Assembly: GCA_964648205.1 (NCBI GenBank)
Contig: CAZYNT010000004.1
Span: 5,588 to 69,587 of the forward strand
Direction of reading: 5' to 3'
Source of the DNA: an uncultured Gammaproteobacteria bacterium
GTDB taxonomy: Bacteria > Patescibacteriota > Patescibacteriia > Patescibacteriales > UBA12465
Length of the DNA: 64,000 bases
A model generated the notes under the pieces. It made no database searches. It was not told where the DNA came from and worked only from the letters and a program-made list of their open reading frames with translations. The translations under genes were made by a program, and so were the position numbers. Shown piece by piece: positions 1 through 64,000 of the stretch (its first letter is position 1; each line of letters begins with the position of its first letter).

Positions 1-1
1 A

Positions 2-175
2 GTTTTAGTGATTGAGCATAATATGCACATGCTTAAATCAATGGATTATATTATTGATTTGGGCCCAGATGGCGGAGAGGGCGGCGGACGCTTAGTAGCC
101 TCAGGCGCCCCGGAAGACATTGTTCGAGAGCCCAAGAGCGTTACCGGCAAGTATCTCAAAGAATATTTAAAATAA
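2..175 (+). CDS. uvrA: Excinuclease ABC subunit A, C-terminal end (5'-truncated by window edge)
   Basis: Open frame from position 2 to TAA at 173-175. It translates to VLVIEHNMHMLKSMDYIIDLGPDGGEGGGRLVASGAPEDIVREPKSVTGKYLKEYLK, the typical UvrA C-terminal ABC segment (IEHN...DLGPxGGxxGG...GxPE). Confidence 0.8.
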   Translation, partial: VLVIEHNMHMLKSMDYIIDLGPDGGEGGGRLVASGAPEDIVREPKSVTGKYLKEYLK

Positions 176-178
176 TTT

Positions 179-1036
179 ATGAATTGGCCTATTATCTTGG
201 CTTTTGGCGCAATGTTCGGTTGGGGATTTGGCGATTTTTTAATCCAAAGAACAATTAAAAAAATCGGCACCATTGAAACCCTATGTTGGATATCTTTATT
301 CAGTTCTATTGTTATTACTCCTTTTGTTTTTAAAGAATTAGGCGGCTTAACTAGTCCCCAACTCATAATTTTAATCGTTCTGGGGGCGGCTAACTTTGCC
401 AGTGGCTTCGTTCATTTCAAGGCTCTTAAAGTTGGCAAACTATCTGTAGTTGAGGTTATTCTGTCAATTGAGATGCCTCTTACTATTCTTTTAGGGTTAA
501 TTGTTTTTAAAGAAGTTTTAAGCGTCTGGCAAATAATTCTGATTATCTTATTATTCCTAGGCATCGTCCTAATTTCCGTCGACCCAGAAAAAATACATCG
601 CAAAGACTTTCTCGAGAAAGGGGCTTTTCTGGCCGTTCTATCCGGAGTTCTAGTGGCTTTAGTTAATTTCGGCAGCGCTTCGCAAGCAAAGGCACTTAGC
701 CCTTTAATGGCCATCTGGATACCTTGGTTTGTTTGCGGTCTAATCTGTTTTGCTCATATTAGCCGCAAACGCCTAAATAATTTCATTAGTTCGAGCCGAA
801 AAAATTGGCGCTTAGTTTCAATTATGATGTTAGTGGATTTATTCGCCTGGACTTCTTATGTCTTTGCGGTCGCGAAAGAGGAGCTAGCCATTACCATTGC
901 TATTACGGAAAGCTACGTCGTTATCGCCCTGATTCTTGGAGTAATAGTAAATAGGGAAAAAATAAAAAAGATTCAATATTTTGGAGCGGCTATAGCCGTT
1001 ATCTGTAGTTTGTTAATTGGTTTAAATAGTAAATAA
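179..1036 (+). CDS. EamA/DMT-family transporter (10 predicted TM helices)
   Basis: 285-aa very hydrophobic ORF with two-fold internal repeat architecture. The N-terminus FGAMFGWGFGDFLIQ is typical of EamA-like permeases. ATG lies 3 nt after the uvrA stop. Confidence 0.7.
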   Translation: MNWPIILAFGAMFGWGFGDFLIQRTIKKIGTIETLCWISLFSSIVITPFVFKELGGLTSPQLIILIVLGAANFASGFVHFKALKVGKLSVVEVILSIEMPLTILLGLIVFKEVLSVWQIILIILLFLGIVLISVDPEKIHRKDFLEKGAFLAVLSGVLVALVNFGSASQAKALSPLMAIWIPWFVCGLICFAHISRKRLNNFISSSRKNWRLVSIMMLVDLFAWTSYVFAVAKEELAITIAITESYVVIALILGVIVNREKIKKIQYFGAAIAVICSLLIGLNSK

Positions 1037-1312
1037 AAAAAACCGAGAAAAACAAGCAGCCGTTAACTGTCAGTTGGTCGACAATCACATACTTGATTTT
1101 TCTCGGTCTTTAGCCCATTTAGACAGTGACCCTTCAGGGTCGCAGGGATTTTTCCGGAGGCATATGGCTCGGGATAAAAATACACCTAATTAAGTCTTGG
1201 TGGACGGGTCCATTAGCGTCCCTCTGGGGACTTGATTAAAGGACGGGTAATACAAGCATTGGTCGGCACAGGCAGCCTTTCGGCCTTATGATTCAGCACC
1301 GAAACCAACAAC
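1037..1312 (-). ncRNA. Candidate structured small RNA of unknown class (about 275 nt)
   Basis: The 366-nt gap has no credible ORF on either strand. A minus-strand promoter-like element lies at 1316-1343. At the 3' end, a 15-bp stem (ACCGAGAAAAA-U-CAAG / CUUGUUUUUCUCGGU, about 1042-1107) is followed by U8 on the minus strand. Internal hairpins: GGCC-GAAA-GGCU (1274-1285), GUCCC-CAGA-GGGAC (1218-1231), GACCC-UGAA-GGGUC (1128-1141). Confidence 0.3.
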
Positions 1313-1315
1313 GCC

Positions 1316-1343
1316 AGCTTATCATTATTCATATTTATGTCAA
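1316..1343 (-). promoter_or_regulatory. Sigma70-like promoter for the candidate RNA
   Basis: Minus strand reads TTGACA (1343-1338), 16-nt spacer ending in TGa, then TAAGCT (1321-1316). This is an extended -10 type. Confidence 0.35.
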
Positions 1344-1402
1344 TATTAAAGAAAAAAAGTTTTCCACAAGAGGGTTTAAAGTAGATTTAAAAAAATATTT
1401 AC

Positions 1403-2584
1403 ATGATTTCAAAGTTAAAAAACAAACTCAAAACAGTCCCTAAGAAACCGGGCGTTTACTTCTGGCTCGATAAGCGCGGGAAAGTTTTGTATGTAGGCCG
1501 AGCAACTAAGCTGAAGAATCGATTGAGCCAATATTTTCAAAAAAATATTTCTCCTCGAATCGCGGAAATGGTTATGGCCGCAAACGATATTCGCTATGAA
1601 GTCACTGACACTCTATTAGAAGCGATAATTTTAGAGGCCAAAAATATAAAAAAGTTTTGGCCTAAATATAACATTGTTGATCGCGATGACCGTTCTTTTA
1701 TTTATGTTGTTATCCCCAAAATTCAGTTTGCTAGGCCGCTGATAGTCAGAGCGACTGATTTAAAAAAATTTCCTAAAACAAAATTTAAAGTCTTCGGCCC
1801 CTACCAGTCCTTTTATCTACTCCAAAATGCCCTCCGCTTAATCCGCCGCATCTTCCCGTATAGTAATTGCCAGCCGCATAGCGGTAAAGCCTGCTTTGAT
1901 TATCAGATCGGACTTTGCCCGGGCGCCTGCATCGATGCTATTTCCGCCCGCGATTACCAAAAGAATATTAACAATATTAGCTTGCTTTTAGCCGGAGAAA
2001 AGAAACGTCTCTTGGTGCGGCTCATAAAAGACAACCCAGATAAAATTAAGGCCTTAAAACATATCCAAGACGTTTCGCTTTTAACCCGAGAAGATAGTTT
2101 AAGTGAAATAAAAGTTAACCGCCTAGAAGGTTATGATATTTCTCATTACCAAGGAAAAGAAAGCTACGGCTCAATGGTTGTTTTTGAAAACGGGGAAGCG
2201 AATAGAAACGAATACCGTTTATTTAAAATAAAAGAAGCGCCGGGCGGAGATGATGAGCGCTCTCTTCAAGAAGTTTTACTAAGACGCTTTAAACATACCG
2301 AATGGGTGTTACCGGAAATTATCATGATTGACGGCGGTTCGCCGCAAATCAGCTTCTTATCTAAAATTTTCCAAACTAATAATATAAATATTCCTTTGGT
2401 TGGTATTTCAAAATTTAGCGGCGACAAGCTGGTTTTTGCGCCAAAAACCAAAAAAGAAATTAGAGATTTGGCCGACAACATTAAGCCGACTCTTCTTAAA
2501 CTCAGGGAAGAGGCGCATCGTTTTGCTAATTACGGCCGGAAACGGGCGCGCGTTGGAGTTAAAGCGCTTGACAAAATTAATTAA
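1403..2584 (+). CDS. uvrC: Compact excinuclease ABC subunit C (GIY-YIG plus RNase-H-like endonuclease domain; no C-terminal HhH2)
   Basis: N-terminal GIY-YIG (GVYFWLDKRGKVLYVGRATKLKNRLSQYF), Cys-containing central region (CFDYQIGLCPGAC) and the UvrC endonuclease core (EGYDISHYQG, MIDGGSPQ, EEAHRFA). Only 393 aa. Confidence 0.75.
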   Translation: MISKLKNKLKTVPKKPGVYFWLDKRGKVLYVGRATKLKNRLSQYFQKNISPRIAEMVMAANDIRYEVTDTLLEAIILEAKNIKKFWPKYNIVDRDDRSFIYVVIPKIQFARPLIVRATDLKKFPKTKFKVFGPYQSFYLLQNALRLIRRIFPYSNCQPHSGKACFDYQIGLCPGACIDAISARDYQKNINNISLLLAGEKKRLLVRLIKDNPDKIKALKHIQDVSLLTREDSLSEIKVNRLEGYDISHYQGKESYGSMVVFENGEANRNEYRLFKIKEAPGGDDERSLQEVLLRRFKHTEWVLPEIIMIDGGSPQISFLSKIFQTNNINIPLVGISKFSGDKLVFAPKTKKEIRDLADNIKPTLLKLREEAHRFANYGRKRARVGVKALDKIN

Positions 2585-2595
2585 TCTGCTAATAT
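2568..2595 (+). promoter_or_regulatory. Promoter of the rplJL operon, inside the uvrC 3' end
   Basis: TTGACA (2568-2573), 16-nt spacer ending TGc, TAATAT (2590-2595). Confidence 0.5.
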
Positions 2596-2601
2596 TCTTA
2601 C

Positions 2602-2726
2602 ATAACTAATATCTACTACCACAGACAGCCAGCCTGGTACTATGTGCCTATAAGTCTTGCCGAGGTAAAAATTCGCTTCTTAAAGCGTTTTCTCGTCTGT
2701 GGTAACACAGATTTTTTTGTATCAAT
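2602..2726 (+). promoter_or_regulatory. Ribosomal protein L10 leader-like attenuator
   Basis: A long-range helix pairs ACCACAGAC (2618-2626) with GUCUGUGGU (2695-2703). Its 3' strand overlaps an intrinsic terminator, UCUGUG-GUAA-CACAGA plus U7 (2696-2718), which sits immediately upstream of rplJ. Confidence 0.5.
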
Positions 2727-3257
2727 ATGCCAAAAAATAAAATTCAAAAAGGAGAAATTCTACGTAATTTAAGAGAAAAAATTAAAAAATCAAAATCGGT
2801 TGTCTTTGCCGGCTTTAATGCTTTGACAGTTAAAGACAATGAAAATCTGCGCGCTCAACTCAGAAAAGAAAATAGCGAATACTATGTCGCCAAGAAGACT
2901 TTAATGAATATCGCCTTCAAGGATCAAATCAAAGATTTAAATGTCCGCGATATGGACGGCAAGTTGGCTGCGGTTTTCTCTTATGAAGATGAAGTCGCGC
3001 CGGCAAAAATTCTAGGCAACTTCCGCAAAGATAAAGAAAAGGCCACTAAGGTATTTTTCTTGGGCGGTATTTTGGAAAATAAATTATTATCCAAACAAGA
3101 AGTTGAAGCCTTATCTCAATTACCAAGCAAGACTGAATTATATGCCAAATTAGTTGGTTCATTGAACGCGCCAATCTCTGGCTTCGTTAACGCGCTCGCT
3201 GGCAACTTGAAAAATTTGGTCTACGTTTTAAAAGCGATCGAGGAAAAGAAAGCTTAA
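2727..3257 (+). CDS. rplJ: 50S ribosomal protein L10
   Basis: 176 aa, directly upstream of rplL. Typical L10 N-terminal region (KSKSVVFAGFNALTVKDNENLRAQLR). Confidence 0.9.
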   Translation: MPKNKIQKGEILRNLREKIKKSKSVVFAGFNALTVKDNENLRAQLRKENSEYYVAKKTLMNIAFKDQIKDLNVRDMDGKLAAVFSYEDEVAPAKILGNFRKDKEKATKVFFLGGILENKLLSKQEVEALSQLPSKTELYAKLVGSLNAPISGFVNALAGNLKNLVYVLKAIEEKKA

Positions 3258-3293
3258 GTATAATAAATAATTAAAATAATTAATTTTAAATCT

Positions 3294-3689
3294 ATGGAAG
3301 AAAAAAATGTTGTTGTACCGGCTAAATTTGAAAAGCTGGTCGGCGAAATCGAAAAAATGAGCGTTCTAGATTTAGCAGAACTCGTTAAAATCTTGGAAGA
3401 AAAATTCGGCGTCAGCGCCTCTGCTCCGGCCATGATGATGGCTCCGGGTGCGGCGGCCGCGGCTCCGGTTGAAGAAAAAGATAGCTTCGACGTTGAAATT
3501 ACCGATGGCGGCGCTAGCAAAATCAATGTTATCAAGGCTGTCCGCGAACTGACGGAAATGGGATTAAAAGAAGCCAAAGACTTAGTCGATGGCGCTCCTA
3601 AGGTTCTAAAGGAAGGTGTTAAAAAAGCCGATGCTGAAGCTATGAAAAAGAAATTAGAAGAAGCGGGTGCTAAAGTAACTCTAAAGTAA
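3294..3689 (+). CDS. rplL: 50S ribosomal protein L7/L12
   Basis: 131 aa with an Ala/Pro hinge ([18 protein letters not shown]) and the conserved C-terminal domain ([34 protein letters not shown]). Confidence 0.95.
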
Positions 3690-3709
3690 TTTCCCGATTC
3701 TAATAAACA

Positions 3710-3736
3710 AAAAACCGCTCTAGAGCGGTTTTTTGT
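3710..3736. terminator. Bidirectional intrinsic terminator (rplL and the convergent 3768-6011 gene)
   Basis: A-run, then ACCGCTC-TA-GAGCGGT stem, then T-run. Confidence 0.7.
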
Positions 3737-3767
3737 TTGTGCTAAGACTAATTAATAATTTGACAAT

Positions 3768-6011
3768 CTACTGATTCAAATTAATGCGATATATTGCCTC
3801 TCCGTCCAAGAAGTAGGCCAGCTTACCAGTCTCATCAATCGCAAAATCTTTTGGTTGATTCAGGGAATTTATTTGATATTGATTCATCAGGTGGCCGTCT
3901 TTAATAGCTAAAACAACCAAACGCTTAGAGCTAGCTTCAAAAATATAAACATATTTTGCTCCGACAATAATCTTGCTGGCGCTGGTCATAACCGGAGACG
4001 GTGCCGTGGCGCCATAATCTGCCGGCTTATTAAGATAAAACTTCAAAATTTGCCCATTTGATTTTAAAATATAAATGCTGCCGTCGATAAATAAGTCGCT
4101 CGCCGCGCTTAAATCAACCGGAGTTTTAAGCCAATCCGTTTTGGCACTATATCCGCCCTTGCTAAGGCTAAAACGATAAATTTGATTTTTATTTTTTGCT
4201 AACACATAAAGGCTGCTGCCGAAAATCTTAAAACTCGTTAAACCGTCAGCGTTAAATTCGCTGGTAACATTAACCAAACTTGATTGGCGGGTCTTTAAAT
4301 TAAATTGAACAATCTTATTATTATCCCAATAATAGATGGAGCTTTTTCTATCGAATTGCGGATTATTCAAGTTCAGGGCGCCCTCGACTTCAAAGCGCGT
4401 TGAAGAGGCTGATTGCGGGATTAGGCCGAATAACATTTTGCCGCCAGACGCGTAAATCTTTCCATCCGCCCAAACAATATTAGAAATTTGCAGGCCGCTT
4501 AAATCGTTTACTTTCTCAGCCGAATCAATTTTAACGATTTTCTGGATTTTATCCGCCTGTAAATTTAATTTGTTTTCCAAATTAGAATAGACGGCCATTT
4601 GATCTTTTTTCTCCCGAGGCAAATAGCTGAGAAGAGCCTGGGCGTCAACCAGCGCTGTTTTAGCTGCCTCTTCATTGCCGTACAGCAAGAGAGAATCTAT
4701 AGAGCCTTGCCTTTCTTCAATCGTCGCCACTAAATTATTATAATTATTCTTCGCCGCCTGCTGTTTTCTCGACCAGCTGGTGATTCCCAGGCTGGCGATA
4801 AAAATAAGGATAACGGCGGATAAAACAACAAATAACCAGCGATTTTTTTTATTCAGACTGCTAAGCCAAGCGCGCAAATTAGCAACTAAGCCCGGCCAGA
4901 AACGAAAACTAAAAAGATTGGGCAGGCTGGATGATATCTTTTTAAACACGGAAGTAAGCCAATTCGGCTTCTTTTTAAATGAGAAGGAATCGGCGCGGGC
5001 TAAGTTCAAGCTCTTGACCCTGCTTAAATCAAGCAAAGGGCTCGCCGCTTTCTTTTCGTCTCCGCCGCGATAAACTTTTTTGAGGTTGAGAACCGGGCTG
5101 GGTTTAGCTTTATTAATAAACGAACGGACATCTTTATAGACTTTGGAAAAATTAATAAGACCGGCCGGCGCCAACATCCTTTCTGTTTTTTGTTCTGTAT
5201 AATTCAAACTGGAAATCGAACTATGGGCCGTCAAATTTTCTTCAATCTCATCGTGCACCTCCTGATTGTCGGCGCCCACTGTATTTTTTATAATAACTCC
5301 CAAGAAGGGAATAAAGGAGTTTATTTTCGCTAAAATATTTTTTATCTGTTCAGCGGCGACGATGGGCGGCAACTTGCTTATTATATTGACCAAATCTTTG
5401 CTGGAAATATACTCAGGCATCGCCTCCGAAGCAAATATAAAATAGGAGCCGACCGGAATTTCTCCGCTGATAACAGAGGAAAAGATTGAGGGAGATTTAA
5501 AAGACGCTCCATCCTTACCCGGCGCTTCGGTTTCAGGGTTCGAGTCGGCGGCGTTAGCTTCAACATTAATTATTTCATACTGCTCGCCGTGGCGATAAAT
5601 TAGAAGCGCCCGGTTTTTCCCAAAACTGGAAAAATACAGCTTATTTTCATAAATCACGCCAATCGTTAAATTGGTGGCCGCCAGGTTCAATTTGATTTTT
5701 TCCGCCGTTAAAAATTCGTTTAAATTTTTATTGGTTTTAGAAACGGCCGCTTCGAAAATATTTTCTATTTTCAAGCCCTCAATCTTATCTTTAAGCAGAA
5801 TCTTCTCATCATTATAATAATTATCATCAAGACTGGAAATCAAAAAATTCAAGATCTTGCGACCTTCGGCTTTTTTGCCGCTAATTTCGGCAACGATAAA
5901 TATTTTTCCGGCAAGAGTCTCTTTAAGGGAGTCCGGTTGAGCCACAAAGACATCGCTCAGACCGTTTGACTTTCCTGAGTTTAAAATGATGGGGGCGATT
6001 TTATTATACAT
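3768..6011 (-). CDS. Single-pass membrane protein of unknown function (N-terminal cytoplasmic domain, one TM helix, C-terminal beta-rich outer domain)
   Basis: Long ORF. The track start at 6017 is TTG; the first ATG is at 6011 (MYNKIAPII). One hydrophobic helix (WLFVVLSAVILIFIASLGITSW) mid-protein. The C-terminal third has recurring IY/LY-x-beta-strand patterns. Confidence 0.6.
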   Translation of the reverse strand: MYNKIAPIILNSGKSNGLSDVFVAQPDSLKETLAGKIFIVAEISGKKAEGRKILNFLISSLDDNYYNDEKILLKDKIEGLKIENIFEAAVSKTNKNLNEFLTAEKIKLNLAATNLTIGVIYENKLYFSSFGKNRALLIYRHGEQYEIINVEANAADSNPETEAPGKDGASFKSPSIFSSVISGEIPVGSYFIFASEAMPEYISSKDLVNIISKLPPIVAAEQIKNILAKINSFIPFLGVIIKNTVGADNQEVHDEIEENLTAHSSISSLNYTEQKTERMLAPAGLINFSKVYKDVRSFINKAKPSPVLNLKKVYRGGDEKKAASPLLDLSRVKSLNLARADSFSFKKKPNWLTSVFKKISSSLPNLFSFRFWPGLVANLRAWLSSLNKKNRWLFVVLSAVILIFIASLGITSWSRKQQAAKNNYNNLVATIEERQGSIDSLLLYGNEEAAKTALVDAQALLSYLPREKKDQMAVYSNLENKLNLQADKIQKIVKIDSAEKVNDLSGLQISNIVWADGKIYASGGKMLFGLIPQSASSTRFEVEGALNLNNPQFDRKSSIYYWDNNKIVQFNLKTRQSSLVNVTSEFNADGLTSFKIFGSSLYVLAKNKNQIYRFSLSKGGYSAKTDWLKTPVDLSAASDLFIDGSIYILKSNGQILKFYLNKPADYGATAPSPVMTSASKIIVGAKYVYIFEASSKRLVVLAIKDGHLMNQYQINSLNQPKDFAIDETGKLAYFLDGEAIYRINLNQ

Positions 6012-6097
6012 AAGCAAAATTTCAATCTTTTGATTGATTTCGTCTGTTTGACTGTTTATGATATATATTATACTATAAATCTATAAATAAAGAAAAT

Positions 6098-6703
6098 ATG
6101 CTTAATGCAATTTTCGGTTCTGAGGCCAGAGTAAAAATCCTAAATCTTTTTCTGCTTCATCCCGAAACTAAATACTACATCCTTCAAATAGCTCGTGATT
6201 TAAAGTTGCCGGCTAATTTGGTGCGCCGGGAGGTAGATAATATTCTGAAATTAGGCTTGATTACGTCCGTTTCCGCCCCTCTAGTTGACCAGCCGGAAAA
6301 CAGGAAAAATAAAGCAAAGGATGAAAAGAAATACTTCGAGGCGAATAAAAGCTTTATTCTTTATCCGGAAATAAAGGCGTTATTTATTAAAGCGCAGGTT
6401 ATTTCCAGCCAAAAGTTCATCTCCAATCTTCAAAAAAATTTTCAACCGAAATTATTGGCTCTCACCGGTTTTTTTACAAATTCACCTGAAGCAAAAACCG
6501 ATATTTTAATCGTCGGGCATATTAAGCGGCCCGCTTTTTTAAAACTAATCGCCGAACTCGAAAAAGATTTCGGCCGGGAAATCAATTTTACTATCTTAGA
6601 GGAAAAAGAATTTAGGTATCGCCAAGATATCATGGATATTTTTCTTTACAACATCTTGGAAGGGAAGACTATCACCCTGATCGATAGTTTAACTCATAAA
6701 TAA
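6098..6703 (+). CDS. Winged-helix (ArsR/MarR-like) DNA-binding protein
   Basis: The N-terminus ARVKILNLFLLHPETKYYILQIARDLKLPANLVRREVDNILKLGLI fits a wHTH pattern. Stop lies 3 nt before the next gene. Confidence 0.5.
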   Translation: MLNAIFGSEARVKILNLFLLHPETKYYILQIARDLKLPANLVRREVDNILKLGLITSVSAPLVDQPENRKNKAKDEKKYFEANKSFILYPEIKALFIKAQVISSQKFISNLQKNFQPKLLALTGFFTNSPEAKTDILIVGHIKRPAFLKLIAELEKDFGREINFTILEEKEFRYRQDIMDIFLYNILEGKTITLIDSLTHK

Positions 6704-6706
6704 ACT

Positions 6707-8584
6707 ATGAAAAATTCCTTTCTTTATTCATTAAACATCCTCGCCAAATTATTAAAATATATTCTGATTGCAGTCGTCGGACTTTTTTTTATATTGCTTA
6801 TTCTCCTGAGCAACACCTATCGTAATTTTAAATCAGCTTACAGCCTGGGGTTGCAAGGAAAAAATAAATTAACCGAAGCGATTGCCCAAGTCAAAACCAA
6901 AAATTGGGATGAGGCTTTGAAAAATACCCAGGCAGCCGAGCAGAATTTTACGCTCGCTTTAAATAATCTAGAAGATTCTCGAAAAAATATCGTCATCCGC
7001 AAAAGCACTGTTTTCCAAAATCAAGTAAACGATCTTGAATATCTTCTTAAAACCACAGAAATCATCAGCCGTTCTCTGGAGCGCTCCATTCCCCTGGCAA
7101 AATCATTGGAAAAAATAAAAAGCGGAGCGTCCGGAGGCAGCTTCGTTAATTTAAAGAGCGAAGAAAAGGCGCAATTCTTAAAATTAATTTACGAGTCGGA
7201 ACCAGAACTTAACGGCTTAAAGGCGAACCTTGATTTAGCCTTGTTAAATATTAACAAAATCCACCGCATTGGCATTCTTTGGCCCATTTACGGCCAGATT
7301 ACTGAATATAAGCTTCAACTCCAGCAAGCGGCCGATTTAATGGCCAAACTGGCGCCGCTGGCGAAATTACTGCCGGCACTGGGCGGATATCCTCAAGAAA
7401 GCAATTTTCTTATTCTTCTCCAAAATAACGATGAACTCCGGCCGACAGGCGGCTTCATCGGCGTCTTCGGGCTGGCAAAAACAAAAAACGGCGAAATCTT
7501 ATCTCTTCTAACCGATGACAGCTATCATCTGGATATGCCCGCCATTGATAAATGGAAAAAAGAACCGCCAATACCGATAAAAAAATATCTCAAAGTAGAA
7601 AATTGGTATTTGCGCGACGCTAACTGGGTTCCGGATTGGGCGCTGGCTGCTCAAAAAATAAATGAAATCTATACGGGGGAAAGCCTGGCGATTGGCTCGC
7701 CGGCACCGGAATTTAAAGGTATTATCGCTATTAACCCGGATTTTATCAGCGGCCTTCTTAAGCTCGTCGGCCCGATTAATATCAAGGGAGAGAATTATAC
7801 GCCCGAAAATTTTCAAGAACTGCTGCAATATAATGTTGAAATAGCTTATAAAGACCGCAACATTTCTTCTTGGGACAGGAAAGAAATCATCAACGAATTG
7901 CTTTCTGAGCTAAAATCACGGCTTTTTAATCTGCCGTCTAAAGATTGGGTGGCTTTACTCAAGACTTTGGATAGTAATATCGCTTCCAAAGATATTCAAT
8001 TATATTTTAATAACGAATCTCTCCAGGCTCTCGCTCGAAACTTAGGGGCAAGCGGGGAAGTAAAGCAAACTGCGGGCGACTATCTGATGGTGGTCGATGC
8101 TAATTTAGCCGCTTTCAAAAGCGACGCGGTCGTCAAGAAAAAAATTTCTTATAGCGTGAACGAACACAGCGGCAACACGACGGCAGGTCTAATTTTAAAT
8201 TATCGCCATGAAGGTGATTTTAATTGGCGCACTACGCGCTACCGCAGCTATACGAGAATCTACACGCCCCTAGGAAGCCGCCTGATTTCTTATTCTGGTC
8301 TAGACAGCGATAAGGCCGATTGGACCGTTCTTGATGATCCGATTTTAAACAAGACTATCTTCGGTTTTTTCTTTACAATTGAGCCCGGAACGGAAAAAGA
8401 TATTATTATCCGCTATGCTTTGCCGGACAGTATTAATAAGCAAATGATAAATAATAATTACGAACTATTGGTTCAAAAGCAATCAGGACGCAGGACCCAG
8501 GAATTAAGAGTTGATCTTAACCCGCAGAGAGGAGGCAGGAAGGACTGGGCGACAGATTTAAAGACCGATAGGATATTTAAATAA
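6707..8584 (+). CDS. DUF4012-domain membrane-anchored protein
   Basis: N-terminal TM helix and the hallmark segment LLQNNDELRPTGGFIGVFG (NxxExRPTGGFIG), characteristic of DUF4012. Confidence 0.7.
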   Translation: MKNSFLYSLNILAKLLKYILIAVVGLFFILLILLSNTYRNFKSAYSLGLQGKNKLTEAIAQVKTKNWDEALKNTQAAEQNFTLALNNLEDSRKNIVIRKSTVFQNQVNDLEYLLKTTEIISRSLERSIPLAKSLEKIKSGASGGSFVNLKSEEKAQFLKLIYESEPELNGLKANLDLALLNINKIHRIGILWPIYGQITEYKLQLQQAADLMAKLAPLAKLLPALGGYPQESNFLILLQNNDELRPTGGFIGVFGLAKTKNGEILSLLTDDSYHLDMPAIDKWKKEPPIPIKKYLKVENWYLRDANWVPDWALAAQKINEIYTGESLAIGSPAPEFKGIIAINPDFISGLLKLVGPINIKGENYTPENFQELLQYNVEIAYKDRNISSWDRKEIINELLSELKSRLFNLPSKDWVALLKTLDSNIASKDIQLYFNNESLQALARNLGASGEVKQTAGDYLMVVDANLAAFKSDAVVKKKISYSVNEHSGNTTAGLILNYRHEGDFNWRTTRYRSYTRIYTPLGSRLISYSGLDSDKADWTVLDDPILNKTIFGFFFTIEPGTEKDIIIRYALPDSINKQMINNNYELLVQKQSGRRTQELRVDLNPQRGGRKDWATDLKTDRIFK

Positions 8585-8611
8585 TTTATATTGTTAAAAT
8601 AATTATTAAGA

Positions 8612-8645
8612 TAAAAAAAATCGCTAAAATTAGCGGTTTTTTTAA
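8612..8645 (+). terminator. Intrinsic terminator after the DUF4012 gene
   Basis: CGCTA-AAAT-TAGCG stem followed by T8. Confidence 0.6.
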
Positions 8646-8652
8646 AAAATGT

Positions 8653-8680
8653 TTGACAAAAATACCAAAAAAATTATATA
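8653..8680 (+). promoter_or_regulatory. Promoter of gene 8758-9891
   Basis: TTGACA (8653-8658), 16-nt spacer, TATATA (8675-8680). Confidence 0.5.
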
Positions 8681-8757
8681 CTCATTAGTCGGTTTATCCA
8701 ATCGATCTTTAACAAAAAACAAACAACCAAAAAAATAATCAGATAAAACTCCAAAAA

Positions 8758-9891
8758 ATGAAAAAAGTAATCCTTTTATTTATCCTGATGACTGGCTCGA
8801 TATTTTTTTCTTTCGGACAAAGTTACAACTACCACGGGCCGGCAATCGTCGGGTTTTGGCTCTATCCTTTTTTATGCGAGAAACAAGCTGACGACCTGGT
8901 GGGATACGACATAGTAATCATCCATAATGAGGTTATCTATAAACAATCTCCGATGATTGATTACTTGTTTCGCAAAAATCCGAATCTAAAACTGCTGGTT
9001 TATTTTAACCCGGTGGAATGGTTTATTCCTCCTTATGAAGACAGCCCCTGGGCGAAGAAGATGGTTACCGAATTAAATCAAGGGGAAAGAAAAAACTGGT
9101 GGTTAAAACAACCGAACGGGCAAGCGATAAACTTCTGGACTTCAGTCGACGGACGCAAAACAAATGTCTTAGACATGCGCATTAATGCGCCAAAAGTCGA
9201 CGGAAAAACCTACGGCGAGTTTATTGCCGAACGTTTCAACTCCGATATTTTAAAGGATGGCCGCATCAGCGGTGTCGAGATCGACAATGCCTGGCCGAAC
9301 TGTTTCTGGCTCGCTAACCACGGCGAAAATAAAGGTCTTGATTTTGATCATGACGGCCAGCCTGACAAGAACGCCCAAGAAATCGACCAAGCCTGGAAGG
9401 AAGGGGAAGCAAACTTTATTAAGATAATCCGCCAGCTTAAAGGCGAAGATTTCATAATAATTTCCAACCCCGGAAACCTTGATTTCACCTTTTACCAAAA
9501 CGGCAAGATATACGAAGATTTTCCGTTTCGCTATTTGGGTGATAACCTTAATGACGGCTGGAACATTAACATGTTTAATGCCTCCAAAACCGGTGTTTAT
9601 TCCATTATCAACGCCCGGCCGGAAAAATGGTTCTTTGCTCTCTGCAGCGCCATGCTTTTAGACAGCGTCTGTTTTTCCGACATTCAAAATGCGCCCTACC
9701 GCTCCGAGTACCGAATTAATCTCGGAAAACCGCTCGAAGCGCAATCCGGCAACTTCAAAAAAAATCTGCCGATTTACAGCAGAAAATATGAAAGAGGAAC
9801 GGTTTATGTTTGTCCGCATACAGGCAAGGCTTGGATCGAGGATGTTAACGCCGACCCCTTATTCAACGAGCTGGGGCAACGCCAAAAATAA
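8758..9891 (+). CDS. Secreted TIM-barrel glycoside-hydrolase-like protein (GH114/GHL15-like), paralogous to the N-domain of 31384-33426
   Basis: Signal peptide (MKKVILLFILMTGSIFFSFGQ). The pattern DIVIIHNE...NPNLKLLVYFNPVEW parallels WDVVVLDME...NPNIIILAYINSVEQ in the 680-aa protein. Confidence 0.4.
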   Translation: MKKVILLFILMTGSIFFSFGQSYNYHGPAIVGFWLYPFLCEKQADDLVGYDIVIIHNEVIYKQSPMIDYLFRKNPNLKLLVYFNPVEWFIPPYEDSPWAKKMVTELNQGERKNWWLKQPNGQAINFWTSVDGRKTNVLDMRINAPKVDGKTYGEFIAERFNSDILKDGRISGVEIDNAWPNCFWLANHGENKGLDFDHDGQPDKNAQEIDQAWKEGEANFIKIIRQLKGEDFIIISNPGNLDFTFYQNGKIYEDFPFRYLGDNLNDGWNINMFNASKTGVYSIINARPEKWFFALCSAMLLDSVCFSDIQNAPYRSEYRINLGKPLEAQSGNFKKNLPIYSRKYERGTVYVCPHTGKAWIEDVNADPLFNELGQRQK

Positions 9892-9898
9892 AAATAAA

Positions 9899-11263
9899 CT
9901 AAGCCACTGGCTTAAACCCGCTATCTACGGCGGGTTTTTTATTCGCCTGAACAGCCAAGAGACCGCCTATAAGAGCCCAAAAGTGCCACTCCAGAGCAGT
10001 GTCGTTTAAAACATTGTCGCCTAAGCTCATAGCATACAAGGAAATAGCAAAAGCCAGTACAAAAATATTGAGCATTTTTAATCTCGACCGATCTTCTCGG
10101 CGGTATAACTTTATAAGCTCATAGAACAGGGCGCTTATTAAAATAAGATAAAGCGCCACGCCGATAGCTCCGCCGTCCAAAGCCAAGCGGATATAATCAT
10201 TGTGCGGCTGGGCGGCGCCGAGGCGAAAATCTCTATTTTTAGAAATAATTGTTTCCGCCAGGCCGACCCCCTGGCCGATAACGGGACTCTCCATTACATA
10301 CGAAAAACTGTCGCGATACAGCCCGATGCGCCAGCTAATCGAACCATAGGGATTCGCTTGAAAAATAGTATTGAAACGTTCTTGAAAAGGGAGAACAACG
10401 ATATAAAGAGCTAGCAGGCTCAGAGCGGCGACCATAAGAAATTTTCTAAATTTTAGCAGGCCGATCAAAATAAAAATCAAAAGTAAGGCCACATAAGCGC
10501 CGCGAGTATATGTAAAAACCAAAATAAAACTTAAAAAAACGGCGATAGCTAGATAAATATAAGATTCGAGGCGGCTTTTCTTAACAGTCAAAAAAATAAA
10601 TATTGATAAAGTTATAGGCAAAAGCAAATAAAACGCCAGCATGTTCGGATGCGCCATGGTGCCATACAAACGATTCAATTCTCCCTCGGCCAAACCGCTG
10701 CCCAAAAAATATTGCACCAAAGCGACCAAGGCGGGTATAAGGGAGGAAAATATCATGACTTTTATCAGCAGAGTTAAATCCTGGCTCTTTTTAACAAGAA
10801 TGGCGCCTAAAGCAAAACTGAAGAAAATACTGAAATAACGGGACAGTTCTTTAATCGAGACAAAAACATCAAACGAATAGGCCAGAGAAAACAGAGACCA
10901 AGCTAAAAACAACAGCCAAAGCCGGGTTAATTTCTTTTCTTTCAGTTCTTTAAAATTAACCGTTAAAACGATTAGGGGAAAAAGCAGCATCAAGCCGCCA
11001 TAGACAAACAGAAGGTTGACTGAAACCCGGCCGATTGAAAATAGCTTCTGACCGGTTGCAAAATCAATAACCGGCCGCAAAAATAAAAAAAGAAAGAAGC
11101 CTAAACGATAATTAAGCAAGCTCAATAAAAAGACCAATCCCGAGGCGATCAAAAAAAACTTAGCAATATTTTCAAGCGGCAAAAATAAGACTAAAACGGA
11201 AACTAAGAGATAAAATCCGCTAATTATAGCCAGCCATTCGCGGCTTCTTAATTTGTCGGCCAT
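9899..11263 (-). CDS. O-antigen ligase/polymerase-like (Wzy_C family) integral membrane protein
   Basis: 454 aa, about 11-12 TM helices, with a larger loop containing RGAYVALLL and HPHNDYIRLALDGG-type motifs typical of O-antigen ligase-like proteins. Confidence 0.65.
   Translation of the reverse strand: MADKLRSREWLAIISGFYLLVSVLVLFLPLENIAKFFLIASGLVFLLSLLNYRLGFFLFLFLRPVIDFATGQKLFSIGRVSVNLLFVYGGLMLLFPLIVLTVNFKELKEKKLTRLWLLFLAWSLFSLAYSFDVFVSIKELSRYFSIFFSFALGAILVKKSQDLTLLIKVMIFSSLIPALVALVQYFLGSGLAEGELNRLYGTMAHPNMLAFYLLLPITLSIFIFLTVKKSRLESYIYLAIAVFLSFILVFTYTRGAYVALLLIFILIGLLKFRKFLMVAALSLLALYIVVLPFQERFNTIFQANPYGSISWRIGLYRDSFSYVMESPVIGQGVGLAETIISKNRDFRLGAAQPHNDYIRLALDGGAIGVALYLILISALFYELIKLYRREDRSRLKMLNIFVLAFAISLYAMSLGDNVLNDTALEWHFWALIGGLLAVQANKKPAVDSGFKPVA
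9915..9941 (+). terminator. Intrinsic terminator of gene 8758-9891, embedded in the 3' coding end of the convergent gene
   Basis: AACCCGC-N8-GCGGGTT stem followed by T6. Confidence 0.5.
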
Positions 11264-11324
11264 ATTATGTTATGATTATTGTATCAGTTTAATTTTAGCT
11301 TAATTTTTCCCAAAAAGTCAAAAT

Positions 11325-12557
11325 ATGAAAATTCTCCAAGTTAATAAATTCTATTATCCAAAAGACGGGGTTAGCAATTATCTCCTCGGCTTGGAGGCTG
11401 AGCTAAAAAAATTAGGCCATGAAGTCAGGGTTTTTGCCATGGATAATCCGAAAAATATCTTAAGTGCAGACGAAAAATACTTCGTTTCCTATCTTTCTTT
11501 CGACCAAGGCGGCCTAATCAATACCTGGCGATCTTTTGCGCGCATATTTTATAGCTTTGAAGCAAAACGCAAATTTAAAGCTTTGATCAATGATTTTCAT
11601 CCGGATATTATCCATATCCACAATATTTACCATCAAATCTCACCTTCGATTTTAAGTGTTGCTCGGCGGGAGAAAATACCCGTCGTCATGCATCTGCATG
11701 ACTATAAATTAGTCTGCCCCAACTATAAATTATTTACGGGCGGAAAAATCTGCAAGCGCTGCCGGGGCGGCAAATACTATAACTGCTTATTCAATAAATG
11801 TTTGAAGGATTCTTATTTAAAAAGCTGCGGAGGCGCCTTGGAAATGTATTTCCATCATAATATCTGGCGCATCTACGAAAAGGGGATTAAACTGTTTATC
11901 GCTCCGAGCGAATTTATGAAAAAAACCGTAGAAGAATTTTCTTGGCCCGCGGACAAGGTAATCTGTCTGCATAATTTTTTTAACAATCAAATAGAAAAGA
12001 GCGGGCTCACTAATCAAGATAACTCCGACAATTATTTACTTTATTTCGGACGTCTTTCCGAGGAGAAGGGAGTGTCGGTTTTAATAGAAGCTCTGGCGCA
12101 AACAAAAGAACATTTAAAAATCGCCGGCGAGGGCCCGGAAGAAACAAATTTAAAAAATTTAAGCTGCCGGTTGGGCCTGACGAGCCGAGTCGAATTTGTC
12201 GGTTTTAAGACAGGCACCGATCTCGAAAATTTGATCATAAACGCCAAGGCTATTATTATCCCCTCGATCTGGTTTGAGAATATGCCTCTTAACATGCTTG
12301 AATCTTTAGCCCGCCGAAAAATCGTAATCGCTTCTGATATCGGCGGCATTCCGGAAATAATAAAAAACAATGAAAACGGATTTCTCTTTGCGCCGGGTGA
12401 GGCTCACGATTTAGCCAAAAAAATAAAGCTGCTGAGCGAGGTCGACATTCGTTCAATCGGCGACAACGCCGAAAAGGCCGTCCAAAATTTAAACGCCCAG
12501 GCGCATGTTCAAAAAATTATAAAAATATACCAACAAATAATTAGTAGCAACCGGTAA
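11325..12557 (+). CDS. Glycosyltransferase family 4
   Basis: GT-B fold signature, with an E-x7-E-like region (FENMPLNMLESLARRKIVIASDIGGIPEII). Confidence 0.8.
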   Translation: MKILQVNKFYYPKDGVSNYLLGLEAELKKLGHEVRVFAMDNPKNILSADEKYFVSYLSFDQGGLINTWRSFARIFYSFEAKRKFKALINDFHPDIIHIHNIYHQISPSILSVARREKIPVVMHLHDYKLVCPNYKLFTGGKICKRCRGGKYYNCLFNKCLKDSYLKSCGGALEMYFHHNIWRIYEKGIKLFIAPSEFMKKTVEEFSWPADKVICLHNFFNNQIEKSGLTNQDNSDNYLLYFGRLSEEKGVSVLIEALAQTKEHLKIAGEGPEETNLKNLSCRLGLTSRVEFVGFKTGTDLENLIINAKAIIIPSIWFENMPLNMLESLARRKIVIASDIGGIPEIIKNNENGFLFAPGEAHDLAKKIKLLSEVDIRSIGDNAEKAVQNLNAQAHVQKIIKIYQQIISSNR

Positions 12558-12571
12558 CTGAATATAAGAAT

Positions 12572-12607
12572 AAAAAAAACACCGATTATCAGAACCGGTG
12601 TTTTTTA
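12572..12607. terminator. Bidirectional intrinsic terminator
   Basis: A-run, ACACCG-N11-CGGTGT stem, T-run, between convergent genes. Confidence 0.65.
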
Positions 12608-12635
12608 TTGAAATTTTTTTATTTATTTAACTTCA

Positions 12636-13916
12636 TTATTTAACTTCAATCGAGATGCTATAAGTAGCTCGGGAATTATCACCGGTTACTTTAATATCAT
12701 AGCGCCCGGCTTTTAAATCCGGAGTATTTATCTGCTGGGAAAAACGGCCATTGCTCCCGGCCTGGGCAGAGAACCCAGAGTTTCCGAACATAATTGTCAG
12801 AGGCTCTTGCGGCCAGAAACCGCCTCCGGAGACAATCACCGGACTGTTAACTAAGGTCCAATTCCGGTTTACATTCAAAAATAAATTTTCCGTAGCATAG
12901 ACCATACTATTTTCCGAAGTAGATTTGATGGAGTCTATTTTCTTCAAATTTTTATCTAAAAGAAGGATGTTGGATCCGTTAAAAACGACTAAAACGTCGC
13001 CCTTATCAGTATTAACGACCTTCAGGCCCATTGCCCAGCCTTGCGGTCCGCCGATCATGTTAGTAAAGGCATAATCAGCGACTTTAAAGTTATCCTTGGT
13101 CATTTTTACAACTCCGATGCCATTAGAAAAATAAAAGTAGGGATTATCATAAGTACTGTCGACTTCATAACCCGGCTGATTCAGGTGCTTGAAAGAGGCC
13201 AAGAGGTTTCCGTTCAAATCAAACTTTTTTGTATAGGAATCGTCAACCGCGTAGATTTCTTCTCTTAAAATATCGAAATAGGCTCTATGGTTGTTATCTT
13301 CATAAATAAAGTTCAGAGGAATATCGCGAACGAGGCTGCGATTTGTCCGATCATAAATCACCATCTTTCCGCCATCAATCGCGAACAGATATTGATTGCT
13401 GCCGTTGCTGCGGATGCTATAAGGATTAGAAATAACAAAATTGTAAGAATTAATCACTTCCAGGTCGGAATTAAAAATCTTAACCCCTTCCTCGCTGAAA
13501 GTCGCGATGTTGTCGCCCGCCCGGTCGACTCTTTGATACCACTCCCAATAGTTATTGGTCGATTTTTTAACCAACTGGACGGAATTTAAATCGGAAATAT
13601 TATATTTATACAAAGTATATTGAGAAACAGCATAAACATAAAGCTGTCCGCCTTCAATGCTTAATTTAAGATCAGAAAAATCATCGTTAATGTTAAAAAC
13701 CGGGTTCAAATTGCCGATGATAATAGCTTTGGCAATAGTATTGTTATCTAATTTAAAGACTTCAATTTTTCCTGAATTAGCCGAGGCAAAAACAACTTTA
13801 TCATTAAAACTGACGGCATCTCCCGAGTAATAAGTTTGAAGCTTGCTGTTTGTCCTATCTACCAAAAATAACAGGGAAATGGCAAATAGTACTAAAATCA
13901 GGCCTATTTTTTTCAT
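12636..13916 (-). CDS. Secreted beta-rich (propeller-like) protein with a C-terminal Ig-like domain
   Basis: Signal/anchor MKKIGLILVLFAISLLFLV, repeated short beta-strand motifs, and a C-terminal RYDIKVTGDNSRATYSISIEVK beta-sandwich-like tail. Confidence 0.4.
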   Translation of the reverse strand: MKKIGLILVLFAISLLFLVDRTNSKLQTYYSGDAVSFNDKVVFASANSGKIEVFKLDNNTIAKAIIIGNLNPVFNINDDFSDLKLSIEGGQLYVYAVSQYTLYKYNISDLNSVQLVKKSTNNYWEWYQRVDRAGDNIATFSEEGVKIFNSDLEVINSYNFVISNPYSIRSNGSNQYLFAIDGGKMVIYDRTNRSLVRDIPLNFIYEDNNHRAYFDILREEIYAVDDSYTKKFDLNGNLLASFKHLNQPGYEVDSTYDNPYFYFSNGIGVVKMTKDNFKVADYAFTNMIGGPQGWAMGLKVVNTDKGDVLVVFNGSNILLLDKNLKKIDSIKSTSENSMVYATENLFLNVNRNWTLVNSPVIVSGGGFWPQEPLTIMFGNSGFSAQAGSNGRFSQQINTPDLKAGRYDIKVTGDNSRATYSISIEVK

Positions 13917-13991
13917 ATGTTTATACTATTTTTTATTTAATATTAAACAAAATATAAAAATTATTCAAAAATCGTTATTCTGTAACTTCTT

Positions 13992-14058
13992 ATAATACAA
14001 AAATTATTATTCTTTGTCAATATTATCCATTGACAAACTTTTTAATATGTATTACAAT
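13992..14058. promoter_or_regulatory. Back-to-back divergent consensus promoters with palindromic -35 elements
   Basis: Minus strand: TTGACA (14020-14015), 17 nt, TATTAT (13997-13992). Plus strand: TTGACA (14030-14035), 17 nt, TACAAT (14053-14058). The two -35 boxes form TTGTCAAT-N7-ATTGACAA. Confidence 0.5.
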
Positions 14059-14094
14059 GTAATATAAAAATTTAATTGACCGCAATAAAATAAT

Positions 14095-14886
14095 ATGGAA
14101 GTTAAAGACTTTTTCCAAATCTTAAAGCATCGCAAAGGGGCAATCTTTTCAGCTTGGCTAATTTTTATAATTTTAGGCGCAGCCGCCACCTTTATCCAGC
14201 CTCTTAAGTATGAGGCGAAGTCCCGATTGCTGCTTGTCCAGAATGTTTCCGGTGTCGACCCCTACACGGTTTCGAAATCAAACCAATACTTGAGCAGCCT
14301 TTTCTCACAAGTAGTATACTCTAATTCCTTCTTTGAATTAGTAACAAACTCAAACAGCTTTGACATTGATAAAAATTATTTTTCCGATAATTACAAAAAA
14401 CAGATGAATATCTGGAAAAAGACTGTTTCAGCGAAAAGCAACGATACGGGAATTATCGAAATTTCAATTTATCACCCTAATCCTTACCAGGCCAAACAAA
14501 TCGCTTTGGGGGTTAATGATATATTGATAAACCAAGGATTTAATTATCAGGGGGGCGGCGAGAGCGTTAAAATAAAAATTATCGACCAACCTTTGATATC
14601 TGATTATCCGGTAAAACCTGATATTATTTTTAATTTCATTGCTTTCTCTGCTTTGGGAATTTTAGCCGGCTTAATCTATTTGTATTTTTATCCCAAAAAA
14701 AGGATGGCGATTCGTCCGGCAAGCAGACCCATAACTCAATCAATGCCACCGATACCGCAAGCGCACATAGCGCCGACAGTCGGGATGAATCACCCGGCCG
14801 AAAAAGTAATGATTAATGATAACCAGGAAACAAATCATAATTACCAGAATCGAGGAGATATCAGAAACGTCATCAACCGTTTTTAA
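14095..14886 (+). CDS. Wzz/chain-length-determinant-like protein
   Basis: N-terminal Wzz-type segment (ILKHRKGAIFSAWLIFIILGAAATFIQPLKYEAKSRLLLVQ) and a second TM helix near the C-terminus (IIFNFIAFSALGILAGLIYLYF). Confidence 0.55.
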   Translation: MEVKDFFQILKHRKGAIFSAWLIFIILGAAATFIQPLKYEAKSRLLLVQNVSGVDPYTVSKSNQYLSSLFSQVVYSNSFFELVTNSNSFDIDKNYFSDNYKKQMNIWKKTVSAKSNDTGIIEISIYHPNPYQAKQIALGVNDILINQGFNYQGGGESVKIKIIDQPLISDYPVKPDIIFNFIAFSALGILAGLIYLYFYPKKRMAIRPASRPITQSMPPIPQAHIAPTVGMNHPAEKVMINDNQETNHNYQNRGDIRNVINRF

Positions 14887-15017
14887 CCAGCAATTTTAAT
14901 TATAGACTTTAGCCTTCAAAGGCTAAGGCTTGTAATGAAAATAAATACAAGTCGTCCACTTAACGGTGGGCTATAAAAAAGAATATTAACAATTGAAAAT
15001 GAAACAAAAACAAATAA

Positions 15018-15869
15018 ATGAAAAAGTTCATTTTATTATTTGTTATCGGGCTCCTGGTAAGCGCAGCTTTTCCGGTAGCAGCCCAATCTCCGCTGACCAA
15101 CTTCAGTTTGCTCGGCGGGAATATCTATTTTACTAATCCCGGAAACGGCGACGGCACTGCCCGGTGGGTAGAAACCCGCGTCCTTTTTGGAAGAGGAAAT
15201 GACTACCGATTGCTATCCGGCGGCTTCTTCGTTAACTATAACGAGGTAGGCAGCAAGCTTGATGGTTTTCTGTACCACGACCAAGAAGTTGCTTTCGGAC
15301 CAGCTCTGAATTTCGGTTCGCAGTATTGGTCTGAATCCAATGAAATTTGGGGCTGGCTTAACGCCGGCCTTAAGATAGCCTGGGACAGGGGGCAAATCGA
15401 AAGTTATGATACTGAACAAAAAGATAAATTATTATATTTGTTCGGCGGCATAATGTTCAAAAACAGCCTCGGCCGGGGACCATTCTTCATAAAGAAATTT
15501 ATGGTCACCTACCAACAGCCGCTAAAAAGCGAACGAGATGCCTCTTGGGAAGGGAATCCGACCTTTGATTCGCCCGCCAACAAGGGTTATGTAAAGTTAG
15601 TGGCTGAGAATACCTTCGTATCTCTGCCTCTGACCGCCTCCGAAAGTTTGCGCTTTGAACCAAAAATTACCGCCAGCGCGGCTTATGAATTTAACGGCTC
15701 GAATATGATATATTCGACCGGTATTGGCTTAACCCTGGCTCGTGAATACAGCCAGGAGATCCTAACCCTTGAAGGAGGGGTAAAATTTCAGCAACAAACT
15801 CGGCCAATTTACTCGGTCGGCGCCCTAATCAACGTAGTTGAATTAGGCAAAGCAATATTCAGTAAATAA
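15018..15869 (+). CDS. Secreted beta-strand-rich protein (porin/OMP-like alternation), unknown function
   Basis: Sec signal MKKFILLFVIGLLVSAAFPVAAQ, followed by about 12 amphipathic aromatic/Gly-rich strand-like segments. Confidence 0.45.
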   Translation: MKKFILLFVIGLLVSAAFPVAAQSPLTNFSLLGGNIYFTNPGNGDGTARWVETRVLFGRGNDYRLLSGGFFVNYNEVGSKLDGFLYHDQEVAFGPALNFGSQYWSESNEIWGWLNAGLKIAWDRGQIESYDTEQKDKLLYLFGGIMFKNSLGRGPFFIKKFMVTYQQPLKSERDASWEGNPTFDSPANKGYVKLVAENTFVSLPLTASESLRFEPKITASAAYEFNGSNMIYSTGIGLTLAREYSQEILTLEGGVKFQQQTRPIYSVGALINVVELGKAIFSK

Positions 15870-15897
15870 TTAACCAAAAAAATAAGGAGAGCAGATC

Positions 15898-16728
15898 ATG
15901 ACAAAATTCTGGAAGATTACCATCGTGGTTATTGTTGTAATCAACATAATCATGTTCGTGTCACAATGTGGCGGCAAAATCAAAAAAGGCCTCGGCATCG
16001 GAGAACCGAGCAAGAAAGAGCTCAATGCCAAAAACGACAGCCTTTCAAATGAGCTTGCATTCTGTTCAAATGAGCTTACAATCTATAAAAATTATGTAGA
16101 CACCCAGGACGACTCCATCAGTGCGCTGAACAGCCTTTTGAACGACTGCCAGAATGGCAAAAAGCAAAAAAAAGCGGCACCAAGGACCAAAACATCAACG
16201 CCAAGAACTATTGTCATTCCCAGCCAGCCCGCAGCCAGCCCGGTAAAAACCATTACCATTCCTGAAGATTCGCCGAGCCGCACCGAAAACACCGGCCTCT
16301 GCGGAGACCAGTATACCGGGGTTTATAACGGCTCCCATGGGACGACGATCAACGAGGAATCAAAACTCGTTTATTTCATCTCAAACGAGGAGTTAAACGC
16401 CGGGGAAGGAAAAATGACGCTGGTCGCACCGCAGTTAAACGGCAAAAATTCCGGCAAGGAATTCTACTGGGATGCCGGCAAGAAATTATGGGTTTATGAA
16501 AGTAACACCATAATTACCATTGCCCGCCTTCTCGGAGGCCAGCCAATCGTGTGGTGCGCCTATATCGGCGATCACCAACAGTGGGGGTATCCGATGTTTA
16601 TCCCGCACGAAATCGTAAAAACCGGATCTCAGTCCGTCCGATCGGCAATGGCCAAGGGCGAGGTAGCGCAGCATACTCAAGATGAAGGGTGCGACTACCA
16701 CAGTCTCATCCAATTCAAAAAAAAATAA
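15898..16728 (+). CDS. Membrane-anchored protein with a coiled-coil, a Pro/Thr-rich linker and a C-terminal globular domain
   Basis: Strong SD AAGGAGA 7 nt upstream. N-terminal hydrophobic anchor (ITIVVIVVINIIMFVSQC), linker KKAAPRTKTSTPRTIVIPSQPAASPVKTITIP. Confidence 0.5.
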   Translation: MTKFWKITIVVIVVINIIMFVSQCGGKIKKGLGIGEPSKKELNAKNDSLSNELAFCSNELTIYKNYVDTQDDSISALNSLLNDCQNGKKQKKAAPRTKTSTPRTIVIPSQPAASPVKTITIPEDSPSRTENTGLCGDQYTGVYNGSHGTTINEESKLVYFISNEELNAGEGKMTLVAPQLNGKNSGKEFYWDAGKKLWVYESNTIITIARLLGGQPIVWCAYIGDHQQWGYPMFIPHEIVKTGSQSVRSAMAKGEVAQHTQDEGCDYHSLIQFKKK

Positions 16729-16753
16729 GCGCCCCCAAACGCTTTGATCAATC

Positions 16754-16788
16754 AGGCTTAGCGGTCTAACCAACCCTAAGCCTTTTTT
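16754..16788 (+). terminator. Intrinsic terminator of gene 15898-16728
   Basis: AGGCTTAG-N14-CTAAGCCT stem followed by T6. Confidence 0.6.
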
Positions 16789-16795
16789 ATAAAAT

Positions 16796-16862
16796 AAAAA
16801 ACCCTATCGCGCGACGTTTGATGTTTATCAAATGTTTGATATTCATCAATCGAGCGATAGGG
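16796..16862 (-). terminator. Long composite hairpin terminator of gene 16869-18071
   Basis: CCCTATCGC / GCGATAGGG outer stem encloses nested TTTGAT/ATCAAA palindromes. On the minus strand a U-run follows it. Confidence 0.55.
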
Positions 16863-16868
16863 CAAACT

Positions 16869-18071
16869 TTAACGGAGCAAAGGATGGATGCTGTACCCCT
16901 GGCCGGATTTGGTCGGGACAATCTGCATACCACACATGATTGCTTCCGGAATAAAGAATTTTGATCTCGTCATGTCGCCATAGGTAGCGGGGTCGAGGTA
17001 GTTGGGTCCGAACTTAAAGTACAACTTACTGTTGTCCAGTGTAATGTCGGACAAGGCAACCGTGTAATAACCCCAGCCGATTCCATTTATAATATGAAGC
17101 GGTGCTGTTATCCAGGCGCCCGATTTCGTAAAGGTGAAAAAGGGCTGCGGGCCGTTGGCATACTGCTGATAATTTACAAACAGCCGCAGGGAATCATGCT
17201 GGGGAAGTGTACCCAGAATTAAGGAATCCCTGACAGTCGGGGGATAAAGGCCGCCGATAGAATCACCGTCTTCACCAGGAACATAGACCGCACTCGGAGG
17301 GAAATTATATATCTGTCCATTCAAAGGATAGATAACATATTTTCCGCTGCCTACGCCGGTTGAAACCCAGTAAATCGAGTTGGGATTATATGACCAATTG
17401 GTTATCTGCCCGAACTGGAGATCTTGGGGGGTGTAGTTGACGAAGGAAATGTGCCGGACTAAATACAAATTGCCGTCAATATAAGTATATTCAGGGTTTG
17501 GCGGCGGCGGGTTTTGCCAACCGCAGAAAGTACCGGTTACAAAAGGCACATTATACTCCGTATAGGGCGGAGGAACAAAGCCGGCGATTGTACTGGCCAA
17601 AAAGCCGAGTTCATAATTATATCCCCCAGCAACCTGAGTGGCGCTGATTACGCGAATCGTATTATCCTGGCCGTAAAGCGGAGAAATATCCATCCAAAGC
17701 ATCTTCGTAATCACCGTTCCTGTAAGGGAATTCGTGATGGTGACGACGAGATGATACAACCCGGTGCTATACTTATGCTCTACTCGGGGAGTGGTTAAGA
17801 GCGGCGTGCCGTCTCCCATATCCCAAGAATAGATATAAGTATACCCCTGTGGAGGAGGTAGGTTTTCTACCCATACCGTCACCACAAAATTGGCGGGAGC
17901 TTTTACCGTATCGCCGCTCATCGTGCCACCGGTGCTTTTTAAAACGACCTGATCGGTCGGGGAAGGAGCAGGATCAAAATCGTTGTCATTATACTTCTGG
18001 CACCCGGCCAAAAGTATCAGCTGCAAAATGGCGACTGACCATAGCAGCTTACCGAATAAGGTTTTTTTCAT
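16869..18071 (-). CDS. Lipoprotein with a PKD domain and a C-terminal aromatic/Pro-rich (possibly carbohydrate-binding) region
   Basis: Lipobox LLAGC. PKD signature WDMGDGTPLLTTPRVEHKYSTGLYHLVVTITN. The C-terminal YFKFGPNYLDP resembles CBM-type motifs (weak). Confidence 0.55.
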   Translation of the reverse strand: MKKTLFGKLLWSVAILQLILLAGCQKYNDNDFDPAPSPTDQVVLKSTGGTMSGDTVKAPANFVVTVWVENLPPPQGYTYIYSWDMGDGTPLLTTPRVEHKYSTGLYHLVVTITNSLTGTVITKMLWMDISPLYGQDNTIRVISATQVAGGYNYELGFLASTIAGFVPPPYTEYNVPFVTGTFCGWQNPPPPNPEYTYIDGNLYLVRHISFVNYTPQDLQFGQITNWSYNPNSIYWVSTGVGSGKYVIYPLNGQIYNFPPSAVYVPGEDGDSIGGLYPPTVRDSLILGTLPQHDSLRLFVNYQQYANGPQPFFTFTKSGAWITAPLHIINGIGWGYYTVALSDITLDNSKLYFKFGPNYLDPATYGDMTRSKFFIPEAIMCGMQIVPTKSGQGYSIHPLLR

Positions 18072-18191
18072 TATACAGATTTAATTTAAGGGTGATTTTA
18101 CGTTTTGTTTCATTTTGAAGGTACTAAGGCGATAAAACTTTAGCCCCTCCATCAATCAATTAAATTAACTGACTGAGGGTGGAGCTAAAAT

Positions 18192-19301
18192 TTATTTAAC
18201 AACTGTTTTATAAACTGCCAACACTTGTTCGGAAATATCTTGCCAATTATAATTTTTCTTCACGCGCTCTAAAGCTTTCTGGCCGAAAATTTTCGCTTGT
18301 TCCGGATTGGCCAAAATAATTTCCAACTTATCTTTCAAATCAGCTACATTTTTATTTTCAAAAAAGTAACCCGTATCTTCAAGAGCTTCTTTATTAGCTT
18401 CAATATCGCTTGCTAAACAGGCGCGGCCATAGCTCATCGCTTCAAGCAAGGCGATGGACAAGCCTTCGCTTTCCGAGGGCTGCACAAAGGCATAAGCGTT
18501 GGAATATAGCTCCGAAAGGACGCGGCCGGTCTGATTGCCCGTGAAAATAATATTGGGGTTGTCAACCGCTAAATTATGGAGTTCATTGACATAGTCGTCG
18601 GTATACGATCCCTCGCCGACAATCACCAGTTTCTTATCGGTATTTAATTGTTTATACGCGGCAATTAGATGCTGGATTCCTTTATGGCGCACTAAGCGGG
18701 AAATGGAAACTAAATAACTTCCTTCTTCCAGGCCCCATTGGCGGATATCTCTAACCGGAGTTCTTTCAATGGCGGTAGCGCCGTTAGGAATATAAATCGC
18801 CTGCTTATTATATTTGTTTAAAGTATAGCGGTTAAGCTCCTTGGAAATAGTAATAATCTTATGGGCGAACAGGCAGCCGACTTTCTCGCCGAACTTTAAA
18901 TACCAGCGGGCGAACAGACCCCACTTCTGGTGGTAATAATCCTGGCAATGGAAAGTAAAAACAATCGGCGTCCGCGGCTTTAAAATTTTAACCAACCAAA
19001 TCAGAGAAGAGGGCCCGATTGATTGGAAATGGATAACGTCAACTTTCCTTATTACAAGGTCGAGACAAGCCAAAAAAGTATGAGAAATAGCTTCTAAATT
19101 TTTCCCGGGCAAATTGGGCAGAGAAATAATTTTAATGCCTTTATATTCCTTAAGGTCTTGGCTATAGCTATGGCGCGAATAAGCAAAAACTTCCTGGCCT
19201 TGGGCAGCCAAGTTCAGGGCCAGACTCTCAACGTATCTTTCAACGCCTCCAGTCTTAGCGGGGATCCCTTTTTGCCCAATAAATATAATCTTCATATTCA
19301 T
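18192..19301 (-). CDS. Glycosyltransferase family 4
   Basis: GGVERYVESLALNLAAQGQEV at the N-terminus and ESEGLSIALLEAMSYG (E-x7-E) near the C-terminus. Confidence 0.8.
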   Translation of the reverse strand: MNMKIIFIGQKGIPAKTGGVERYVESLALNLAAQGQEVFAYSRHSYSQDLKEYKGIKIISLPNLPGKNLEAISHTFLACLDLVIRKVDVIHFQSIGPSSLIWLVKILKPRTPIVFTFHCQDYYHQKWGLFARWYLKFGEKVGCLFAHKIITISKELNRYTLNKYNKQAIYIPNGATAIERTPVRDIRQWGLEEGSYLVSISRLVRHKGIQHLIAAYKQLNTDKKLVIVGEGSYTDDYVNELHNLAVDNPNIIFTGNQTGRVLSELYSNAYAFVQPSESEGLSIALLEAMSYGRACLASDIEANKEALEDTGYFFENKNVADLKDKLEIILANPEQAKIFGQKALERVKKNYNWQDISEQVLAVYKTVVK

Positions 19302-19316
19302 CCAATTTAACCCCCA

Positions 19317-19345
19317 ATATTATCATATATTAAAAACCCTGTCAA
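19317..19345 (-). promoter_or_regulatory. Consensus promoter for the GT4 gene
   Basis: Minus strand TTGACA (19345-19340), 17 nt, TAATAT (19322-19317). Only 15 nt separate the -10 from the ATG. Confidence 0.55.
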
Positions 19346-19348
19346 TAT

Positions 19349-20239
19349 TTAATGAAAAATTATCCAGGCTGATAATGGCAAGAGATCATCATCAGCTAAA
19401 TTATTGTAATATTCGCTTAAAAATCTCTTAGATTTTTTAAGTTCATCGGCTCCCATTTGCTTATCAATACGGATAGTTTCTATTTCAAAACCATTATTTT
19501 TAGCAAGGGAAATTACTTCCGGCAAGCGCAAGCGATTCGGCCCGCCTTTGAATTTAACAAAGTTATTATAAATATAATTGCTATACCGTAAAAAATTTAA
19601 ACGGTCTTTATCTTGAATAAACGAAGTATGGGTTTGAAAATCAATTTTATGAATCATACGGCCGCCCAAAGCGAGCGCGGAGCGCATGGCGCGGAAAGCG
19701 GAATTTAAATCATCTACATGCTCTAAAACATCTTTACTGAAAATCAAATCATATTTATCTTTTGTTCCTTCTAATCTTTCAATTCCTAAAATCCGATACT
19801 TTATTTCCGGAGAACCGATCGGCTTGTTTTCAGAAAGGGAAGAGCGGACATGATCAACTGCTTTCAAAGCTTGCGGCGCCTTTAAGTCTTTCTTTAAATT
19901 TTCGTAAAAGGAAAGCGGAGCGCTTAATACCGGGAAGTAATCAATCGCGCTATATGACCGCGCGCCCGACTCAAGAGCCAGCAAGCCTAAAAGCAAATCC
20001 GGGCCCGGACCGATTTCTAGTATTTTCTTGCCCGCAAAAAAATCTGCCTCTCCGCTCAATTCGCGCAGAGTATTCAAAATACCTCGATCATAATCTAAAT
20101 TTTTCCCATAATCGCTTAAGGGGATCATGCGCGGCCGAGGTGCATTCAAACGCAGGATAAATTTTTTCAAACGGCTTGATAAGCCAATAAATAAGCCGAA
20201 AAAATAATAAAAATTTTGTTTTAGATAATTGTTTAACAT
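19349..20239 (-). CDS. Class I SAM-dependent methyltransferase
   Basis: Motif I ILEIGPGPDLLLGLLALESGA, then the post-I acidic residue (AIDY). Confidence 0.75.
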   Translation of the reverse strand: MLNNYLKQNFYYFFGLFIGLSSRLKKFILRLNAPRPRMIPLSDYGKNLDYDRGILNTLRELSGEADFFAGKKILEIGPGPDLLLGLLALESGARSYSAIDYFPVLSAPLSFYENLKKDLKAPQALKAVDHVRSSLSENKPIGSPEIKYRILGIERLEGTKDKYDLIFSKDVLEHVDDLNSAFRAMRSALALGGRMIHKIDFQTHTSFIQDKDRLNFLRYSNYIYNNFVKFKGGPNRLRLPEVISLAKNNGFEIETIRIDKQMGADELKKSKRFLSEYYNNLADDDLLPLSAWIIFH

Positions 20240-20245
20240 AATATT

Positions 20246-20274
20246 ACAATACTATATTTTATAATATTTGTCAA
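20246..20274 (-). promoter_or_regulatory. Promoter predicting a leaderless methyltransferase mRNA
   Basis: Minus strand TTGACA (20274-20269), 17 nt, TATTGT (20251-20246), then 6 nt to the ATG at 20239. Confidence 0.45.
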
Positions 20275-20361
20275 CATAAAAAAATTGACAAGGTGTAATT
20301 TTGATACTAGGGTAAAAATAGATAAACACAGTATAAACAATATAAATTTAAAAAACAGATT

Positions 20362-20892
20362 ATGAAAGTTCTTTTAAAAATCGCAGGGTATGCGCTGGTA
20401 ATAGCTATGCTCTTCGCTAATCCTGTTCCTCTCCAAGCACAGGATAAGACAGATTGCAACTCAAAAACTATCCGTGAACGGATGGTTCGCCTCAAATCAA
20501 TGGATTGGGTGAAGACAAACGACACGACTCTTGGCTACAGTTTAAACATCGGCAGTAAAGTCAAGGTTCTGTATCAAAGACAGATAATCGCCGAGCTTGA
20601 TGCCGCTACTGCTTATATAGCCTACAAGCAAAGCGCGGAGAGAGGGGGCCAAAAAGTTAATTATCTGCTTCTTATCACCGTCGGAGCCAAGAACCATTCC
20701 TATCTCTTTGTTGATTCTCAAGAAATCAGACAGCTAGAGCCAGGTTTACAAAAACCCGAATATGATTATTTTCAGGCCGCTATCGACGGCGATGACCTCA
20801 TTTTTGATTTCTCGCAAAGCGGAGAAAAAACATTCCATCTCGGAATAATAAAAAATAATAAATTCTGCGATGGCGGGGAAATACCGCAATAA
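20362..20892 (+). CDS. Secreted protein of unknown function
   Basis: 176-aa ORF with signal peptide (AGYALVIAMLFANPVPLQAQD) and its own terminator. Confidence 0.5.
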   Translation: MKVLLKIAGYALVIAMLFANPVPLQAQDKTDCNSKTIRERMVRLKSMDWVKTNDTTLGYSLNIGSKVKVLYQRQIIAELDAATAYIAYKQSAERGGQKVNYLLLITVGAKNHSYLFVDSQEIRQLEPGLQKPEYDYFQAAIDGDDLIFDFSQSGEKTFHLGIIKNNKFCDGGEIPQ

Positions 20893-20906
20893 ACCCCGTG
20901 ACTTTC

Positions 20907-20938
20907 TAAAAAACGCCCGTATTCCGCGGGCGTCTTTT
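20907..20938. terminator. Bidirectional intrinsic terminator (20362 gene and corA)
   Basis: A-run, ACGCCCG-N7-CGGGCGT stem, T-run. Confidence 0.65.
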
Positions 20939-20982
20939 ATTAGAGAAATTTACTTATCAATCTTTTTAGAACCGCTGTTTCC

Positions 20983-21948
20983 TTAACGCAGCCAGCGCTT
21001 AGTCTCAAAAAATATCAACATTCCCAGGGAACAAGCCAACATAATGATAACAATAATCCAAAAGCCATAAGGATGATCAACGATAGGCATGTATTTAGCA
21101 TTCATGCCGAAAGTTCCCGCTAAAAGATTAAGGGGCAGAACGATTACTGAAAAAATGGTCAGCGTCTTCATAATACTGGTCATGCGGTCATTTAGCAGAG
21201 ATTCGTTGGTATTATTGAGGACCTCTATCATTTCTTTCTGATTCTCAAGCACTTCCCAGATACGCTTTGAATGCTCGACGAGGCCGATATAATATTTTTT
21301 TATAGCCAGCTTCTCAACCAGGCTGCTTTCCATCTCCATCAACTTGCGCAAAATATTCTTATGATTCTGGATAATCTTGCGGACATTAATAATATTGCGG
21401 CGAATAGTTAAAATTTGCTTAACCGCTTCTTTTTGCCGATCGGAAAAAATCAACTCTTCGACTTCATTGATATTAATGCTGTTTTCGTCTAAAAATTTAT
21501 AACAGCTATCAAACAAATGACCCAAAATTTCATAAAGCAAAATAGCGGACGATTCCAGGGAATAGGCTAAAAGGGAATCAGGACTCTTCTTGCCTAAATT
21601 AAAAAAATCCAATAAAGCTTTGAGGCTATTATTATTAACCGTTATCAAAAAGCCATGGCCGATAAAAAAATCAACTTCAGCGGCAATAATTTTTTCTCCT
21701 TTCAAAACGGGAAAGTGCAGGACCAAAAATAAATAATCAGGACCTTTAAAAATTTGAGGACGCTGAAAAGAAACTGAAGCGGCCGAAGCTTTAAGATGGA
21801 CCAAATCGAATTGATAATTTTTCCTCAGATAATCAATTTCATTTTTCCCGGCATTTATAATATTAATCCATTTTAAGAACGGGGCCGTCCGCGGATTATC
21901 AATAATCAATTCCTCGATGCGATCAGAAATTTTTTTATAATTAGCCAT
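20983..21948 (-). CDS. corA: Magnesium/cobalt transporter CorA
   Basis: 321 aa with two C-terminal TM helices and the GMN motif (GTFGMNAKYMP). Confidence 0.85.
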   Translation of the reverse strand: MANYKKISDRIEELIIDNPRTAPFLKWINIINAGKNEIDYLRKNYQFDLVHLKASAASVSFQRPQIFKGPDYLFLVLHFPVLKGEKIIAAEVDFFIGHGFLITVNNNSLKALLDFFNLGKKSPDSLLAYSLESSAILLYEILGHLFDSCYKFLDENSININEVEELIFSDRQKEAVKQILTIRRNIINVRKIIQNHKNILRKLMEMESSLVEKLAIKKYYIGLVEHSKRIWEVLENQKEMIEVLNNTNESLLNDRMTSIMKTLTIFSVIVLPLNLLAGTFGMNAKYMPIVDHPYGFWIIVIIMLACSLGMLIFFETKRWLR

Positions 21949-22017
21949 AGAAAATTAAAATTTACTTTGACGAAAGCTTAAATTTATAATAAAATTGAAA
22001 CATCACCATTATAACAT

Positions 22018-23238
22018 ATGGTCAATATTTTGGGAATAAATTTAAGCGAATTCCGCCAAAAAGAGGTCTTGAAGAAAGCCGCCGATTTTTTGTCTGACGG
22101 ACGCCAGCACTATATTGTTACTCCGAATCCGGAAATAATCCTCGCCGCCGGCCACGATGAGGAATTTTTCTATATTTTAAATAAGGCTGATTTATCTTTA
22201 GCCGACGGCTTTGGCCTGAAAATAGCCAGTTGGTTTTTCGGCCATAATCTGCCGCGCGTGACCGGCGCCGATATAACGGTCGAACTTCTAAAACTGGCGG
22301 CTGAGAAAAAAATAAAAGTCATGATTTTAAATTGGGAAAACGGCTTGTCAAAAGCGGAAGATATTGAAACCGCTTTAAAGCAAAAATTTCCCGAATTAAT
22401 TTTTTCCGTTTTAAACATCAGCCGCGATAGATTTTTAGATCCGGGAAAAATTACAGCGATAAATAGTTTCGCCCCGGTTATTTTATTCAACACACTTGGC
22501 TTCCCCTACCAGGAAAAACTCATATACCATAATTTAAACAAATTGGCGTCGGTTAAAGTCGCCCTGGGTATCGGCGGTTCTTTCGATTATATAACAGGAA
22601 AAATAAACCGCGGACCGAAAATATTGCGCTCTCTAGGTCTGGAGTGGTTCTGGCGTCTCCTTAATGCTTTTGCTTATAAAGACACTAAACGGCGCCTCAG
22701 AAGAATATACCAGGCGACTTTTATTTTTATAAAAAAGGTGATAATCGTCCGTTTTATTAATCCCTTACGCTATCGAAAAAATGTTGCCTGCTTCCTTTTT
22801 AAAAGAGAAGAAGGAAAAATAAAAGTTTTAATTTTAGAAAGGCGCGATGAAAAAAACCATTGGCAATTGCCTCAAGGCGGCACCGACGGAGAGGATTTGG
22901 AAAAAGCGGGCCGGCGGGAAATTGAAGAAGAAACCGGCCTATCGGATATTAAAACTAGCGCGATATTTAAAAATGTTCACCGTTATTCTTTCCCTAAATT
23001 GAAGGCGGGGGAAAATTTTCACGGCTCAAAAAGATATATCAACGACTACAAAGGACAAAAACAAGGCCTCTACATAGCAGAATTAGCCGAATGCGGTCAA
23101 GAAGTAAAAATCTGTTTTTGGGACCACGTCGCCTATAAATGGGTAGAGCTCGATCATCTAATCGAAAGTCTTCATCCTTTACGCCAGCCGGGTGCAAAAA
23201 TATTCCTTGAAAAATTCAAATCATTAAATATAAATTAA
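22018..23238 (+). CDS. Fusion protein: WecB/TagA/CpsF-family glycosyltransferase (N) plus Nudix hydrolase (C)
   Basis: N-terminal TagA-like segments (HYIVTPNPEIILAA, SLADGFGL, LGIGGSFDYITGKINRGP, LGLEWFWRL). C-terminal Nudix box GGTDGEDLEKAGRREIEEETGL. Confidence 0.7.
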   Translation: MVNILGINLSEFRQKEVLKKAADFLSDGRQHYIVTPNPEIILAAGHDEEFFYILNKADLSLADGFGLKIASWFFGHNLPRVTGADITVELLKLAAEKKIKVMILNWENGLSKAEDIETALKQKFPELIFSVLNISRDRFLDPGKITAINSFAPVILFNTLGFPYQEKLIYHNLNKLASVKVALGIGGSFDYITGKINRGPKILRSLGLEWFWRLLNAFAYKDTKRRLRRIYQATFIFIKKVIIVRFINPLRYRKNVACFLFKREEGKIKVLILERRDEKNHWQLPQGGTDGEDLEKAGRREIEEETGLSDIKTSAIFKNVHRYSFPKLKAGENFHGSKRYINDYKGQKQGLYIAELAECGQEVKICFWDHVAYKWVELDHLIESLHPLRQPGAKIFLEKFKSLNIN

Positions 23239-23242
23239 TTAT

Positions 23243-24697
23243 ATGTCATTATTCGGCAATAAAATCCGCTTGCGTTTCGCTCCTTCGCCGACCGGTTTTT
23301 TACATCTCGGAAATTTGCGCTCCGCTCTCTTCGGCTATCTCTTAGCTAAAAATTGGAAAGGTAAATTTATCCTTCGCCTTGAAGACACTGATCAAAAGAG
23401 GGAAATTGAAGGAGCGCTGGACAAGCTCCTTGATGTCTTGGGTTGGGTCGGCATTGAATTCGACGAAGGGCCGCACACTACCGGCAATTACGGCCCTTAT
23501 ATTCAATCCGAGCGCTTGGCAATCTATCAGAAATTAATCAAAGAACTGTTAGATAAGAAAAAAATTTACCACTGCTTCTGCAGCGAAGAACGCTTGACCG
23601 ATATGCGCCTCGCGCAAGAAGCGCGCAAAGAAGCGCCGCGCTATGACCGCTTGTGCCGCCATTTAAATAAAGAGGAAGTAGAAAAAAGGCTGGCGGCCGG
23701 AGAAAAATTCGTCCTGCGCCAAAAAATGCCTTTAGACGGCGAGGTCACTGTACATGACGAATTGCGCGGCGATATAAAATTTAAGGCCGCCGACTTAGAT
23801 GATCAGGTTTTAATAAAATCGGATGGCGTCCCGACCTATCATTTCGCTAATATCGTGGACGATCATTTGATGAAAATTACCCATGTAACCAGAGGCGACG
23901 AATGGTTGCCGTCTTTTCCTAAAAACATTTTATTATATGAGGCATTCGGCTGGACGCCTCCCAAATATATTCATCTCCCCTTAATTCTCAATAAAACCGG
24001 CGGCAAGCTTAGCAAGCGCCAAGGAGACGTTTTTGCTGAACAATATCGAGATAAAGGCTATCTCCCGGAAGCGATTGTTAATTTCTGCGCTCTTTTGGGC
24101 TGGCACGGAAAAAATGACAAGGAAATCTACTCGCTCAAAGAGCTAGAAAAAGAATTTTCTTTGGCGGGCATGGGGGCCAGTCCGGCTATCTTCGATATTG
24201 AAAAATTAGATTATTATAACGGCTATTATATCCGCCAAAAACCGCTCAAAGAATTGACCGAGTTATGCCGGCCATATCTGGAAAAAGCCGGACATAAAAT
24301 TAAGGACGCCAAACGCCTGGAAAATTTCGTCGGTCTCGCGCAAGAAAGAATGAAAAAACTGGAAGATGTGATTGAAATGACGTCTTTCTTATTCGAGCTC
24401 CCGCACCATGAGAAAAGTCTTCTTATTTGGAAAAACTTAAGCGGGGAAGAGACGAAAAACAATCTTCAAGCCATCGCGCTTGAATTGGAAAAAATTAAAG
24501 AGAGCGATTGGAATAAGGAATATTTGGAAAAAAATATTATCGATTGGCTGAAGAGCGGCGGCAAAAAAAATGGCGATTATTTATGGCCGCTACGCGTCGC
24601 TTTGACCGGATTGAAGAATAGCCCCAGCCCGTTTGAAGTGGCAGCCGCCCTCGGCAAAGAAGAAAGTATCCGCCGTTTAGAAAAATCTCTAAAATAG
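23243..24697 (+). CDS. gltX: Glutamyl-tRNA synthetase
   Basis: RFAPSPTGFLHLGNLRSALF (HIGH region) and KLSKR (KMSKS). Confidence 0.9.
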   Translation: MSLFGNKIRLRFAPSPTGFLHLGNLRSALFGYLLAKNWKGKFILRLEDTDQKREIEGALDKLLDVLGWVGIEFDEGPHTTGNYGPYIQSERLAIYQKLIKELLDKKKIYHCFCSEERLTDMRLAQEARKEAPRYDRLCRHLNKEEVEKRLAAGEKFVLRQKMPLDGEVTVHDELRGDIKFKAADLDDQVLIKSDGVPTYHFANIVDDHLMKITHVTRGDEWLPSFPKNILLYEAFGWTPPKYIHLPLILNKTGGKLSKRQGDVFAEQYRDKGYLPEAIVNFCALLGWHGKNDKEIYSLKELEKEFSLAGMGASPAIFDIEKLDYYNGYYIRQKPLKELTELCRPYLEKAGHKIKDAKRLENFVGLAQERMKKLEDVIEMTSFLFELPHHEKSLLIWKNLSGEETKNNLQAIALELEKIKESDWNKEYLEKNIIDWLKSGGKKNGDYLWPLRVALTGLKNSPSPFEVAAALGKEESIRRLEKSLK

Positions 24698-24711
24698 TGG
24701 TAGATATGTCA

Positions 24712-24740
24712 TTTACAGAACATCTAAAAAATGTTATAAT
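24712..24740 (+). promoter_or_regulatory. Extended -10 promoter predicting a leaderless M23-peptidase mRNA
   Basis: TTTACA (24712-24717), 17 nt, TGtTATAAT (24732-24740). Only 8 nt separate the -10 from the ATG at 24749. Confidence 0.55.
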
Positions 24741-24748
24741 TATAGAAC

Positions 24749-25978
24749 ATGAAGAATAAAACTCTTAAAATAACAATAATTTTGTTAATTTTCGCCGGCT
24801 TTCTCGGCCTAACTCCTTTGGTTTTTAGTAAATCAGGAGATTTCGACGCGGAAATTGAGGCGTTGAATCTAAAAATCCAGAACCAGAAAAAACAGATAGA
24901 TAATCTGAAAGCGAAACAGCAGGAATACCAAACGCAAATCGAAGCCAAGCAAAGAGACCGGATAAATTTAAGCAACCAATTATCGCTTTTGGGAAATCGC
25001 CTGGCTAAAGCGCAGCTTGATATTGAAGAAACTAATTTAGAAATTGACAAGACTAATCTGGAAATACAAAAGATAGAAGTCGACGGCGCCAATCTCGACG
25101 AGCAAATAGAAACGCAGAAGCAACATATTGGGAATCTTCTGCGCCTCGTCTATAAACAAGACCAAATTTCGACTCTGGAAATGATCTTACTCAATGGGTC
25201 TTTATCGGATTTTTTAAACCAAGCTAAATACCTGGAGAATACTAATGAAGAAATCGGGCAAAGCGTTACTGACTTAAAGCGCGATAAGGAGCGCTTAGAT
25301 AACAATAAACTCAGCCTGACAGAAAAGAATACGGAACTGACAGCTCTAAAAAATAAATTGGAAGAAAAGAAAAGCGACCTGACTTACGAGCAAGAAAACA
25401 AAACATACATTTTAGAAGAAACGCGATCCTCGGAAAGAGAATATCAAAATTTATTGCTTCAAGCCAAAAGAGAGCAGGATCAAGCTGCGGCGGAAATTGC
25501 GAGCGCCGAAAGACTTATCCGCCAAAAGATGTCCCAAAAAGAACAACAAAAGTTAAACAGCGGCAATAACACGATTGCTTGGCCCGTACCAAAAAACTAT
25601 ATCGTCTCCTCCTTCCATGATTCTGATTATCCTTACCGCAATATTATCGGCGAACATCCGGCCGTTGATATTCGCGCCAAACAAGGCACGACTATCGCCG
25701 CCGCGGCCGATGGCTATGTCGCTAAAGTTAAATTTGACGGTACGAAAAGCTATGCTTATATAATGCTTATCCATGGCGACGGCTTAGCCACGGTTTACGG
25801 CCATGTTTCCGCTGTTTACGTAGCGACCGACCAATATGTCACACAAGGACAGGCTATCGGGCGCTCGGGCGGAACCCCGGGCGGGGTCGGCTCCGGCGGA
25901 TTCTCGACTGGGCCGCATTTACATTTTGAAGTCAGAAAAGACGGCTTGCCGGTTAACCCGGAAAATTATCTGCCTTAA
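24749..25978 (+). CDS. Coiled-coil M23/LytM-family peptidase (EnvC-like)
   Basis: Signal/anchor, long Gln/Glu/Lys coiled coil, C-terminal LytM motifs (HPAVDI, GPHLHFEV). Confidence 0.8.
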   Translation: MKNKTLKITIILLIFAGFLGLTPLVFSKSGDFDAEIEALNLKIQNQKKQIDNLKAKQQEYQTQIEAKQRDRINLSNQLSLLGNRLAKAQLDIEETNLEIDKTNLEIQKIEVDGANLDEQIETQKQHIGNLLRLVYKQDQISTLEMILLNGSLSDFLNQAKYLENTNEEIGQSVTDLKRDKERLDNNKLSLTEKNTELTALKNKLEEKKSDLTYEQENKTYILEETRSSEREYQNLLLQAKREQDQAAAEIASAERLIRQKMSQKEQQKLNSGNNTIAWPVPKNYIVSSFHDSDYPYRNIIGEHPAVDIRAKQGTTIAAAADGYVAKVKFDGTKSYAYIMLIHGDGLATVYGHVSAVYVATDQYVTQGQAIGRSGGTPGGVGSGGFSTGPHLHFEVRKDGLPVNPENYLP

Positions 25979-26003
25979 AAAATTATCTACCGTATATTTG
26001 TCT

Positions 26004-26960
26004 TTAAAGCTTCCGGCCGTCGTGAACTCTGCGGTGGATATCCCGGAGCTGCTTATTGGTCACATGGGTATATATCTGCGTCGTCGCAATATTACTATGT
26101 CCCAAAAATTCTTGGACCGTTCTTAAATCAACTCCTTGGTTAAGCAGGTCAGTCGCAAAAGAATGGCGCAGAGTATGAGGCGTGGCCATCACCGGCAGAC
26201 CGGCAATCAGCACATATTTTTTTACAATATCTTCCACGCTTTTGACGGTCAGTCTTCTTGAAGCATTGCTCCTAGCGCCGCCGCGCTTATAATTAATGAA
26301 CAGGGCATCGTCCATGTCTTTGCGTTCTTGGAGATAAAAACGCAAAGCTTTAATCGCCCGCTCGGAGAAATAGACCGTTCTAATTTTACTGCCCTTGCCG
26401 ACAACCGTGATTTCCAAATCACGGGTTTCGTCCTTGATTCTTAATTGATCGCGATTTAAAGAGGCTAACTCGGCGACGCGCAAACCGGTCGAAAAAAGAG
26501 TTTCTAAAAGCGCTCGGTCTCTCAAGCCGATGATAGTGCTGCTATCGGGCGCTGAGAGGAGCTGGGAAAGCTGCTCTAATTTTAAAAATTTAATTTCTTT
26601 GTCGGCTTTATCTTTAGAGAGCTTAACTTTTGAGGGCGGCAGGGAAGTAATATCCTTTTCTACAAAAAATTCCAAAAGGGAGCGGAGGGCAATCAGATAA
26701 TAGTTCTGGGTGGTCTTTTTAAGGGTTTTACGCGTTTTAGGGTCGATATGGCGCGATAAATAGACTTTATACCGCCAAATATGATCCGGAGTTAACTGGG
26801 TCGGTTTTAGGGCCTCTAGCTTAGCTTCTTCAAGCCAGACAAAAAATTTACGCAAGAAACGAGTATAATTTTCCTGAGTCTTAGAAGACAGACCCTTTTC
26901 AATTTCCGAGTAATCCAAGAAATCGACTAAATATTTAATTATCGGTTTGTTTTTTTCCAT
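26004..26960 (-). CDS. Tyrosine recombinase, XerC/XerD family
   Basis: Catalytic motifs RVAELASL, HTLRHSFAT, LGHSNIATTQIYTHV. Confidence 0.8.
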   Translation of the reverse strand: MEKNKPIIKYLVDFLDYSEIEKGLSSKTQENYTRFLRKFFVWLEEAKLEALKPTQLTPDHIWRYKVYLSRHIDPKTRKTLKKTTQNYYLIALRSLLEFFVEKDITSLPPSKVKLSKDKADKEIKFLKLEQLSQLLSAPDSSTIIGLRDRALLETLFSTGLRVAELASLNRDQLRIKDETRDLEITVVGKGSKIRTVYFSERAIKALRFYLQERKDMDDALFINYKRGGARSNASRRLTVKSVEDIVKKYVLIAGLPVMATPHTLRHSFATDLLNQGVDLRTVQEFLGHSNIATTQIYTHVTNKQLRDIHRRVHDGRKL

Positions 26961-26970
26961 AACTAACTAG

Positions 26971-26979
26971 ATTATAGCA
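26971..26979 (-). promoter_or_regulatory. Extended -10 element upstream of the Xer gene (very short or absent leader)
   Basis: Minus strand TGcTATAAT, then 10 nt to the ATG. No good -35. Confidence 0.4.
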
Positions 26980-27023
26980 TACTTTAGCAGTTATTATTAT
27001 CTTGCCACTCTCGCTTCCGCGCG

Positions 27024-27052
27024 TTGACAAAAAGCCTATTTAATTATAAATT
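27024..27052 (+). promoter_or_regulatory. Promoter of the acyltransferase gene
   Basis: TTGACA (27024-27029), 17 nt, TAAATT (27047-27052). Confidence 0.5.
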
Positions 27053-27082
27053 AAATAATAGAACTTTAATAAAACAACCATC

Positions 27083-27829
27083 ATGAAAAAGTTAAAGAAA
27101 GTCAAATCAATTTTATTGCTCTGGCTCTTGGCTTATCCTCTTTGGTTGGTTTCCGGGTTAGTATTTTTTACATTCAGGCTTTTTGAATGCGTGGTTATTC
27201 ATAATCAAAAGAATGTTCCTTTTTGGCCAAAAAGTTTGATAGTAGTATCAAACCACCCCTCTATGTGGGAGCCCGTACTGCTTAATTATCTTTTTTTCCT
27301 AAGAACGACCATCCAGCCTTTTAAATTCGTCCCTTATAGTACTCCCGACCTTGATAACTACAATAAATGGTACTGGGAACTGGTCAAAGAACGATTTATT
27401 TTTGTCCCGCGACGCAAACCCGATGTCATGAAATCCGCTTTTAAAAAAATGGCTAAAGTTTTAAAGAAGGGAAGAATTTTAATTATTTTTCCTGAAGGAG
27501 GCCGCACAGCAACAAGCAAAGACGATAATTGGCATTATTCGCGTTTAGGACATCGTCTGAGGCCATTAAAGGACGGGGCGGCCAGGCTAGCGCTTGAAAC
27601 TGATGCGAAGGTCTTGGTCATTTGGATAAAGGGAGCGGATAAAGCTTTACCGGTAGGTCGCTTTTGGCCAAAATTTTGGAAAAGAACTGATATTTATATT
27701 GGTCCGACTATAAAATTGAGCGGTGACGATCAGAACGAAGAAGACGTCAAAAAGGGAACAGAAGAAATCACCCAAGCCTTACTGGCTCTGGCTGACCAGA
27801 CCGGCCGGCCCGACAAACCTGAAAACTAA
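27083..27829 (+). CDS. Lysophospholipid (1-acyl-sn-glycerol-3-phosphate) acyltransferase-like protein
   Basis: NHPSMWEP (variant of NHxxxxD) and FPEGGRT motifs. N-terminal TM helix. Confidence 0.6.
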   Translation: MKKLKKVKSILLLWLLAYPLWLVSGLVFFTFRLFECVVIHNQKNVPFWPKSLIVVSNHPSMWEPVLLNYLFFLRTTIQPFKFVPYSTPDLDNYNKWYWELVKERFIFVPRRKPDVMKSAFKKMAKVLKKGRILIIFPEGGRTATSKDDNWHYSRLGHRLRPLKDGAARLALETDAKVLVIWIKGADKALPVGRFWPKFWKRTDIYIGPTIKLSGDDQNEEDVKKGTEEITQALLALADQTGRPDKPEN

Positions 27830-27846
27830 TCATGAAGAGCTGTTGC

Positions 27847-27877
27847 AGGAGATTCAAAAAAATGAATCTCCTTTTTT
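27847..27877 (+). terminator. Intrinsic terminator of the acyltransferase gene
   Basis: AGGAGATTC-N8-GAATCTCCT stem followed by T6. Confidence 0.7.
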
Positions 27878-28015
27878 ATTTTTTATTTGTAAAATATTTT
27901 TTAAAAATAAAATAGTCCTTTAAAATCTAAATAAAATCTAAGTATTATAAATTGTAAAAAATGGCGGGGAATAAAGGGAAAAGCTCAATATTTGTTAGAA
28001 TTTTGCCTATTCAAT

Positions 28016-28043
28016 GCTTCGCATAATGTATATTAATACACCC
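28016..28043. other. dif-like Xer recombination site
   Basis: GCTTCGCATAA-TGTATA-TTAATACACCC. The stretch CGCATAATGTATATTA (16 nt) is identical to the core of E. coli dif (GGTGCGCATAATGTATATTATGTTAAAT). It lies in a non-coding zone of convergent transcription, 1 kb from a Xer recombinase gene. Confidence 0.5.
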
Positions 28044-28049
28044 TTTAAT

Positions 28050-28081
28050 AGAACAAATCAAAAGGAGCCGCTAAGCTCCTT
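28050..28081 (-). terminator. Probable terminator of the 11-gene minus-strand operon
   Basis: AAGGAGC-N6-GCTCCTT hairpin, followed on the minus strand by a T-rich tract (TTGATTTGTT). Confidence 0.4.
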
Positions 28082-28120
28082 ATACACCCGCCTGTATATT
28101 AATATTAATTTAAAGGCCAA

Positions 28121-28261
28121 TTAACTAATAATCAGCCCCATAAGATGGACTTCGGGATGGAATAACAAAATAATTTTTATAATTATCAAAAAAATTCCGA
28201 TAACTACCGCGCAAAAAACTAAAACCGCTAAAGTAAAAAATGTTTTAAATGCCCCCTCCAT
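28121..28261 (-). CDS. Small hydrophobic protein (46 aa), not in the ORF track
   Basis: ATG at 28261, 8 nt after the ftsQ-like stop. Translates to MEGAFKTFFTLAVLVFCAVVIGIFLIIIKIILLFHPEVHLMGLIIS, then TAA at 28123-28121. One TM helix. Confidence 0.35.
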   Translation of the reverse strand: MEGAFKTFFTLAVLVFCAVVIGIFLIIIKIILLFHPEVHLMGLIIS

Positions 28262-28269
28262 ATATTTGT

Positions 28270-29118
28270 TTAATTAATGAATATACGATCGCCGTAACGC
28301 AAATCGATATAACTAGTCTTATTAAAATTATCCTTTATTTTCTCTTTTTTGACAAGAACTAGGCGGTCGACCTGAGCCTTAGCCTCAACTTTAGTATCGA
28401 AATAAACCAGGGGGCCGTCTTTGAACTTGACTTTAATGGTATTGAATTCCTGATCGATTATGAAGCGTTCAACGGATAATTCTTGATGGACGGTCAGAGA
28501 ATTCGCCAGCTCGAAAATAAAATTCAGATAACCAGTTGAAATATTTATTTTATTTTTTTCATCAATTAAGCTGCCGGCATTTTTATTTTCCAAGATGAGG
28601 TATCTAGCCTTATTATCTTCAGAAACAGCCGATTCGCGGATAATATAACCCTCACTCGAAGCGTAATAAAGCTCATTTCCCTGCTGAAAAATAAAAGAAT
28701 ATGGGCGTTCGCCGACGCGCACCAGTATCGTCTTCGGAAATTTCTTAACAATCTGTAAAGAGGCTAGATTATAAGCGGAGAGGATGGTTTCCTGGATATC
28801 GTTTTTATCGAAAAGAAAAATATTTTCTTGTTTAAAAACTAAATATCGAGATTTTTTAGCTTGTTCCCAAATTTTATTCTTAATGTCGGTATCCGGTATC
28901 CGCGTTAGTCCTTCGACTTTTATATTATTAATCCGCCAAACCGGTGCGGCGGCAAAAAACCAAACAGCAAAAATAATAAATAGAATGCCCAAAACTAAAA
29001 GACAAGCCAAAAACCGCTTATTTTTAGTTTTTTTCGGTTTCCGAAAAAAAGGATTGCAGAGATTCTTATGTTGATAGTCTTTCTTTATTTTTTTTAAGTA
29101 TTTCCCTTCTCTTGACAT
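28270..29118 (-). CDS. ftsQ: FtsQ/DivIB-like cell-division protein (POTRA domain)
   Basis: N-terminal TM anchor followed by a POTRA-like segment (WRINNIKVEGLTRIPDTDIKNKI). Adjacent to alr. Confidence 0.6.
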   Translation of the reverse strand: MSREGKYLKKIKKDYQHKNLCNPFFRKPKKTKNKRFLACLLVLGILFIIFAVWFFAAAPVWRINNIKVEGLTRIPDTDIKNKIWEQAKKSRYLVFKQENIFLFDKNDIQETILSAYNLASLQIVKKFPKTILVRVGERPYSFIFQQGNELYYASSEGYIIRESAVSEDNKARYLILENKNAGSLIDEKNKINISTGYLNFIFELANSLTVHQELSVERFIIDQEFNTIKVKFKDGPLVYFDTKVEAKAQVDRLVLVKKEKIKDNFNKTSYIDLRYGDRIFIN

Positions 29119-29136
29119 AACTATAAAAAAATATCA

Positions 29137-30288
29137 TTACCAAATTATCTCCCTTCTAATGCTTGGCTGGAGGCGCACTAAAAATTCATAAGGAATGGTA
29201 TTCATAAGGCGAGATAAGTTTAAAACTGAGTTTTTAGCCTCTTTTTGATCAGAAACAACAACAACTTTATCTCCCTTTTGAACTGTCTGGCCATCAACAT
29301 CTAAACAGGTTAAATTCATGCAAACCTTGCCGGCAATAGGCGCCCAAATCGCCGCATTTAAGCTTAAAACAAGAAATTCAGCTTTATTCGATAAGCGCCG
29401 ATCCAAGCCTTCAAAGTAGCCGAAAGGAACGATGGCAATATTTGTTTCTCTGACGGCGCGATAACTTTCATTATAAGAAACCGGCTCATCGGGAAAAACT
29501 TTTTGAATAGATACCACTTGAGAAATAACTTTCAGGGCTGACTGGAGCCGTCTATTTTCTTCGAACTCGGACTCCTCAGAATCAGAAAATGGATTGTAGC
29601 CATAAAGAGCTAATCCGGGACGAAAGGCGGTTAAAAGCTTATTGCGCAAAGTAAGTAGGCCGGCTGAATTGCCTAAATGAATCCAGCGCGGAAAATAGCC
29701 GGCAGAACGCAAAGCGTCCAAAGAATCCATAAATTCTATTTCTTGAGTCTGATTAAGGATGGACTGCTCGTCCGCTGAGGCTAAATGGGAACACAAACCG
29801 GTAAGATCGACCTTATCTAAATATTTTTTATTAAATTCAATAAATTTGGAGATATTTTTTATACCCTCACGATTCATTCCTGAGTTAACAAAAAGGTGTA
29901 TTTTTGCTCTTTTACCGTAGCTGGACAAATGCTTTAGGGTTTCACTGTCATAAACGACGAATTCAGTTCTTTTGAAATCACAGTAGTTGTAAGCTTTAAG
30001 CGGCATCTCGCCTAAAATCAAGACTTTTCTTTTAAAATAACGCCAGGCGATTTGCGCTTCCGGGAAAGAATCGACGATAACCATAGGGGCGTCGGTATGA
30101 TTAAGAATAAGGCATAATTCTTTCAAGCCATGCCCGTAAGCATTCGACTTCAAGACAGGAAATACTTCCGCACTTCCCTGCTGTTCTTTCAAATAATTAA
30201 AATTGGCGATTATTTTTTTAGCGCTAATTTCAATCTTATTCAAAGTCTCGTACCTGGGTTTTAATAATTGTCGAAAAAAATTTATCAT
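29137..30288 (-). CDS. alr: Alanine racemase
   Basis: PLP-lysine motif VFPVLKSNAYGHG and overall length of 383 aa. Confidence 0.85.
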   Translation of the reverse strand: MINFFRQLLKPRYETLNKIEISAKKIIANFNYLKEQQGSAEVFPVLKSNAYGHGLKELCLILNHTDAPMVIVDSFPEAQIAWRYFKRKVLILGEMPLKAYNYCDFKRTEFVVYDSETLKHLSSYGKRAKIHLFVNSGMNREGIKNISKFIEFNKKYLDKVDLTGLCSHLASADEQSILNQTQEIEFMDSLDALRSAGYFPRWIHLGNSAGLLTLRNKLLTAFRPGLALYGYNPFSDSEESEFEENRRLQSALKVISQVVSIQKVFPDEPVSYNESYRAVRETNIAIVPFGYFEGLDRRLSNKAEFLVLSLNAAIWAPIAGKVCMNLTCLDVDGQTVQKGDKVVVVSDQKEAKNSVLNLSRLMNTIPYEFLVRLQPSIRREIIW

Positions 30289-30314
30289 AAAAATAAATTA
30301 AGATTGGCTAATAA

Positions 30315-31376
30315 CTAAGGCTGGCTAATAACGCCTTGCCCCTTATTAAGGCGGTCGAAATCTAAATTAGTGCTAAGATTGGCCAGACCAGCCGAAGTTT
30401 CCTCATTAATAGCCGTATCGCGGGCATAATAATTCAGATTCGTTATCAGGGGTACGATTTTGCCAACTTGATTTAAGCTGGGTATTAACTGGATCTCGAA
30501 GCCAACGCGATAACTGTCACTTTGATTTTTTAATTCCGCCACCTGCCAAATAATCTGCCTTGAAGCGGCGTTATATTTAAACTCACCGGAAAGAAGCGAA
30601 CGGTTGCCGGTCAGCTCTACTCCCTTCGGAAGCTTGGCGCTAAATACTAAATCTTTGAAATCGCCGTTACTTTTTATTTCAAAGAAAACCCAATAATTAG
30701 TCGGCAGGCCGACAAGGGGCGGCAAGGGACCGCTGCCTAATTGATCGCCCTGCGGACTATGATAATAGGCGACCGCTTCGGCTTTCAATTCGGAGGCTAA
30801 ATGCAAATTGGGCAAGTTAACCGCTTCTTTGATTGTCTGGCCTTGGACTGAATAGGCACTTTGCGCCTGCCATTCGATTACTCTCTCGATTTCATTTTTA
30901 GATTGGAAATAAACTTTAAACACCACTTCCCTATTTTCATTGACGTTTAAAGAGCCAAAATCAATCTGGCGATTGGCAATTTTAACGCCCCCCGCTTCAC
31001 CCGACGCTTCAATTTTATTTATTATAAAATTCTTTTTTGTGCCGAGCAAATCAATTTTTATATTTTGTATGGCGCTTTCGCCAACATTCTTTAAATCTAT
31101 TTTTAAAAGAGCGCCGTCAGCCAATCTGATAGACGAGCTAGCGACTGAAAAATTGACAACAAGAGGAGGGTTGTTCAAATCTATTTCCTGTTTAGCGGGT
31201 GCCGTGCCGCTAAACGGACTAGCCAGGTTCGGTCGATAAAAATGCAAACTGATAACAGCTGCTATTAATAAAATAATAATGACGCCCAGGGAGAAATCGA
31301 TGATTAAGTGCCAGCGATTTTTAAGATAAAATCTTTCCCGCCTAAACTGCCAGTAACGATTAATAAATTTAAGCAT
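30315..31376 (-). CDS. Membrane-anchored beta-rich protein of unknown function
   Basis: 353-aa ORF with an N-terminal TM helix (LIIDFSLGVIIILLIAAVISL). Tightly packed in the operon. Confidence 0.5.
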   Translation of the reverse strand: MLKFINRYWQFRRERFYLKNRWHLIIDFSLGVIIILLIAAVISLHFYRPNLASPFSGTAPAKQEIDLNNPPLVVNFSVASSSIRLADGALLKIDLKNVGESAIQNIKIDLLGTKKNFIINKIEASGEAGGVKIANRQIDFGSLNVNENREVVFKVYFQSKNEIERVIEWQAQSAYSVQGQTIKEAVNLPNLHLASELKAEAVAYYHSPQGDQLGSGPLPPLVGLPTNYWVFFEIKSNGDFKDLVFSAKLPKGVELTGNRSLLSGEFKYNAASRQIIWQVAELKNQSDSYRVGFEIQLIPSLNQVGKIVPLITNLNYYARDTAINEETSAGLANLSTNLDFDRLNKGQGVISQP

Positions 31377-31383
31377 ATATTTA

Positions 31384-33426
31384 TTAATAAAAATTCTTTA
31401 TGCCCACTAAAATCTCCATTTGCCCGTCATTATTAATATCGCTTACGCTGACCTTTGTGCCTCCGTGGTAGTTTTTATCATAAGCGAAAAAGCTTGATAA
31501 TGCCTTTCCTGTATTATTAAAAATTCTGACTTGCGGCCCGCCGCCAATTCCTGGAGAGGTAATTATTTCATTCCAGCCGTCGCTATTAACATCGCCAACG
31601 GCGACGCTGACTCCGCCTTTAAATTTTTTGTCATAAGCCAAAAAATTATTTTTTAAGACGCCTTGCAAAGTAAAAACTTTAATAAGCGGCTCCAGTCCGG
31701 TTCCGGGGCCGGTAATTATTTCTTCTTGGCCGTCGCCGTCGATATCGCCCAAAGCAACGCTGACTCCGCCGCGCGAATTTTTATCATAAGCCATAAAATC
31801 ACCCAATAATTTGCCGCCAGCCTGGAAAATCCTGATTTGCGGCCCGCCGCCGCTTCCCGGTCCGGTAATTATTTCCTGAAAATATCCCTGGTCAATCTTG
31901 GCGGCGATGTTTATCTGGCCTTTATAATTTTTAGTATAGGGGAAAATCGGAGTCAATTTTATTCCGTTTTTTTGTAAAACTACTTGGCCGGAGCCGGCGG
32001 CCAGGCTAACATTTTGAGCATCGGAATCCTGCTTGGCAACGATCAATTCCTGTTCCCCGGGAAAATTGCTGAAATAAGGAAAAAATCCATTTCTTATTTG
32101 AATGCCGGCAAAATTATATAAACGATAAAAATAACCGTTGGTAAATGCGCTATTGGTAATGACTGTGTTGCGCCGCAGAAGAATCGCCCCGTCTTGAGGA
32201 GCTAATTTTAAATAATTAATCTTCAAACCAGTATTAAAGCTCGGATCCTGCGAACCTTTTATTTTTTCCATCTCTTCCTTCAAAAAAACATACAGCTGTT
32301 CTTTATCTGTCGAATTGACGATGGCCGAGCCATATTTAAAATCTCTGCGCCATAAACCAGCTTTTATCTCCGTCCCGCCGTTAGCCAGAAGATTATAAGC
32401 GCCTGATTGAGCGGGTCCTAATGGGACGCTATACTCATCGTACCACCAAGTTTGCCCGTGGTTGGTAATATCATAATCAAAGCTATAGAAACCATTGCCC
32501 AGCAGCGCGCTCGTCAGCCCATAGCGAAAACGGTGATAATCATTTTGATCTTTACTGGATACATTAACCAATGAAACATTCGGTACAGCGTTTAGAGCCG
32601 GCAGGCGCAAATAGGTTTTTATTGATCCGGCCCAAGTGCCGCCATTTTCCCAGGAAGACGGAAAGCTTTCCAACATCACGCCGTTTAGCAAACTTTGATA
32701 ATCTTCATAAACGCGGCCGTTGCCCACGATAATAAAATTTGAGCCGGCGAGCTCCCTGGTCTTCGTTAAAACCTTCTTAAAACCAGACGACCAGGCGGCA
32801 TCAAGACTAGCCGCTGCGTCGCGAACGCCATCATTATCGGCATCGATGTCACCTTGGTTAAGCCAAGAAATATCGCCCCAAGTATTGTCATAATAAACGC
32901 CATCCCAAAGACCGGTGGCTTTTATTTCATTGATTACAAAATCAACCAAATAGTCATTGAAACGCTGGCCGCGGTTATCCGGACTGGCACCATCCGTCAA
33001 GTTCAGCATTGAATTATAGGGCCAATTGGAAATTTTATGGCCGGAAGAATCATGCAGCCACCAGGCGCTATCAATATTTCTCGCGAGCCGATTGCGCAAT
33101 TCGGCATGATTATAATCTTCAGGATTATCGATTTGCTCGACTGAATTAATATAGGCCAAAATAATAATATTGGGGTTAAGCGTGCGGATCTTTTTTAATT
33201 GTTCGCGGCTGTTTTCTTGGACTTCCATATCAAGAACCACCACGTCCCATCTGGCTAATTCCCCGGCTTCCGCATCACTAATTTCCCATTTCAAAAAATA
33301 ATTAGCTAAGCGCGGATAAGCGACCTTAATGGCCGCCGCTTGAGAAATCGCTGGTAAAAACAAGCCGGCACTGGCCAATGCCAATACTGCTATAAAAAAT
33401 ATATTCCGTCTTAAAAACTTTTTCAT
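31384..33426 (-). CDS. Secreted GH114/GHL15-like TIM-barrel domain protein with C-terminal FG-GAP/VCBS repeats
   Basis: Signal peptide, an N-domain paralogous to 8758-9891, and a C-terminal repeat of ITGPGxGGGPQxRIF...AYDKxxxGGVSVAxGDxxxDG. Confidence 0.5.
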   Translation of the reverse strand: MKKFLRRNIFFIAVLALASAGLFLPAISQAAAIKVAYPRLANYFLKWEISDAEAGELARWDVVVLDMEVQENSREQLKKIRTLNPNIIILAYINSVEQIDNPEDYNHAELRNRLARNIDSAWWLHDSSGHKISNWPYNSMLNLTDGASPDNRGQRFNDYLVDFVINEIKATGLWDGVYYDNTWGDISWLNQGDIDADNDGVRDAAASLDAAWSSGFKKVLTKTRELAGSNFIIVGNGRVYEDYQSLLNGVMLESFPSSWENGGTWAGSIKTYLRLPALNAVPNVSLVNVSSKDQNDYHRFRYGLTSALLGNGFYSFDYDITNHGQTWWYDEYSVPLGPAQSGAYNLLANGGTEIKAGLWRRDFKYGSAIVNSTDKEQLYVFLKEEMEKIKGSQDPSFNTGLKINYLKLAPQDGAILLRRNTVITNSAFTNGYFYRLYNFAGIQIRNGFFPYFSNFPGEQELIVAKQDSDAQNVSLAAGSGQVVLQKNGIKLTPIFPYTKNYKGQINIAAKIDQGYFQEIITGPGSGGGPQIRIFQAGGKLLGDFMAYDKNSRGGVSVALGDIDGDGQEEIITGPGTGLEPLIKVFTLQGVLKNNFLAYDKKFKGGVSVAVGDVNSDGWNEIITSPGIGGGPQVRIFNNTGKALSSFFAYDKNYHGGTKVSVSDINNDGQMEILVGIKNFY
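31387..31890 (-). repeat. Three tandem FG-GAP/VCBS-like coding repeats of about 51-54 aa
   Basis: Protein-level repeats: EIITGPGSGGGPQIRIF, EIITGPGTGLEPLIKVF, EIITSPGIGGGPQVRIF. Each is followed by AYDK...GG.SV..GD...DG. Confidence 0.6.
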
Positions 33427-33433
33427 CGCTTTT

Positions 33434-34714
33434 TTACTTCTGCTTAGACTTTATCTTCTTATAGCTTTTCGGCATATACGGAGCGAGCGCTTTAGGGATT
33501 TCAATCGAACCGTCGCCGGTCTGATAATTTTCCATAATAGCGATTAAGCACCGCGGTATGGCGATGGCTGTTCCATTAAGGGTGTGGACCAGTTCTTTCT
33601 CGCCGTTGGCTTTGCGATATCTAATATTCATGGCGCGGGATTGATAGTCTGTACAATTAGAAGTTGAGGTTACTTCCGCCCAAGCTCCCTGGCTGCCGTC
33701 AGCAGCGGGCTTGCCTGGCAGCCAAACTTCAAGGTCATAAGTTCTTATAGAAGGTGTTCCTAAATCAGCTGTGCAGTGATCAATCACCTGGAAGGGCAGA
33801 TTCAAACCTTTGAAAATTTCTTTTTCAATTTCCAATAATTCTAAATGAGCCTTTTCCGCTTCTTCCGGCTTAACATATTGGAACATTTCAATCTTAGTAA
33901 ATTGATGGACGCGGAAAATTCCTTTAGAAAATTTTGAATAGCTTCCTGCTTCCGTTCTAAAACAATGGGAAACGGCCACATACTTTTTAGGGAGTTCGGC
34001 TTCTTCCATAATTTCATCTTTATGGTATCCGCCCATGGTAATTTCCGCGGTACCGATAAGGCTCAGGTCGGAATCGGCGATATTATAAATCTGAGTCGAT
34101 TCGCCGCGCGGATTGAACCCCATGCCTTCGACTATTTCCCTTTTCGCTAAATCTGGAGTGATAACCGGAGTATAACCATGCGCGATTAAAATATTTAAAG
34201 CATATTGGATAAGAGCGTATTCCATGAGCGCTAATTCATTTTTGAGGAAATAGAATTTAGCGCCGCTCGTTTTTGTGCCTCGGTCAAAATCTATTAAATC
34301 AAGCGCAGCCGCAAGCTCCACATGATCCTTTGGAATAAATTTGAACTTAGCGGGCGCTCCATAGGTTTCTAAAACTGGATTATCATCTTCGTTAGAGCTG
34401 ACTTTGACGCTCGGATGAGACAAGTTGGGAACAGCCAAAAGCATCTCTTTGAAACGACCTTCTTTTTCCGCCAGATCAGCTTCCCAGATTTTTAAATTAT
34501 CACCCAGAGTTTTCATTTCCGCGATGATTTCGGGCGTCGGTTTTGTTTTTGAAGCTTGGTTGCGCCGCGCTCTAGCCGTTTCGATGTTGGTAATTAAGGT
34601 TCTGATATCTTTATCCAAGCTCAACAAAATATCAATATCGACCGCCGCCAAGCGATTGCGGACATTTTCTTTTATTAGATCCGGATTTTCACGGATTAAT
34701 TTTATATCTAACAT
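33434..34714 (-). CDS. serS: Seryl-tRNA synthetase
   Basis: N-terminal coiled-coil arm and class II motifs (FRTEAGS, GTAIAIPRCLIAIMENYQ). Confidence 0.95.
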   Translation of the reverse strand: MLDIKLIRENPDLIKENVRNRLAAVDIDILLSLDKDIRTLITNIETARARRNQASKTKPTPEIIAEMKTLGDNLKIWEADLAEKEGRFKEMLLAVPNLSHPSVKVSSNEDDNPVLETYGAPAKFKFIPKDHVELAAALDLIDFDRGTKTSGAKFYFLKNELALMEYALIQYALNILIAHGYTPVITPDLAKREIVEGMGFNPRGESTQIYNIADSDLSLIGTAEITMGGYHKDEIMEEAELPKKYVAVSHCFRTEAGSYSKFSKGIFRVHQFTKIEMFQYVKPEEAEKAHLELLEIEKEIFKGLNLPFQVIDHCTADLGTPSIRTYDLEVWLPGKPAADGSQGAWAEVTSTSNCTDYQSRAMNIRYRKANGEKELVHTLNGTAIAIPRCLIAIMENYQTGDGSIEIPKALAPYMPKSYKKIKSKQK

Positions 34715-34725
34715 ATGATTATTTA

Positions 34726-36366
34726 TTAATTAATAATTTCACCGCCGAATGTTTTAAGGAGATCATTAATCAGGCCTCCTTTTTTTATATCTGTTTCCGC
34801 CGCGTCGGCGGAGACGGGTGTCTCTGGCGCAGCCTGCTGAAAGGCATCCGCCTTATCTTCGCGTTTCAAATTAAGATTCTCGTCGATAAGCGAATTTAGA
34901 GTTAAGGGCGCACCGAAGACTTCAGCGAGCGTCGTCTCTATTATGCTCTTAATCGTGGTGTCATTAATTCTATCTTGATGGAATTTATATTTAAAAACCA
35001 AGCACAAGCAACCATCCTTTACGTCTTGGGGGTGGCAATTCTGCAAGACGAAAGATAAGGAGTGATTATATTTTTTTATCTTCACTAAAAATTCGGGCCA
35101 TTTTTCTAAAACCTCGGCCTGATCTAAATTAACGGCGGCTTTCCCCGCACTTTCGTTTTCATTCTGATTCTTGCTTGGCCTAACGGGCGCCGCATTCTTA
35201 CTGGATAGCGGCAATTTAGGACCATTGATTCCGGAAGGGGCGCTGCTAGAAAAAACCGGAGTCGCTTTCTGCAAACCGTAACAAATCTCAACGATGGCAA
35301 GCTCCAGGGGCAGCTGTGAAATCAAGGGGTTTTTATTGTCATTATACGCTTCAAGAAACCGCCTGGTAAAAGCTAATAACTGTTCCCAATTCAAATTATT
35401 GGAAATCTCATTAATCTTAATTTCCAAACTTTCCCCTAAATTAAGGCCTAAATTATCCGATAGGCCCGGGTTGACCTTGCTCAGCATTATTTTTCGGAGC
35501 AACCCGATAAGTTCGCCGCTAAAATTCTTCAAATTAACTCCGCTATCAACTAAGTTGTTGATTAAGGAAACCGCCCTCACTGCATCTTTACGGCTTAGAT
35601 AATCAAGCAAATCGGCCGCCTCGTTGCTATTATAATGAGGGATAACTAACTCCGCCTGTTCTAAAGTTATCTTTTTATCGCCCAGCGAAAAAATCTGACC
35701 GAGCAAGCTTTCGGCGTCGCGCAAATGTCCGCCGGAACGGCGGGCAACCGCTTCCAAAACTTCCGGATCGATTTCAATTTTTTCCGCGTTCGCGATCAAG
35801 CTTAATTTTTTGACGATATCTAAAATACTAATCCGCTTGAAATCAAAACGTTCGCAGCGGGAAATGATTGTTAGGGGTACTTTTTGAATTTCTGTCGTGC
35901 ACAGAATGAAAATGACATGGGTCGGCGGCTCTTCAATGATCTTTAAAAGCGCGTTAAAGGCGGAAAGCGAAAGCATGTGGACTTCATCAATGATAAAAAC
36001 TTTGAATTTCGCGTTCGCCGGGGTGAGCCTGGAGAAGCTGATAATATTTTCTCTTACATTATCAACTCCAGTATTGGAAGCAGCGTCGATTTCCACTACA
36101 TCCAAATTCTTCCCCAATGTCGTGCTAAGACAATTTTCACATTTATTGCAGGGCTCATATTCTCCCTCTTTGCGGTTGAGGCAATTGACCGTTTTAGCCA
36201 AGACGCGCGCTAAAGTAGTTTTACCGACTGCCCGCGGTCCGCAAAACAAAAAAGCCTGCGCTAATTTATTGGCGCTGATTTCATTCTGCAGGGTTATTTT
36301 GATATGATTCTGCCCTAAAACTTCAGCGAAATTCTGGGGGCGATAATCACGGTAAAGGGTCGACAT
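34726..36366 (-). CDS. dnaX: DNA polymerase III subunit gamma/tau
   Basis: GPRAVGKTTLARVLAK (P-loop), Zn module CNKCENC, DEVHML, SRC motif (IISRCERF). Confidence 0.9.
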   Translation of the reverse strand: MSTLYRDYRPQNFAEVLGQNHIKITLQNEISANKLAQAFLFCGPRAVGKTTLARVLAKTVNCLNRKEGEYEPCNKCENCLSTTLGKNLDVVEIDAASNTGVDNVRENIISFSRLTPANAKFKVFIIDEVHMLSLSAFNALLKIIEEPPTHVIFILCTTEIQKVPLTIISRCERFDFKRISILDIVKKLSLIANAEKIEIDPEVLEAVARRSGGHLRDAESLLGQIFSLGDKKITLEQAELVIPHYNSNEAADLLDYLSRKDAVRAVSLINNLVDSGVNLKNFSGELIGLLRKIMLSKVNPGLSDNLGLNLGESLEIKINEISNNLNWEQLLAFTRRFLEAYNDNKNPLISQLPLELAIVEICYGLQKATPVFSSSAPSGINGPKLPLSSKNAAPVRPSKNQNENESAGKAAVNLDQAEVLEKWPEFLVKIKKYNHSLSFVLQNCHPQDVKDGCLCLVFKYKFHQDRINDTTIKSIIETTLAEVFGAPLTLNSLIDENLNLKREDKADAFQQAAPETPVSADAAETDIKKGGLINDLLKTFGGEIIN

Positions 36367-36378
36367 AGAGGGATTGCT

Positions 36379-38859
36379 TTATTTATCTTTAGTTAAAATA
36401 ATGCGCGCGCGGCGGCTTATCTCCGCTTCCACCAGACGAGCGTTCTGTCCATATTTCAAGCGGCTCAAGGCTCTAATCTTATCGGCCATGCCAGGCCTCT
36501 TAACGCCTAAAATCGGCCAGGTAGTAGCCAAAGAAAAGGGACGGCTCGCGCTATTGTCAATTAAAAGCTTAATACAGGCCATACCTTTGTCAACATTAAT
36601 CAAGTCATATTGATTAAAAGCGGGGGCAAATTCCTTAACTAAAAATTCGGCGTCTTCGGAGCCGACTTTAAAGCTGATCATCGTTCCGACGTTACCGAAG
36701 ACCGCATCTTTTATTTCATTGTTATTATTTTTGCTCAATTGTCCGATGTATTGGTGAGCGACGATTAAATCAAGAGCATATTTGCGGGCTTCGGACAAAA
36801 TCTGGCAAATTGAAGAGGTAGTAAAATTTTGAAACTCATCAATATATAAATAAAAGTCTTTGCGCTGTTCCGGCGGCATATCGGTGCGCGATAAAGCCGA
36901 CATTAAAATTTTACCGACCAGAATCATACCCAAAAGATAAGCATTGGTTTCACCAATTAAACCTTTGGGCAAATCTACCAGCAGTATTTTCTGCTTATCC
37001 ATGACTTCCCGCAAATTGAATGCGCTTTTTTGCTGGCCGATAATCGGCCGCATCATATCATTGGAAATAAACGGCGTTAATTTAGAAGTAATATAGGGCA
37101 CGATATTAGCCAGCGCCGCTTCCCCGCCCGCTTTCTCCGCTTCTTTGCGCCAAAAATCAACTACGGTTTGGTTCTTGCATTGGTTTAATTTATAACGCCT
37201 GAATTCTTCATCGGCCAAAACTTTAGGAATTTCCATCAGCGTCGAGCCCGACTCCGCATCATCCATAATCAAAAGCATAGCATTGCGCATATACTGCTCG
37301 AACATCGGACCGCCCGTCGCTTTCAGATCGTAAAGCTTATCAAGGATACCGATCATTTCGTTGATCACAAAACTCTTCTGTTCGGGATAGCGCGGATCAA
37401 ATTCTAATAAGTTCAAGGCGAGCGGCCTTTCAACATCGCCGGGTGAAAAAATAATCACATCCTCAGCTCTCTCCGGCGGAATTCTCTCTAAAATATCGGT
37501 AATCAAGTCGCCGTTGGGATCAAAGACGCAGACGCCTTCCCCGTTTTGAATATCTTGAATGGCCATATTAGCCAGAAGAACTGATTTACCGACGCCGGAT
37601 TTACCGATTATATAGGTGTGGCGGCGGCGATCTTGGCGCTTGATGCGGATTTCTTTCTTTACGCCTCGATAAATATTTTCCCCTAAGGTTATGCCCTCAG
37701 CGGGTATGTTCGCCGGCGCGGGAGAAATCTTAGAAGTAAGCCACAAGATATTTGGCGTCTCGGTTGATTTTAAGGGAAAATGGAAAATGCTGGCCAATTC
37801 TTCGCTGTTCAGCAAAAAAGCGCCGTGTTCTTGAAAATGGCGATAAATAAAATCTTGGACTATTTTTCCTGGGGCGCTTTTTTGGGCCCGGGAAAAATTA
37901 TTGCCATAACTAAAATTATTATATTCGCCGAAAGTGGAGGCGACGTTTTCTAAATAACGGTTCGCCTCTTCCCTAGTCTTCGCACTGGCCACGATTCGGA
38001 TATTAACATCCAATCCGGTTTTCAGATTCTTTTCTTCAATTGTTTTCACCATCTCTTCTTCAATTGCTGATAATTTTTTTGGCGCCTCCGGGATGCTGCT
38101 ATTCTTCTTATGGCCGCTGCCGCCAAAAATGTCGCCGATTAAAGCGCCGGGACCGCCCGATTTTACGCCGGCCGAAACAGAATTTTTTTGATGAATTTTC
38201 CCAACGACCTGGCGCACTTTTTTATGCCAAGCGCTACGGGCGCTCCGCACTAAATACTGGATAACCAAACTTTCATCTTTACCTAATTTAGACAAGGTAT
38301 TGATTAAGGAATTAAGAGGATCAACCTCCATCTTTTGATAAGTCTTGATGGGAAAAAGAAAGCTCTTGGTGGTTTTAAGATAAGCGGCGGATATCTGGCC
38401 GTTCATGCTGAAAGGATTATAATCCTCAACCTCGTCAATAATCGCCTCCGGATAATAAGCCTGGATTTGCTGTTCGATATAGCGAACTTGCTCATGCGGC
38501 GCGACCACATAAAAAGCGATTTTATTATGGCTCGCGACAATCTCGAAAGAAAAATGATCATGGCGCCCGGACAGCCAAGCCTTAAAGCCTCTTTCGGCTT
38601 TCAGCCCGCCAATCGCCGCAAAAATCGTTTCCCCTTTCGCGATTTCTTCTCTGAGCTGTTGGACGCTCGTTTCCTTCTTATCGTCTTCCGGCTTTTCCTT
38701 GGGCAAACGGACCAAAAAAACTTGATGGGGAAAATAATGGCGCCGCGATAAGAACCAACGCAAAATCTGCAATAGGGCTATAAAAAAAACAATCAGCGCC
38801 GCTACTCCGATCATTATCTCCAAAAAACCAGCCGCATTTAACGAGTTTGTTCCCGTCAT
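36379..38859 (-). CDS. Membrane-anchored P-loop NTPase, TraD/VirD4 (type IV coupling protein)-like, HerA/FtsK superfamily
   Basis: N-terminal TM helix. Walker A IIGKSGVGKS, Walker B FYLYIDEFQNF, downstream VAHQYIGQL. 826 aa. Confidence 0.6.
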   Translation of the reverse strand: MTGTNSLNAAGFLEIMIGVAALIVFFIALLQILRWFLSRRHYFPHQVFLVRLPKEKPEDDKKETSVQQLREEIAKGETIFAAIGGLKAERGFKAWLSGRHDHFSFEIVASHNKIAFYVVAPHEQVRYIEQQIQAYYPEAIIDEVEDYNPFSMNGQISAAYLKTTKSFLFPIKTYQKMEVDPLNSLINTLSKLGKDESLVIQYLVRSARSAWHKKVRQVVGKIHQKNSVSAGVKSGGPGALIGDIFGGSGHKKNSSIPEAPKKLSAIEEEMVKTIEEKNLKTGLDVNIRIVASAKTREEANRYLENVASTFGEYNNFSYGNNFSRAQKSAPGKIVQDFIYRHFQEHGAFLLNSEELASIFHFPLKSTETPNILWLTSKISPAPANIPAEGITLGENIYRGVKKEIRIKRQDRRRHTYIIGKSGVGKSVLLANMAIQDIQNGEGVCVFDPNGDLITDILERIPPERAEDVIIFSPGDVERPLALNLLEFDPRYPEQKSFVINEMIGILDKLYDLKATGGPMFEQYMRNAMLLIMDDAESGSTLMEIPKVLADEEFRRYKLNQCKNQTVVDFWRKEAEKAGGEAALANIVPYITSKLTPFISNDMMRPIIGQQKSAFNLREVMDKQKILLVDLPKGLIGETNAYLLGMILVGKILMSALSRTDMPPEQRKDFYLYIDEFQNFTTSSICQILSEARKYALDLIVAHQYIGQLSKNNNNEIKDAVFGNVGTMISFKVGSEDAEFLVKEFAPAFNQYDLINVDKGMACIKLLIDNSASRPFSLATTWPILGVKRPGMADKIRALSRLKYGQNARLVEAEISRRARIILTKDK

Positions 38860-38861
38860 AT

Positions 38862-39344
38862 TTAAAATTTATTTTTTATTCTCATTATTTTATCCGCCTT
38901 TATTTTAACTTCTTGCTCCAAAAAAAACTTATTTACTCCCGGAATAAGCTTAAGCCATTTTCTGATCAGGTCGACTATCTTATTAACTTTAACCTTAGTT
39001 TCCATAAGAAGCTTGCTTATTTTCACAACTGTTTCCTCGCCCGTTTTCTTAAAGACTGCCTGCTCAGCCGGATTCATCTTCAAAAAAACCTCATTCAGGC
39101 CTTCGGATAAGATGCTATCAATGGCGGCCGCTTGCTGTTTTTGCCAATCTTGCACCCGAGAAACCGCGACAATATTGCCCTCTCCTTTTTTTTCGACGGG
39201 CTGAGAGATTATTTCTTTTATCTGCTCCGTCGGCGGCAAAATTTTTTCCGCCTTATTTTCTGAATTAGGCAGCTGCTCGATTTTAATGGGGGTGACTTTG
39301 GGCGATTCGATAATCGGCTTTTCAGCAATTATTTCTCCGGCCAT
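38862..39344 (-). CDS. Small protein of unknown function, translationally adjacent to the ATPase
   Basis: 160-aa ORF with a Pro/Glu/Lys-rich N-half and a helical C-half. Its stop lies 2 nt before the ATPase ATG. Confidence 0.5.
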   Translation of the reverse strand: MAGEIIAEKPIIESPKVTPIKIEQLPNSENKAEKILPPTEQIKEIISQPVEKKGEGNIVAVSRVQDWQKQQAAAIDSILSEGLNEVFLKMNPAEQAVFKKTGEETVVKISKLLMETKVKVNKIVDLIRKWLKLIPGVNKFFLEQEVKIKADKIMRIKNKF

Positions 39345-39358
39345 ATTTATTGATTAGA

Positions 39359-39532
39359 TTAATTAACGATGATAGCTTCCACCGGGCAATTCGCGGCCGC
39401 ATTTTTTGCACAATCGGTCACTTCAGGCTTTATAACCTCTGCCTTGCCGCTAGCGCCCATTACGAATGTTTCCGGGCATAAACCGGCGCACATGCCGCAA
39501 CCGATACATTTTTCTTGATTGACTTTTACCAT
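39359..39532 (-). CDS. Small ferredoxin (57 aa), not in the ORF track
   Basis: Minus-strand ATG at 39532 to TAA at 39361-39359. Translates to MVKVNQEKCIGCGMCAGLCPETFVMGASGKAEVIKPEVTDCAKNAAANCPVEAIIVN, with the CxxCxxC...CP cluster motif plus a distal C...CP. Confidence 0.75.
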   Translation of the reverse strand: MVKVNQEKCIGCGMCAGLCPETFVMGASGKAEVIKPEVTDCAKNAAANCPVEAIIVN

Positions 39533-39571
39533 ATTTTTTTTATTAATTTTTTAGCTTATTTTTATGCTTCT

Positions 39572-39606
39572 ATTATAGCATGTTTTATAAAAATTAAAAC
39601 CTTGGT
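39572..39606 (-). promoter_or_regulatory. Extended -10 promoter of the ferredoxin-led operon
   Basis: Minus strand TGcTATAAT (-10 at 39577-39572). Weak -35 (TTTAAT-like). Confidence 0.4.
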
Positions 39607-39629
39607 CATAATCCTAAAATTAGCCATAT

Positions 39630-39658
39630 TTGACAATTCCCGACTCATTTGTTATATT
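39630..39658 (+). promoter_or_regulatory. Promoter of rpmA
   Basis: TTGACA (39630-39635), 17 nt, TATATT (39653-39658). Confidence 0.55.
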
Positions 39659-39687
39659 AATACAATAAAACTTAATTAATCTTTGAG

Positions 39688-39712
39688 ATGCTAGTCTCCT
39701 GGCTAGCATTTT
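39688..39712 (+). promoter_or_regulatory. Terminator-like leader hairpin upstream of rpmA
   Basis: ATGCTAG-TCTCCTGG-CTAGCAT stem-loop followed by TTTT, within the roughly 65-nt 5' UTR. Confidence 0.35.
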
Positions 39713-39729
39713 CAGTGTAGAACATCCAT

Positions 39730-40074
39730 ATGGCACATAAGAAAGCCGCCGGGTCAACCTCATTAGGCCGCGAGTCAGAAAGTAAGCGTTTAGGCGTTAA
39801 ACTGACAGATGGCGAATGGGCTAAAACTGGCGCCATTATTATTAGACAACGCGGCACTAAATATCACCCCGGCCTTAATGTTGGGATTGGCGGCGATGAT
39901 ACTTTATTTGCTCTTAAGGGCGGTTTTGTAAAATTTACTACCAAAAAACTAAGAAAATTCAACAATACTCTTAAAACTTCCAAAATTGTAAACGTTATTC
40001 CTTTGAACGCCGCTAAAAAAGAAACGGCTAAAAAACCGACGAAAACTCCAGTAAAAAAAACCACTAAAAAATAA
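39730..40074 (+). CDS. rpmA: 50S ribosomal protein L27 with a Lys-rich C-terminal extension
   Basis: [24 protein letters not shown]...[26 protein letters not shown] is canonical L27. About 30 extra C-terminal residues ([21 protein letters not shown]). Confidence 0.9.
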
Positions 40075-40085
40075 AATCACTCACA

Positions 40086-40114
40086 TAAAAACAGGCTATC
40101 AGCCTGTTTTTTTG
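40086..40114. terminator. Bidirectional intrinsic terminator (rpmA and pyrG)
   Basis: A-run, ACAGGCT-ATC-AGCCTGT stem, T7. Confidence 0.7.
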
Positions 40115-40133
40115 TTTTTTATATACTGGAAAC

Positions 40134-41813
40134 TTATTTTTTATCCTTACAAACCTTAATGAACTCGACAAACAAAGGATGGGGAGAAAGCGGGCGAGAG
40201 ATATACTCGGGGTGGAATTGAACGCCGATAAAAAACGGGTGGTTAGAAATCTCGATTGCTTCCACGATTTTTCCGTCCGGCGAAGTCCCTGCGACTGTCA
40301 GCCCTAAATTATCAAACATTTCCCGATAATCATTGTTAAATTCGTAACGATGGCGGTGGCGCTCGGAAACAATTTTATTGGCGCTAAACCGCGCGTAGGC
40401 TTTGGCCAAACGAGTTCCCGGCTTCAACTTACACGGCCAGCCGCCCAGGCGGATCGTCCCGCCATAGCCTTTTTCTTTAATCAGTTTTTCTTGGCCGGGC
40501 ATGATATGGATAACAGGATTTTTTGTTTTTTGGTCGCATTCAGCGGAATTAGCGTCTTTTAAATTAGCGACATCGCGCGCGAATTCTATCACGGCCATTT
40601 GCATGCCGTAGCAAAGACCGAAGTAAGGAACCTTATTTTCACGACAATATTTAATCGTTTTTATTTTTCCTTCAGATCCGCGTCCGCCCCAGCCTTGAGG
40701 AACGATAATGCCGTCCATATTTTTCAAGATTTTAACGCCGTCCTTCTCCACTTCTTCGGCCCCAAGCCAATGAATCTTCGCCTTGCAATGATTATAAGCT
40801 GAAGCATGCTTAATCGCCTCGATTACGGAAATATAGGAGTCTCCGAGAGAAAAATCGCCGCTCGCAAAATATTTGCCAACAATACCGATATTAATTTCCG
40901 GAGCCTTAACTTTCGAGGCCGCCACCATTTTCCGCCAAGCATGGTTGTTATTCCTGCGCCCCAGCGGCAAGCCGAATTTTTCCAAAATTCGATCGCCGAA
41001 ATTATCTTTTTCAAAATTCAGAGGAATGTCATAAATCGATTCAATGTCCGGAGCTGAGATTACGTTTTCCATCGGCACGCCGCAATTGACGGATAATTTT
41101 TCCTTGCGGTGCATATCAAGCGGCTTTTCACTCCGGCCGATGACGAAATCCGGCTGGATCCCAGCGCTCTGCAGATTGCGAATCGCATGCTGCGTCGGTT
41201 TAGTTTTCATCTCGCCAATCTTATTTGGAATCGGCAGATAAGAAACAATCACGAACAGGACATCTTTAGGGTGATATAGCTTCATGACCCGAGCCGCTTC
41301 CAAAAAAATCAAATTTTCATATTCGCCGACTGTGCCGCCGATTTCAATCGTAATAATTTCTGCTTTAGTTTTATCAACCGCCCGCTCGATTCGATCTCTT
41401 ATTTCCTGAGGAATATGAGGCACGACCTGGACGCATTTCCCCTTATATTCTAAATTGCGTTCCTTATTAATAACCGTCTGATAAATCCGGCCGGTTGTCA
41501 TGTAATTTTCCCGATAAATGTTCTTATTTAAAAATCTTTCGTAATTGCCGATATCCTGATCAGTTTCGTCACCGTCTTCAGTCACAAAAACCTCACCATG
41601 CTCTATCGGATTCATCGTGCCGGCGTCAACGTTAATATAAGGATCCATTTTAATGGCGCTCACATTATAGCCGCGCGCTTGGAGAATTTGGCCGATAGAG
41701 GCGGTGGTCACACCCTTGCCGACTCCAGACATTACTCCGCCAACAACAAAGATATACTTGGTTGATTCTTTTTCTTTTTTAACTTTTTTTACTGTTTTTT
41801 TAGCCAAAGACAT
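40134..41813 (-). CDS. pyrG: CTP synthase
   Basis: KYIFVVGGVMSGVGKG at the N-terminus and a glutamine amidotransferase domain (GLCYGMQ, HRHRYE). The track start at 41825 is TTG; the first ATG is at 41813. Confidence 0.95.
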   Translation of the reverse strand: MSLAKKTVKKVKKEKESTKYIFVVGGVMSGVGKGVTTASIGQILQARGYNVSAIKMDPYINVDAGTMNPIEHGEVFVTEDGDETDQDIGNYERFLNKNIYRENYMTTGRIYQTVINKERNLEYKGKCVQVVPHIPQEIRDRIERAVDKTKAEIITIEIGGTVGEYENLIFLEAARVMKLYHPKDVLFVIVSYLPIPNKIGEMKTKPTQHAIRNLQSAGIQPDFVIGRSEKPLDMHRKEKLSVNCGVPMENVISAPDIESIYDIPLNFEKDNFGDRILEKFGLPLGRRNNNHAWRKMVAASKVKAPEINIGIVGKYFASGDFSLGDSYISVIEAIKHASAYNHCKAKIHWLGAEEVEKDGVKILKNMDGIIVPQGWGGRGSEGKIKTIKYCRENKVPYFGLCYGMQMAVIEFARDVANLKDANSAECDQKTKNPVIHIMPGQEKLIKEKGYGGTIRLGGWPCKLKPGTRLAKAYARFSANKIVSERHRHRYEFNNDYREMFDNLGLTVAGTSPDGKIVEAIEISNHPFFIGVQFHPEYISRPLSPHPLFVEFIKVCKDKK

Positions 41814-41901
41814 ATTGCTTGACAATTAAATATTATTATGATATAAAATCAATATCAAAAAATTTAAACCTAATATTAACATTAAAAACGGGAGGAAAAA
41901 C

Positions 41902-42237
41902 ATGGAGAAACTTTTTCTGGTCACATCAGTAAATGGCAATGGAGAAAGCTTTTTACTGATATTATTCAACGCAGCCACCGGTGCTTGCCAAAAATACTTT
42001 AAGGCAAGATCGCTCGAAAAAATGGCAAAACACTTGGGAGAAAATCACCTGGGAAGTGTGCAAGATCGCTCCATCGTAAGCGACGTAATTCCTTGCGCGG
42101 ATTGCGCGAAAAAAGAACAATGCACACAGAAGAATCACTTTGATCTTCTTCCCCCTGCGGTTGTGGAAGAAATCCACAATCAGGCAGAAAATGAAGGCCG
42201 GGACGACATCACCGCTTACTTAAATGAAGATGAATAA
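41902..42237 (+). CDS. Small acidic cytoplasmic protein of unknown function
   Basis: 111-aa ORF with strong SD GGGAGG 6 nt upstream and a downstream hairpin plus T8. Contains CADCAKKEQC. Confidence 0.5.
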   Translation: MEKLFLVTSVNGNGESFLLILFNAATGACQKYFKARSLEKMAKHLGENHLGSVQDRSIVSDVIPCADCAKKEQCTQKNHFDLLPPAVVEEIHNQAENEGRDDITAYLNEDE

Positions 42238-42287
42238 CAAATTCTTCAAGCAAGCGAAGGAGACACGCCGCAAGGAGTGTCTTTTTT

Positions 42288-43538
42288 TTATTTTTTAACT
42301 TGCCTTAAAAGCTCCAGGGCTTTATTCAACTGCGGATCAATATTTTTATCAATATCTTTTTGCGTCAACTCGACTTTAATATTCGGTGCGATTCCCTTAT
42401 CATTAATAAAATCACCCGCCGGTGTCATCCATTTAGCAACCGTCACTTTCAAGGCGGAGCCGTCGCTGAAATCTTTCAATGTCTGGACCGAACCTTTGCC
42501 ATATGTCTGCTCGCCGACTAAAGTTGCCTTCTTATAATCCCTTAAAGCGCCGGCCAAAATTTCCGAAGCCGAAGCGCTGCCGGTATTAACCAGGACTACT
42601 GTTGGAAATTTTTTTAAACGAGCCCGGCCGCTGGATGGATACTCGTTGCGTTTGTTGCCGCTGAATTGTTCGGATACGATCGGACCAGCCTCAACCCATT
42701 CCGAAGCTAAGGACACGGCCGTTTCCAAATATCCGCCCGGATTATTTCTTAAATCAAGCACTATCCCCTTAGGATTTTTAAGCAAAGCTTCATTCACGGC
42801 CGCATTGAACAGGCTTAAAGTATCATCATTAAAGTTAGTAACCTTTATTATATATATACCGTCTCTGCGCATTTCGGTTTTAACGCTTTTTATAAAAATA
42901 ACGTCGCGCGTAATTGAGATATCTTTCGGCTTCTCGTCCGCACCGCGTAAAATTGTTAATACTACCCTTGTTCCCTTCTGGCCGCGGATTTGCTTAACGG
43001 CCTGATCGACTGTCAGCCCAATCGTTGATTTGCCGTCAATCGCGTAAATTTTATCGCCCGCTCTTAGGCCCGCTTTCTGCGCCGGCGTGCCATCAAGGGG
43101 GGCGATTATGGTCACAATATCATTCCGCATGCCGACCTCGGCGCCGATTCCTTCAAAGGTGCCCGCTAAATCATCAGTAAATTCTTGCGATGTTTTTGGA
43201 TCCATAAATACAGTATAAGGATCATCAAGAGACGCGGCCAAACCTTTTAAGGAGCCATAAAAAAGCTCTTTGTCTTTAATTTTTATCTTATCAACATAAT
43301 CCTGCTTTAAAGAATCCCAAACCTGCCAATATAGGTTGAAGTCAAAATTTTCGTCCGAGCTGGTGGCGCTAGCCGCCAACTTAGCTTCTTTAGAATAAGC
43401 TAAAATCTTTGGATTGTTATCGGCCAGAACTGTATTTTCCCGACCCGCATAAAAACCGCCCCAAAAAGCGGCTAAAAGGGCGAATACCAAAACAAAACCG
43501 GGGATTATCTGCCTAACCTTATCTTTTGTTATTATCAT
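42288..43538 (-). CDS. S41 C-terminal processing peptidase (Ctp/Prc-like) with a PDZ domain
   Basis: N-terminal TM anchor, PDZ segment (GTPAQKAGLRAGDKIYAIDG) and S41 catalytic region (VLVNTGSASASEILAGAL, GKGSVQ). Confidence 0.85.
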   Translation of the reverse strand: MIITKDKVRQIIPGFVLVFALLAAFWGGFYAGRENTVLADNNPKILAYSKEAKLAASATSSDENFDFNLYWQVWDSLKQDYVDKIKIKDKELFYGSLKGLAASLDDPYTVFMDPKTSQEFTDDLAGTFEGIGAEVGMRNDIVTIIAPLDGTPAQKAGLRAGDKIYAIDGKSTIGLTVDQAVKQIRGQKGTRVVLTILRGADEKPKDISITRDVIFIKSVKTEMRRDGIYIIKVTNFNDDTLSLFNAAVNEALLKNPKGIVLDLRNNPGGYLETAVSLASEWVEAGPIVSEQFSGNKRNEYPSSGRARLKKFPTVVLVNTGSASASEILAGALRDYKKATLVGEQTYGKGSVQTLKDFSDGSALKVTVAKWMTPAGDFINDKGIAPNIKVELTQKDIDKNIDPQLNKALELLRQVKK

Positions 43539-43694
43539 ATTTATGTTATTTATTCTTCCATTTTAATTAAGAATTTATTTTTAAGCAAACAAGCCCTAGT
43601 CAATTGTTTTTTTTGGGTCTTTTTGCTATAGTATTATAACAAAAAAATAAAGAAAAGAAAATTTTATAATTCGCTGAACTTAAAAAGCAGATAA

Positions 43695-44795
43695 ATGAAA
43701 CGCATCAAATATACAAAGAAAAATTCTGAAACTATCATAAAGGAGGCCCTGTCTGTTCTAAAAAACGGGGGGATTTTTATTTTCCCCACCGAAACTTGCT
43801 ACGGAATAGGTGCGAGCGCTACCAGCCAGAAATCGATAAATAAATTGTTTCTATATAAAACCAGGCGCGAAGGCAAACCGCTTTCTATTGCCGTCAGCGA
43901 CAGGAAAATGGCGGCTAAATATGTTAATCTCAACGAAATTGCCGATAATCTCTACAAAAATTACTTGCCTGGCTCAATAACGGTCGTTTCTAAAGGACGA
44001 GGAAAAGTGGCGCAAGGCGTTGAATCTGAGTATGGCACTCTAGGCATTCGCATCCCAAACTATCAATTAGTTTTAGATATTATTCGTAAATTCGGCAAAC
44101 CGATTACGGCCACCTCGGCCAATGTATCATATATGCCGAAACCTTACAGCATAGACACCCTGCTCAGGGAAATGCCGAAAAAAAGCCTTGATTTAATCGA
44201 TCTTATAATCGACGCAGGCGAATTGCCGCATCGCGAAGTATCGACGGTTGTTGACACGACAATGAATAATCTAAACGTTATGCGCCGGGGGCGGATTAAC
44301 TTGACGAAACAGGTGGCAGGCCGGAAATCAATAATGTCGGCGCAAACAAACAGCGCCGAACAAACTTTAAAATTCGGCGGCATGAACATGCTTAAATATA
44401 TTGATGAGCCGCTCGATAAACCGCTGGTGTTTTTTTTGATGGGCGAACTTGGCACCGGCAAGACGCAATTTTCAAAAGGGCTGGCCGGCAATCTCGGCAT
44501 CAAAGAAATGGTCAAATCCCCCACTTTTACCATTCTCAATGAATATGAATATAAATTCGGCAAAAGAAAAGGAAAATTTGTCCATGTCGATACTTGGAGG
44601 ATAGAAAGCTTAAAAGATCTTGAGACTGTCGGCCTTGATAGTTATTTGGCGGCCGGAAATATCATCGCGATCGAATGGGCCGACAAATTTTTCGAAGATT
44701 TGAAGACTAAGATAAAGGCGTCCGGCGGAAAAATTATAAATGTCATCTTCGATTATCTGGGGGAAGAAACTAGAAACATTAAAACTTATGAGTAA
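43695..44795 (+). CDS. Fusion protein: TsaC/Sua5 (YrdC domain) plus TsaE (P-loop ATPase) of the t6A pathway
   Basis: N-half carries YrdC motifs (IFPTETCYGIGASA, KTRREGKPL, TATSANVS, STVVD). C-half carries TsaE motifs (LMGELGTGKTQFSKGLAGNLGI, SPTFTILNEY, HVDTWRI, IEWADKF). Confidence 0.75.
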   Translation: MKRIKYTKKNSETIIKEALSVLKNGGIFIFPTETCYGIGASATSQKSINKLFLYKTRREGKPLSIAVSDRKMAAKYVNLNEIADNLYKNYLPGSITVVSKGRGKVAQGVESEYGTLGIRIPNYQLVLDIIRKFGKPITATSANVSYMPKPYSIDTLLREMPKKSLDLIDLIIDAGELPHREVSTVVDTTMNNLNVMRRGRINLTKQVAGRKSIMSAQTNSAEQTLKFGGMNMLKYIDEPLDKPLVFFLMGELGTGKTQFSKGLAGNLGIKEMVKSPTFTILNEYEYKFGKRKGKFVHVDTWRIESLKDLETVGLDSYLAAGNIIAIEWADKFFEDLKTKIKASGGKIINVIFDYLGEETRNIKTYE

Positions 44796-45924
44796 TCTAA
44801 AACCTATTATTCTGGCTATCGATACCAGCTGCGATGACACTTCTGTTGCCATATTGAAAGGCCGCTCTGTTTTAGCGAGCGTAATTTCTTCGCAGACAGA
44901 GCTGCACAAAAAGTGGGGTGGCGTCGTGCCTGATATCGCCCGCCGAGCGCATAAAGAAAATATCGAAAATGTTTACCAAGAAGCTTTAAAAAGGGCGCGC
45001 ATCAGCGAAGCGGACATCGAATTCGTCGCGGTCACTTACGGGCCTGGACTCGCCATTGCTCTGGAAGTTGGTTTAAATTTTGCCAAAATTTTAGCTTACG
45101 AACAAAAGAAAAAATTTATCCCGATAAATCATATGGAGGGGCACATGCTTGCTTCGTTTCTTCTTAATGGAAAAGCTAAAGGAGCTATCAAGGAAAACAA
45201 AGAAGGCCAACTCTTCCCGGCGCTAGCGCTCTTGATATCAGGCAACCATACGGAAATAGTCTATGCCAAAGCTTTAAATGAATATGAAATTTTAGGGGAA
45301 ACCCTGGATGATGCCGCGGGCGAAGCTTTTGATAAAGTCGCCAGAATGCTTAACATCGGTTATCCTGGGGGTCCGATTATTACTCTGCTTGCCGGACGAG
45401 CCGATAAAAAGTGGTCGGATGCCTTGGCCGGCCTTAGCGAGAGGGGCGAAAAAAAACCGATTGCCGAAGTTGCCGGCCGATTCGGCTTGCCTATTCCTAT
45501 GATGCGCTCTAAAGACTTAAATTTTAGTTTTTCCGGATTAAAAACAGCTTGCCTTTATAAAATAAATGGTCTGCGCGAAAAATATAAAAAAGATACCGAT
45601 TGGTCTTATGATTTTGCCCGGGAATTTATCAACGCGGTTTCTCGATCATTATCCGTCAAGCTAAGCAAAGCCATAAAGCTCCGGCCTGACATAAAATCCG
45701 TCTTGATTGGCGGAGGAGTAAGTAATAATAAATATATTGTGCGCGAAATAGGCGGGCTGGTAAGGAAATCGGGGAGAAAATATTTTATCCCCGAAATGAA
45801 ATTCAGGAGCGATAACGCGGCCATGATCGGAATCGCCGCCTATTATAATATAAAAAACAAAAAAAATTGGCTTGAGGGCGAAGAAATTCTGGCCGTCGAC
45901 AGGAAGCCGATGCTTAAATTATAA
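44788..45924 (+). CDS. tsaD: tRNA N6-adenosine threonylcarbamoyltransferase TsaD
   Basis: ILAIDTSCDDTSVAIL, HMEGHML, AAGEAFDKVARMLNIGYPGG. The start ATG at 44788 overlaps the upstream stop (ATGAGTAA). The track start at 44740 lies inside the tsaE part. Confidence 0.9.
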   Translation: MSNLKPIILAIDTSCDDTSVAILKGRSVLASVISSQTELHKKWGGVVPDIARRAHKENIENVYQEALKRARISEADIEFVAVTYGPGLAIALEVGLNFAKILAYEQKKKFIPINHMEGHMLASFLLNGKAKGAIKENKEGQLFPALALLISGNHTEIVYAKALNEYEILGETLDDAAGEAFDKVARMLNIGYPGGPIITLLAGRADKKWSDALAGLSERGEKKPIAEVAGRFGLPIPMMRSKDLNFSFSGLKTACLYKINGLREKYKKDTDWSYDFAREFINAVSRSLSVKLSKAIKLRPDIKSVLIGGGVSNNKYIVREIGGLVRKSGRKYFIPEMKFRSDNAAMIGIAAYYNIKNKKNWLEGEEILAVDRKPMLKL

Positions 45925-45928
45925 AAAA

Positions 45929-46339
45929 TTATAATTTGAACTTAGCTAAAATTTCTTCGGCTTTTTCTTTGGTCAATCTCCTGCTTAAATCTGCCTGTAA
46001 AGATCCAATGCTTTTAAGCGCTTGATTCCAGTCGTTTTTATCGTCTTTGTTTGGAATCAAATGGTAATGCGCGTGCGGCACTAACCGGCCGAATGAAGCC
46101 GAATCAATGAATTCATAACCTAAATCTCGATAATGATTAGCAATTTTCACGGCAAATTCATAAAATTCGCCGACATTATCAATATCCCAGATAAAACGAA
46201 AATGCTTCTTGGGGATTATAATTGTGTGCCCGTCGGAAAATCTGGCAATGTCGAGGAAGGCTAAAAAATTATCGTTTTCATATATTTTATAGGCAGGCAC
46301 TTCCCCTCTGACGATTTTACAGAAAAGACAATTCTCCAT
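45929..46339 (-). CDS. HIT-family (histidine triad) nucleotide hydrolase
   Basis: CLFCKIVRGE at the N-terminus and the histidine triad HAHYHLIP. Confidence 0.8.
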   Translation of the reverse strand: MENCLFCKIVRGEVPAYKIYENDNFLAFLDIARFSDGHTIIIPKKHFRFIWDIDNVGEFYEFAVKIANHYRDLGYEFIDSASFGRLVPHAHYHLIPNKDDKNDWNQALKSIGSLQADLSRRLTKEKAEEILAKFKL

Positions 46340-46360
46340 ATCGTAAAATAAATTAAATAA

Positions 46361-46876
46361 TTAAATAATGGATTTCAATGCTTTTAGAGCCTCCGGCAGA
46401 ACCGGCAGAATGATATTAACTATTTTCAATAAAGCGGGCGCGATCAGAGAGTCCTTGAGTTGATTTCCGAAAAAGTTGCCGATTAAGGCGTAGCGCGAAA
46501 TCACGAAAATAATCAAGCCCAAGAATAAGGAACCCTCAATAAAGCCGAGAATGGCACCGGCGATATTATTCAAATACTTGCTGCCCGGAATGACCGCGAT
46601 CAGGTTAAAAAACTTCTCGATCAAATTGAAGACCAAATCCATCAAACGGGTGACGACTACGAATAGGACAATAAAAGAAACGACTTTGCCGACCGCATCA
46701 TGGCCGTTAAAAATATTCTTCCATAGGTCAAACAGAAGAAGATAAAAGTGGCTAGCGATATAAGCGCCGACAATTAAGCCGACGACGCGTCCGAGAAGCC
46801 TGATCAGCCCCTTAAAAAGGCCGTTAAAAATAAAGCCGATTAAGATGACAAGCAAACTGATGTCGAAAATTGACAT
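46361..46876 (-). CDS. cvpA: CvpA-family membrane protein
   Basis: 171 aa, 4 TM helices. The N-terminus DISLLVILIGFIFNGLFKGLIR is typical of the colicin V production protein family. Confidence 0.65.
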   Translation of the reverse strand: MSIFDISLLVILIGFIFNGLFKGLIRLLGRVVGLIVGAYIASHFYLLLFDLWKNIFNGHDAVGKVVSFIVLFVVVTRLMDLVFNLIEKFFNLIAVIPGSKYLNNIAGAILGFIEGSLFLGLIIFVISRYALIGNFFGNQLKDSLIAPALLKIVNIILPVLPEALKALKSII

Positions 46877-46888
46877 ATATTTTAAAAA

Positions 46889-48328
46889 TTATAAACGCGG
46901 AAAAAGCGCTTCCCCCTTGCTGATTTGCGCGCTGGAAAATTGCTTTTGAATCTTTTGCGCGACGCCGGGCATAAATGGTTCGAGCAAATAGGCGATATTT
47001 AAAATAGTCTGCGCGAGCGGTTTTAAAATTATTTCTATTTCTTTCTTATCCGTCATTTTCCAGGGCGCTTTCTGGCTCAAATTTTCATCACAAATTTTTA
47101 ATTTTTCCCAAAGTATCTGCAAAGCCTCGTTAAAGCGATAAGCCTTGAAACTTTCCTCAAAGCTATTTAAAGTACCAACAATACCCTCATCTTTAAGATC
47201 AATCTTCAGATTAGAAATAATCTGATTTTTTTCAAACAAATTAGAAACGCGGGCGACCAGATTCCCGAGCCCATTGGCTAAATCAGAATTGTAGCGCCCC
47301 TGGAATTTTTCTTCGCTATAATCGCCATCTTCAAAAGGAGCGATCTCGGCCAGAAGATAATAGCGGACAGCATCGGCGCCGTATTTATCCGCCAGCTCAT
47401 AAGGATTAATCACGTTGCCCAGGCTTTTGCTCATCTTTTGTCCGTTTGAAGTTAAAAATCCAAAAACTAAAACCTGTTTAGAGTTCTTCAGGCCGGCCGA
47501 CATGAGCATCGCTTGCCACATGGCAGTTTGAGGACGCAAGTTATCTTTGCCGCAAACTTGGAGGCCGGGCCAATAATTAATGAAGTTTTCGGTTTTCTCG
47601 GGCCAACCAAGAGTGGAGATATAATTAACGAGGGCGTCAAACCAAACATACATTACCTGGCTGTCGTCTCCGGGTACGGGAACGCCATGGGGCATTTTTT
47701 CCTTTAGGCGGGAAATGCTGAAATCCTGCAAACCGGACTCGACGAAGGCGGTTATCTCTTTCAAGCGGCTGCCGGGCAGAACAAAATTAGGATTGCTTTT
47801 ATAAAAATTAAGCAATTTATCCTGATATTTGGAAAAATGGAAAAAATAATTTTCCTCATTTATAATTTCCAGCTCTTGGCTGGGGTGGAGTGGACAGCGG
47901 CCGTTTTGGAGTTCGGAATCGGTTTTTTCCATTTCGCAACCGACGCAATACTTCACCTGGTAGCTTTTTTTATAAATATCTCCCTGCGCGGCGCATAATC
48001 GCCAAAATTCCTGAGCCGCTTTCTTGTGGCTCGTTTCGGTCGTCCGAATGAACTTATTATAAGAAAGATTAAGCTTCTCTTTCAACGGCAGGAATTTAGC
48101 CGAGTAAATATCGCAATATTCTTGTAGGCCCAAGCCGAGTTCTTTCGCTTTTTGATATATTTTTAGACCGTGCTCGTCAGTTCCGGTATTAAAGAAAACC
48201 TGCGCGCCCCGCTGCGCTTCGTAACGCGCGATAACGTCCGCTTTGATTATTTCCGCCGCGAAACCAATATGCGGTTCGGAGTTAATATAAGGCAGGGTGG
48301 TGGTGATATAAAAATATTTTTTCTCCAT
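46889..48328 (-). CDS. metG: Methionyl-tRNA synthetase (short form)
   Basis: YITTTLPYINSEPHIGF (HIGH-type), Zn knuckle CVGCEM...CPLH, KMSKSLGN. Confidence 0.9.
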   Translation of the reverse strand: MEKKYFYITTTLPYINSEPHIGFAAEIIKADVIARYEAQRGAQVFFNTGTDEHGLKIYQKAKELGLGLQEYCDIYSAKFLPLKEKLNLSYNKFIRTTETSHKKAAQEFWRLCAAQGDIYKKSYQVKYCVGCEMEKTDSELQNGRCPLHPSQELEIINEENYFFHFSKYQDKLLNFYKSNPNFVLPGSRLKEITAFVESGLQDFSISRLKEKMPHGVPVPGDDSQVMYVWFDALVNYISTLGWPEKTENFINYWPGLQVCGKDNLRPQTAMWQAMLMSAGLKNSKQVLVFGFLTSNGQKMSKSLGNVINPYELADKYGADAVRYYLLAEIAPFEDGDYSEEKFQGRYNSDLANGLGNLVARVSNLFEKNQIISNLKIDLKDEGIVGTLNSFEESFKAYRFNEALQILWEKLKICDENLSQKAPWKMTDKKEIEIILKPLAQTILNIAYLLEPFMPGVAQKIQKQFSSAQISKGEALFPRL

Positions 48329-48333
48329 ACTTG

Positions 48334-49026
48334 TTATTCTTTCTTTATCAAGACGACGAACTCGCCTTTTAAATTATTAGGATCCTCCATTATTTCTTGC
48401 CGAACATCCGCCGCCATTCCGGAGTAAAAAGATTCGTGCAGCTTAGTTAATTCCCGAGCGACCATGACTTTCCAGCCGCAATCCGCTTCTCGGCTGTTTT
48501 TTTCTAATTCTTCTAAAAATTTAATAATCCGATGCTTTGATTCATAAAGAACAACCGGATAATTACTCGCTACAATCTCCTTAAACATGGTCTGTCTTCC
48601 CTTCTTGTGAGGCAGAAAACCTAAAAAAAGAAAGCGGTCGAAACCGGCGCCGGCGATAGAAACGGCGGCGCCTAAAGCCGAAACCCCAGGAATGCTTTCG
48701 ATTAAAACTTCTTGGCCGAACTCCTCTCTTACGAGAGACACCAGCTTGCCGCCCGGATCCGATATCCCAGGGGTGCCGGCGTCAGTTACCAGCGCTAAAT
48801 TTTTCCCCTCACGCAACAAAGAAATAATTTTATCAACCTTCAAATCGCCAGAATGCTGATGATAAGAAACGGTTGGTGTTTTTATCTCATAATGGTCTAA
48901 CAATTTTCGCGTGACCCGCGTGTCCTCGCATAAAATAAAATCGGATTCTTTCAAGGTTCTTAAGGCCCGGAAGGTTAAATCTTCCAAATTACCTATCGGT
49001 GTGGCGACAATGCGCAAATTGCTCAT
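48334..49026 (-). CDS. rsmI: 16S rRNA (cytidine1402-2'-O)-methyltransferase RsmI
   Basis: LRIVATPIGNLEDLTFRALRTLKESDFILCEDTR and DAGTPGISDPG. The start chosen at ATG 49026 avoids overlap with the upstream gene's stop at 49031. Confidence 0.85.
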   Translation of the reverse strand: MSNLRIVATPIGNLEDLTFRALRTLKESDFILCEDTRVTRKLLDHYEIKTPTVSYHQHSGDLKVDKIISLLREGKNLALVTDAGTPGISDPGGKLVSLVREEFGQEVLIESIPGVSALGAAVSIAGAGFDRFLFLGFLPHKKGRQTMFKEIVASNYPVVLYESKHRIIKFLEELEKNSREADCGWKVMVARELTKLHESFYSGMAADVRQEIMEDPNNLKGEFVVLIKKE

Positions 49027-49030
49027 AAAA

Positions 49031-50758
49031 TTATTCCATATTTTCCCGTCTCTCTCTGACATATTTAGTCCAGTCTTCAGCGATTTCTACGAGGATTTTA
49101 AACGGAGCTTCAAGAATGAAATCAAAAATAAAGATAAAAATATTTATTTTAGAAACATTATTGGAAAGCCATTTGCCGACCAAGATAATCGGCATATAAA
49201 AAAGGTCGATAATAAATGTAGCCAGATTCTCCCTTCTTTCAATAATCATTAATTCTTTCACGCCGCGGGTGACAATAATGCTGAAAAAACTAACGAAGGC
49301 CAAGAAGAATAAGAAAATAGTGATACTGACCCAATTAAACTGAATAAACGTAAGAACCCAAATTATCAAGTAGACGGAAACGAAAAACGAAGCGGCGTAA
49401 ATTAAATTGAAGACAAAATCAGTTAATAGATGGCGGCGGGTCGGTTTGCGCAGAACTATCGGCTGTTTCTTTTCTTGCCCGGCGAAAGCTATTTCTTTGA
49501 TACCGCTGATAATTTTATCTGTATTCTTCTCATTAGGCGTCTTAGTCGAGAGGACGATCAAAAATAATAAAATCGCCGGGAAAGAAATGTTGATTGCCAA
49601 AGATACGGGGTTAAGCGGTTCGCCGAACCAATTGATAGCCGGGAGTTCAATCGCAATCGCGAAGACAGATTTCGTCAAAAAAATATAAATTATGCTCCGC
49701 AGAGCGGCTCGCCAGAGACGACTTTTAGCTTTCTTGTATTTTTGATTACAAACTTTTTTCAATCTGACGATGAAATTTTTCTCGCTCTTTTGCAGTTCGC
49801 CGTAAACCTTGGCAGGATCACTTTCTACCGTTTCAGTTAAAATAGAAAAATAAAGAGAATAAACGTGGGCTAATTTATCTAATTGCTTGATGAGGGGGTG
49901 CCCCAGCTGCTTCTTGACCAAGGCTTTCATCTCGCCCATCTTTAGAGCGAGAGCTTTTATTTTGCCATAATCATCTTCGTTTAAAACCCTTTTATCGCGC
50001 AAGTCCAACCACTCGGTATTGTAATATTTAAAAAGAATGAAACTCAGCATGTCCTCATCAAGCTTCAAATACGACCGGCCGATACTTAAATATATCTGGA
50101 TGTCGAGATCTGCTTCGTATGGGAGGTCGGAGGGCAGAACAATGTTCTTGGAAAGAACATCAAACAGATTGTTAACGATAACTTGCTTGACTTTATTAGG
50201 CGCCAGATTCTCTTCAATTTCACAGGCGGCCAGGGTTAAAAGCCAGCGCACTAAATTATTTTTTTCATTTATCAAGTCTTTGGCCTTATTGATATCCGTC
50301 TTTAAGTTCAAGGAGGTATTGATATGCAAAACCACTTGGTCTTTCAAAAAAATATATCTCTCCAATATGCTGGCAATTTCTTTAATTTTCGTTTCGGGAA
50401 TTTTGTTATTGGGCAAATAGCTCGCTCTGATAAGTTCAACCATTAAATGGTTGGCGATGCTCCAGCCGTCAGTTTCTTTAATTACGCCTTCAATCATCAC
50501 CTGGCGGCGCAAAATTCGTGAAATTGCATTTTTCCGAAGCAAGTGCTCCTCCTCATAATCAACCGCGTTGCGCACCTTTTCATAAAAAAAGGCTAACCGA
50601 GAAATCAGGGTCGAAACCTTAATCTTCGGGATATCGTCATCATCGTCTTCCTTTTTATTCTGCTCGCTGTAGATTACTTGAAATAACTTTTTGGTATTTT
50701 CATTAATTTCTACCGGAACAGAATCTTCAGCGCGTTTTATTAGATTTGGGCTAACCAT
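49031..50758 (-). CDS. Large membrane protein of unknown function (soluble N-half, multi-TM C-half)
   Basis: The track ORF starts at a TTG (50908) that runs through the secE promoter. The first ATG is at 50758 (MVSPNLIKRAED). Several TM helices in the last 230 aa. Confidence 0.5.
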   Translation of the reverse strand: MVSPNLIKRAEDSVPVEINENTKKLFQVIYSEQNKKEDDDDDIPKIKVSTLISRLAFFYEKVRNAVDYEEEHLLRKNAISRILRRQVMIEGVIKETDGWSIANHLMVELIRASYLPNNKIPETKIKEIASILERYIFLKDQVVLHINTSLNLKTDINKAKDLINEKNNLVRWLLTLAACEIEENLAPNKVKQVIVNNLFDVLSKNIVLPSDLPYEADLDIQIYLSIGRSYLKLDEDMLSFILFKYYNTEWLDLRDKRVLNEDDYGKIKALALKMGEMKALVKKQLGHPLIKQLDKLAHVYSLYFSILTETVESDPAKVYGELQKSEKNFIVRLKKVCNQKYKKAKSRLWRAALRSIIYIFLTKSVFAIAIELPAINWFGEPLNPVSLAINISFPAILLFLIVLSTKTPNEKNTDKIISGIKEIAFAGQEKKQPIVLRKPTRRHLLTDFVFNLIYAASFFVSVYLIIWVLTFIQFNWVSITIFLFFLAFVSFFSIIVTRGVKELMIIERRENLATFIIDLFYMPIILVGKWLSNNVSKINIFIFIFDFILEAPFKILVEIAEDWTKYVRERRENME

Positions 50759-50828
50759 ATAAAAAAATAAGAAATTTCTTTTCAATAATATTGTAACGTG
50801 TTTAAGCGCAAAAGGCAAACCCTGGGGC

Positions 50829-50857
50829 TTGACAAGGAATTGACTATTTTGTATTAT
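50829..50857 (+). promoter_or_regulatory. Promoter of the secE-nusG-rplK-rplA operon
   Basis: TTGACA (50829-50834), 17 nt, TATTAT (50852-50857), preceded by TG. Confidence 0.6.
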
Positions 50858-50874
50858 AAAGACATATAAATAAG

Positions 50875-50894
50875 GTGACCGCGAGGTCATTTTT
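50875..50894 (+). promoter_or_regulatory. Terminator-like leader hairpin upstream of secE
   Basis: GUGACC-GCGA-GGUCAU (GNRA loop) followed by UUUU, about 12 nt downstream of the predicted TSS. Confidence 0.35.
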
Positions 50895-50913
50895 AAATAC
50901 CAATTCAAGCAAT

Positions 50914-51099
50914 ATGAACAAACTAACTAATTACATCAAAGAGTCTGTAGCCGAGATGAAAAAAGTTACCTGGCCGTCCAAGAAAGAAACCCGCAACTAT
51001 ACCCTTTTGGTCATCGGTATTAGCATCGGCGTGGCCCTATTCCTGGGTCTTTTGGATTATATTTTCACTACAGGTTTCCAACTTATTATTAATAAATAA
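50914..51099 (+). CDS. secE: Preprotein translocase subunit SecE
   Basis: 61 aa: NYIKESVAEMKKVTWPSKKETRNYTLLVIGISIGVALFLGLLD. Position upstream of nusG. The track start at 50875 is GTG inside the leader hairpin. Confidence 0.8.
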   Translation: MNKLTNYIKESVAEMKKVTWPSKKETRNYTLLVIGISIGVALFLGLLDYIFTTGFQLIINK

Positions 51100-51129
51100 T
51101 AAAATCAATCGTTCTTAAATTTTAAATTT

Positions 51130-51675
51130 ATGGCCAAGCAACTATTAAATCAAGGCCGACGCTGGTACGTTATCCATACTTATTCCGGATACGAAGAGAA
51201 TGTCGCGCAAAATCTCAAACAAAGAGTTGAATCTTTGGATATGGAAGACAAAATCTTCAACATTTTAATCCCCACCGAAAAAAAAATTAAAATAAAAAAC
51301 GGCAAGCGCAAAGTGACTGAAGAAAAAATCTTCCCCGGATATATTCTGGTCGAAATGATGGTTACGGACGAATCCTGGTATATTGTCCGCAACACCCCGA
51401 ATGTGACGGGCTTCATCGGCACCGGCACCATCCCGACCCCGATCGGCGAGGAAGAGGTCAAGGCGCTGCAGAAAAGAATGGGCGTCGAAGATCCTAAATT
51501 CCAAATTGATGTCATTATCGGCAGCCCGGTTAGAATCAACGAAGGGCCATTTAAGAATATGGAAGGTAAAGTGACAGCAGTTGACGAGGCTAAAGGCAAA
51601 GTCAAAGTTTCCGTTTCCCTCTTCGGGCGTGAAACGCCGGTTGAACTTGATTTTTTACAGATTAAAAAAGTCTAA
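51130..51675 (+). CDS. nusG: Transcription termination/antitermination factor NusG
   Basis: RWYVIHTYSGYEENV, FPGYILVEM, and a KOW motif (GSPVRINEGPFKNMEGKV). Confidence 0.95.
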   Translation: MAKQLLNQGRRWYVIHTYSGYEENVAQNLKQRVESLDMEDKIFNILIPTEKKIKIKNGKRKVTEEKIFPGYILVEMMVTDESWYIVRNTPNVTGFIGTGTIPTPIGEEEVKALQKRMGVEDPKFQIDVIIGSPVRINEGPFKNMEGKVTAVDEAKGKVKVSVSLFGRETPVELDFLQIKKV

Positions 51676-51717
51676 TGAAAAAAGGGCGATGCTTCTGCGC
51701 TCTCAATTAATAACTAT

Positions 51718-52140
51718 ATGGCAAAAAAAATAAAGACAAAAGTTAAATTACAAATCGCCGGCGGCCAGGCTAACCCCGCCCCTCCAGTCGGTCCGGCTTT
51801 AGGCCAGCACGGTTTGAATATCGCTGAATTCTGCAAAAACTTCAATGATAAAACTAAAGATAAGATGGGTGATATTATCCCCGTTGAAATTACTGTTTAC
51901 GAAGACAGAAGTTATGATTTTATCCTTAAAACCTCTCCGGCTTCAGAATTAATTAAAAAAGCGGCCGGTATTAAAAAGGGGTCAGGTAAACCCTTAACCG
52001 AAAAGGTTGGTTCTATTACTAAAGCCCAGCTTGAAGAAATTGCGAAGAAAAAAATGCCTGATTTGAACGCCAATGATTTAGAGGCCGCTAAAAATATTAT
52101 AGCGGGTACGGCGCGCCAAATGGGAGTAGATATTAAATAA
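51718..52140 (+). CDS. rplK: 50S ribosomal protein L11
   Basis: [34 protein letters not shown] is canonical L11. Confidence 0.95.
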
Positions 52141-52145
52141 TAATT

Positions 52146-52178
52146 GTGGGAGTTCGCCTTGAGCGGACGCTTAACCAC
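52146..52178 (+). promoter_or_regulatory. Candidate L1-binding operator (23S rRNA L1-stalk mimic) upstream of rplA
   Basis: GUGGGAG-[GUUCGC-CUUGA-GCGGAC hairpin]-GCUUAACCAC. It resembles the rRNA L1-stalk element GGUGGGAG...AAAUACCACC. Located 12 nt upstream of the rplA ATG. Confidence 0.45.
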
Positions 52179-52189
52179 GAAAAAAAACT

Positions 52190-52930
52190 ATGGCTAAAAA
52201 AGAAGAAGCCCCAAAAACGGCTAAAAAAACCAGCAAGAAAGAAATAAAAAAAGTTAAAACCATAAAAAAGGTTGATAATTCGGCAATTTACGATCGTCTA
52301 AAAACTTACTCTATTGAAGAGGCTTTAGAAATCGTTAAGAAATTAACCAAGACTAAATTTGATGCTTCGGTCGAAGTCCATTTCCGCCTTGGCATCAATA
52401 CTAAAAAGGGCGATCAGCAAGTTCGCGGCGCGGTCAGCCTGCCTAACGGCACCGGCAAAACCGTTAAGGTGGCCGCCTTTGTGTCCTCTGAGAATGAGAA
52501 AGCAGCTAAAGCGGCCGGCGCTGATTTCGTCGGCGGCGATGAATTAATCGCGGAGATCAAAAAAACGGAAAAAACTGATTTCCAGGTGGCGATCGCCGAA
52601 CCGGCTTTAATGAAAAATTTAGCGGTTATCGCTAAAATCCTCGGTACGCGCGGCTTAATGCCTTCCCCGAAAAACGACACCGTGACCACCAATCCGGCAA
52701 AAACCGTCGAGGAATTAAAGAAGGGTAAAATCAGCTTCAAGAATGATGATACGGCTAATGTTCATACCGTCATCGGCAAGGCCAGCTTCGACACCAAAAA
52801 GTTAATCGAAAATTACCAGGCTCTGCTTGAAACCATCAAGAAAGCGAAACCCGCCTCTTCCAAGGGAACATTCATCAAAAATATCAGCGTTTCCTCATCG
52901 ATGAGCGCCGGCGTAAAAGTGGCTCTATAA
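52190..52930 (+). CDS. rplA: 50S ribosomal protein L1 with a Lys-rich N-terminal extension
   Basis: FDASVEVHFRLGINTKKGDQQVRGAVSLPNGTGK and GTRGLMPSPK are canonical L1 segments. Confidence 0.95.
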   Translation: MAKKEEAPKTAKKTSKKEIKKVKTIKKVDNSAIYDRLKTYSIEEALEIVKKLTKTKFDASVEVHFRLGINTKKGDQQVRGAVSLPNGTGKTVKVAAFVSSENEKAAKAAGADFVGGDELIAEIKKTEKTDFQVAIAEPALMKNLAVIAKILGTRGLMPSPKNDTVTTNPAKTVEELKKGKISFKNDDTANVHTVIGKASFDTKKLIENYQALLETIKKAKPASSKGTFIKNISVSSSMSAGVKVAL

Positions 52931-52949
52931 CGTGAAAGTGGCTTTATAA
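52912..52949 (+). repeat. 19-bp tandem direct repeat duplicating the rplA 3' end and stop codon
   Basis: CGTAAAAGTGGCTCTATAA (52912-52930) and CGTGAAAGTGGCTTTATAA (52931-52949), 17/19 identical. Both copies encode VKVAL-stop in their own frames. Confidence 0.7.
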
Positions 52950-52967
52950 ATAGAAAATTGAAGATAT

Positions 52968-52993
52968 AAAAAACAGGGACTTCCCTGTTTTTT
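52968..52993 (+). terminator. Intrinsic terminator after rplA
   Basis: ACAGGG-ACTT-CCCTGT stem followed by T6. Confidence 0.65.
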
Positions 52994-53097
52994 ATTGACC
53001 AAATGCCTGAAATCAGCTAAGATTAAAAATCAAAATTGAACATTAATAATTTAAAATGAATTAACTTAATATAAACAAATCAAAAGAAAGGATCCCC

Positions 53098-54582
53098 ATG
53101 CACCCACGTTACACAAACACCGAGATTACCAGAATCTTCAGCGATGAAAACAAGCTGAACCTCTGGCAAAAAGTAGAGTTGGCTGTACTGCAAGCCAAAG
53201 CACAGCTCGACTTAATATCTTTTGATATTTTTTGGGATATACAAAGGATATTGCTAGCCAACCCGATTGATATCGAATGGTGGAAGACAAGAGACGCCGA
53301 AATCGGCCACGATCTCAACGCTTTTCTTGATGAGCGGCTGCGCTTTTTGCCGCCCGAACTGCAAAAACATTTTCATAAAGATCTTACTTCCTATGATACC
53401 GAGGAGGCGCCGTTTGTAAAAATGCTTACCGAAAGTTTGGCTCAAGTCGAATGTTATTATTCGCCATTTGAAGCTTCTCTGCGCAAACTGTCGCTTGAAC
53501 ATCGCTACACCCTGATGCTGGCGCGCACACACGGCCAAGGGGCGGAATTGCAAAGTTTCGGCAAACGGGTTTTAACCTGGCACGGAAATATCACTGTTGC
53601 CATGGCTAAAATTAAATCAGCCGCCGAAATGCTCAGTTACGCAAAACTCGCCGGTGCAATCGGTAATCATAGCGGAATATCACCCGAAGTAGAAAAAAAG
53701 ACCTTAGAAATTCTTGGTCTCAAGCCTTTCTACGGCGCAACGCAGATAATGCCGCGCGTTATCTATGCGCCGATTGCGCAAAATTTATGCAACTTAGTTT
53801 TGGAGATTAACAAAATTGCCCTGGATATCCGCCTGGGAGCCCGCAGCGGCCTGCCGATACTCCAAGAACCTTTCGGCAAAAAACAAAAGGGTTCGTCAGC
53901 TATGGCGCATAAGAAGAATACGATATCAACTGAAAACATAGAAGGCCAAGCCCGAATGGTCAAGGCGTACATGCTGATGATTACCGAGAATATCGGAACC
54001 TGGGAAGAGCGCGCGATTGAACAGTCATGTGTCGAGCGCGTTGCCTGGCCTGATCTGTTCCATTCGGTTATTCACACCCTAAAAACTATGACACGAATTA
54101 TATCCGGACTGACAGTATACAAAGATAATATGCTGCAGGAAATAATTGATTCGCGCGGAACTTATGCCTCCAGCGAGGCCAAGGAATTTCTCAAAGAAAA
54201 GCTCTGTCCTCTCGGTTTTAGTTATGAGGATGTTTATAGGCTGGTCCAACTCGCCTGCTTCAACATCTTCGAAGTAAATTCAACTCGCGCCGGAATCCGA
54301 AAAACGCGCAATGGATCATTTACAGACGCTGAAGCTGAACTCCTAAAACTCGAGAATGTTCGAAATAAACGCCCGGAAAATCTTGAGACGATCATCGAAA
54401 ACGGAACGCTCAGATATTCAGAGCAGCTGGCCGTAGACGATATCCAAGTTACTGTTTTTAACAGAAAACTGCGGAAAATATTCGCCGATGCGAAAATTTC
54501 AACCCGCTGGAATGAATTATTCAGGCCGGCAAATCTGCTAAAAAACGAAGCCACCCTTTACAAGGAGCTTCTTGGGGAATAA
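53098..54582 (+). CDS. Adenylosuccinate-lyase (PurB)/fumarate-lyase superfamily protein, divergent
   Basis: N-terminus RYTNTEITRIFSDENKLNLWQKVELAVLQA, then GHDLNAF, LTSYDT, ARTHGQGAE, and the signature GSSAMAHKKN (variant of GSSxMPxKxN). 494 aa. Confidence 0.6.
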   Translation: MHPRYTNTEITRIFSDENKLNLWQKVELAVLQAKAQLDLISFDIFWDIQRILLANPIDIEWWKTRDAEIGHDLNAFLDERLRFLPPELQKHFHKDLTSYDTEEAPFVKMLTESLAQVECYYSPFEASLRKLSLEHRYTLMLARTHGQGAELQSFGKRVLTWHGNITVAMAKIKSAAEMLSYAKLAGAIGNHSGISPEVEKKTLEILGLKPFYGATQIMPRVIYAPIAQNLCNLVLEINKIALDIRLGARSGLPILQEPFGKKQKGSSAMAHKKNTISTENIEGQARMVKAYMLMITENIGTWEERAIEQSCVERVAWPDLFHSVIHTLKTMTRIISGLTVYKDNMLQEIIDSRGTYASSEAKEFLKEKLCPLGFSYEDVYRLVQLACFNIFEVNSTRAGIRKTRNGSFTDAEAELLKLENVRNKRPENLETIIENGTLRYSEQLAVDDIQVTVFNRKLRKIFADAKISTRWNELFRPANLLKNEATLYKELLGE

Positions 54583-54601
54583 ATCAAGAAAACTGAACTT
54601 T

Positions 54602-54628
54602 AACGCCGCTTTGAAAACGGCGTTTTTT
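54602..54628 (+). terminator. Intrinsic terminator after the PurB-like gene
   Basis: AACGCCG-N9-CGGCGTT stem followed by T4-5. Confidence 0.7.
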
Positions 54629-54643
54629 AATACAATTTGCGCC

Positions 54644-54672
54644 TTGACTTATTATTAAAAATAGGCTATACT
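54644..54672 (+). promoter_or_regulatory. Promoter of the RRM-protein gene
   Basis: TTGACT (54644-54649), 17 nt, TATACT (54667-54672). Confidence 0.6.
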
Positions 54673-54701
54673 AATTTACAGGTAAGCTATTTTAAAAGTA
54701 A

Positions 54702-54726
54702 GAGCGGACCAAGAATCCGCTTTTTC
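54702..54726 (+). promoter_or_regulatory. Terminator-like hairpin in the 5' UTR of the RRM-protein gene
   Basis: GAGCGGA-N7-TCCGCTT stem followed by T5, about 25 nt after the predicted TSS and 52 nt before the ATG. Confidence 0.35.
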
Positions 54727-54777
54727 TTTAAAAAAAGGTCGTCTTACGTTTAATAAAATTAGTAAAAAGAAAACAAA

Positions 54778-55035
54778 ATGAAAAAGTTATTTGTCGGCGG
54801 CTTGTCCTTCAAGACGACCGAACAAGGTTTAGCGGATGCTTTCGCTAAAGCTGGTACTGTTTTATCCGCTGTTATCATTACTGATCGCATGACCCATCGC
54901 TCCAAAGGCTTTGGTTTCGTCGAGATGGAAAATGACGCTGATGCAGACAATGCCATCGCCATGTATAACAACCAGGAATTAGACGGACGCAAAGTCGTTG
55001 TCAACGAAGCTCGTCCTCTAGAAAAGAGATTCTAA
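54778..55035 (+). CDS. RRM-type RNA-binding protein
   Basis: RNP2 (KLFVGGL) and RNP1 (KGFGFVEM). 85 aa. Confidence 0.85.
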   Translation: MKKLFVGGLSFKTTEQGLADAFAKAGTVLSAVIITDRMTHRSKGFGFVEMENDADADNAIAMYNNQELDGRKVVVNEARPLEKRF

Positions 55036-55063
55036 TAAATCTTATTTCGATTGAAAATACAAA

Positions 55064-55093
55064 CAAAAACACTCCTGAAAAGGAGTGTTTTTG
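55064..55093. terminator. Bidirectional intrinsic terminator (rbp and nifU)
   Basis: A-run, CACTCCT-GAAA-AGGAGTG stem, T5. Confidence 0.7.
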
Positions 55094-55113
55094 TATAGGG
55101 CGGTAATTATCGT

Positions 55114-55551
55114 TTATTTCTTTTTCTTTTTAGCTACAGTCTTAAGAATTTTCTTTTTCCCGAAACTCGGCTCGACCACCTGCTTTCTCTCATAATCTTC
55201 AATTGCTTTTCTCAATCCTTGGACCGCCATAACAGAGCAATGGACTTTTTGGTGGGGCAAGCCGCCAAGTTCCGAAACAATTTTTTCCCATTTATATTTC
55301 TTCGCTTCCTCAATCGTCATGCCTTTTATTTTTTCCGTCATAATCGAGGCCGTGGCGATATTTGAGGCGCAACCGAAAGACAAGAATTTTACATCTTTGA
55401 TTTTTCCCTTTTCCACTTTAAGAAAAAAATCTAATTGGTCGCCGCAAACCATGTTGCCGATTTGAGCATAGCCATCCGGCTTTTTTATCTCCCCAATATT
55501 CTTCGGGTGCTTAAAATGCTCCAGCGTCTTTTTTGTATAATTTAGTGACAT
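55114..55551 (-). CDS. nifU: Fe-S cluster assembly scaffold (IscU/NifU N-terminal type) with a Lys-rich tail
   Basis: HFKHPKNIGEI, GNMVCGD, FGCASNIA, KVHCSVMA. C-terminal KKKILKTVAKKKKK. Confidence 0.85.
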   Translation of the reverse strand: MSLNYTKKTLEHFKHPKNIGEIKKPDGYAQIGNMVCGDQLDFFLKVEKGKIKDVKFLSFGCASNIATASIMTEKIKGMTIEEAKKYKWEKIVSELGGLPHQKVHCSVMAVQGLRKAIEDYERKQVVEPSFGKKKILKTVAKKKKK

Positions 55552-55577
55552 ATATTTTAATAATCATTAATAATTTA

Positions 55578-56729
55578 TTATTTTACCGGGCTAAAACTTC
55601 TTAACCTTTTAACAGTTTCCTTCAAGCATTTAACCGTATAATCTATTTCCGTCTTAGTATTATACCGCCCCAAAGAAAAACGGATATTGCTGTTTAGTTT
55701 ATTTTTATCTAAACCAATTGCTCTTAGGACATAGGAGGCGCGCAAATCAGTCGCCGAACAAGCCGAACCGGTAGAAACACAAATTCCTTTGGATGATAAA
55801 TCTATCAGAATTGCTTCCCCTTCAATTGAGCCGAACATAACATTCAGATTCGCCGGTACGCGCTGGCTTAAACTGCCGTTAACTTGTACGTCGGTAATTT
55901 GTTTTTTAATCTGCTGCCAGAGATAATCGCGCAAACTTTTTACTTTTTTAAGATAAGCATTTCTTTCTTTATAGGCCAATTCCAGGGCGTAAGCTAAACC
56001 CATAATTCCGGGTAAATTATAGGTGCCGGAACGAATTCCATTTTCCTGGCCGCCGCCAATGATTAATGGCTTAATTTTAATGCCTCGTCCAATATAAGCA
56101 ACGCCAACTCCCTTGGGCCCATTGAATTTATGAGCCGACAAACTCAACAAGTCGATGCCCATTTTTTTAATATCAATTTTCAAGTATGGAACCGCTTGAA
56201 CGGCGTCCGTGTGAAAATAGGCGCCATGCTTATGGGCTATTTTAGCGAGAGAGGCAATATCTTGAATCGTGCCGATTTCATTATTAACAGTCATGATAGA
56301 AACTAAGATGGTTTCTTTATCCATAAGCTTTTCCAGCGCTTCTGGCGTTACTACCCCCTCATTATTAACGGGCACAAATTCAACTTTAAAACCAGCTCGC
56401 GCCAACTCGTTGGCCGATTCTCTAACACAAGGATGCTCAATATTTGAAATAATGATTTTATTGCCTTTGCCTTGATTGGCCAAAGCAAGTCCTTTGATGA
56501 TTAAATTATTGGCCTCGCTTGCACTAGCGGTAAAAATAACACTCTCCGCTTCTCCGCCTAAAATTTTAGCCACCTTCTCTTTGGCCGATTGCAAGTCCAA
56601 AAAGGCCTCTTGACCCAAGGCATGAATAGAAGAGGCGTTGCCATATTTTGTTAAAAAATATGGCTTCATTTTAGCAAAAACCCGTGGATCAAGACGAGTC
56701 GTCGCTGCATTGTCTAAATAAACTTTCAT
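55578..56729 (-). CDS. nifS: Cysteine desulfurase (NifS/IscS class)
   Basis: PLP-Lys motif SAHKFNGPKGVG and active-site Cys STGSACS. Confidence 0.9.
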   Translation of the reverse strand: MKVYLDNAATTRLDPRVFAKMKPYFLTKYGNASSIHALGQEAFLDLQSAKEKVAKILGGEAESVIFTASASEANNLIIKGLALANQGKGNKIIISNIEHPCVRESANELARAGFKVEFVPVNNEGVVTPEALEKLMDKETILVSIMTVNNEIGTIQDIASLAKIAHKHGAYFHTDAVQAVPYLKIDIKKMGIDLLSLSAHKFNGPKGVGVAYIGRGIKIKPLIIGGGQENGIRSGTYNLPGIMGLAYALELAYKERNAYLKKVKSLRDYLWQQIKKQITDVQVNGSLSQRVPANLNVMFGSIEGEAILIDLSSKGICVSTGSACSATDLRASYVLRAIGLDKNKLNSNIRFSLGRYNTKTEIDYTVKCLKETVKRLRSFSPVK

Positions 56730-56910
56730 ATTTTAATTTAACTGATTTTTTATAAGATTTTAACTATAACAAATTTCTTTGCTTATGTCCATTATAGCCT
56801 AATTCTAGCACTTTTATAAATATTGACAACCACCCCTTAATTATGGCAATATATAATATTAATGCCAATTTTGGCTTTAATAATTTGTACCTTTAAAACC
56901 TAGAAAAACC

Positions 56911-57354
56911 ATGAAAAAATTAACATTAGCCCTCTTGTTTTTAGGCTTATGTGGCTCTATAACGCTAGAAGTATCAACTTCTTACCACCGAGGCAACTTC
57001 TGGCTTTTAAGGACCCAAGCTGAAGGTCAGACCGAGGTTGAATGGCTAATGGTGCTTTTTCTAAGCTATCAAGTCGTTTTTCCTTTCTTGGCCATGTTCT
57101 TCTTCCGATCATTCCAACGCGAAATACCGGCTAATACTTTCAAGCTGGTCGGCTTGCGTTGGTTGAATAAAATTAACGGCCTTTTGACTTTAGTGATGTT
57201 TGGCATCCTGGGGTCGGCGCTTAGCTTCGGGGCAATTGCTCTTGATCCCCTGGCCGGCGTTTTCTCGCTATCTGTCGGCATACTTTTTATGCTTATCGGC
57301 TGGCTCATTGGCAAAAAATTCACAAAAAATAAAACCATAAACCAACAAACTTAA
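56911..57354 (+). CDS. Small 4-TM membrane protein of unknown function
   Basis: 147-aa hydrophobic ORF, 11 nt upstream of the next ORF. Confidence 0.45.
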   Translation: MKKLTLALLFLGLCGSITLEVSTSYHRGNFWLLRTQAEGQTEVEWLMVLFLSYQVVFPFLAMFFFRSFQREIPANTFKLVGLRWLNKINGLLTLVMFGILGSALSFGAIALDPLAGVFSLSVGILFMLIGWLIGKKFTKNKTINQQT

Positions 57355-57365
57355 AAACCGCCGCC

Positions 57366-58250
57366 ATGAAAAAAAGTATTTTTTTGTTCCTACTCATGCT
57401 ACTAATGCTTAACCTGTCGCTTAATGGCGCTCCCCGAAAATTACATTTCGAAAAAATCGGGGACGAATACATCATCTGGAAACAACTTGATGCTAACCGT
57501 AGAGTAAACGGCTATATTGCCGACAAGGAAATTTTTGCCGTTCTTAATTATTTTGACCCAAGTATTCCTCAAGACCAGCTGGAAGAAGCCTATCTCAATC
57601 CGGAAAAAAATATCAAGATTAGGAGTGACTCCTGTTACACCTACAATCAAAAAAATTTTTTTCTCACTAAAGATAAGCTTTATAACGATGAGACCGCTAT
57701 CTACATCCCGGAACTCCGCTCGATAACCAATGATTATAACTTTGAGAAAACAGAGGGGATAATTGCCTGGCACATGATAATATTCTACATCGGCATCTTT
57801 CTAGCCGTAACATTTTTCAGCTTGTTGATAAACTTAGTGATTAAACGCTGGGTAGTCTGCGGTTTAGCTTTGTCAGCTTTAGTATTTTTAAGCTCCTTTG
57901 CTCTACCGCTGCTAGATCTTGTGAGCTGGGACGAGACGATGCCGTATCTTTGCATCAGCGCCATTGCGTTATTTTTTTCCGGTTTATTAACTTCCGCCGG
58001 TATTGCCATTGAAAAAGAATCAACGACTAAAAACCAAAAAAACACTGATCGCAAGTCGGGGAAAAAAATTTCCCGCCTCCTCTTTTTAACGGCGGCATCA
58101 ATTTTTTTCTTTACCGCCGCGATTGATTTTGCACTAATTACTAAGCTGCACGTTATTGTGGTTTATCTGCTCATCCTGGGAGTAGTCATCAGCGGCACTA
58201 TTATTTCTGCCCTGTTTTTCTTCATAAAAAACCCCCACGAAAACCGCTAA
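57366..58250 (+). CDS. Membrane protein of unknown function (signal peptide, ~120-aa outer domain, 5 TM helices)
   Basis: 294-aa ORF followed by a bidirectional terminator. Confidence 0.45.
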   Translation: MKKSIFLFLLMLLMLNLSLNGAPRKLHFEKIGDEYIIWKQLDANRRVNGYIADKEIFAVLNYFDPSIPQDQLEEAYLNPEKNIKIRSDSCYTYNQKNFFLTKDKLYNDETAIYIPELRSITNDYNFEKTEGIIAWHMIIFYIGIFLAVTFFSLLINLVIKRWVVCGLALSALVFLSSFALPLLDLVSWDETMPYLCISAIALFFSGLLTSAGIAIEKESTTKNQKNTDRKSGKKISRLLFLTAASIFFFTAAIDFALITKLHVIVVYLLILGVVISGTIISALFFFIKNPHENR

Positions 58251-58313
58251 CGCCGCCCCAAAAAAACTGACCCTTATAAAATTGATTAAAAAACCAATAA
58301 TCGCCAAAAAACG

Positions 58314-58345
58314 AAAAGGCTCGGAAAAATCCGAGCCTCTTTTTA
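58314..58345. terminator. Bidirectional intrinsic terminator
   Basis: A-run, AGGCTCGG-N6-CCGAGCCT stem, T-run. Confidence 0.7.
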
Positions 58346-58371
58346 TTATAAATTTTAAATTATATTGTCTG

Positions 58372-59139
58372 CTATTTTACCAACTCAATGCTATTTATAA
58401 CCACATCGGTTACCGGCCGATCATTCATGCCTGTCGGCGTCGCTTCTATTTTTTTAACTACATCCAGGCCATTAACCACTTCGCCGAAATTAGTATGTTT
58501 CCCATCTAACCACGGTGTTTCTGGAAGAGTAACAATAAAAAACTGGGAGCCATTGGTATCGGATCCGGCGTTAGCCATCGCTAAGCTGCCCAATACTAAT
58601 TTATGAGAATTGATCTCATCTTTAAATTTATAGCCGGGTCCGCCGGTTCCCCAAACCGAGGCATCAGATTCCTTGCTTAAAGGATCGCCGCCTTGGATCA
58701 TAAAATCTTTAATCACGCGATGGAATTTTGTACCGTTATAAAATCCCGCCTGAGCTAAATTTAAAAAATTATTGACGGTCAGGGGCGATTCGGCCGCATA
58801 AAACTTAACTGTAATATTTCCCAAGCTGGTTTTTATAATCGCCTGAGAATAGGTTTTTGTTAAATCTTCTTGTTTGTCTGGAGTAAGCATAGTATTAGTA
58901 TTATTTTTAATTTTGTCTGCGTCATTATTACTGGCATCTAAACTGCCAGTAACGCCGGAATCGCTTTGAATTGTGTTAGTAGCGTTTCCGATAACGTTAT
59001 TAATATTTATAACATTGTTCACAATTGGATTGCCTGACGGTGGAATTTTTTCTTCACCCGTAGTAACAGTTTTGTTAGTACAGGCCGAAACGCTGAACGC
59101 AATCGCAAGAATTGCAAAAACCAACAGGATTTTTTTCAT
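58372..59139 (-). CDS. Cyclophilin-type peptidyl-prolyl isomerase, lipoprotein/secreted
   Basis: Signal with Cys (AFSVSAC), a low-complexity linker, and the cyclophilin core FHRVIKDFMIQGGDP...GSQFFI. Confidence 0.85.
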   Translation of the reverse strand: MKKILLVFAILAIAFSVSACTNKTVTTGEEKIPPSGNPIVNNVININNVIGNATNTIQSDSGVTGSLDASNNDADKIKNNTNTMLTPDKQEDLTKTYSQAIIKTSLGNITVKFYAAESPLTVNNFLNLAQAGFYNGTKFHRVIKDFMIQGGDPLSKESDASVWGTGGPGYKFKDEINSHKLVLGSLAMANAGSDTNGSQFFIVTLPETPWLDGKHTNFGEVVNGLDVVKKIEATPTGMNDRPVTDVVINSIELVK

Positions 59140-59144
59140 ACGCT

Positions 59145-60599
59145 TTAAACTTTATATTGTTTTTTAATTAATTTGTCCTCTTCCGCTCTCTTTTCTTCTA
59201 TCACTTCCTTAGCTTTTAAACGCAAATCTTCTAATTCGAACCCGTTTAACTCTTTGGCGCGTTTTTTAAGCCAGGCCGGGTTGTTTAAGCCCGGATCCTC
59301 AAGCACTTCACCGAGTAGTACGTCGAGTATCGCCCCGATCTTCGGCCCGGGCGCAATCTGCAAAATTTTAATAATGTCGTTGCCGTTAATTTTCAGCATC
59401 TTCACGGACACCGGATCATTTTGCACTTTTTCCATCATATACTGCAGATGGCGCAGCTTATAGGGCATGGCTTTCGGCGTACCGGAACCTAATCGGTCGG
59501 CAATCCGCAAGTCAATCAAATCTTTCAGGTTCTCCCGACCGACTTTGACGATTAAACGGCGGACCGAAGCAGCGGTTACTTCGCCGACGTTATAATAAAA
59601 CATGTGATTCTTGACCAAATTAACGACTCTCGCCTGATCAATGGCAGAAAATTTCAAACGCGACATTATTTTTTCTACCATTTTTGCTCCTAAATACTCA
59701 TGATTATAAAATGTAGCGATATTATTGATTATTTTTCTGGCTTTCGGTTTAGCGACGTCGTGGAGCAAAGCAGCTAAGCGCACCGCCCAATCCGAGCTCG
59801 GACAATACTTTAAAGAAAGAATATTATGCTTAAAGACGGGATAAATATGGTGCCTATCTTGATTTACGCCGATACCCTGCTCTAATTCCGGCAAAATATA
59901 CTGCAATAATTTACAATCATGCAAGAGCATGATGCCCTCCGACGGCCTGGTGGACACTAAAATTTTTATGAGTTCATCGCGGATTCTTTCCTTAGAAACG
60001 AATTTCAAGCTTCCGGCTAATTTAATAATCGCCCTTTGCGTTTTAGGCTCAAGTTCGAAACCAAGCTGTGCGCTAAAACGTACTGCCCGCAGCATCCTAA
60101 GTGCGTCTTCTTTAAAGCGGTCATCAGGCTCGCCCACCGCTCTAATTATTTTAGCTTTTATATCTTTTTGGCCGCCGAACAAATCAATAATTTTATCTTG
60201 ATCACTTGGATCAAGCGCCAGGGCATTAATTGTGAAATCGCGGCGCTCCAAGTCTTTATCAAGCTGGGTTTCAAAACGGATTTTATCAGGGTGCCGCCTG
60301 TCTGAGTACCCCTGCTCGCTGCGATAGGTCGTTATTTCAACAACATCTTCCAGTTTTCCTTTTGTCTCCCCCTGCTTGGCCAAGGCTCTAATCGGCAGAA
60401 GAACTGTCCCGAAAGTATTTTCATAGCGTGCTTCAGGAAAAACTTTTAAAACCTGCTCCGGCAAGGCATTGGTGGTTATATCCCAGTCCTTGGGTTCTTT
60501 TCCCATCAAAACATCACGGACGCAGCCGCCGACAATATAGGCCTCGTAGCGCGAGGCCTTTAAATCTTTTATAATTTTTTGAATATATTCGGGAATCAT
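59145..60599 (-). CDS. cca: CCA-adding tRNA nucleotidyltransferase with an HD domain
   Basis: YIVGGCVRDVLMGKEPKDWDITT, RRDFTINALA, and an HD region (LLHDVAKP). Confidence 0.85.
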   Translation of the reverse strand: MIPEYIQKIIKDLKASRYEAYIVGGCVRDVLMGKEPKDWDITTNALPEQVLKVFPEARYENTFGTVLLPIRALAKQGETKGKLEDVVEITTYRSEQGYSDRRHPDKIRFETQLDKDLERRDFTINALALDPSDQDKIIDLFGGQKDIKAKIIRAVGEPDDRFKEDALRMLRAVRFSAQLGFELEPKTQRAIIKLAGSLKFVSKERIRDELIKILVSTRPSEGIMLLHDCKLLQYILPELEQGIGVNQDRHHIYPVFKHNILSLKYCPSSDWAVRLAALLHDVAKPKARKIINNIATFYNHEYLGAKMVEKIMSRLKFSAIDQARVVNLVKNHMFYYNVGEVTAASVRRLIVKVGRENLKDLIDLRIADRLGSGTPKAMPYKLRHLQYMMEKVQNDPVSVKMLKINGNDIIKILQIAPGPKIGAILDVLLGEVLEDPGLNNPAWLKKRAKELNGFELEDLRLKAKEVIEEKRAEEDKLIKKQYKV

Positions 60600-60600
60600 T

Positions 60601-60867
60601 TTATTCTTGTTCTTTCATCAGACTCATTTTGACTATTAAGTGGGGCAAGGCTTTTAATTTCTGTTCTAATTCCGCGATTTTCGGACCTTCGCCCTCAACC
60701 GCCAAAATAATCAGGCCCAGGCAGTGCTCGAAGCAGTTCCGTTGTACATTAACACCTAAACGGGACATTATCAAGTGCCCGTAATCGGTCAAAACCCTAT
60801 TCAATTCGGGAGAAGTCGCCTGCCGATCAGTCGCTAAGACGGAAATAGTCGCTAAAATTCTAGGCAT
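60601..60867 (-). CDS. TM1266-like putative iron-only hydrogenase system regulator (ACT/NikR-C-like)
   Basis: 88-aa protein. The pattern ILATISVLATDRQ...VNRVLTDYGHLIMSRLG...IILAVEG...IAELEQKLKAL...VKM matches my recollection of the TM1266 family. Sits immediately downstream of hydA. Confidence 0.55.
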   Translation of the reverse strand: MPRILATISVLATDRQATSPELNRVLTDYGHLIMSRLGVNVQRNCFEHCLGLIILAVEGEGPKIAELEQKLKALPHLIVKMSLMKEQE

Positions 60868-60871
60868 ATTT

Positions 60872-62602
60872 TTAATTTAATTTACTCTTTTTAACCGTCG
60901 AGATTGAATTTTTCTTCCGGGAAAATTTCGTATGGAGAAGTTTGCTTAAATGATTATTTTTGACCCAACTATAATAAGCCATCATCGCTTTATTCTCATG
61001 CGCGCGCCGTATTGGTCTTTGGCTGTCAATCGCATATAAGCCTTCAAGGCGTTTTTGGCGGATTATTTTATTCGTCGGTATTGGCTGGCCGCCGCCGCCC
61101 AGGCATCCTCCGGGGCAAGACATAACCTCGATATAGTGATATTTTTTTAATTTCGGTAATATTTTTTCGATATTGCCAATCCCATTGACGACGGCGACTC
61201 TAATTTTATTTTTGTCCAAAGAAACGACCGCCTCCTTCAAGCCGGCGAAACCGCGGACTTTTTTAAATTCCAAATGACTGCTACAAAGCTTATTTGTGCT
61301 TTCTGCGCAAACTAGTGCATTAGCCGACCGGAGAGCCGATTCCATGACGCCGCCGGAAGCGCCATAAATAGAGGCTGCGCCAGACCCATTATTAAATAAC
61401 TTCTCGCTTTGGCCCTCGGGTAATTTTTTAAAGTCAATAGCCTTCTTCTTAATCATAAACGCCAATTCTCTGGTTGTTAAAACTAGATCAACTAGCGGCC
61501 GGCCGTTCATCTTTAATTCAGGACGGGAGGCTTCATATTTTTTGGCCGTACAGGGCATAATAGAGACGACGACAATATTATTCGGGTTAATGTTTTTTTG
61601 TTTAGCCCAATAGGTTTTTATCGCACCGGCTAAATAGATATGAGGAGAGCGCGCGGTCGTCAAATGCGGCAATAATTCGGGATGATAAAATTCCGCATAA
61701 GCGACCCAGGCGGGACAGCAGGAAGTCATCATCGGAAAAATAGCTTTTTTATCTTTAAGCCTTTCCAAGAATTCTTCCGCCTCGATAATGGTTGTTAGAT
61801 CAGCGCTGAAGTTAACGTCAAAGACATGGCTGAAACCTAGTTTTTTCAGAGCCGTATATATTTTCCCCTCACAATTGGCGCCGTATGGCATCCCGAATTC
61901 TTCGCCCAGCGATACCCGGATCGAGGGAGCGAATTGCGCCACCACAATCTTATTCTTATCAAGCAGGAGTTTTTCGACTTTATCCCAAGCCATCTGCTCC
62001 TGCGCGGCGGCTACCGGACAATGCAAAGTACATTGTCCGCAATAAATACAAGCGGATTCCTTGTCTTTAGCCGGCACTATCTCCTGATTAACTCCGGCAC
62101 CATCGATTTTCAAATAATTTATTTTCTGAATTTCGCCGCAAGCTTTAAGACAATTCTTGCAATCGATACACTGTGTACCGTCAATCTCCACGGCACCGGC
62201 AAATTGATAAGTTTTTCTCTTTTTTTTGCGATCCGGAAAGCGGTTAATCTTGACTTTATACTTAAGCGCCAATTTCAAAAGATCGCAATTATAGCGCAGA
62301 GTGCAATTCGCGCATTTTTCCGAGTGCTCGGCAAAGAGCAGTTCTAAATTAATCGAACGAGCCTTCTTTACTCTCGGACTGTCCGTTAAAATTTCCATCC
62401 CCTCTTCGACTAAAGTTGAACAAGCCGCTGCTAGCTGACTGCGTCCTTTTATTTCTACGACGCAAACCCGGCAATTCGCCTGAACGCTTAAATCGGGATG
62501 ATGGCAAAGTGTCGGTATTTTAAAACCGTTGGCCGCCGCAACATCTAAAATTGTCTGCCCGTTCTGGGCAGAAATTTTTTTTTCATTAATTTTGATCGTC
62601 AT
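60872..62602 (-). CDS. hydA: [FeFe]-hydrogenase catalytic subunit (HydA/HndD-like, M3 architecture)
   Basis: N-terminal 2Fe-2S domain (CHHPDLSVQANCRVCVVE) and two 4Fe-4S motifs (CIDCKNCLKACG, CIYCGQCTLHCP). H-cluster motifs MTSCCPAWV, MPCTAKKYE, EVMSCPGGCLGGGGQP. Confidence 0.85.
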   Translation of the reverse strand: MTIKINEKKISAQNGQTILDVAAANGFKIPTLCHHPDLSVQANCRVCVVEIKGRSQLAAACSTLVEEGMEILTDSPRVKKARSINLELLFAEHSEKCANCTLRYNCDLLKLALKYKVKINRFPDRKKKRKTYQFAGAVEIDGTQCIDCKNCLKACGEIQKINYLKIDGAGVNQEIVPAKDKESACIYCGQCTLHCPVAAAQEQMAWDKVEKLLLDKNKIVVAQFAPSIRVSLGEEFGMPYGANCEGKIYTALKKLGFSHVFDVNFSADLTTIIEAEEFLERLKDKKAIFPMMTSCCPAWVAYAEFYHPELLPHLTTARSPHIYLAGAIKTYWAKQKNINPNNIVVVSIMPCTAKKYEASRPELKMNGRPLVDLVLTTRELAFMIKKKAIDFKKLPEGQSEKLFNNGSGAASIYGASGGVMESALRSANALVCAESTNKLCSSHLEFKKVRGFAGLKEAVVSLDKNKIRVAVVNGIGNIEKILPKLKKYHYIEVMSCPGGCLGGGGQPIPTNKIIRQKRLEGLYAIDSQRPIRRAHENKAMMAYYSWVKNNHLSKLLHTKFSRKKNSISTVKKSKLN

Positions 62603-62613
62603 GACAAAACAAA

Positions 62614-63399
62614 TTATTTTTTAACTACCGACAATTTTGATTCTCCTTTGATATTTTTGAGATCGCGGAAAATATAGTAAGTGTAGATGATGATTATAGG
62701 CGCGACCAAAGCCCAGAGAATATTCATGAAACTATTATAGATTATATAACCCAGGCTGCCCGCTTCCAAAGCTTCCAGAGGGGCGGATAAAATAACGCTG
62801 GCGACAACAACGATAAGACCGATGAAAAACGTGCGTCCGCAGACCGCCCACCAATAGCCCTTAACCAGCTCCTTGCTTCTTTTTAAAGCCGAGTATCCCT
62901 TAAAATCTTCAAAGAAGAAAGTATAATTGACAAGCGTGAAATAGACAGCAAAAATAATACCCGGAATTATGAGAAGAAGGGTCCATAGACCAATAACGAC
63001 CGAAACGACAATTGAGACCCAGACATAGCTCCAAAAATACCCTTTGCTCTGAATAAAGTTTTCTTTAGCTGAACTATAATTATTCTTGATCAAAAGCACC
63101 ATGGCCGCTCTGACTAAAATACCATAATAAACCGCCCAGAGAAGGGTCAGAAAGCCGAGAATGACCAAAATTAAACCAACAGCGGGGTTGTCGACGCCAA
63201 AAGCCGATAAAAAGAGAAATGCAACCAAAACAACCAAGAAAGGAATAAGACCGACCAATCCGCGGAGATAAATCTCGACGAATTTTTTAATGTTTTGCGC
63301 GTAAACCTTGCACGCCTCTTCAAGCATATTGAAAACCGGAGTTAATTTTGCTTTGGCTTGAGCTTCGGCCGGTTCCGCGCTTGTTTTTTCTTGATCCAT
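62614..63399 (-). CDS. Polytopic membrane protein of unknown function
   Basis: 261-aa ORF with about 6 TM helices, between the NuoF-like gene and hydA. Confidence 0.5.
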   Translation of the reverse strand: MDQEKTSAEPAEAQAKAKLTPVFNMLEEACKVYAQNIKKFVEIYLRGLVGLIPFLVVLVAFLFLSAFGVDNPAVGLILVILGFLTLLWAVYYGILVRAAMVLLIKNNYSSAKENFIQSKGYFWSYVWVSIVVSVVIGLWTLLLIIPGIIFAVYFTLVNYTFFFEDFKGYSALKRSKELVKGYWWAVCGRTFFIGLIVVVASVILSAPLEALEAGSLGYIIYNSFMNILWALVAPIIIIYTYYIFRDLKNIKGESKLSVVKK

Positions 63400-63414
63400 A
63401 AAATTAAAATTAAT

Positions 63415-64000
63415 TTAAGCTTCTAATATATTTAAAAAATAACTTTTTACTGGAATCGGGAGCGATCGGCCGAGCGCGCAGAAGCTTGATTCTTCAAGCG
63501 CCGCGACCAGTTCCCAAAATAACTTTTTATCGTATTTCTTCTGATTAACCAGTTCTTTAAGGCGGTAGGTACCTTCGCGGCAAACTGTACAATTGCCGCA
63601 ACTCTGCTCATGATAAAAATTTAGCCAATATTTAAGTAATTTATGCTTATCTGTTTTTTCAAAATCATAGACCATAATCGAGCCGGCGCCCTCAACCGGC
63701 CCGCCCAATTGATCTAAGCGTAAGACTTCTCCGGCCGCTTCCCCGCCGACTTGGACGAAAAATTTATAGTCCGGAAAATTATTGGTTTTACGCAAAACCT
63801 CTTCTATCGTTAGCTCCGCCGGAAGAGAATACACGCCGCGATGTTTGACGGCTCCACTTATAGTATAAAACCGCTCATTCTTAAATTTATTTTTGCCGAC
63901 CAGGCTAACATCGTAAAAAGTTTCCGTATTATTGATTAAGGTCGGCGCTTTATATAAGCCGGCGCTAGTCGGATACGGCGGTTTTAGCCGCGGCTCTACT
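63415..64000 (-). CDS. NuoF/HndC-like flavoprotein subunit, C-terminal part (5'-truncated by window edge)
   Basis: The frame stays open to the window end, so the track M at 63834 is an internal GTG. Translation includes KPPYPTSAGLYKAPTLINNTETFY (NuoF PPFPxxxGLxGxPTxxNNxET motif) and the 4Fe-4S motif SCGNCTVCREG. Confidence 0.75.
   Translation of the reverse strand, partial: VEPRLKPPYPTSAGLYKAPTLINNTETFYDVSLVGKNKFKNERFYTISGAVKHRGVYSLPAELTIEEVLRKTNNFPDYKFFVQVGGEAAGEVLRLDQLGGPVEGAGSIMVYDFEKTDKHKLLKYWLNFYHEQSCGNCTVCREGTYRLKELVNQKKYDKKLFWELVAALEESSFCALGRSLPIPVKSYFLNILEA

Follow-up and report, generated by a model that had tools for sequence, protein, structure and literature searches.

We find that the minus strand of the window (the whole 64,000-nucleotide stretch of DNA that was analysed) very probably carries, at approximately positions 1309-1035, a real and conserved gene for a structured non-coding RNA of an uncatalogued family. 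The RNA superfamily to which it belongs is previously undescribed and, as sampled, is confined to a Falkowbacteria-like branch of the Patescibacteria; the organism itself is a patescibacterium related closely to Candidatus Falkowbacteria. To our knowledge, almost nothing is known about the non-coding RNAs of the Candidate Phyla Radiation (CPR), and this one is strongly promoted and intricately folded, lacks a counterpart in Rfam, is found clade-wide, and occurs as paralogs, some of them in tandem, with fixed non-canonical positions. We suggest, in addition, that its transcript contains a boxA-like signal and that its core may be part of a ribonucleoprotein (RNP); the complete statement, in which the gene is taken together with both of these readings, is in our judgment fairly likely.

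The gene lies in a gap of 366 nt between EamA, whose TAA stop codon is at 1034-1036, and uvrC, whose ATG is at 1403; this gap holds short open reading frames (ORFs) only. An initial annotation had interpreted this region as a stand-alone structured RNA of unknown class that is bounded by a promoter and a terminator, and our analysis supports that interpretation. The features that we assign are the following.

1338-1343, minus strand: -35 hexamer TTGACA, read in the sequence and kept in the orthologs and in nearly all related units
1316-1324, minus strand: extended -10 element TGaTAAGCT (TGa at 1324-1322, hexamer TAAGCT at 1321-1316), separated from the -35 hexamer by a 16-nt spacer
1035-1309, minus strand: predicted transcript of ~275 nt, both ends predicted, with the start placed ~7 nt past the -10 element and the end placed in the U-run
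1258-1309, minus strand: 5' hairpin domain (MFE structure), in which GUUGGU..CGGUGC pairs with GUGCCGACCAAU, capped by GGCC-GAAA-GGCU at 1285-1274
1232-1244, minus strand: boxA-like motif M1, GUCCUUUAAUCAA; relatives have GUUCUUU(A/U)A.. at the equivalent place
1218-1231, minus strand: hairpin H2, GUCCC-CAGA-GGGAC, which covaries and appears in the single-sequence folds of all 13 members
1113-1205, minus strand: three-way-junction domain (MFE structure, RNAalifold for the window type, register of model R2)
1205-1201 with 1117-1113, minus strand: closing helix H3a, GUCCA / UGGGC
1197-1194 with 1124-1121, minus strand: closing helix H3b, AGAC / GUCU
1181-1176 with 1153-1148, minus strand: junction arm 1, helix H6, AUUUUU / AAAAAU, stacked on P5
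1154-1173, minus strand: helix P5, CCCGAG (1173-1168) / CUCCGG (1159-1154), with a C.C mismatch at the third position
1141-1128, minus strand: junction arm 2, hairpin H5, GACCC-UGAA-GGGUC
1035-1112, minus strand: linker UAAAGA (1112-1107), terminator hairpin and U8 (sequence reading and MFE structure)
1357-1368, minus strand: TGTGGAAAACTT, probable vestige of an ogt/MGMT-like gene, from its 5' end (by-eye alignment with loci L001, L015 and L148); context, outside the RNA

As judged from its sequence, the promoter is of the sigma-70 type with an extended -10 element. The arrangement TTGACA-16-TGaTAAGCT, which had been proposed for the minus strand, is indeed present there and is kept in the orthologs: TTGACA-N16-TGnTAAGCT is common to the window and to loci L064, L065, L069, L144 and L146, the extended -10 element being identical to that of the window in L064 and reading TGCTAAGCT in the other four, and the looser pattern TTGACA-N16-18-TAnnnT is seen in nearly every related unit. 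The window -10 element falls below the threshold of a consensus scan because only three of its six positions match TATAAT. At the other end of the gene, the base of the terminator is formed by CCGAGAAAAA (1106-1097) pairing with UUUUUCUCGG (1052-1043), giving a hairpin of ~70 nt that is followed by U8 at 1042-1035, a run that shares 2 nt with the EamA stop codon. A U-tract follows the hairpin on the RNA (minus) strand only, the plus strand having just UCUUU at that place. Of the 15-bp stem and U8 claimed previously, the U8 is exact and the stem length is approximate, corresponding to the basal run of the MFE structure if A-U and G-U pairs to the tail are included. The terminator was missed by the scan tool because that program accepts only loops of 3-8 nt. 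Like intrinsic (Rho-independent) terminators, the element has a G+C-containing stem followed by U8 and is located between convergent genes; it differs from them, however, in having a stem-loop of ~70 nt rather than 20-35 nt, and in that the base of the stem (CCGAG/CUCGG) is conserved in sequence and unique to the family. All 13 family members have this base unchanged, and within 1.13 Mb of related loci the signature CCGAG..CUCGG-U(n) marks these RNA units and no other place. The reading in which the hairpin serves merely as the eamA terminator was checked and is not upheld, and an RNA with an identical CCGAG/CUCGG terminator base adjoins uvrA, not EamA, in most relatives. The absence of a minus-strand gene downstream, as originally stated, is also borne out, the next gene being convergent in both cases (EamA in the window and uvrA in most relatives).

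Folding of the minus strand gives an MFE of -97 kcal/mol compared to -73 +/- 5 kcal/mol for shuffled sequences (z -4.73), with none of 200 shuffles being as good; the z value of the plus strand is -1.66. We take the minus-strand gene to be real because its promoter is conserved, because both the U8 and the low z value belong to this strand, because the helices contain G.U pairs (which are A.C on the opposite strand), and because no ORF is conserved. The GAAA-capped hairpin, GUCCC-CAGA-GGGAC, GACCC-UGAA-GGGUC and the 5' helix that had been drawn from the sequence are all present where they were placed. The 5' hairpin is variable in sequence between relatives and is missing from L014 and L016; it is kept by RNAalifold in the window-type alignment despite the differing sequences. 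Both the MFE and the RNAalifold structures leave the 5' and 3' ends of the RNA unpaired with each other. Two further proposals of the initial annotation did not survive and are chance features. A repeated 8-mer, ACCCGUCC, is absent from the orthologs, and 33% of shuffled sequences hold a repeated 8-mer. Similarly, the alternative 3' partner for the 5' helix, GUCGACCAAC, which is located in the loop of the terminator, is seen on reading not to be preserved in L065, L069 or L015.

Orthologs of the RNA were identified by nhmmer in L069, L065 and L064 (E 6e-20 to 5e-17), and syntenic RNA units are present in most loci in which UvrC is at least ~66% identical. These units sit between uvrA (or EamA) and ogt-uvrC, and their sequences diverge fast, with a single architecture being kept that consists of the 5' hairpin, GUYCUUUAA, a small hairpin, the three-way junction and the CCGAG/CUCGG-based terminator. 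In more distant CPR genomes, the RNA is missing from the locus and uvrA is joined directly to uvrC. The window RNA represents one of at least two paralogous types. The window holds one unit at this site, and its nearest relatives (L064, L069 and L146) carry a second type in tandem, downstream. An identical locus is present in the samples from which SRR11845629 and SRR10769896 derive, and orthologs are present in the groundwater and lake samples of Ga0172371, Ga0074199 and SESG01. Scanning viral contigs with the terminator pattern gave two unrelated coding matches only.

Family alignments made with MAFFT were structurally out of register and were replaced by bootstrapping from a single-sequence covariance model; that built from one paralog (L014) matched seven other sequences over their full length, with E values of 1e-20 to 8e-5. 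In the covariance-model alignment of the sister type (A7), 91% of cells pair and 25 of the 34 pairs change on both sides, values reached by none of 500 shuffles, although shuffle statistics overstate significance here in that the alignment was fitted to the tested structure and its members share ancestry. In slid controls, paired cells do not exceed 44% and two-sided pairs do not exceed seven. For the window type, RNAalifold applied to six sequences recovers every hand-drawn helix, and 18 of 64 pairs are compensatory in a sample that amounts to only three independent lineages (window/L064; L065, L069, L144 and L146; and L015). A check of conservation and covariation thus returns orthologs, paralogs, and helices that covary in each type. 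At the level of individual helices, all four pairs of H3a change on both sides in A7, H2 is seen as CCGG/CCGG, CCCC/GGGG, CCCG/CGGG and CCGU/ACGG, and the flanking dinucleotides within P5 covary as CC/GG, GC/GC, CU/AG, GU/AC and UU/AA, with the GAG/CUC portion of P5 and its C.C mismatch being fixed across the family. Besides H2, single-sequence folding recovers the terminator base in 12 of 13 members and H3a in 9 of 13. Positions 1231-1035 of the window contain all of the elements that define the family, namely H2, an H3-closed junction, P5 in the form N1N2-C-GAG / CUC-C-N5'N6', the linker and the CCGAG/CUCGG terminator base. Moreover, model R2, which was built without window-type sequences, aligns window positions 1099-1221 (minus strand) over its full length in the hand-assigned register. 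The match is weak (14 bits, E 0.0012 in 601 nt; E 0.027 for L064a), and the connection of the window type to the sister type, weak by score, rests largely on the shared architecture.

Searching the whole window with Rfam 15 at gathering thresholds gave no match for this RNA, and permissive searches (E<=10, small search space) of window positions 950-1450, L069 positions 1400-2250 and L014 positions 3300-3640 gave junk matches only, so that the earlier assignment to an unknown class holds. ARAGORN reports no tmRNA gene, standard or permuted, in the whole window and 11 related loci. These two programs and reading of the sequence agree with the claim that the cores of RNase P, tmRNA and SRP RNA are not matched. 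For RNase P RNA, there is no Rfam match at E<=10, and the CR-I (GGAAAGUCC) and CR-V (ACAGAA..GGCUUA) motifs are absent on reading; the candidate CR-I at 1233-1226 (AAGUCCCC) is ruled out as being part of a covarying local hairpin and not of a long-range helix. SRP RNA is likewise unmatched at E<=10, and GGAA..GGAAGCAG is absent from the window RNA. We rejected GCUCCACC as the acceptor end of a permuted tmRNA, given that it occurs in only 2 of ~14 relatives, follows a variable hairpin and is accompanied by no T-arm. Rfam model RF00013 for 6S RNA does not match, and the architecture (hairpin, three-way junction, terminal hairpin) has no central-bubble rod. The junction, at ~93-116 nt, was considered as a 5S rRNA, and its GCCGAG loosely recalls GCCGAAC, but RF00001 gave no match in three permissive searches. 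Assignment as a riboswitch, T-box or ribosomal leader was set aside in view of the fact that a convergent gene comes next on that side in every locus, and an anti-terminator role for the internal CCGAG copy, in competition for UUCUCGG, is possible on paper but has no gene downstream on which to act. The second tandem unit was considered as an RNase P RNA or 23S fragment on the strength of GCAACAGAAA in L069b and a sarcin-ricin-like hairpin, AGUAC-GNRA-GGA. Neither an LSU nor an RNase P match was obtained, however, and conservation of the L069b motif does not extend to L064b or L089b. Literature searches on CPR non-coding RNAs gave nothing relevant and no description of this RNA. Taken together, the Rfam searches of the whole window and of the loci of 11 relatives, both at gathering thresholds, and the three permissive ones returned nothing but L10 leaders elsewhere and junk matches of the miRNA/snoRNA type.

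A conserved unpaired segment, M1, invites comparison with boxA, the sequence of which is GCUCUUUAACAA in E. coli. The gamma-proteobacterial boxA consensus is GYTCTTTAANA (PMC5725501). The window copy, GUCCUUUAAUC, matches eight of the ten specified positions of this gamma-proteobacterial consensus, which may not be that of the host; it retains the critical C4 and U6 and departs from the consensus at position 3 (C in place of U) and at position 11. The L014 motif matches at nine of the ten positions, and most relatives keep GUUCUUU, their form of the motif being GUUCUUUAAAUCAA. M1 is unpaired in the RNAalifold consensus, and the window MFE structure pairs part of it. The motif is found 20-160 nt past the -10 element, directly 3' of the 5' hairpin where that hairpin exists, and accompanies 28 of the 55 promoter-like sites of the RNA zone compared to 8 of 132 elsewhere (odds ratio 16, p 2e-11). 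Elsewhere in these genomes, similar motifs are seen just past promoters, in the 5' UTRs of other genes, and a search for 16S sequences that might provide a native boxA found no match in the related loci searched. Given the motif match, its position and its enrichment, we put at about even the chance that GUYCUUUAA is a boxA-like Nus anti-termination signal. In the manner of rRNA leaders, such a site would recruit NusB/NusE and the Nus anti-termination complex to RNA polymerase; the transcript, which is untranslated, would in this way be protected from Rho, and its folding would be co-transcriptional. The arrangement resembles rRNA leaders (boxB hairpin and boxA; NusB/NusE/NusA/NusG/SuhB) and boxA elements outside rRNA, such as that of the E. 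coli suhB 5' UTR, in having a hairpin and then a single-stranded GYUCUUUAA-type motif (GUCCUUUAAUCAA in the window, GUUCUUUAAAUCAA in relatives) near a strong promoter in an untranslated transcript. In contrast to those systems, what follows here is a short RNA of ~200 nt with its own intrinsic terminator rather than an rRNA or mRNA, the window copy has C at position 3, and Nus binding is predicted from sequence. If true, use of boxA and Nus anti-termination for a small stable RNA rather than rRNA would widen the range of this machinery. Two other roles for the motif were considered. That of an anti-Shine-Dalgarno mimic is weakened by the fact that the organism hardly uses Shine-Dalgarno (SD) sequences, and a pseudoknot with the A-rich tail past P5 or with the linker UAAAGA finds no consistent complementarity among relatives, there always being a C.A clash and the motif being too invariant to covary.

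Several other explanations for the locus have to be weighed against these readings. The transcript might be a trans-acting base-pairing sRNA in which single-stranded GUYCUUU is a seed for mRNAs and the remainder is a stabilising scaffold. The fact that the gene stands alone, with a promoter of its own and a U-tailed Rho-independent terminator, an accessible and conserved pyrimidine-rich 7-mer, and tandem paralogs, as in some sRNA families, all speak for this idea, but we consider it unlikely: seed-type sRNAs are not usually as long as 250-450 nt and do not usually contain a covarying three-way junction in which non-canonical positions are fixed, A/U-rich leaders almost without SD sequences mean that the anti-SD-like motif has no obvious target, the complement AAAGAAC is so common in this AT-rich genome that no single target stands out, and the motif fits boxA better (PMC5725501). 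We regard as highly improbable the idea that the RNA is a very divergent 6S, RNase P, SRP, tmRNA or 5S RNA beyond the reach of the Rfam models. Rfam at E<=10 is silent for the window type, the sister type and the tandem unit, as is ARAGORN, there is no P4-type CR-I/CR-V, GGAA/AGCAG SRP motif or central-bubble rod, the 5' and 3' ends are unpaired, and a housekeeping RNA is difficult to reconcile with one or two paralogs per locus and with absence from the locus in more distant CPR. These points have to be set against a strong consensus-like promoter, a suitable length, a high degree of structure, presence at a fixed place across the clade (most loci with UvrC at least ~66% identical) and the general knowledge that CPR RNAs are often atypical.

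It is also conceivable that the DNA acts in cis and the product is irrelevant, the element being either a bidirectional terminator/insulator or a divergent promoter that interferes with ogt-uvrC. The hairpin does abut the stop codon of the convergent gene, the place within the uvrA-ogt-uvrC cluster is conserved, and the -10 region of the RNA, TGATAATATCA, is nearly palindromic in loci with ogt, so that on the opposite strand it gives an extended -10 element 27 nt upstream of the ogt ATG and the two promoters may overlap. However, a terminator or a promoter would not require internal helices that covary over approximately 200 nt and contain fixed mismatches, UCUUU is all that follows the hairpin on the plus strand, which folds no better than shuffles, and more distant CPR join uvrA to uvrC without such an element, all of which makes a purely cis-acting role very unlikely. 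Finally, a small-protein gene is hardly credible. There is a 40-aa ORF with a GTG start (1185-1063) in the RNA sense, together with two that start with TTG, but the frame, position and length of the ORF vary among orthologs (49 aa in L065 versus 12 aa in L144) and substitutions track base-pairing, not codons. Among the orthologs compared, none of the RNA-sense ORFs is shared, which agrees with the earlier view that the 366-nt gap has no plausible ORF.

Our best guess, which we offer tentatively, is that the conserved core is a stable protein-binding (RNP) RNA, and the two CCGAG-type helices would then be likely protein contact sites. A more elaborate and distinctly unlikely version has the window RNA and the tandem paralogs as RNA subunits of a Patescibacteria-specific RNP or ribozyme whose synthesis is wired into an rRNA-type Nus anti-termination/chaperone pathway. 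Under this version, the RNA might be associated with ribosomes or their biogenesis and compensate for components that are missing in reduced genomes, or it might be the RNA partner of the flanking nucleotide-excision-repair genes. Among the closest parallels are raiA, ROOL, GOLLD, OLE and HEARO, which share with it a narrow range, a stand-alone gene, a covarying multi-helix fold, conserved unpaired nucleotides and the lack of a known function. In contrast to these RNAs, which it matches in neither sequence nor structure, the window RNA occurs in another host phylum and carries a boxA-like leader; it is also smaller than ROOL, GOLLD and OLE. It is similar to 6S RNA, CsrB and Y RNA in being stand-alone, strongly promoted, probably stable and sometimes present as two paralogs (Bacillus, for example, carries two 6S paralogs, 6S-1 and 6S-2), but it has no central-bubble rod, GGA repeats or Ro-binding stem, and the respective Rfam models are silent.

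The analysis provides a resource for the family, consisting of the inferred ends, models of secondary structure and covariance, and over 20 sequences, which enables metatranscriptome mining, structure probing and pull-downs in organisms that have not yet been grown alone. With respect to the genomic context, nusG was identified in the window. In the relatives, the ogt/MGMT-like gene is located between the RNA promoter and uvrC, and the 12-mer TGTGGAAAACTT is, in L001, L015 and L148, the start of a 105-aa DNA_binding_1 (PF01035) gene.

From the stop codon of an EamA transporter gene to the ATG of uvrC runs a gap of 366 nt with no credible ORF, and on its minus strand (~1309-1035) lies a genuine gene for a conserved and structured non-coding RNA, the window RNA. 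The promoter, hairpins and terminator that the initial annotation listed on this strand are each present on reading the sequence, and the locus is laid out as follows:

179-1036, plus strand: EamA transporter gene, which ends the gap on one side
1403-2584, plus strand: short uvrC gene (GIY-YIG and RNase H-like domains), ATG at 1403
1343-1338, minus strand: -35 element TTGACA, followed by a 16-nt spacer
1321-1316, minus strand: -10 element TAAGCT, with TGa directly before it
1309-1258, minus strand: 5' helix with the cap GGCC-GAAA-GGCU
1231-1218, minus strand: hairpin GUCCC-CAGA-GGGAC
1141-1128, minus strand: hairpin GACCC-UGAA-GGGUC
1042-1035, minus strand: U8 run, after a terminator hairpin of ~70 nt with the base CCGAGAAAAA/UUUUUCUCGG

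The U8 run and the EamA stop codon share two bases. A consensus scanner reported neither the promoter, because its -10 element matches at just three of six positions, nor the terminator, whose loop exceeds the length that the scanner's rule allows; both signals are kept in relatives. The minus strand folds at -97 kcal/mol (z = -4.73), a stability equalled by none of 200 shuffles, compared with a z of only -1.66 for the plus strand. A repeated 8-mer and an alternative 3' partner for the 5' helix, also noted at the outset, are chance features.

The source organism is a Patescibacteria (CPR) bacterium near Candidatus Falkowbacteria; its UvrC, which has 393 aa and Pfam matches to the GIY-YIG and RNase H-like domains only, shares 86-92% identity with proteins of MAGs that bear these labels. 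Relatives were sampled from 143 uvrC loci in genomes and metagenomes (handles of the form L064), with five more obtained by exact-protein look-up. By plain sequence similarity, the window RNA picks up close orthologs only (L069, L065 and L064, at E values of 6e-20 to 5e-17), L015 being a weak match. Almost all loci with a UvrC at least ~66% identical carry at least one RNA unit upstream of, and divergent from, uvrC, made up of a TTGACA-N16-18-TAnnnT promoter, a stretch of 150-450 nt in which no ORF is conserved, a hairpin and a T-run. Most often, uvrA (838 aa) is followed by one or more RNA units on the opposite strand, an ogt-like gene (PF01035), uvrC, rplJ and rplL. In the window, EamA takes the uvrA position and ogt has been lost, except that 12 nt of its start (TGTGGAAAACTT, ~1368-1357) survive beside the RNA promoter; in more distant CPR, uvrA is joined directly to uvrC and the RNA unit is absent.

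Thirteen units follow one common plan, comprising a variable 5' hairpin (missing from L014 and L016), the motif M1 (consensus GUYCUUU(A/U)A), hairpin H2, a three-way junction closed by the long-range helix H3, a linker of 5-7 nt and the terminator. One junction arm is made up of H6, helix P5 and a variable insertion, and the other is hairpin H5. The long terminator has the base CCGAG/CUCGG in 13/13 units, and the signature CCGAG..CUCGG-U(n), counted across the window and 1.13 Mb of related loci, has 24 occurrences, all of them at these RNA units. P5 is the most telling element of the shared fold. It takes the form N1N2-C-GAG ... CUC-C-N5'N6', in which the outer two pairs covary (CC/GG, GC/GC, CU/AG, GU/AC, UU/AA); GAG/CUC and the C.C mismatch never change. 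L065 and L069 have C-G in place of A-U.

Because the helices were drawn by hand, they were checked in three independent ways. Single-sequence folding recovers H2 in 13/13 units, H3a in 9/13, the terminator base in 12/13 and H5 in 8/11. A covariance model built from L014 alone, with its hand-drawn structure, finds seven other units at full length (E 1e-20 to 8e-5). In the covariance-model alignment, which is fitted to the model under test and holds related sequences, 91% of cells pair, both partners change in 25 of 34 pairs, and the covariation score is 0.605 versus 0.239 in shuffles (0/500 reach 0.605); sliding the partner by 1-3 columns leaves pairing at ≤44% and at most seven pairs changed on both sides. 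Given six window-type sequences in a plain MAFFT alignment, RNAalifold predicts a fold with the 5' hairpin, H2, H3a, H3b, H6, P5 (skipping C.C) and the long terminator, with 18 of 64 pairs compensatory. Orthologs and covariation in related intergenic regions thus bear out the structured RNA first proposed.

Rfam 15 gives no match at gathering thresholds in the entire 64-kb window and, at E≤10, only junk matches to window 950-1450 (miRNA and sRNA types), to the ortholog L069 with its tandem neighbour, and to the paralog L014. ARAGORN detects no tRNA or tmRNA in the window and 11 related loci, and the CPR/Patescibacteria ncRNA literature searched contains nothing relevant to the window RNA. With no confident match to a known family, the initial description of its class as unknown stands. 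The family is absent from Rfam and from the literature searched and is confined, in the sample taken, to a CPR clade. It belongs, as a new family, among the orphan structured ncRNAs of bacteria, a general kind that is already familiar.

A second covariance model, R2, built from eight units of the L014 group, gives stronger matches to second tandem units, in their 3' half, than to the window-type units of the same loci (E 4e-8 against 0.027 in L064, and 5.5e-7 against 0.84 in L069). With filters off, R2 aligns at full length to window 1099-1221 (minus strand) with 14 bits, in the register assigned by hand. The units thus fall into two paralogous types: the window RNA belongs with L064a, L065, L069a, L144, L146a and L015a (a denoting the first tandem unit), and its sister type consists of the L014 group plus the 3' domain found in the ~430-nt second unit. 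L064 is the closest relative, and there uvrC is followed by the window-type unit, the second unit and then EamA; in the window the first-unit terminator runs directly into the sequence that follows the second-unit terminator in L064. We infer that the second unit was lost from the window, this junction being consistent with recombination between two similar terminators.

The ~430-nt second unit extends from promoter to terminator in tandem downstream of the window-type RNA in L064 (~2050-1560, minus strand), L069 (1884-1446, minus strand) and L146; related units occur in L015 and L089, and none in the window. Its 5' half contains a hairpin, AGUAC-GNRA-GGA(A/C)C, that resembles the sarcin-ricin/bulged-G motif. 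In further lineages of the clade, different promoter/boxA-like/terminator units lie on the minus strand upstream of uvrC, at the same uvrA-uvrC position (L003, L005, L068 and L147, second unit; L017, L019-L022), and neither model detects these at E≤1. This position looks like an island of ncRNA genes.

The sequence of M1 is GUCCUUUAAUCAA in the window and GUUCUUUAAAUCAA in L014, and second units have GUUCUUUGCCAUAG or GCUCUUUGACAG; the rrn boxA of E. coli is UGCUCUUUAACAA. The motif matches the core of the boxA consensus GYTCTTTAANA, in which C4 and U6 are critical (PMC5725501), this consensus being that of gamma-proteobacteria. The window copy departs from it at position 3. A universal Mycoplasma primer, GTTCTTTGAAAACTGAAT (PMC3019172), has the same core as M1. 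M1 lies directly 3' of the 5' hairpin and is unpaired in the consensus fold, an order of hairpin then motif like that of boxB-boxA in rrn leaders. The target of the Mycoplasma primer is presumably the 16S-23S spacer. A boxA core lies within 170 nt of 28/55 distinct promoter-like sites in the RNA zone versus 8/132 elsewhere (odds ratio 16, p 2e-11; background expectation 0.07 per 170 nt). On the strength of the motif match, its position and this enrichment we propose a boxA-like role: the window RNA probably carries an rRNA-style anti-termination leader, in which M1 would recruit NusB/NusE and so allow the untranslated RNA to be transcribed to its end and to fold correctly. CPR RNA biology is nearly blank, and this boxA link is directly testable.

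M1 might instead act as an sRNA seed, which is possible, but the organism has almost no Shine-Dalgarno sequences to target. The fold, with its many fixed unpaired A-rich segments, its unchanging C.C mismatch and its two copies of the CCGAG helix motif, resembles that of a stable RNA, protein-binding or tertiary-structured, more than that of a seed-type sRNA. It may have a cis role in addition, as a terminator or through promoter interference with ogt-uvrC, although such a role cannot account for ~200 nt of covarying structure. Comparison of orthologs reveals no conserved ORF in the RNA sense.

Boxes resembling boxA also occur elsewhere. On the minus strand of L012 (~8254), L028 (~8022), L088 (~4518) and L045 (~8125), GTTCTTTAAAAA(A)TTAA or a variant (GTCCTTTTGAAAAATTAA in L028, GTTCATTTAAAAATTGGA in L045) stands in the 5' UTR of a gene for a HAD-family phosphatase-like protein (FDFDGVLVDS motif), with a promoter-like site 10-31 nt before it, recalling the autoregulatory boxA of E. 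coli suhB. In the window, the secE-nusG-rplK-rplA cluster (50915-52930, plus strand), unlinked from rplJ-rplL (2727-3689), has AAUCGUUCUUAAAUUUU, one U short of a boxA-like core, in the 30-nt secE-nusG spacer right before nusG.

In L001, L002 and L004 the extended -10 of the RNA, TGATAATATCA, is nearly palindromic and lies ~27 nt upstream of the ogt ATG; its opposite strand, TGATATTAT, overlaps the RNA promoter and is possibly an extended -10 for ogt-uvrC. In the window this symmetry is gone, as is ogt; the copy there reads TGATAAGCT. A promoter-like site, TTGACAAAATTAATTAATCTGCTAATAT, lies at the uvrC end before rplJ (2568-2726, plus strand), and Rfam matches an L10 leader in L028 and L045, with none in the window. 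UvrC is usually ~600 aa long, and nucleotide excision repair proteins are short in this clade (UvrC, 393 aa at window 1403-2584, plus strand; UvrA, 838-846 aa in L144-L147). Of 56 ORF starts inspected in the window, nearly all are A/T-rich upstream and lack a GGAGG-type Shine-Dalgarno sequence, clear exceptions being 15898, 41902 and 53098. Finally, an unlisted small ORF of ~85 aa at 54780-55037 (plus strand), MKKLFVGGLSFKTTEQGL...KGFGFVEM..., resembles an RRM-type RNA-binding protein and explains an apparent 531-nt gap there.

Follow-up and report, generated by a model that had tools for sequence, protein, structure and literature searches.

The window, the whole stretch of 64 kb of DNA that was analysed, carries at positions 28016-28043 (plus strand) a 28-bp element, GCTTCGCATAA-TGTATA-TTAATACACCC, which occurs once within the window and has the anatomy of a dif-type Xer recombination site with a left arm GCTTCGCATAA (28016-28026), a central region TGTATA (28027-28032) and a right arm TTAATACACCC (28033-28043). 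The site is located in an intergenic gap of 291 bp (27830-28120) between two transcription units, in agreement with the gap of about 290 bp in front of a minus-strand operon which had been described in a sequence-only reading of this DNA. On the left side, an acyltransferase gene (27083-27829, plus strand; Pfam PF01553), followed by an intrinsic terminator with a 10-bp stem and a T-run (27847-27872, plus strand), is situated between the site and xer (26004-26960, minus strand), which encodes a XerC/D-like tyrosine recombinase of 318 amino acids, the presumed enzyme for the site. On the right side, the flanking minus-strand operon includes an FtsQ-like gene (28270-29118) and, downstream thereof, ends with the gene for a hydrophobic peptide of 46 amino acids (28121-28261, minus strand). 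The intrinsic terminator hairpin of this operon (28062-28081, minus strand; 8-bp stem and T-rich tail) is positioned 18 bp from the site, between the site and a scrambled partial duplicate of it (28082-28104, plus strand) in the 3' untranslated operon end. A run of plus-strand genes from 22018 to 27829 which reaches up to the site had also been proposed; the acyltransferase gene indeed ends at 27829, but the minus-strand xer interrupts the run.

Sites of the dif type are a familiar kind of element, which serves the unlinking of chromosome dimers and is hijacked by phages. Compared with the established dif sequence of E. coli, the 16-mer CGCATAATGTATATTA, which runs from the inner XerC arm across the central region into the start of the XerD arm, is identical at 16 of 16 positions. 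This identity, pointed out beforehand for exactly 28016-28043, is borne out by the sequence and is expected 0.02 times by shuffles: allowing up to one mismatch, the 16-mer has a single occurrence in the window versus 0.02 expected, and the 21-bp core of the site family, allowing up to three mismatches, likewise has a single occurrence versus 0.01 expected. The right arm TTAATACACCC, the departure of which from the conserved XerD arm had been recognized as well, matches the canonical XerD arm (TTATGTTAAAT-like) at 5 of 11 positions. An Rfam scan of the site region matched no family, and an RNA element at the site was rejected on this ground. The resemblance to dif could be a chance match in AT-rich intergenic DNA, as the region is AT-rich and weak matches to the 16-mer with three mismatches are expected about once per window, where one such unrelated match was in fact found; the actual match, however, is expected only about 0.02 times and the 28-mer is conserved at at least about 190 loci with unconserved flanks, so that these data refute coincidence, the probability of which is practically negligible.

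Relatives were collected by anchoring on the Xer protein and not on the site, which provided 80 loci from different species-level GTDB genomes (Falkowbacteria/Patescibacteria). The site was found in 73 of these loci, on the same strand relative to xer, which answers in the affirmative the check on conservation in related genomes proposed along with the initial claim. Five of the seven loci without the site offer less than 150 bp of upstream sequence, L065 has a degenerate copy and L048 lacks the site. Independently of Xer anchoring, metagenome contigs were scanned with the 21-bp core, which retrieved at least 120 contigs with one site each. The site occurs once in the 64-kb window and once per related locus, and the Falkowbacteria-type occurrences all share one genomic context.

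The conservation profile over the 73 species delimits an architecture of 11 + 6 + 11 bp, with inverted arms that are near-perfect in relatives: positions 1-15, 17-22, 25 and 28 score 1.25-2.0 bits, and outside the site the profile has dropped to at most 0.8 bit four bases out and approaches zero beyond. Of the 73 species, 71 share one left arm, ACTTCGCATAA; 49 have TGTATA and 19 have TGTAGA as central region (consensus TGTA[T/G]A). The right arm keeps TTAA, A25 and T28 with positions 23, 24 and 27 varying freely. In canonical dif, too, A25 is conserved and positions 23/24 are variable (PMC2731167). The window copy itself has a G at position 1, where 73/73 relatives have an A, and a C at position 28, where 70/73 have a T.

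In the typical relative, the operon (dnaX, serS, alr, the FtsQ-like gene and the small peptide), a terminator, the site and xer follow each other on one strand throughout, and most relatives possess a comparable hairpin after the site. A homologue of the acyltransferase in the gap between xer and the site is present only in the window, L001 and L013; elsewhere there is no gene or there are unrelated small genes. Judged by this gene order, the acyltransferase gene is a lineage-specific insertion outside the module. Convergent transcription, which the sequence-only reading had noted around the site, is not supported as a property of the element, as the convergent acyltransferase is confined to the window, L001 and L013 and as most relatives have the site flanked by the operon terminator and a co-directional xer, which makes the convergence an accident of the window's lineage. 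The variable genes between xer and dif were also considered as old Xer-exploiting elements; since a decayed attL separating xer from the inserted genes was looked for in 28 loci and the window without success, this origin was rejected.

The XerC/D-family gene noticed about 1 kb to the left of the site (26004-26960, minus strand) turned out to be its conserved partner across relatives. Its product displays the Pfam domain Phage_integrase (9e-41) and an N-terminal SAM-like domain, and the catalytic residues R..K..HxxR..H..Y, aligned with those of E. coli XerD, are intact. Against the NCBIfam models, the protein scores below the cut-off for XerC (225.6 bits, cut-off 335.15), XerD (222 bits, cut-off 329.6), XerA (192.2 bits, cut-off 220) and XerS (115.5 bits, cut-off 267), and is, on this sequence comparison, Xer-like without being assigned to XerC, XerD, XerA or XerS by the curated cut-offs. 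The best solved relative is E. coli XerD (1a0p, 127 bits). The 'QRAQQ' stretch of XerD is not conserved in the alignment, which gives a weak hint at most on FtsK activation. Close homologues number in the thousands, the named ones being attributed to Patescibacteria or Candidatus Falkowbacteria. A search of all open reading frames with the Xer query (phmmer) found no second tyrosine recombinase in the 64-kb window or in any of the 6-13 kb flanks of the related loci.

Orthologues with 67-100% identity adjoin the site in 73 of the 80 genomes. In these 73, the site is situated upstream of the xer start with a median distance of 123 bp, mostly 50-150 bp and likely in the promoter region. The distance of 1,055 bp in the window is due to the inserted acyltransferase gene. 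Counting, among the metagenome matches listed, those whose flank on the side in question extends for 1.3 kb or more, xer is found beside the site on the expected strand in 78 of 81 and, on the opposite side, the FtsQ-like gene at a distance of 220-600 bp in 74 of 79. The neighbouring Xer is presumed to act on the site. Isolated inverted copies of the left arm are also seen right at the xer start in L068, L075 and L079.

The position upstream of xer allows a different explanation, namely that the element has no role in dimer resolution and is an operator for xer autoregulation or a phage attachment site that persists upstream of xer. A location mostly 50-150 bp in front of the start codon, in the likely promoter region, and the inverted left-arm copies at the xer start of the three loci just mentioned would agree with such a function, as would the absence of a composition switch at the site. 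On the other hand, the complete architecture of two arms and a 6-bp spacer is conserved and not a half-site alone, and the site is intact although about 1 kb away from xer in the window, L002, L007, L013 and L046, where the gap is filled by the opposing acyltransferase (window and L013) or by other genes (L002, L007, L046). Moreover, other low-GC lineages (L156, L206, L209) have the palindromic site without a nearby xer, and a host is not expected to hold an attachment site invariant to the benefit of phages. An operator or mere attachment site is consequently regarded as very improbable.

The right arm changes with the distance of the recombinase. Where Xer is 67-72% identical to that of the window, the native site is a near-perfect palindrome, ACTTCGCATAA-TGTAGA-TTAAGCGAAGT; at 72-78% identity, the right arm TTAATTAACGT predominates; from 78% identity upwards, the site has the central region TGTATA and, as right arm, TTAATACACCT or a closely similar sequence. 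The right arm hence drifts from a near-palindrome in distant relatives to the degenerate arm in the window. As native sites in relatives are near-palindromic, both arms should be readable by one protein. The same palindromic site is present in other low-GC lineages (L156, L206, L209), with no xer nearby, and in the high-GC metagenome contigs L137 and L197 the same left arm is paired with TTAAGTTAAAT or TTAAGTCAAAT, both canonical XerD arms, which places the left arm in the XerC-arm repertoire.

These arms are also the ground for a canonical two-recombinase dif, in which the adjacent Xer would be the XerC that binds the left arm and an unlinked XerD-like paralog would bind the divergent right arm TTAATACACC[C/T]. 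The strong asymmetry of the site in the window's clade, the left arm and central region that correspond to the XerC side of E. coli dif, the pairing of the same left arm with a canonical XerD arm in L137 and L197 and the marginally higher score of Xer on the XerC than on the XerD model speak for such a pair. Yet neither the 64-kb window nor any of the 6-13 kb flanks encodes more than one tyrosine recombinase, and orthologous xer genes adjoin near-perfect palindromes in related lineages. Furthermore, the right arm varies at five positions even where Xer is at least 80% identical, whereas of the two arms in XerCD systems it is the XerD arm that is conserved better (PMC2731167). A pair of recombinases is on balance doubtful.

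That the site is used for recombination in relatives can be deduced from two loci, L003 and L070, which harbour an insert of about 5 kb between the operon end and xer, exactly at the site. Both inserts encode a Zot/pI-type morphogenesis ATPase, a large adsorption-protein-like open reading frame and coat-like peptides (PHROGs), the L070 insert additionally a rolling-circle Rep, and no integrase is encoded in either. The xer-proximal junction consists of the left arm of dif, TGTATA and TTAAGCGAAGT (L003) or TTATGCGAAGT (L070), the distal junction of GTGTTTAAAAG (L003) or GGGTTTGAAAA (L070), TGTATA and the native right arm. The outer flanks of the inserts align with the uninterrupted relatives L015 and L074, and the junctions place the crossover within TGTATATTAA. 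Such hybrid junctions are the classic signature of an integrative element that exploits Xer and, read at the level of sequence, demonstrate in vivo recombination in these relatives, with integrase-less phages evidently using the site as attachment site. The inferred attP has a copy of the host left arm set on the right, weak-arm side; with the strong arm on the weak side, one junction is palindromic after integration and the other is made of two weak arms. A left-arm copy in the position of the right arm is hard to square with an XerD-specific right arm and thereby with the XerC/XerD pair. The general idea that Xer-exploiting elements are involved, already voiced in the sequence-only reading, consequently holds for L003 and L070, where such elements do use the site. 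With conservation at at least about 190 related loci and two independent prophage insertions exactly there, the element is a genuine dif-type Xer recombination site, as had been proposed. None of these features of phage integration are found in the window itself.

Inoviruses with hosts of the Candidate Phyla Radiation have already been reported, in an article whose main text does not mention XerC (PMC6813254). Viral contigs gave 18 matches to a 17-base pattern, a number of an order which, by estimate, chance alone could produce, so that only contigs with independent support were kept. These are five terminase-bearing contigs, of which four are related and have the site at a syntenic position and the fifth (L083) has a full palindrome; L095, L084, L085 and the remaining viral contigs were set aside as possibly fortuitous. 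None of the viral contigs share the Zot or Rep proteins of L003 and L070.

The partial duplicate adjacent to the site, between the stop codon of the operon and its terminator, consists of the 8-mer ATACACCC (28082-28089), GCC and the 12-mer TGTATATTAATA (28093-28104), that is, the tail of the right arm, the GCC and the central region with half an arm; the invariant left arm is missing. Each word occurs exactly twice in the 64 kb, on the same strand and within 90 bp, which indicates local duplication and not chance. The duplication reported from the letters alone is hence real, with coordinates that had been given one base too high. The copies are 66 bp apart, and the duplicate forms part of an AT-rich palindrome (28090-28117). 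It is absent from all relatives, including the closest and those with the same right arm, and it has none of the traits of the prophage junctions of L003 and L070. Two direct Xer sites that flank foreign DNA are not what is seen in the window, as the copies enclose the operon terminator only.

The site and the partial copy at 28082-28104 might nevertheless represent attL and the decayed attR of a Xer-exploiting element that has been deleted nearly wholly. That both words, the 12-mer and the 8-mer, recur within 90 bp and are otherwise absent from the 64 kb would suit such a remnant, and the integrations in relatives do leave a distal junction in which a foreign left arm is joined via TGTATA to the native right arm. 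The proximal site, however, has a native and not a phage-type right arm, and the distal copy is scrambled, its left part ATACACCCGCC being unlike any phage arm found. In addition, the operon terminator alone lies between the copies, which is at the same relative place in relatives without the duplicate, and no relative carries the copy. A deleted element is accordingly judged improbable, and the duplicate is regarded as a private local rearrangement, probably non-functional.

An inflection of the skew near 28 kb, which the sequence-only reading had expected of a dif at the terminus, did not materialize. Raw cumulative GC skew falls over the whole window with a small bump at 22-28 kb, where genes are on the plus strand, and since raw GC skew is confounded by gene orientation, it was replaced by skews at 4-fold sites and third positions, split by strand and side. 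The plus-strand excess in AT3 is +0.141 left of the site (p<0.0001) and +0.096 right of it (p=0.0014), the plus-strand excess in GC3 is -0.065 (p=0.007) and -0.072 (p=0.004), respectively, with the same signs and similar sizes on both sides, and the 4-fold-site skews agree with the third-position skews in showing no reversal there. The nearest skew switch is thereby placed beyond 28 kb on the left or beyond 36 kb on the right, and the window behaves as one replichore. In Proteobacteria, dif and the skew peak are separated by 7.3 kb in the median and by 21 kb at the third quartile, outliers reaching 200 kb (PMC2731167); the distance here is beyond that interquartile range, unusual and not unprecedented.

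Gene orientation changes at the site from about 60% plus on the left to about 81% minus on the right, which mildly favours a terminus, although it is a weaker indicator than composition. Pooling of the skew over the 80 loci encountered almost no opposite-strand genes within 6 kb on the operon side, which leaves that side uninformative. With E. coli DnaA as query, no dnaA was found near the module by phmmer, in the open reading frames of the window or in 219 loci. Two of the genomes compared are complete chromosomes, OW818634.1 (895,742 bp) with the site near 85.0 kb and CP066698.1 (977,025 bp) with the site near 203.6 kb, and xer lies close to these positions, near 85 kb and 204 kb, respectively. 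No FtsK is encoded in the window; an 826-aa ATPase (36379-38859) was considered and not assigned as FtsK, as it matches only coupling proteins of the TraD/TrwB type.

We consider the 28-bp element, with a probability of about 0.8, to be the chromosomal dif of an uncultured, ultra-small bacterium of the Candidate Phyla Radiation (Falkowbacteria) and to form, together with the adjacent xer, a conserved gene-plus-site module. The conservation of the site, its linkage to xer and its architecture are demonstrated, as is in vivo recombination in relatives; dimer resolution as its role, the single-recombinase mode and the hierarchy of binding are inferred. As can be deduced from the family, Xer monomers would bind to the strong invariant left arm ACTTCGCATAA and then cooperatively to the weak, fast-evolving right arm. 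Two sites on one chromosome dimer would synapse, and ordered strand exchanges flanking the 6-bp TGTATA would turn the dimer into monomers, with the asymmetry of the arms possibly setting the order of cleavage. A single recombinase on both arms is considered more likely than a XerC/XerD pair. The pattern of right and left arm would be compatible with one protein for a strong and a weak arm, the latter bound cooperatively, as has been reported for XerS and XerH (PMC5357621), and linkage of gene and site has been put forward as a possible hallmark of single-recombinase Xer systems (PMC5357621).

A broader and distinctly speculative proposal is that in Falkowbacteria, perhaps in many Patescibacteria, a single XerC/D-like recombinase beside a classical-type dif resolves chromosome dimers. 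In this single-recombinase mode, dif would be positioned off the terminus and, untied from it, the system would be FtsK-independent like archaeal XerA. One arm would be in decay from a palindrome to a minimal weak arm, and the site would be a common dock for integrase-less filamentous and tailed phages whose attP mimics the strong arm.

The literature searched contained no article on dif, Xer or chromosome dimer resolution in Patescibacteria; as far as found, the module is thus the first concrete Xer/dif site with a partner gene for a lineage of the Candidate Phyla Radiation. The 21-bp signature ACTTCGCATAATGTAKATTAA locates the site in metagenomic contigs, and the series from palindromic to asymmetric sites beside one orthologous recombinase is useful with respect to the evolution of arm asymmetry and the order of strand exchange. 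The site also offers an account of how integrase-less phages integrate in these reduced genomes. If the off-terminus position is true in complete genomes, dimer resolution would be uncoupled from termination, which is unusual for bacteria; if not, the site would be an ordinary dif in an under-studied phylum.

Among known systems, the XerCD/dif of E. coli and most bacteria shares the 28-bp site with 11-bp arms and a 6-bp central region, the identical central TGTATA and inner XerC arm CGCATAA, the conserved A25 next to variable positions 23/24 and the intergenic, AT-rich location in single copy in the sequence examined. XerC/XerD are also closest to the recombinase, and integrase-less phages exploit the XerCD/dif site in the same manner. 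In contrast to XerCD/dif, conservation is lower in the right arm, which has 5/11 matches to the XerD arm, than in the left (the opposite of canonical dif), the recombinase gene is linked to the site, with one Xer locally which scores below the XerC/XerD cut-offs, and the switch in strand composition is absent at the site within the 64 kb.

With XerS/difSL of streptococci and lactococci and XerH/difH of Helicobacter and Campylobacter, the module has in common that the recombinase gene adjoins the site to form one module and that the two arms of a near-palindromic site differ in strength. In the two systems named, arm asymmetry biases binding and the order of cleavage (PMC5357621). The recombinase, on the other hand, is unlike XerS and XerH, with 115 bits versus the XerS cut-off of 267, 55 bits to XerH in the PDB and 318 amino acids versus about 355, and the site belongs to the classical dif type, with 28 bp and a 6-bp spacer in contrast to the 31 bp and 11-bp spacer of difSL. 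Archaeal XerA/dif is similar with regard to a single recombinase of XerC/D size, as seen locally, and a conserved 28-bp dif with a 6-bp central region, and, after those of XerC/D, the recombinase matches XerA models and structures best (192 bits; 4a8e, 5hxy). Archaeal XerA/dif has been reported to act independently of FtsK (PMC5357621). Differences to XerA are the bacterial host and a score below the XerA cut-off of 220 bits.

Like CTXphi, VGJphi, TLCphi and the gonococcal genetic island, the filamentous-phage-like elements of L003 and L070 are integrase-less and integrated at the site, and their attP resembles that of TLCphi and the gonococcal island in that the central region and one good arm are common to dif with one divergent arm (PMC5357621). 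Unlike all four, they reside in a host of the Candidate Phyla Radiation, and the good arm of their attP is the host left arm on the right side. A conserved XerD arm, a skew switch at the site within the window and a recombinase above the XerC/XerD cut-offs are the features of canonical XerCD/dif that are missing here, whereas by its architecture, its conservation and its use in recombination, as read from the loci compared, the element is a dif site in the general sense.

Filamentous-phage-like prophages of about 5 kb are integrated exactly at the dif site in two Falkowbacteria/Patescibacteria genomes (L003, positions 812-5888, and L070, positions 67-5425). Genes for a Zot/pI ATPase and for coat-like peptides are common to the two; the L070 prophage has in addition one for a rolling-circle Rep, and an integrase gene is present in neither of them. 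The ends of both prophages are hybrid attL and attR junctions, and the L003 element harbours, inside the phage and about 40 bp from attL, a second site of the form AACAAAAACCA-TCGACA-TTATGCGAAGT. Among 59 whole metagenome contigs, nine (L107, L114, L127, L132, L134, L136, L138, L153 and L159) end less than 100 bp from the site, as compared to 3.5 expected (p ~0.007). This excess suggests that variants within the population, with the site either occupied or empty, made the assemblies break there.

Site-like sequences are also found on contigs of tailed phages. Four mutually related contigs, L082 (~1792-1819), L087 (433-460), L088 (1156-1183) and L096 (6359-6386), carry a variable arm followed by TGTATA-TTATGCGAAGT at a syntenic position adjoining the terminase genes, and a fifth, L083 (~2781-2808), possesses a full palindromic site. 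Comparison with PHROGs confirmed the terminase large subunit on L082, L083, L087 and L088, together with the small subunit on L087; the L096 homologue matches only a family of unknown function. These sites may act as attP in integration that depends on Xer, or may serve phage-plasmids as multimer-resolution sites. The fetched parts of these five contigs contain no recombinase gene.

The short spacer between the recombinase gene xer and the left arm of the site, which in the window extends from 26961 to 28015, is occupied by differing, unrelated small genes in each genome (L002, L007, L024, L025, L029, L046, L068, L070, L074 and L075) and looks like an insertion hot spot. A decayed second site was not detectable in the spacers of these ten loci and of the window. 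In three loci, a lone, inverted copy of the left arm, ACTTCGCATAATAT, is located right at the xer start codon (L068, position 1243; L075, 5891; L079, 5973), with the full site another 470-1100 bp upstream; this copy may serve xer autoregulation or may be a promoter element. On the other side of the site, the adjoining end of the minus-strand operon belongs to a transcription unit which includes an 826-aa ATPase (36379-38859, minus strand). Its only matches are to coupling proteins of the TraD/TrwB type (FtsK/HerA superfamily), within their P-loop region, and FtsK itself is not among them.

The site of the window has G at position 1 (28016) and C at position 28 (28043), whereas the relatives show A in 73/73 and T in 70/73 at the respective positions. 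Occurrence of the same G1/C28 variant in L001, a locus from an independent sample, excludes a sequencing error. A degenerate copy, ACTTCATGTTATGTAGGTTAATTAACGT, stands at the usual place in one genome (L065, position 5943), and in L048 no site is found within 761 bp upstream of xer.

The site sequence is found beyond the lineage in which it is linked to xer, and such linkage does not hold everywhere, since the same palindromic 28-mer ACTTCGCATAATGTAGATTAAGCGAAGT occurs in other chromosomal contexts of very low GC (28-31%) in L156 (position 6218), L209 (13166) and L206 (58), where its neighbours are cvpA-metG, a UvrD-like helicase and ATP synthase genes and no xer is found nearby. On two high-GC contigs (56-62%), L137 (position 798) and L197 (400), the identical left arm and centre are joined to an arm of the canonical XerD type, TTAAGTTAAAT or TTAAGTCAAAT, which places the left arm among the XerC arms ordinarily present in other phyla.
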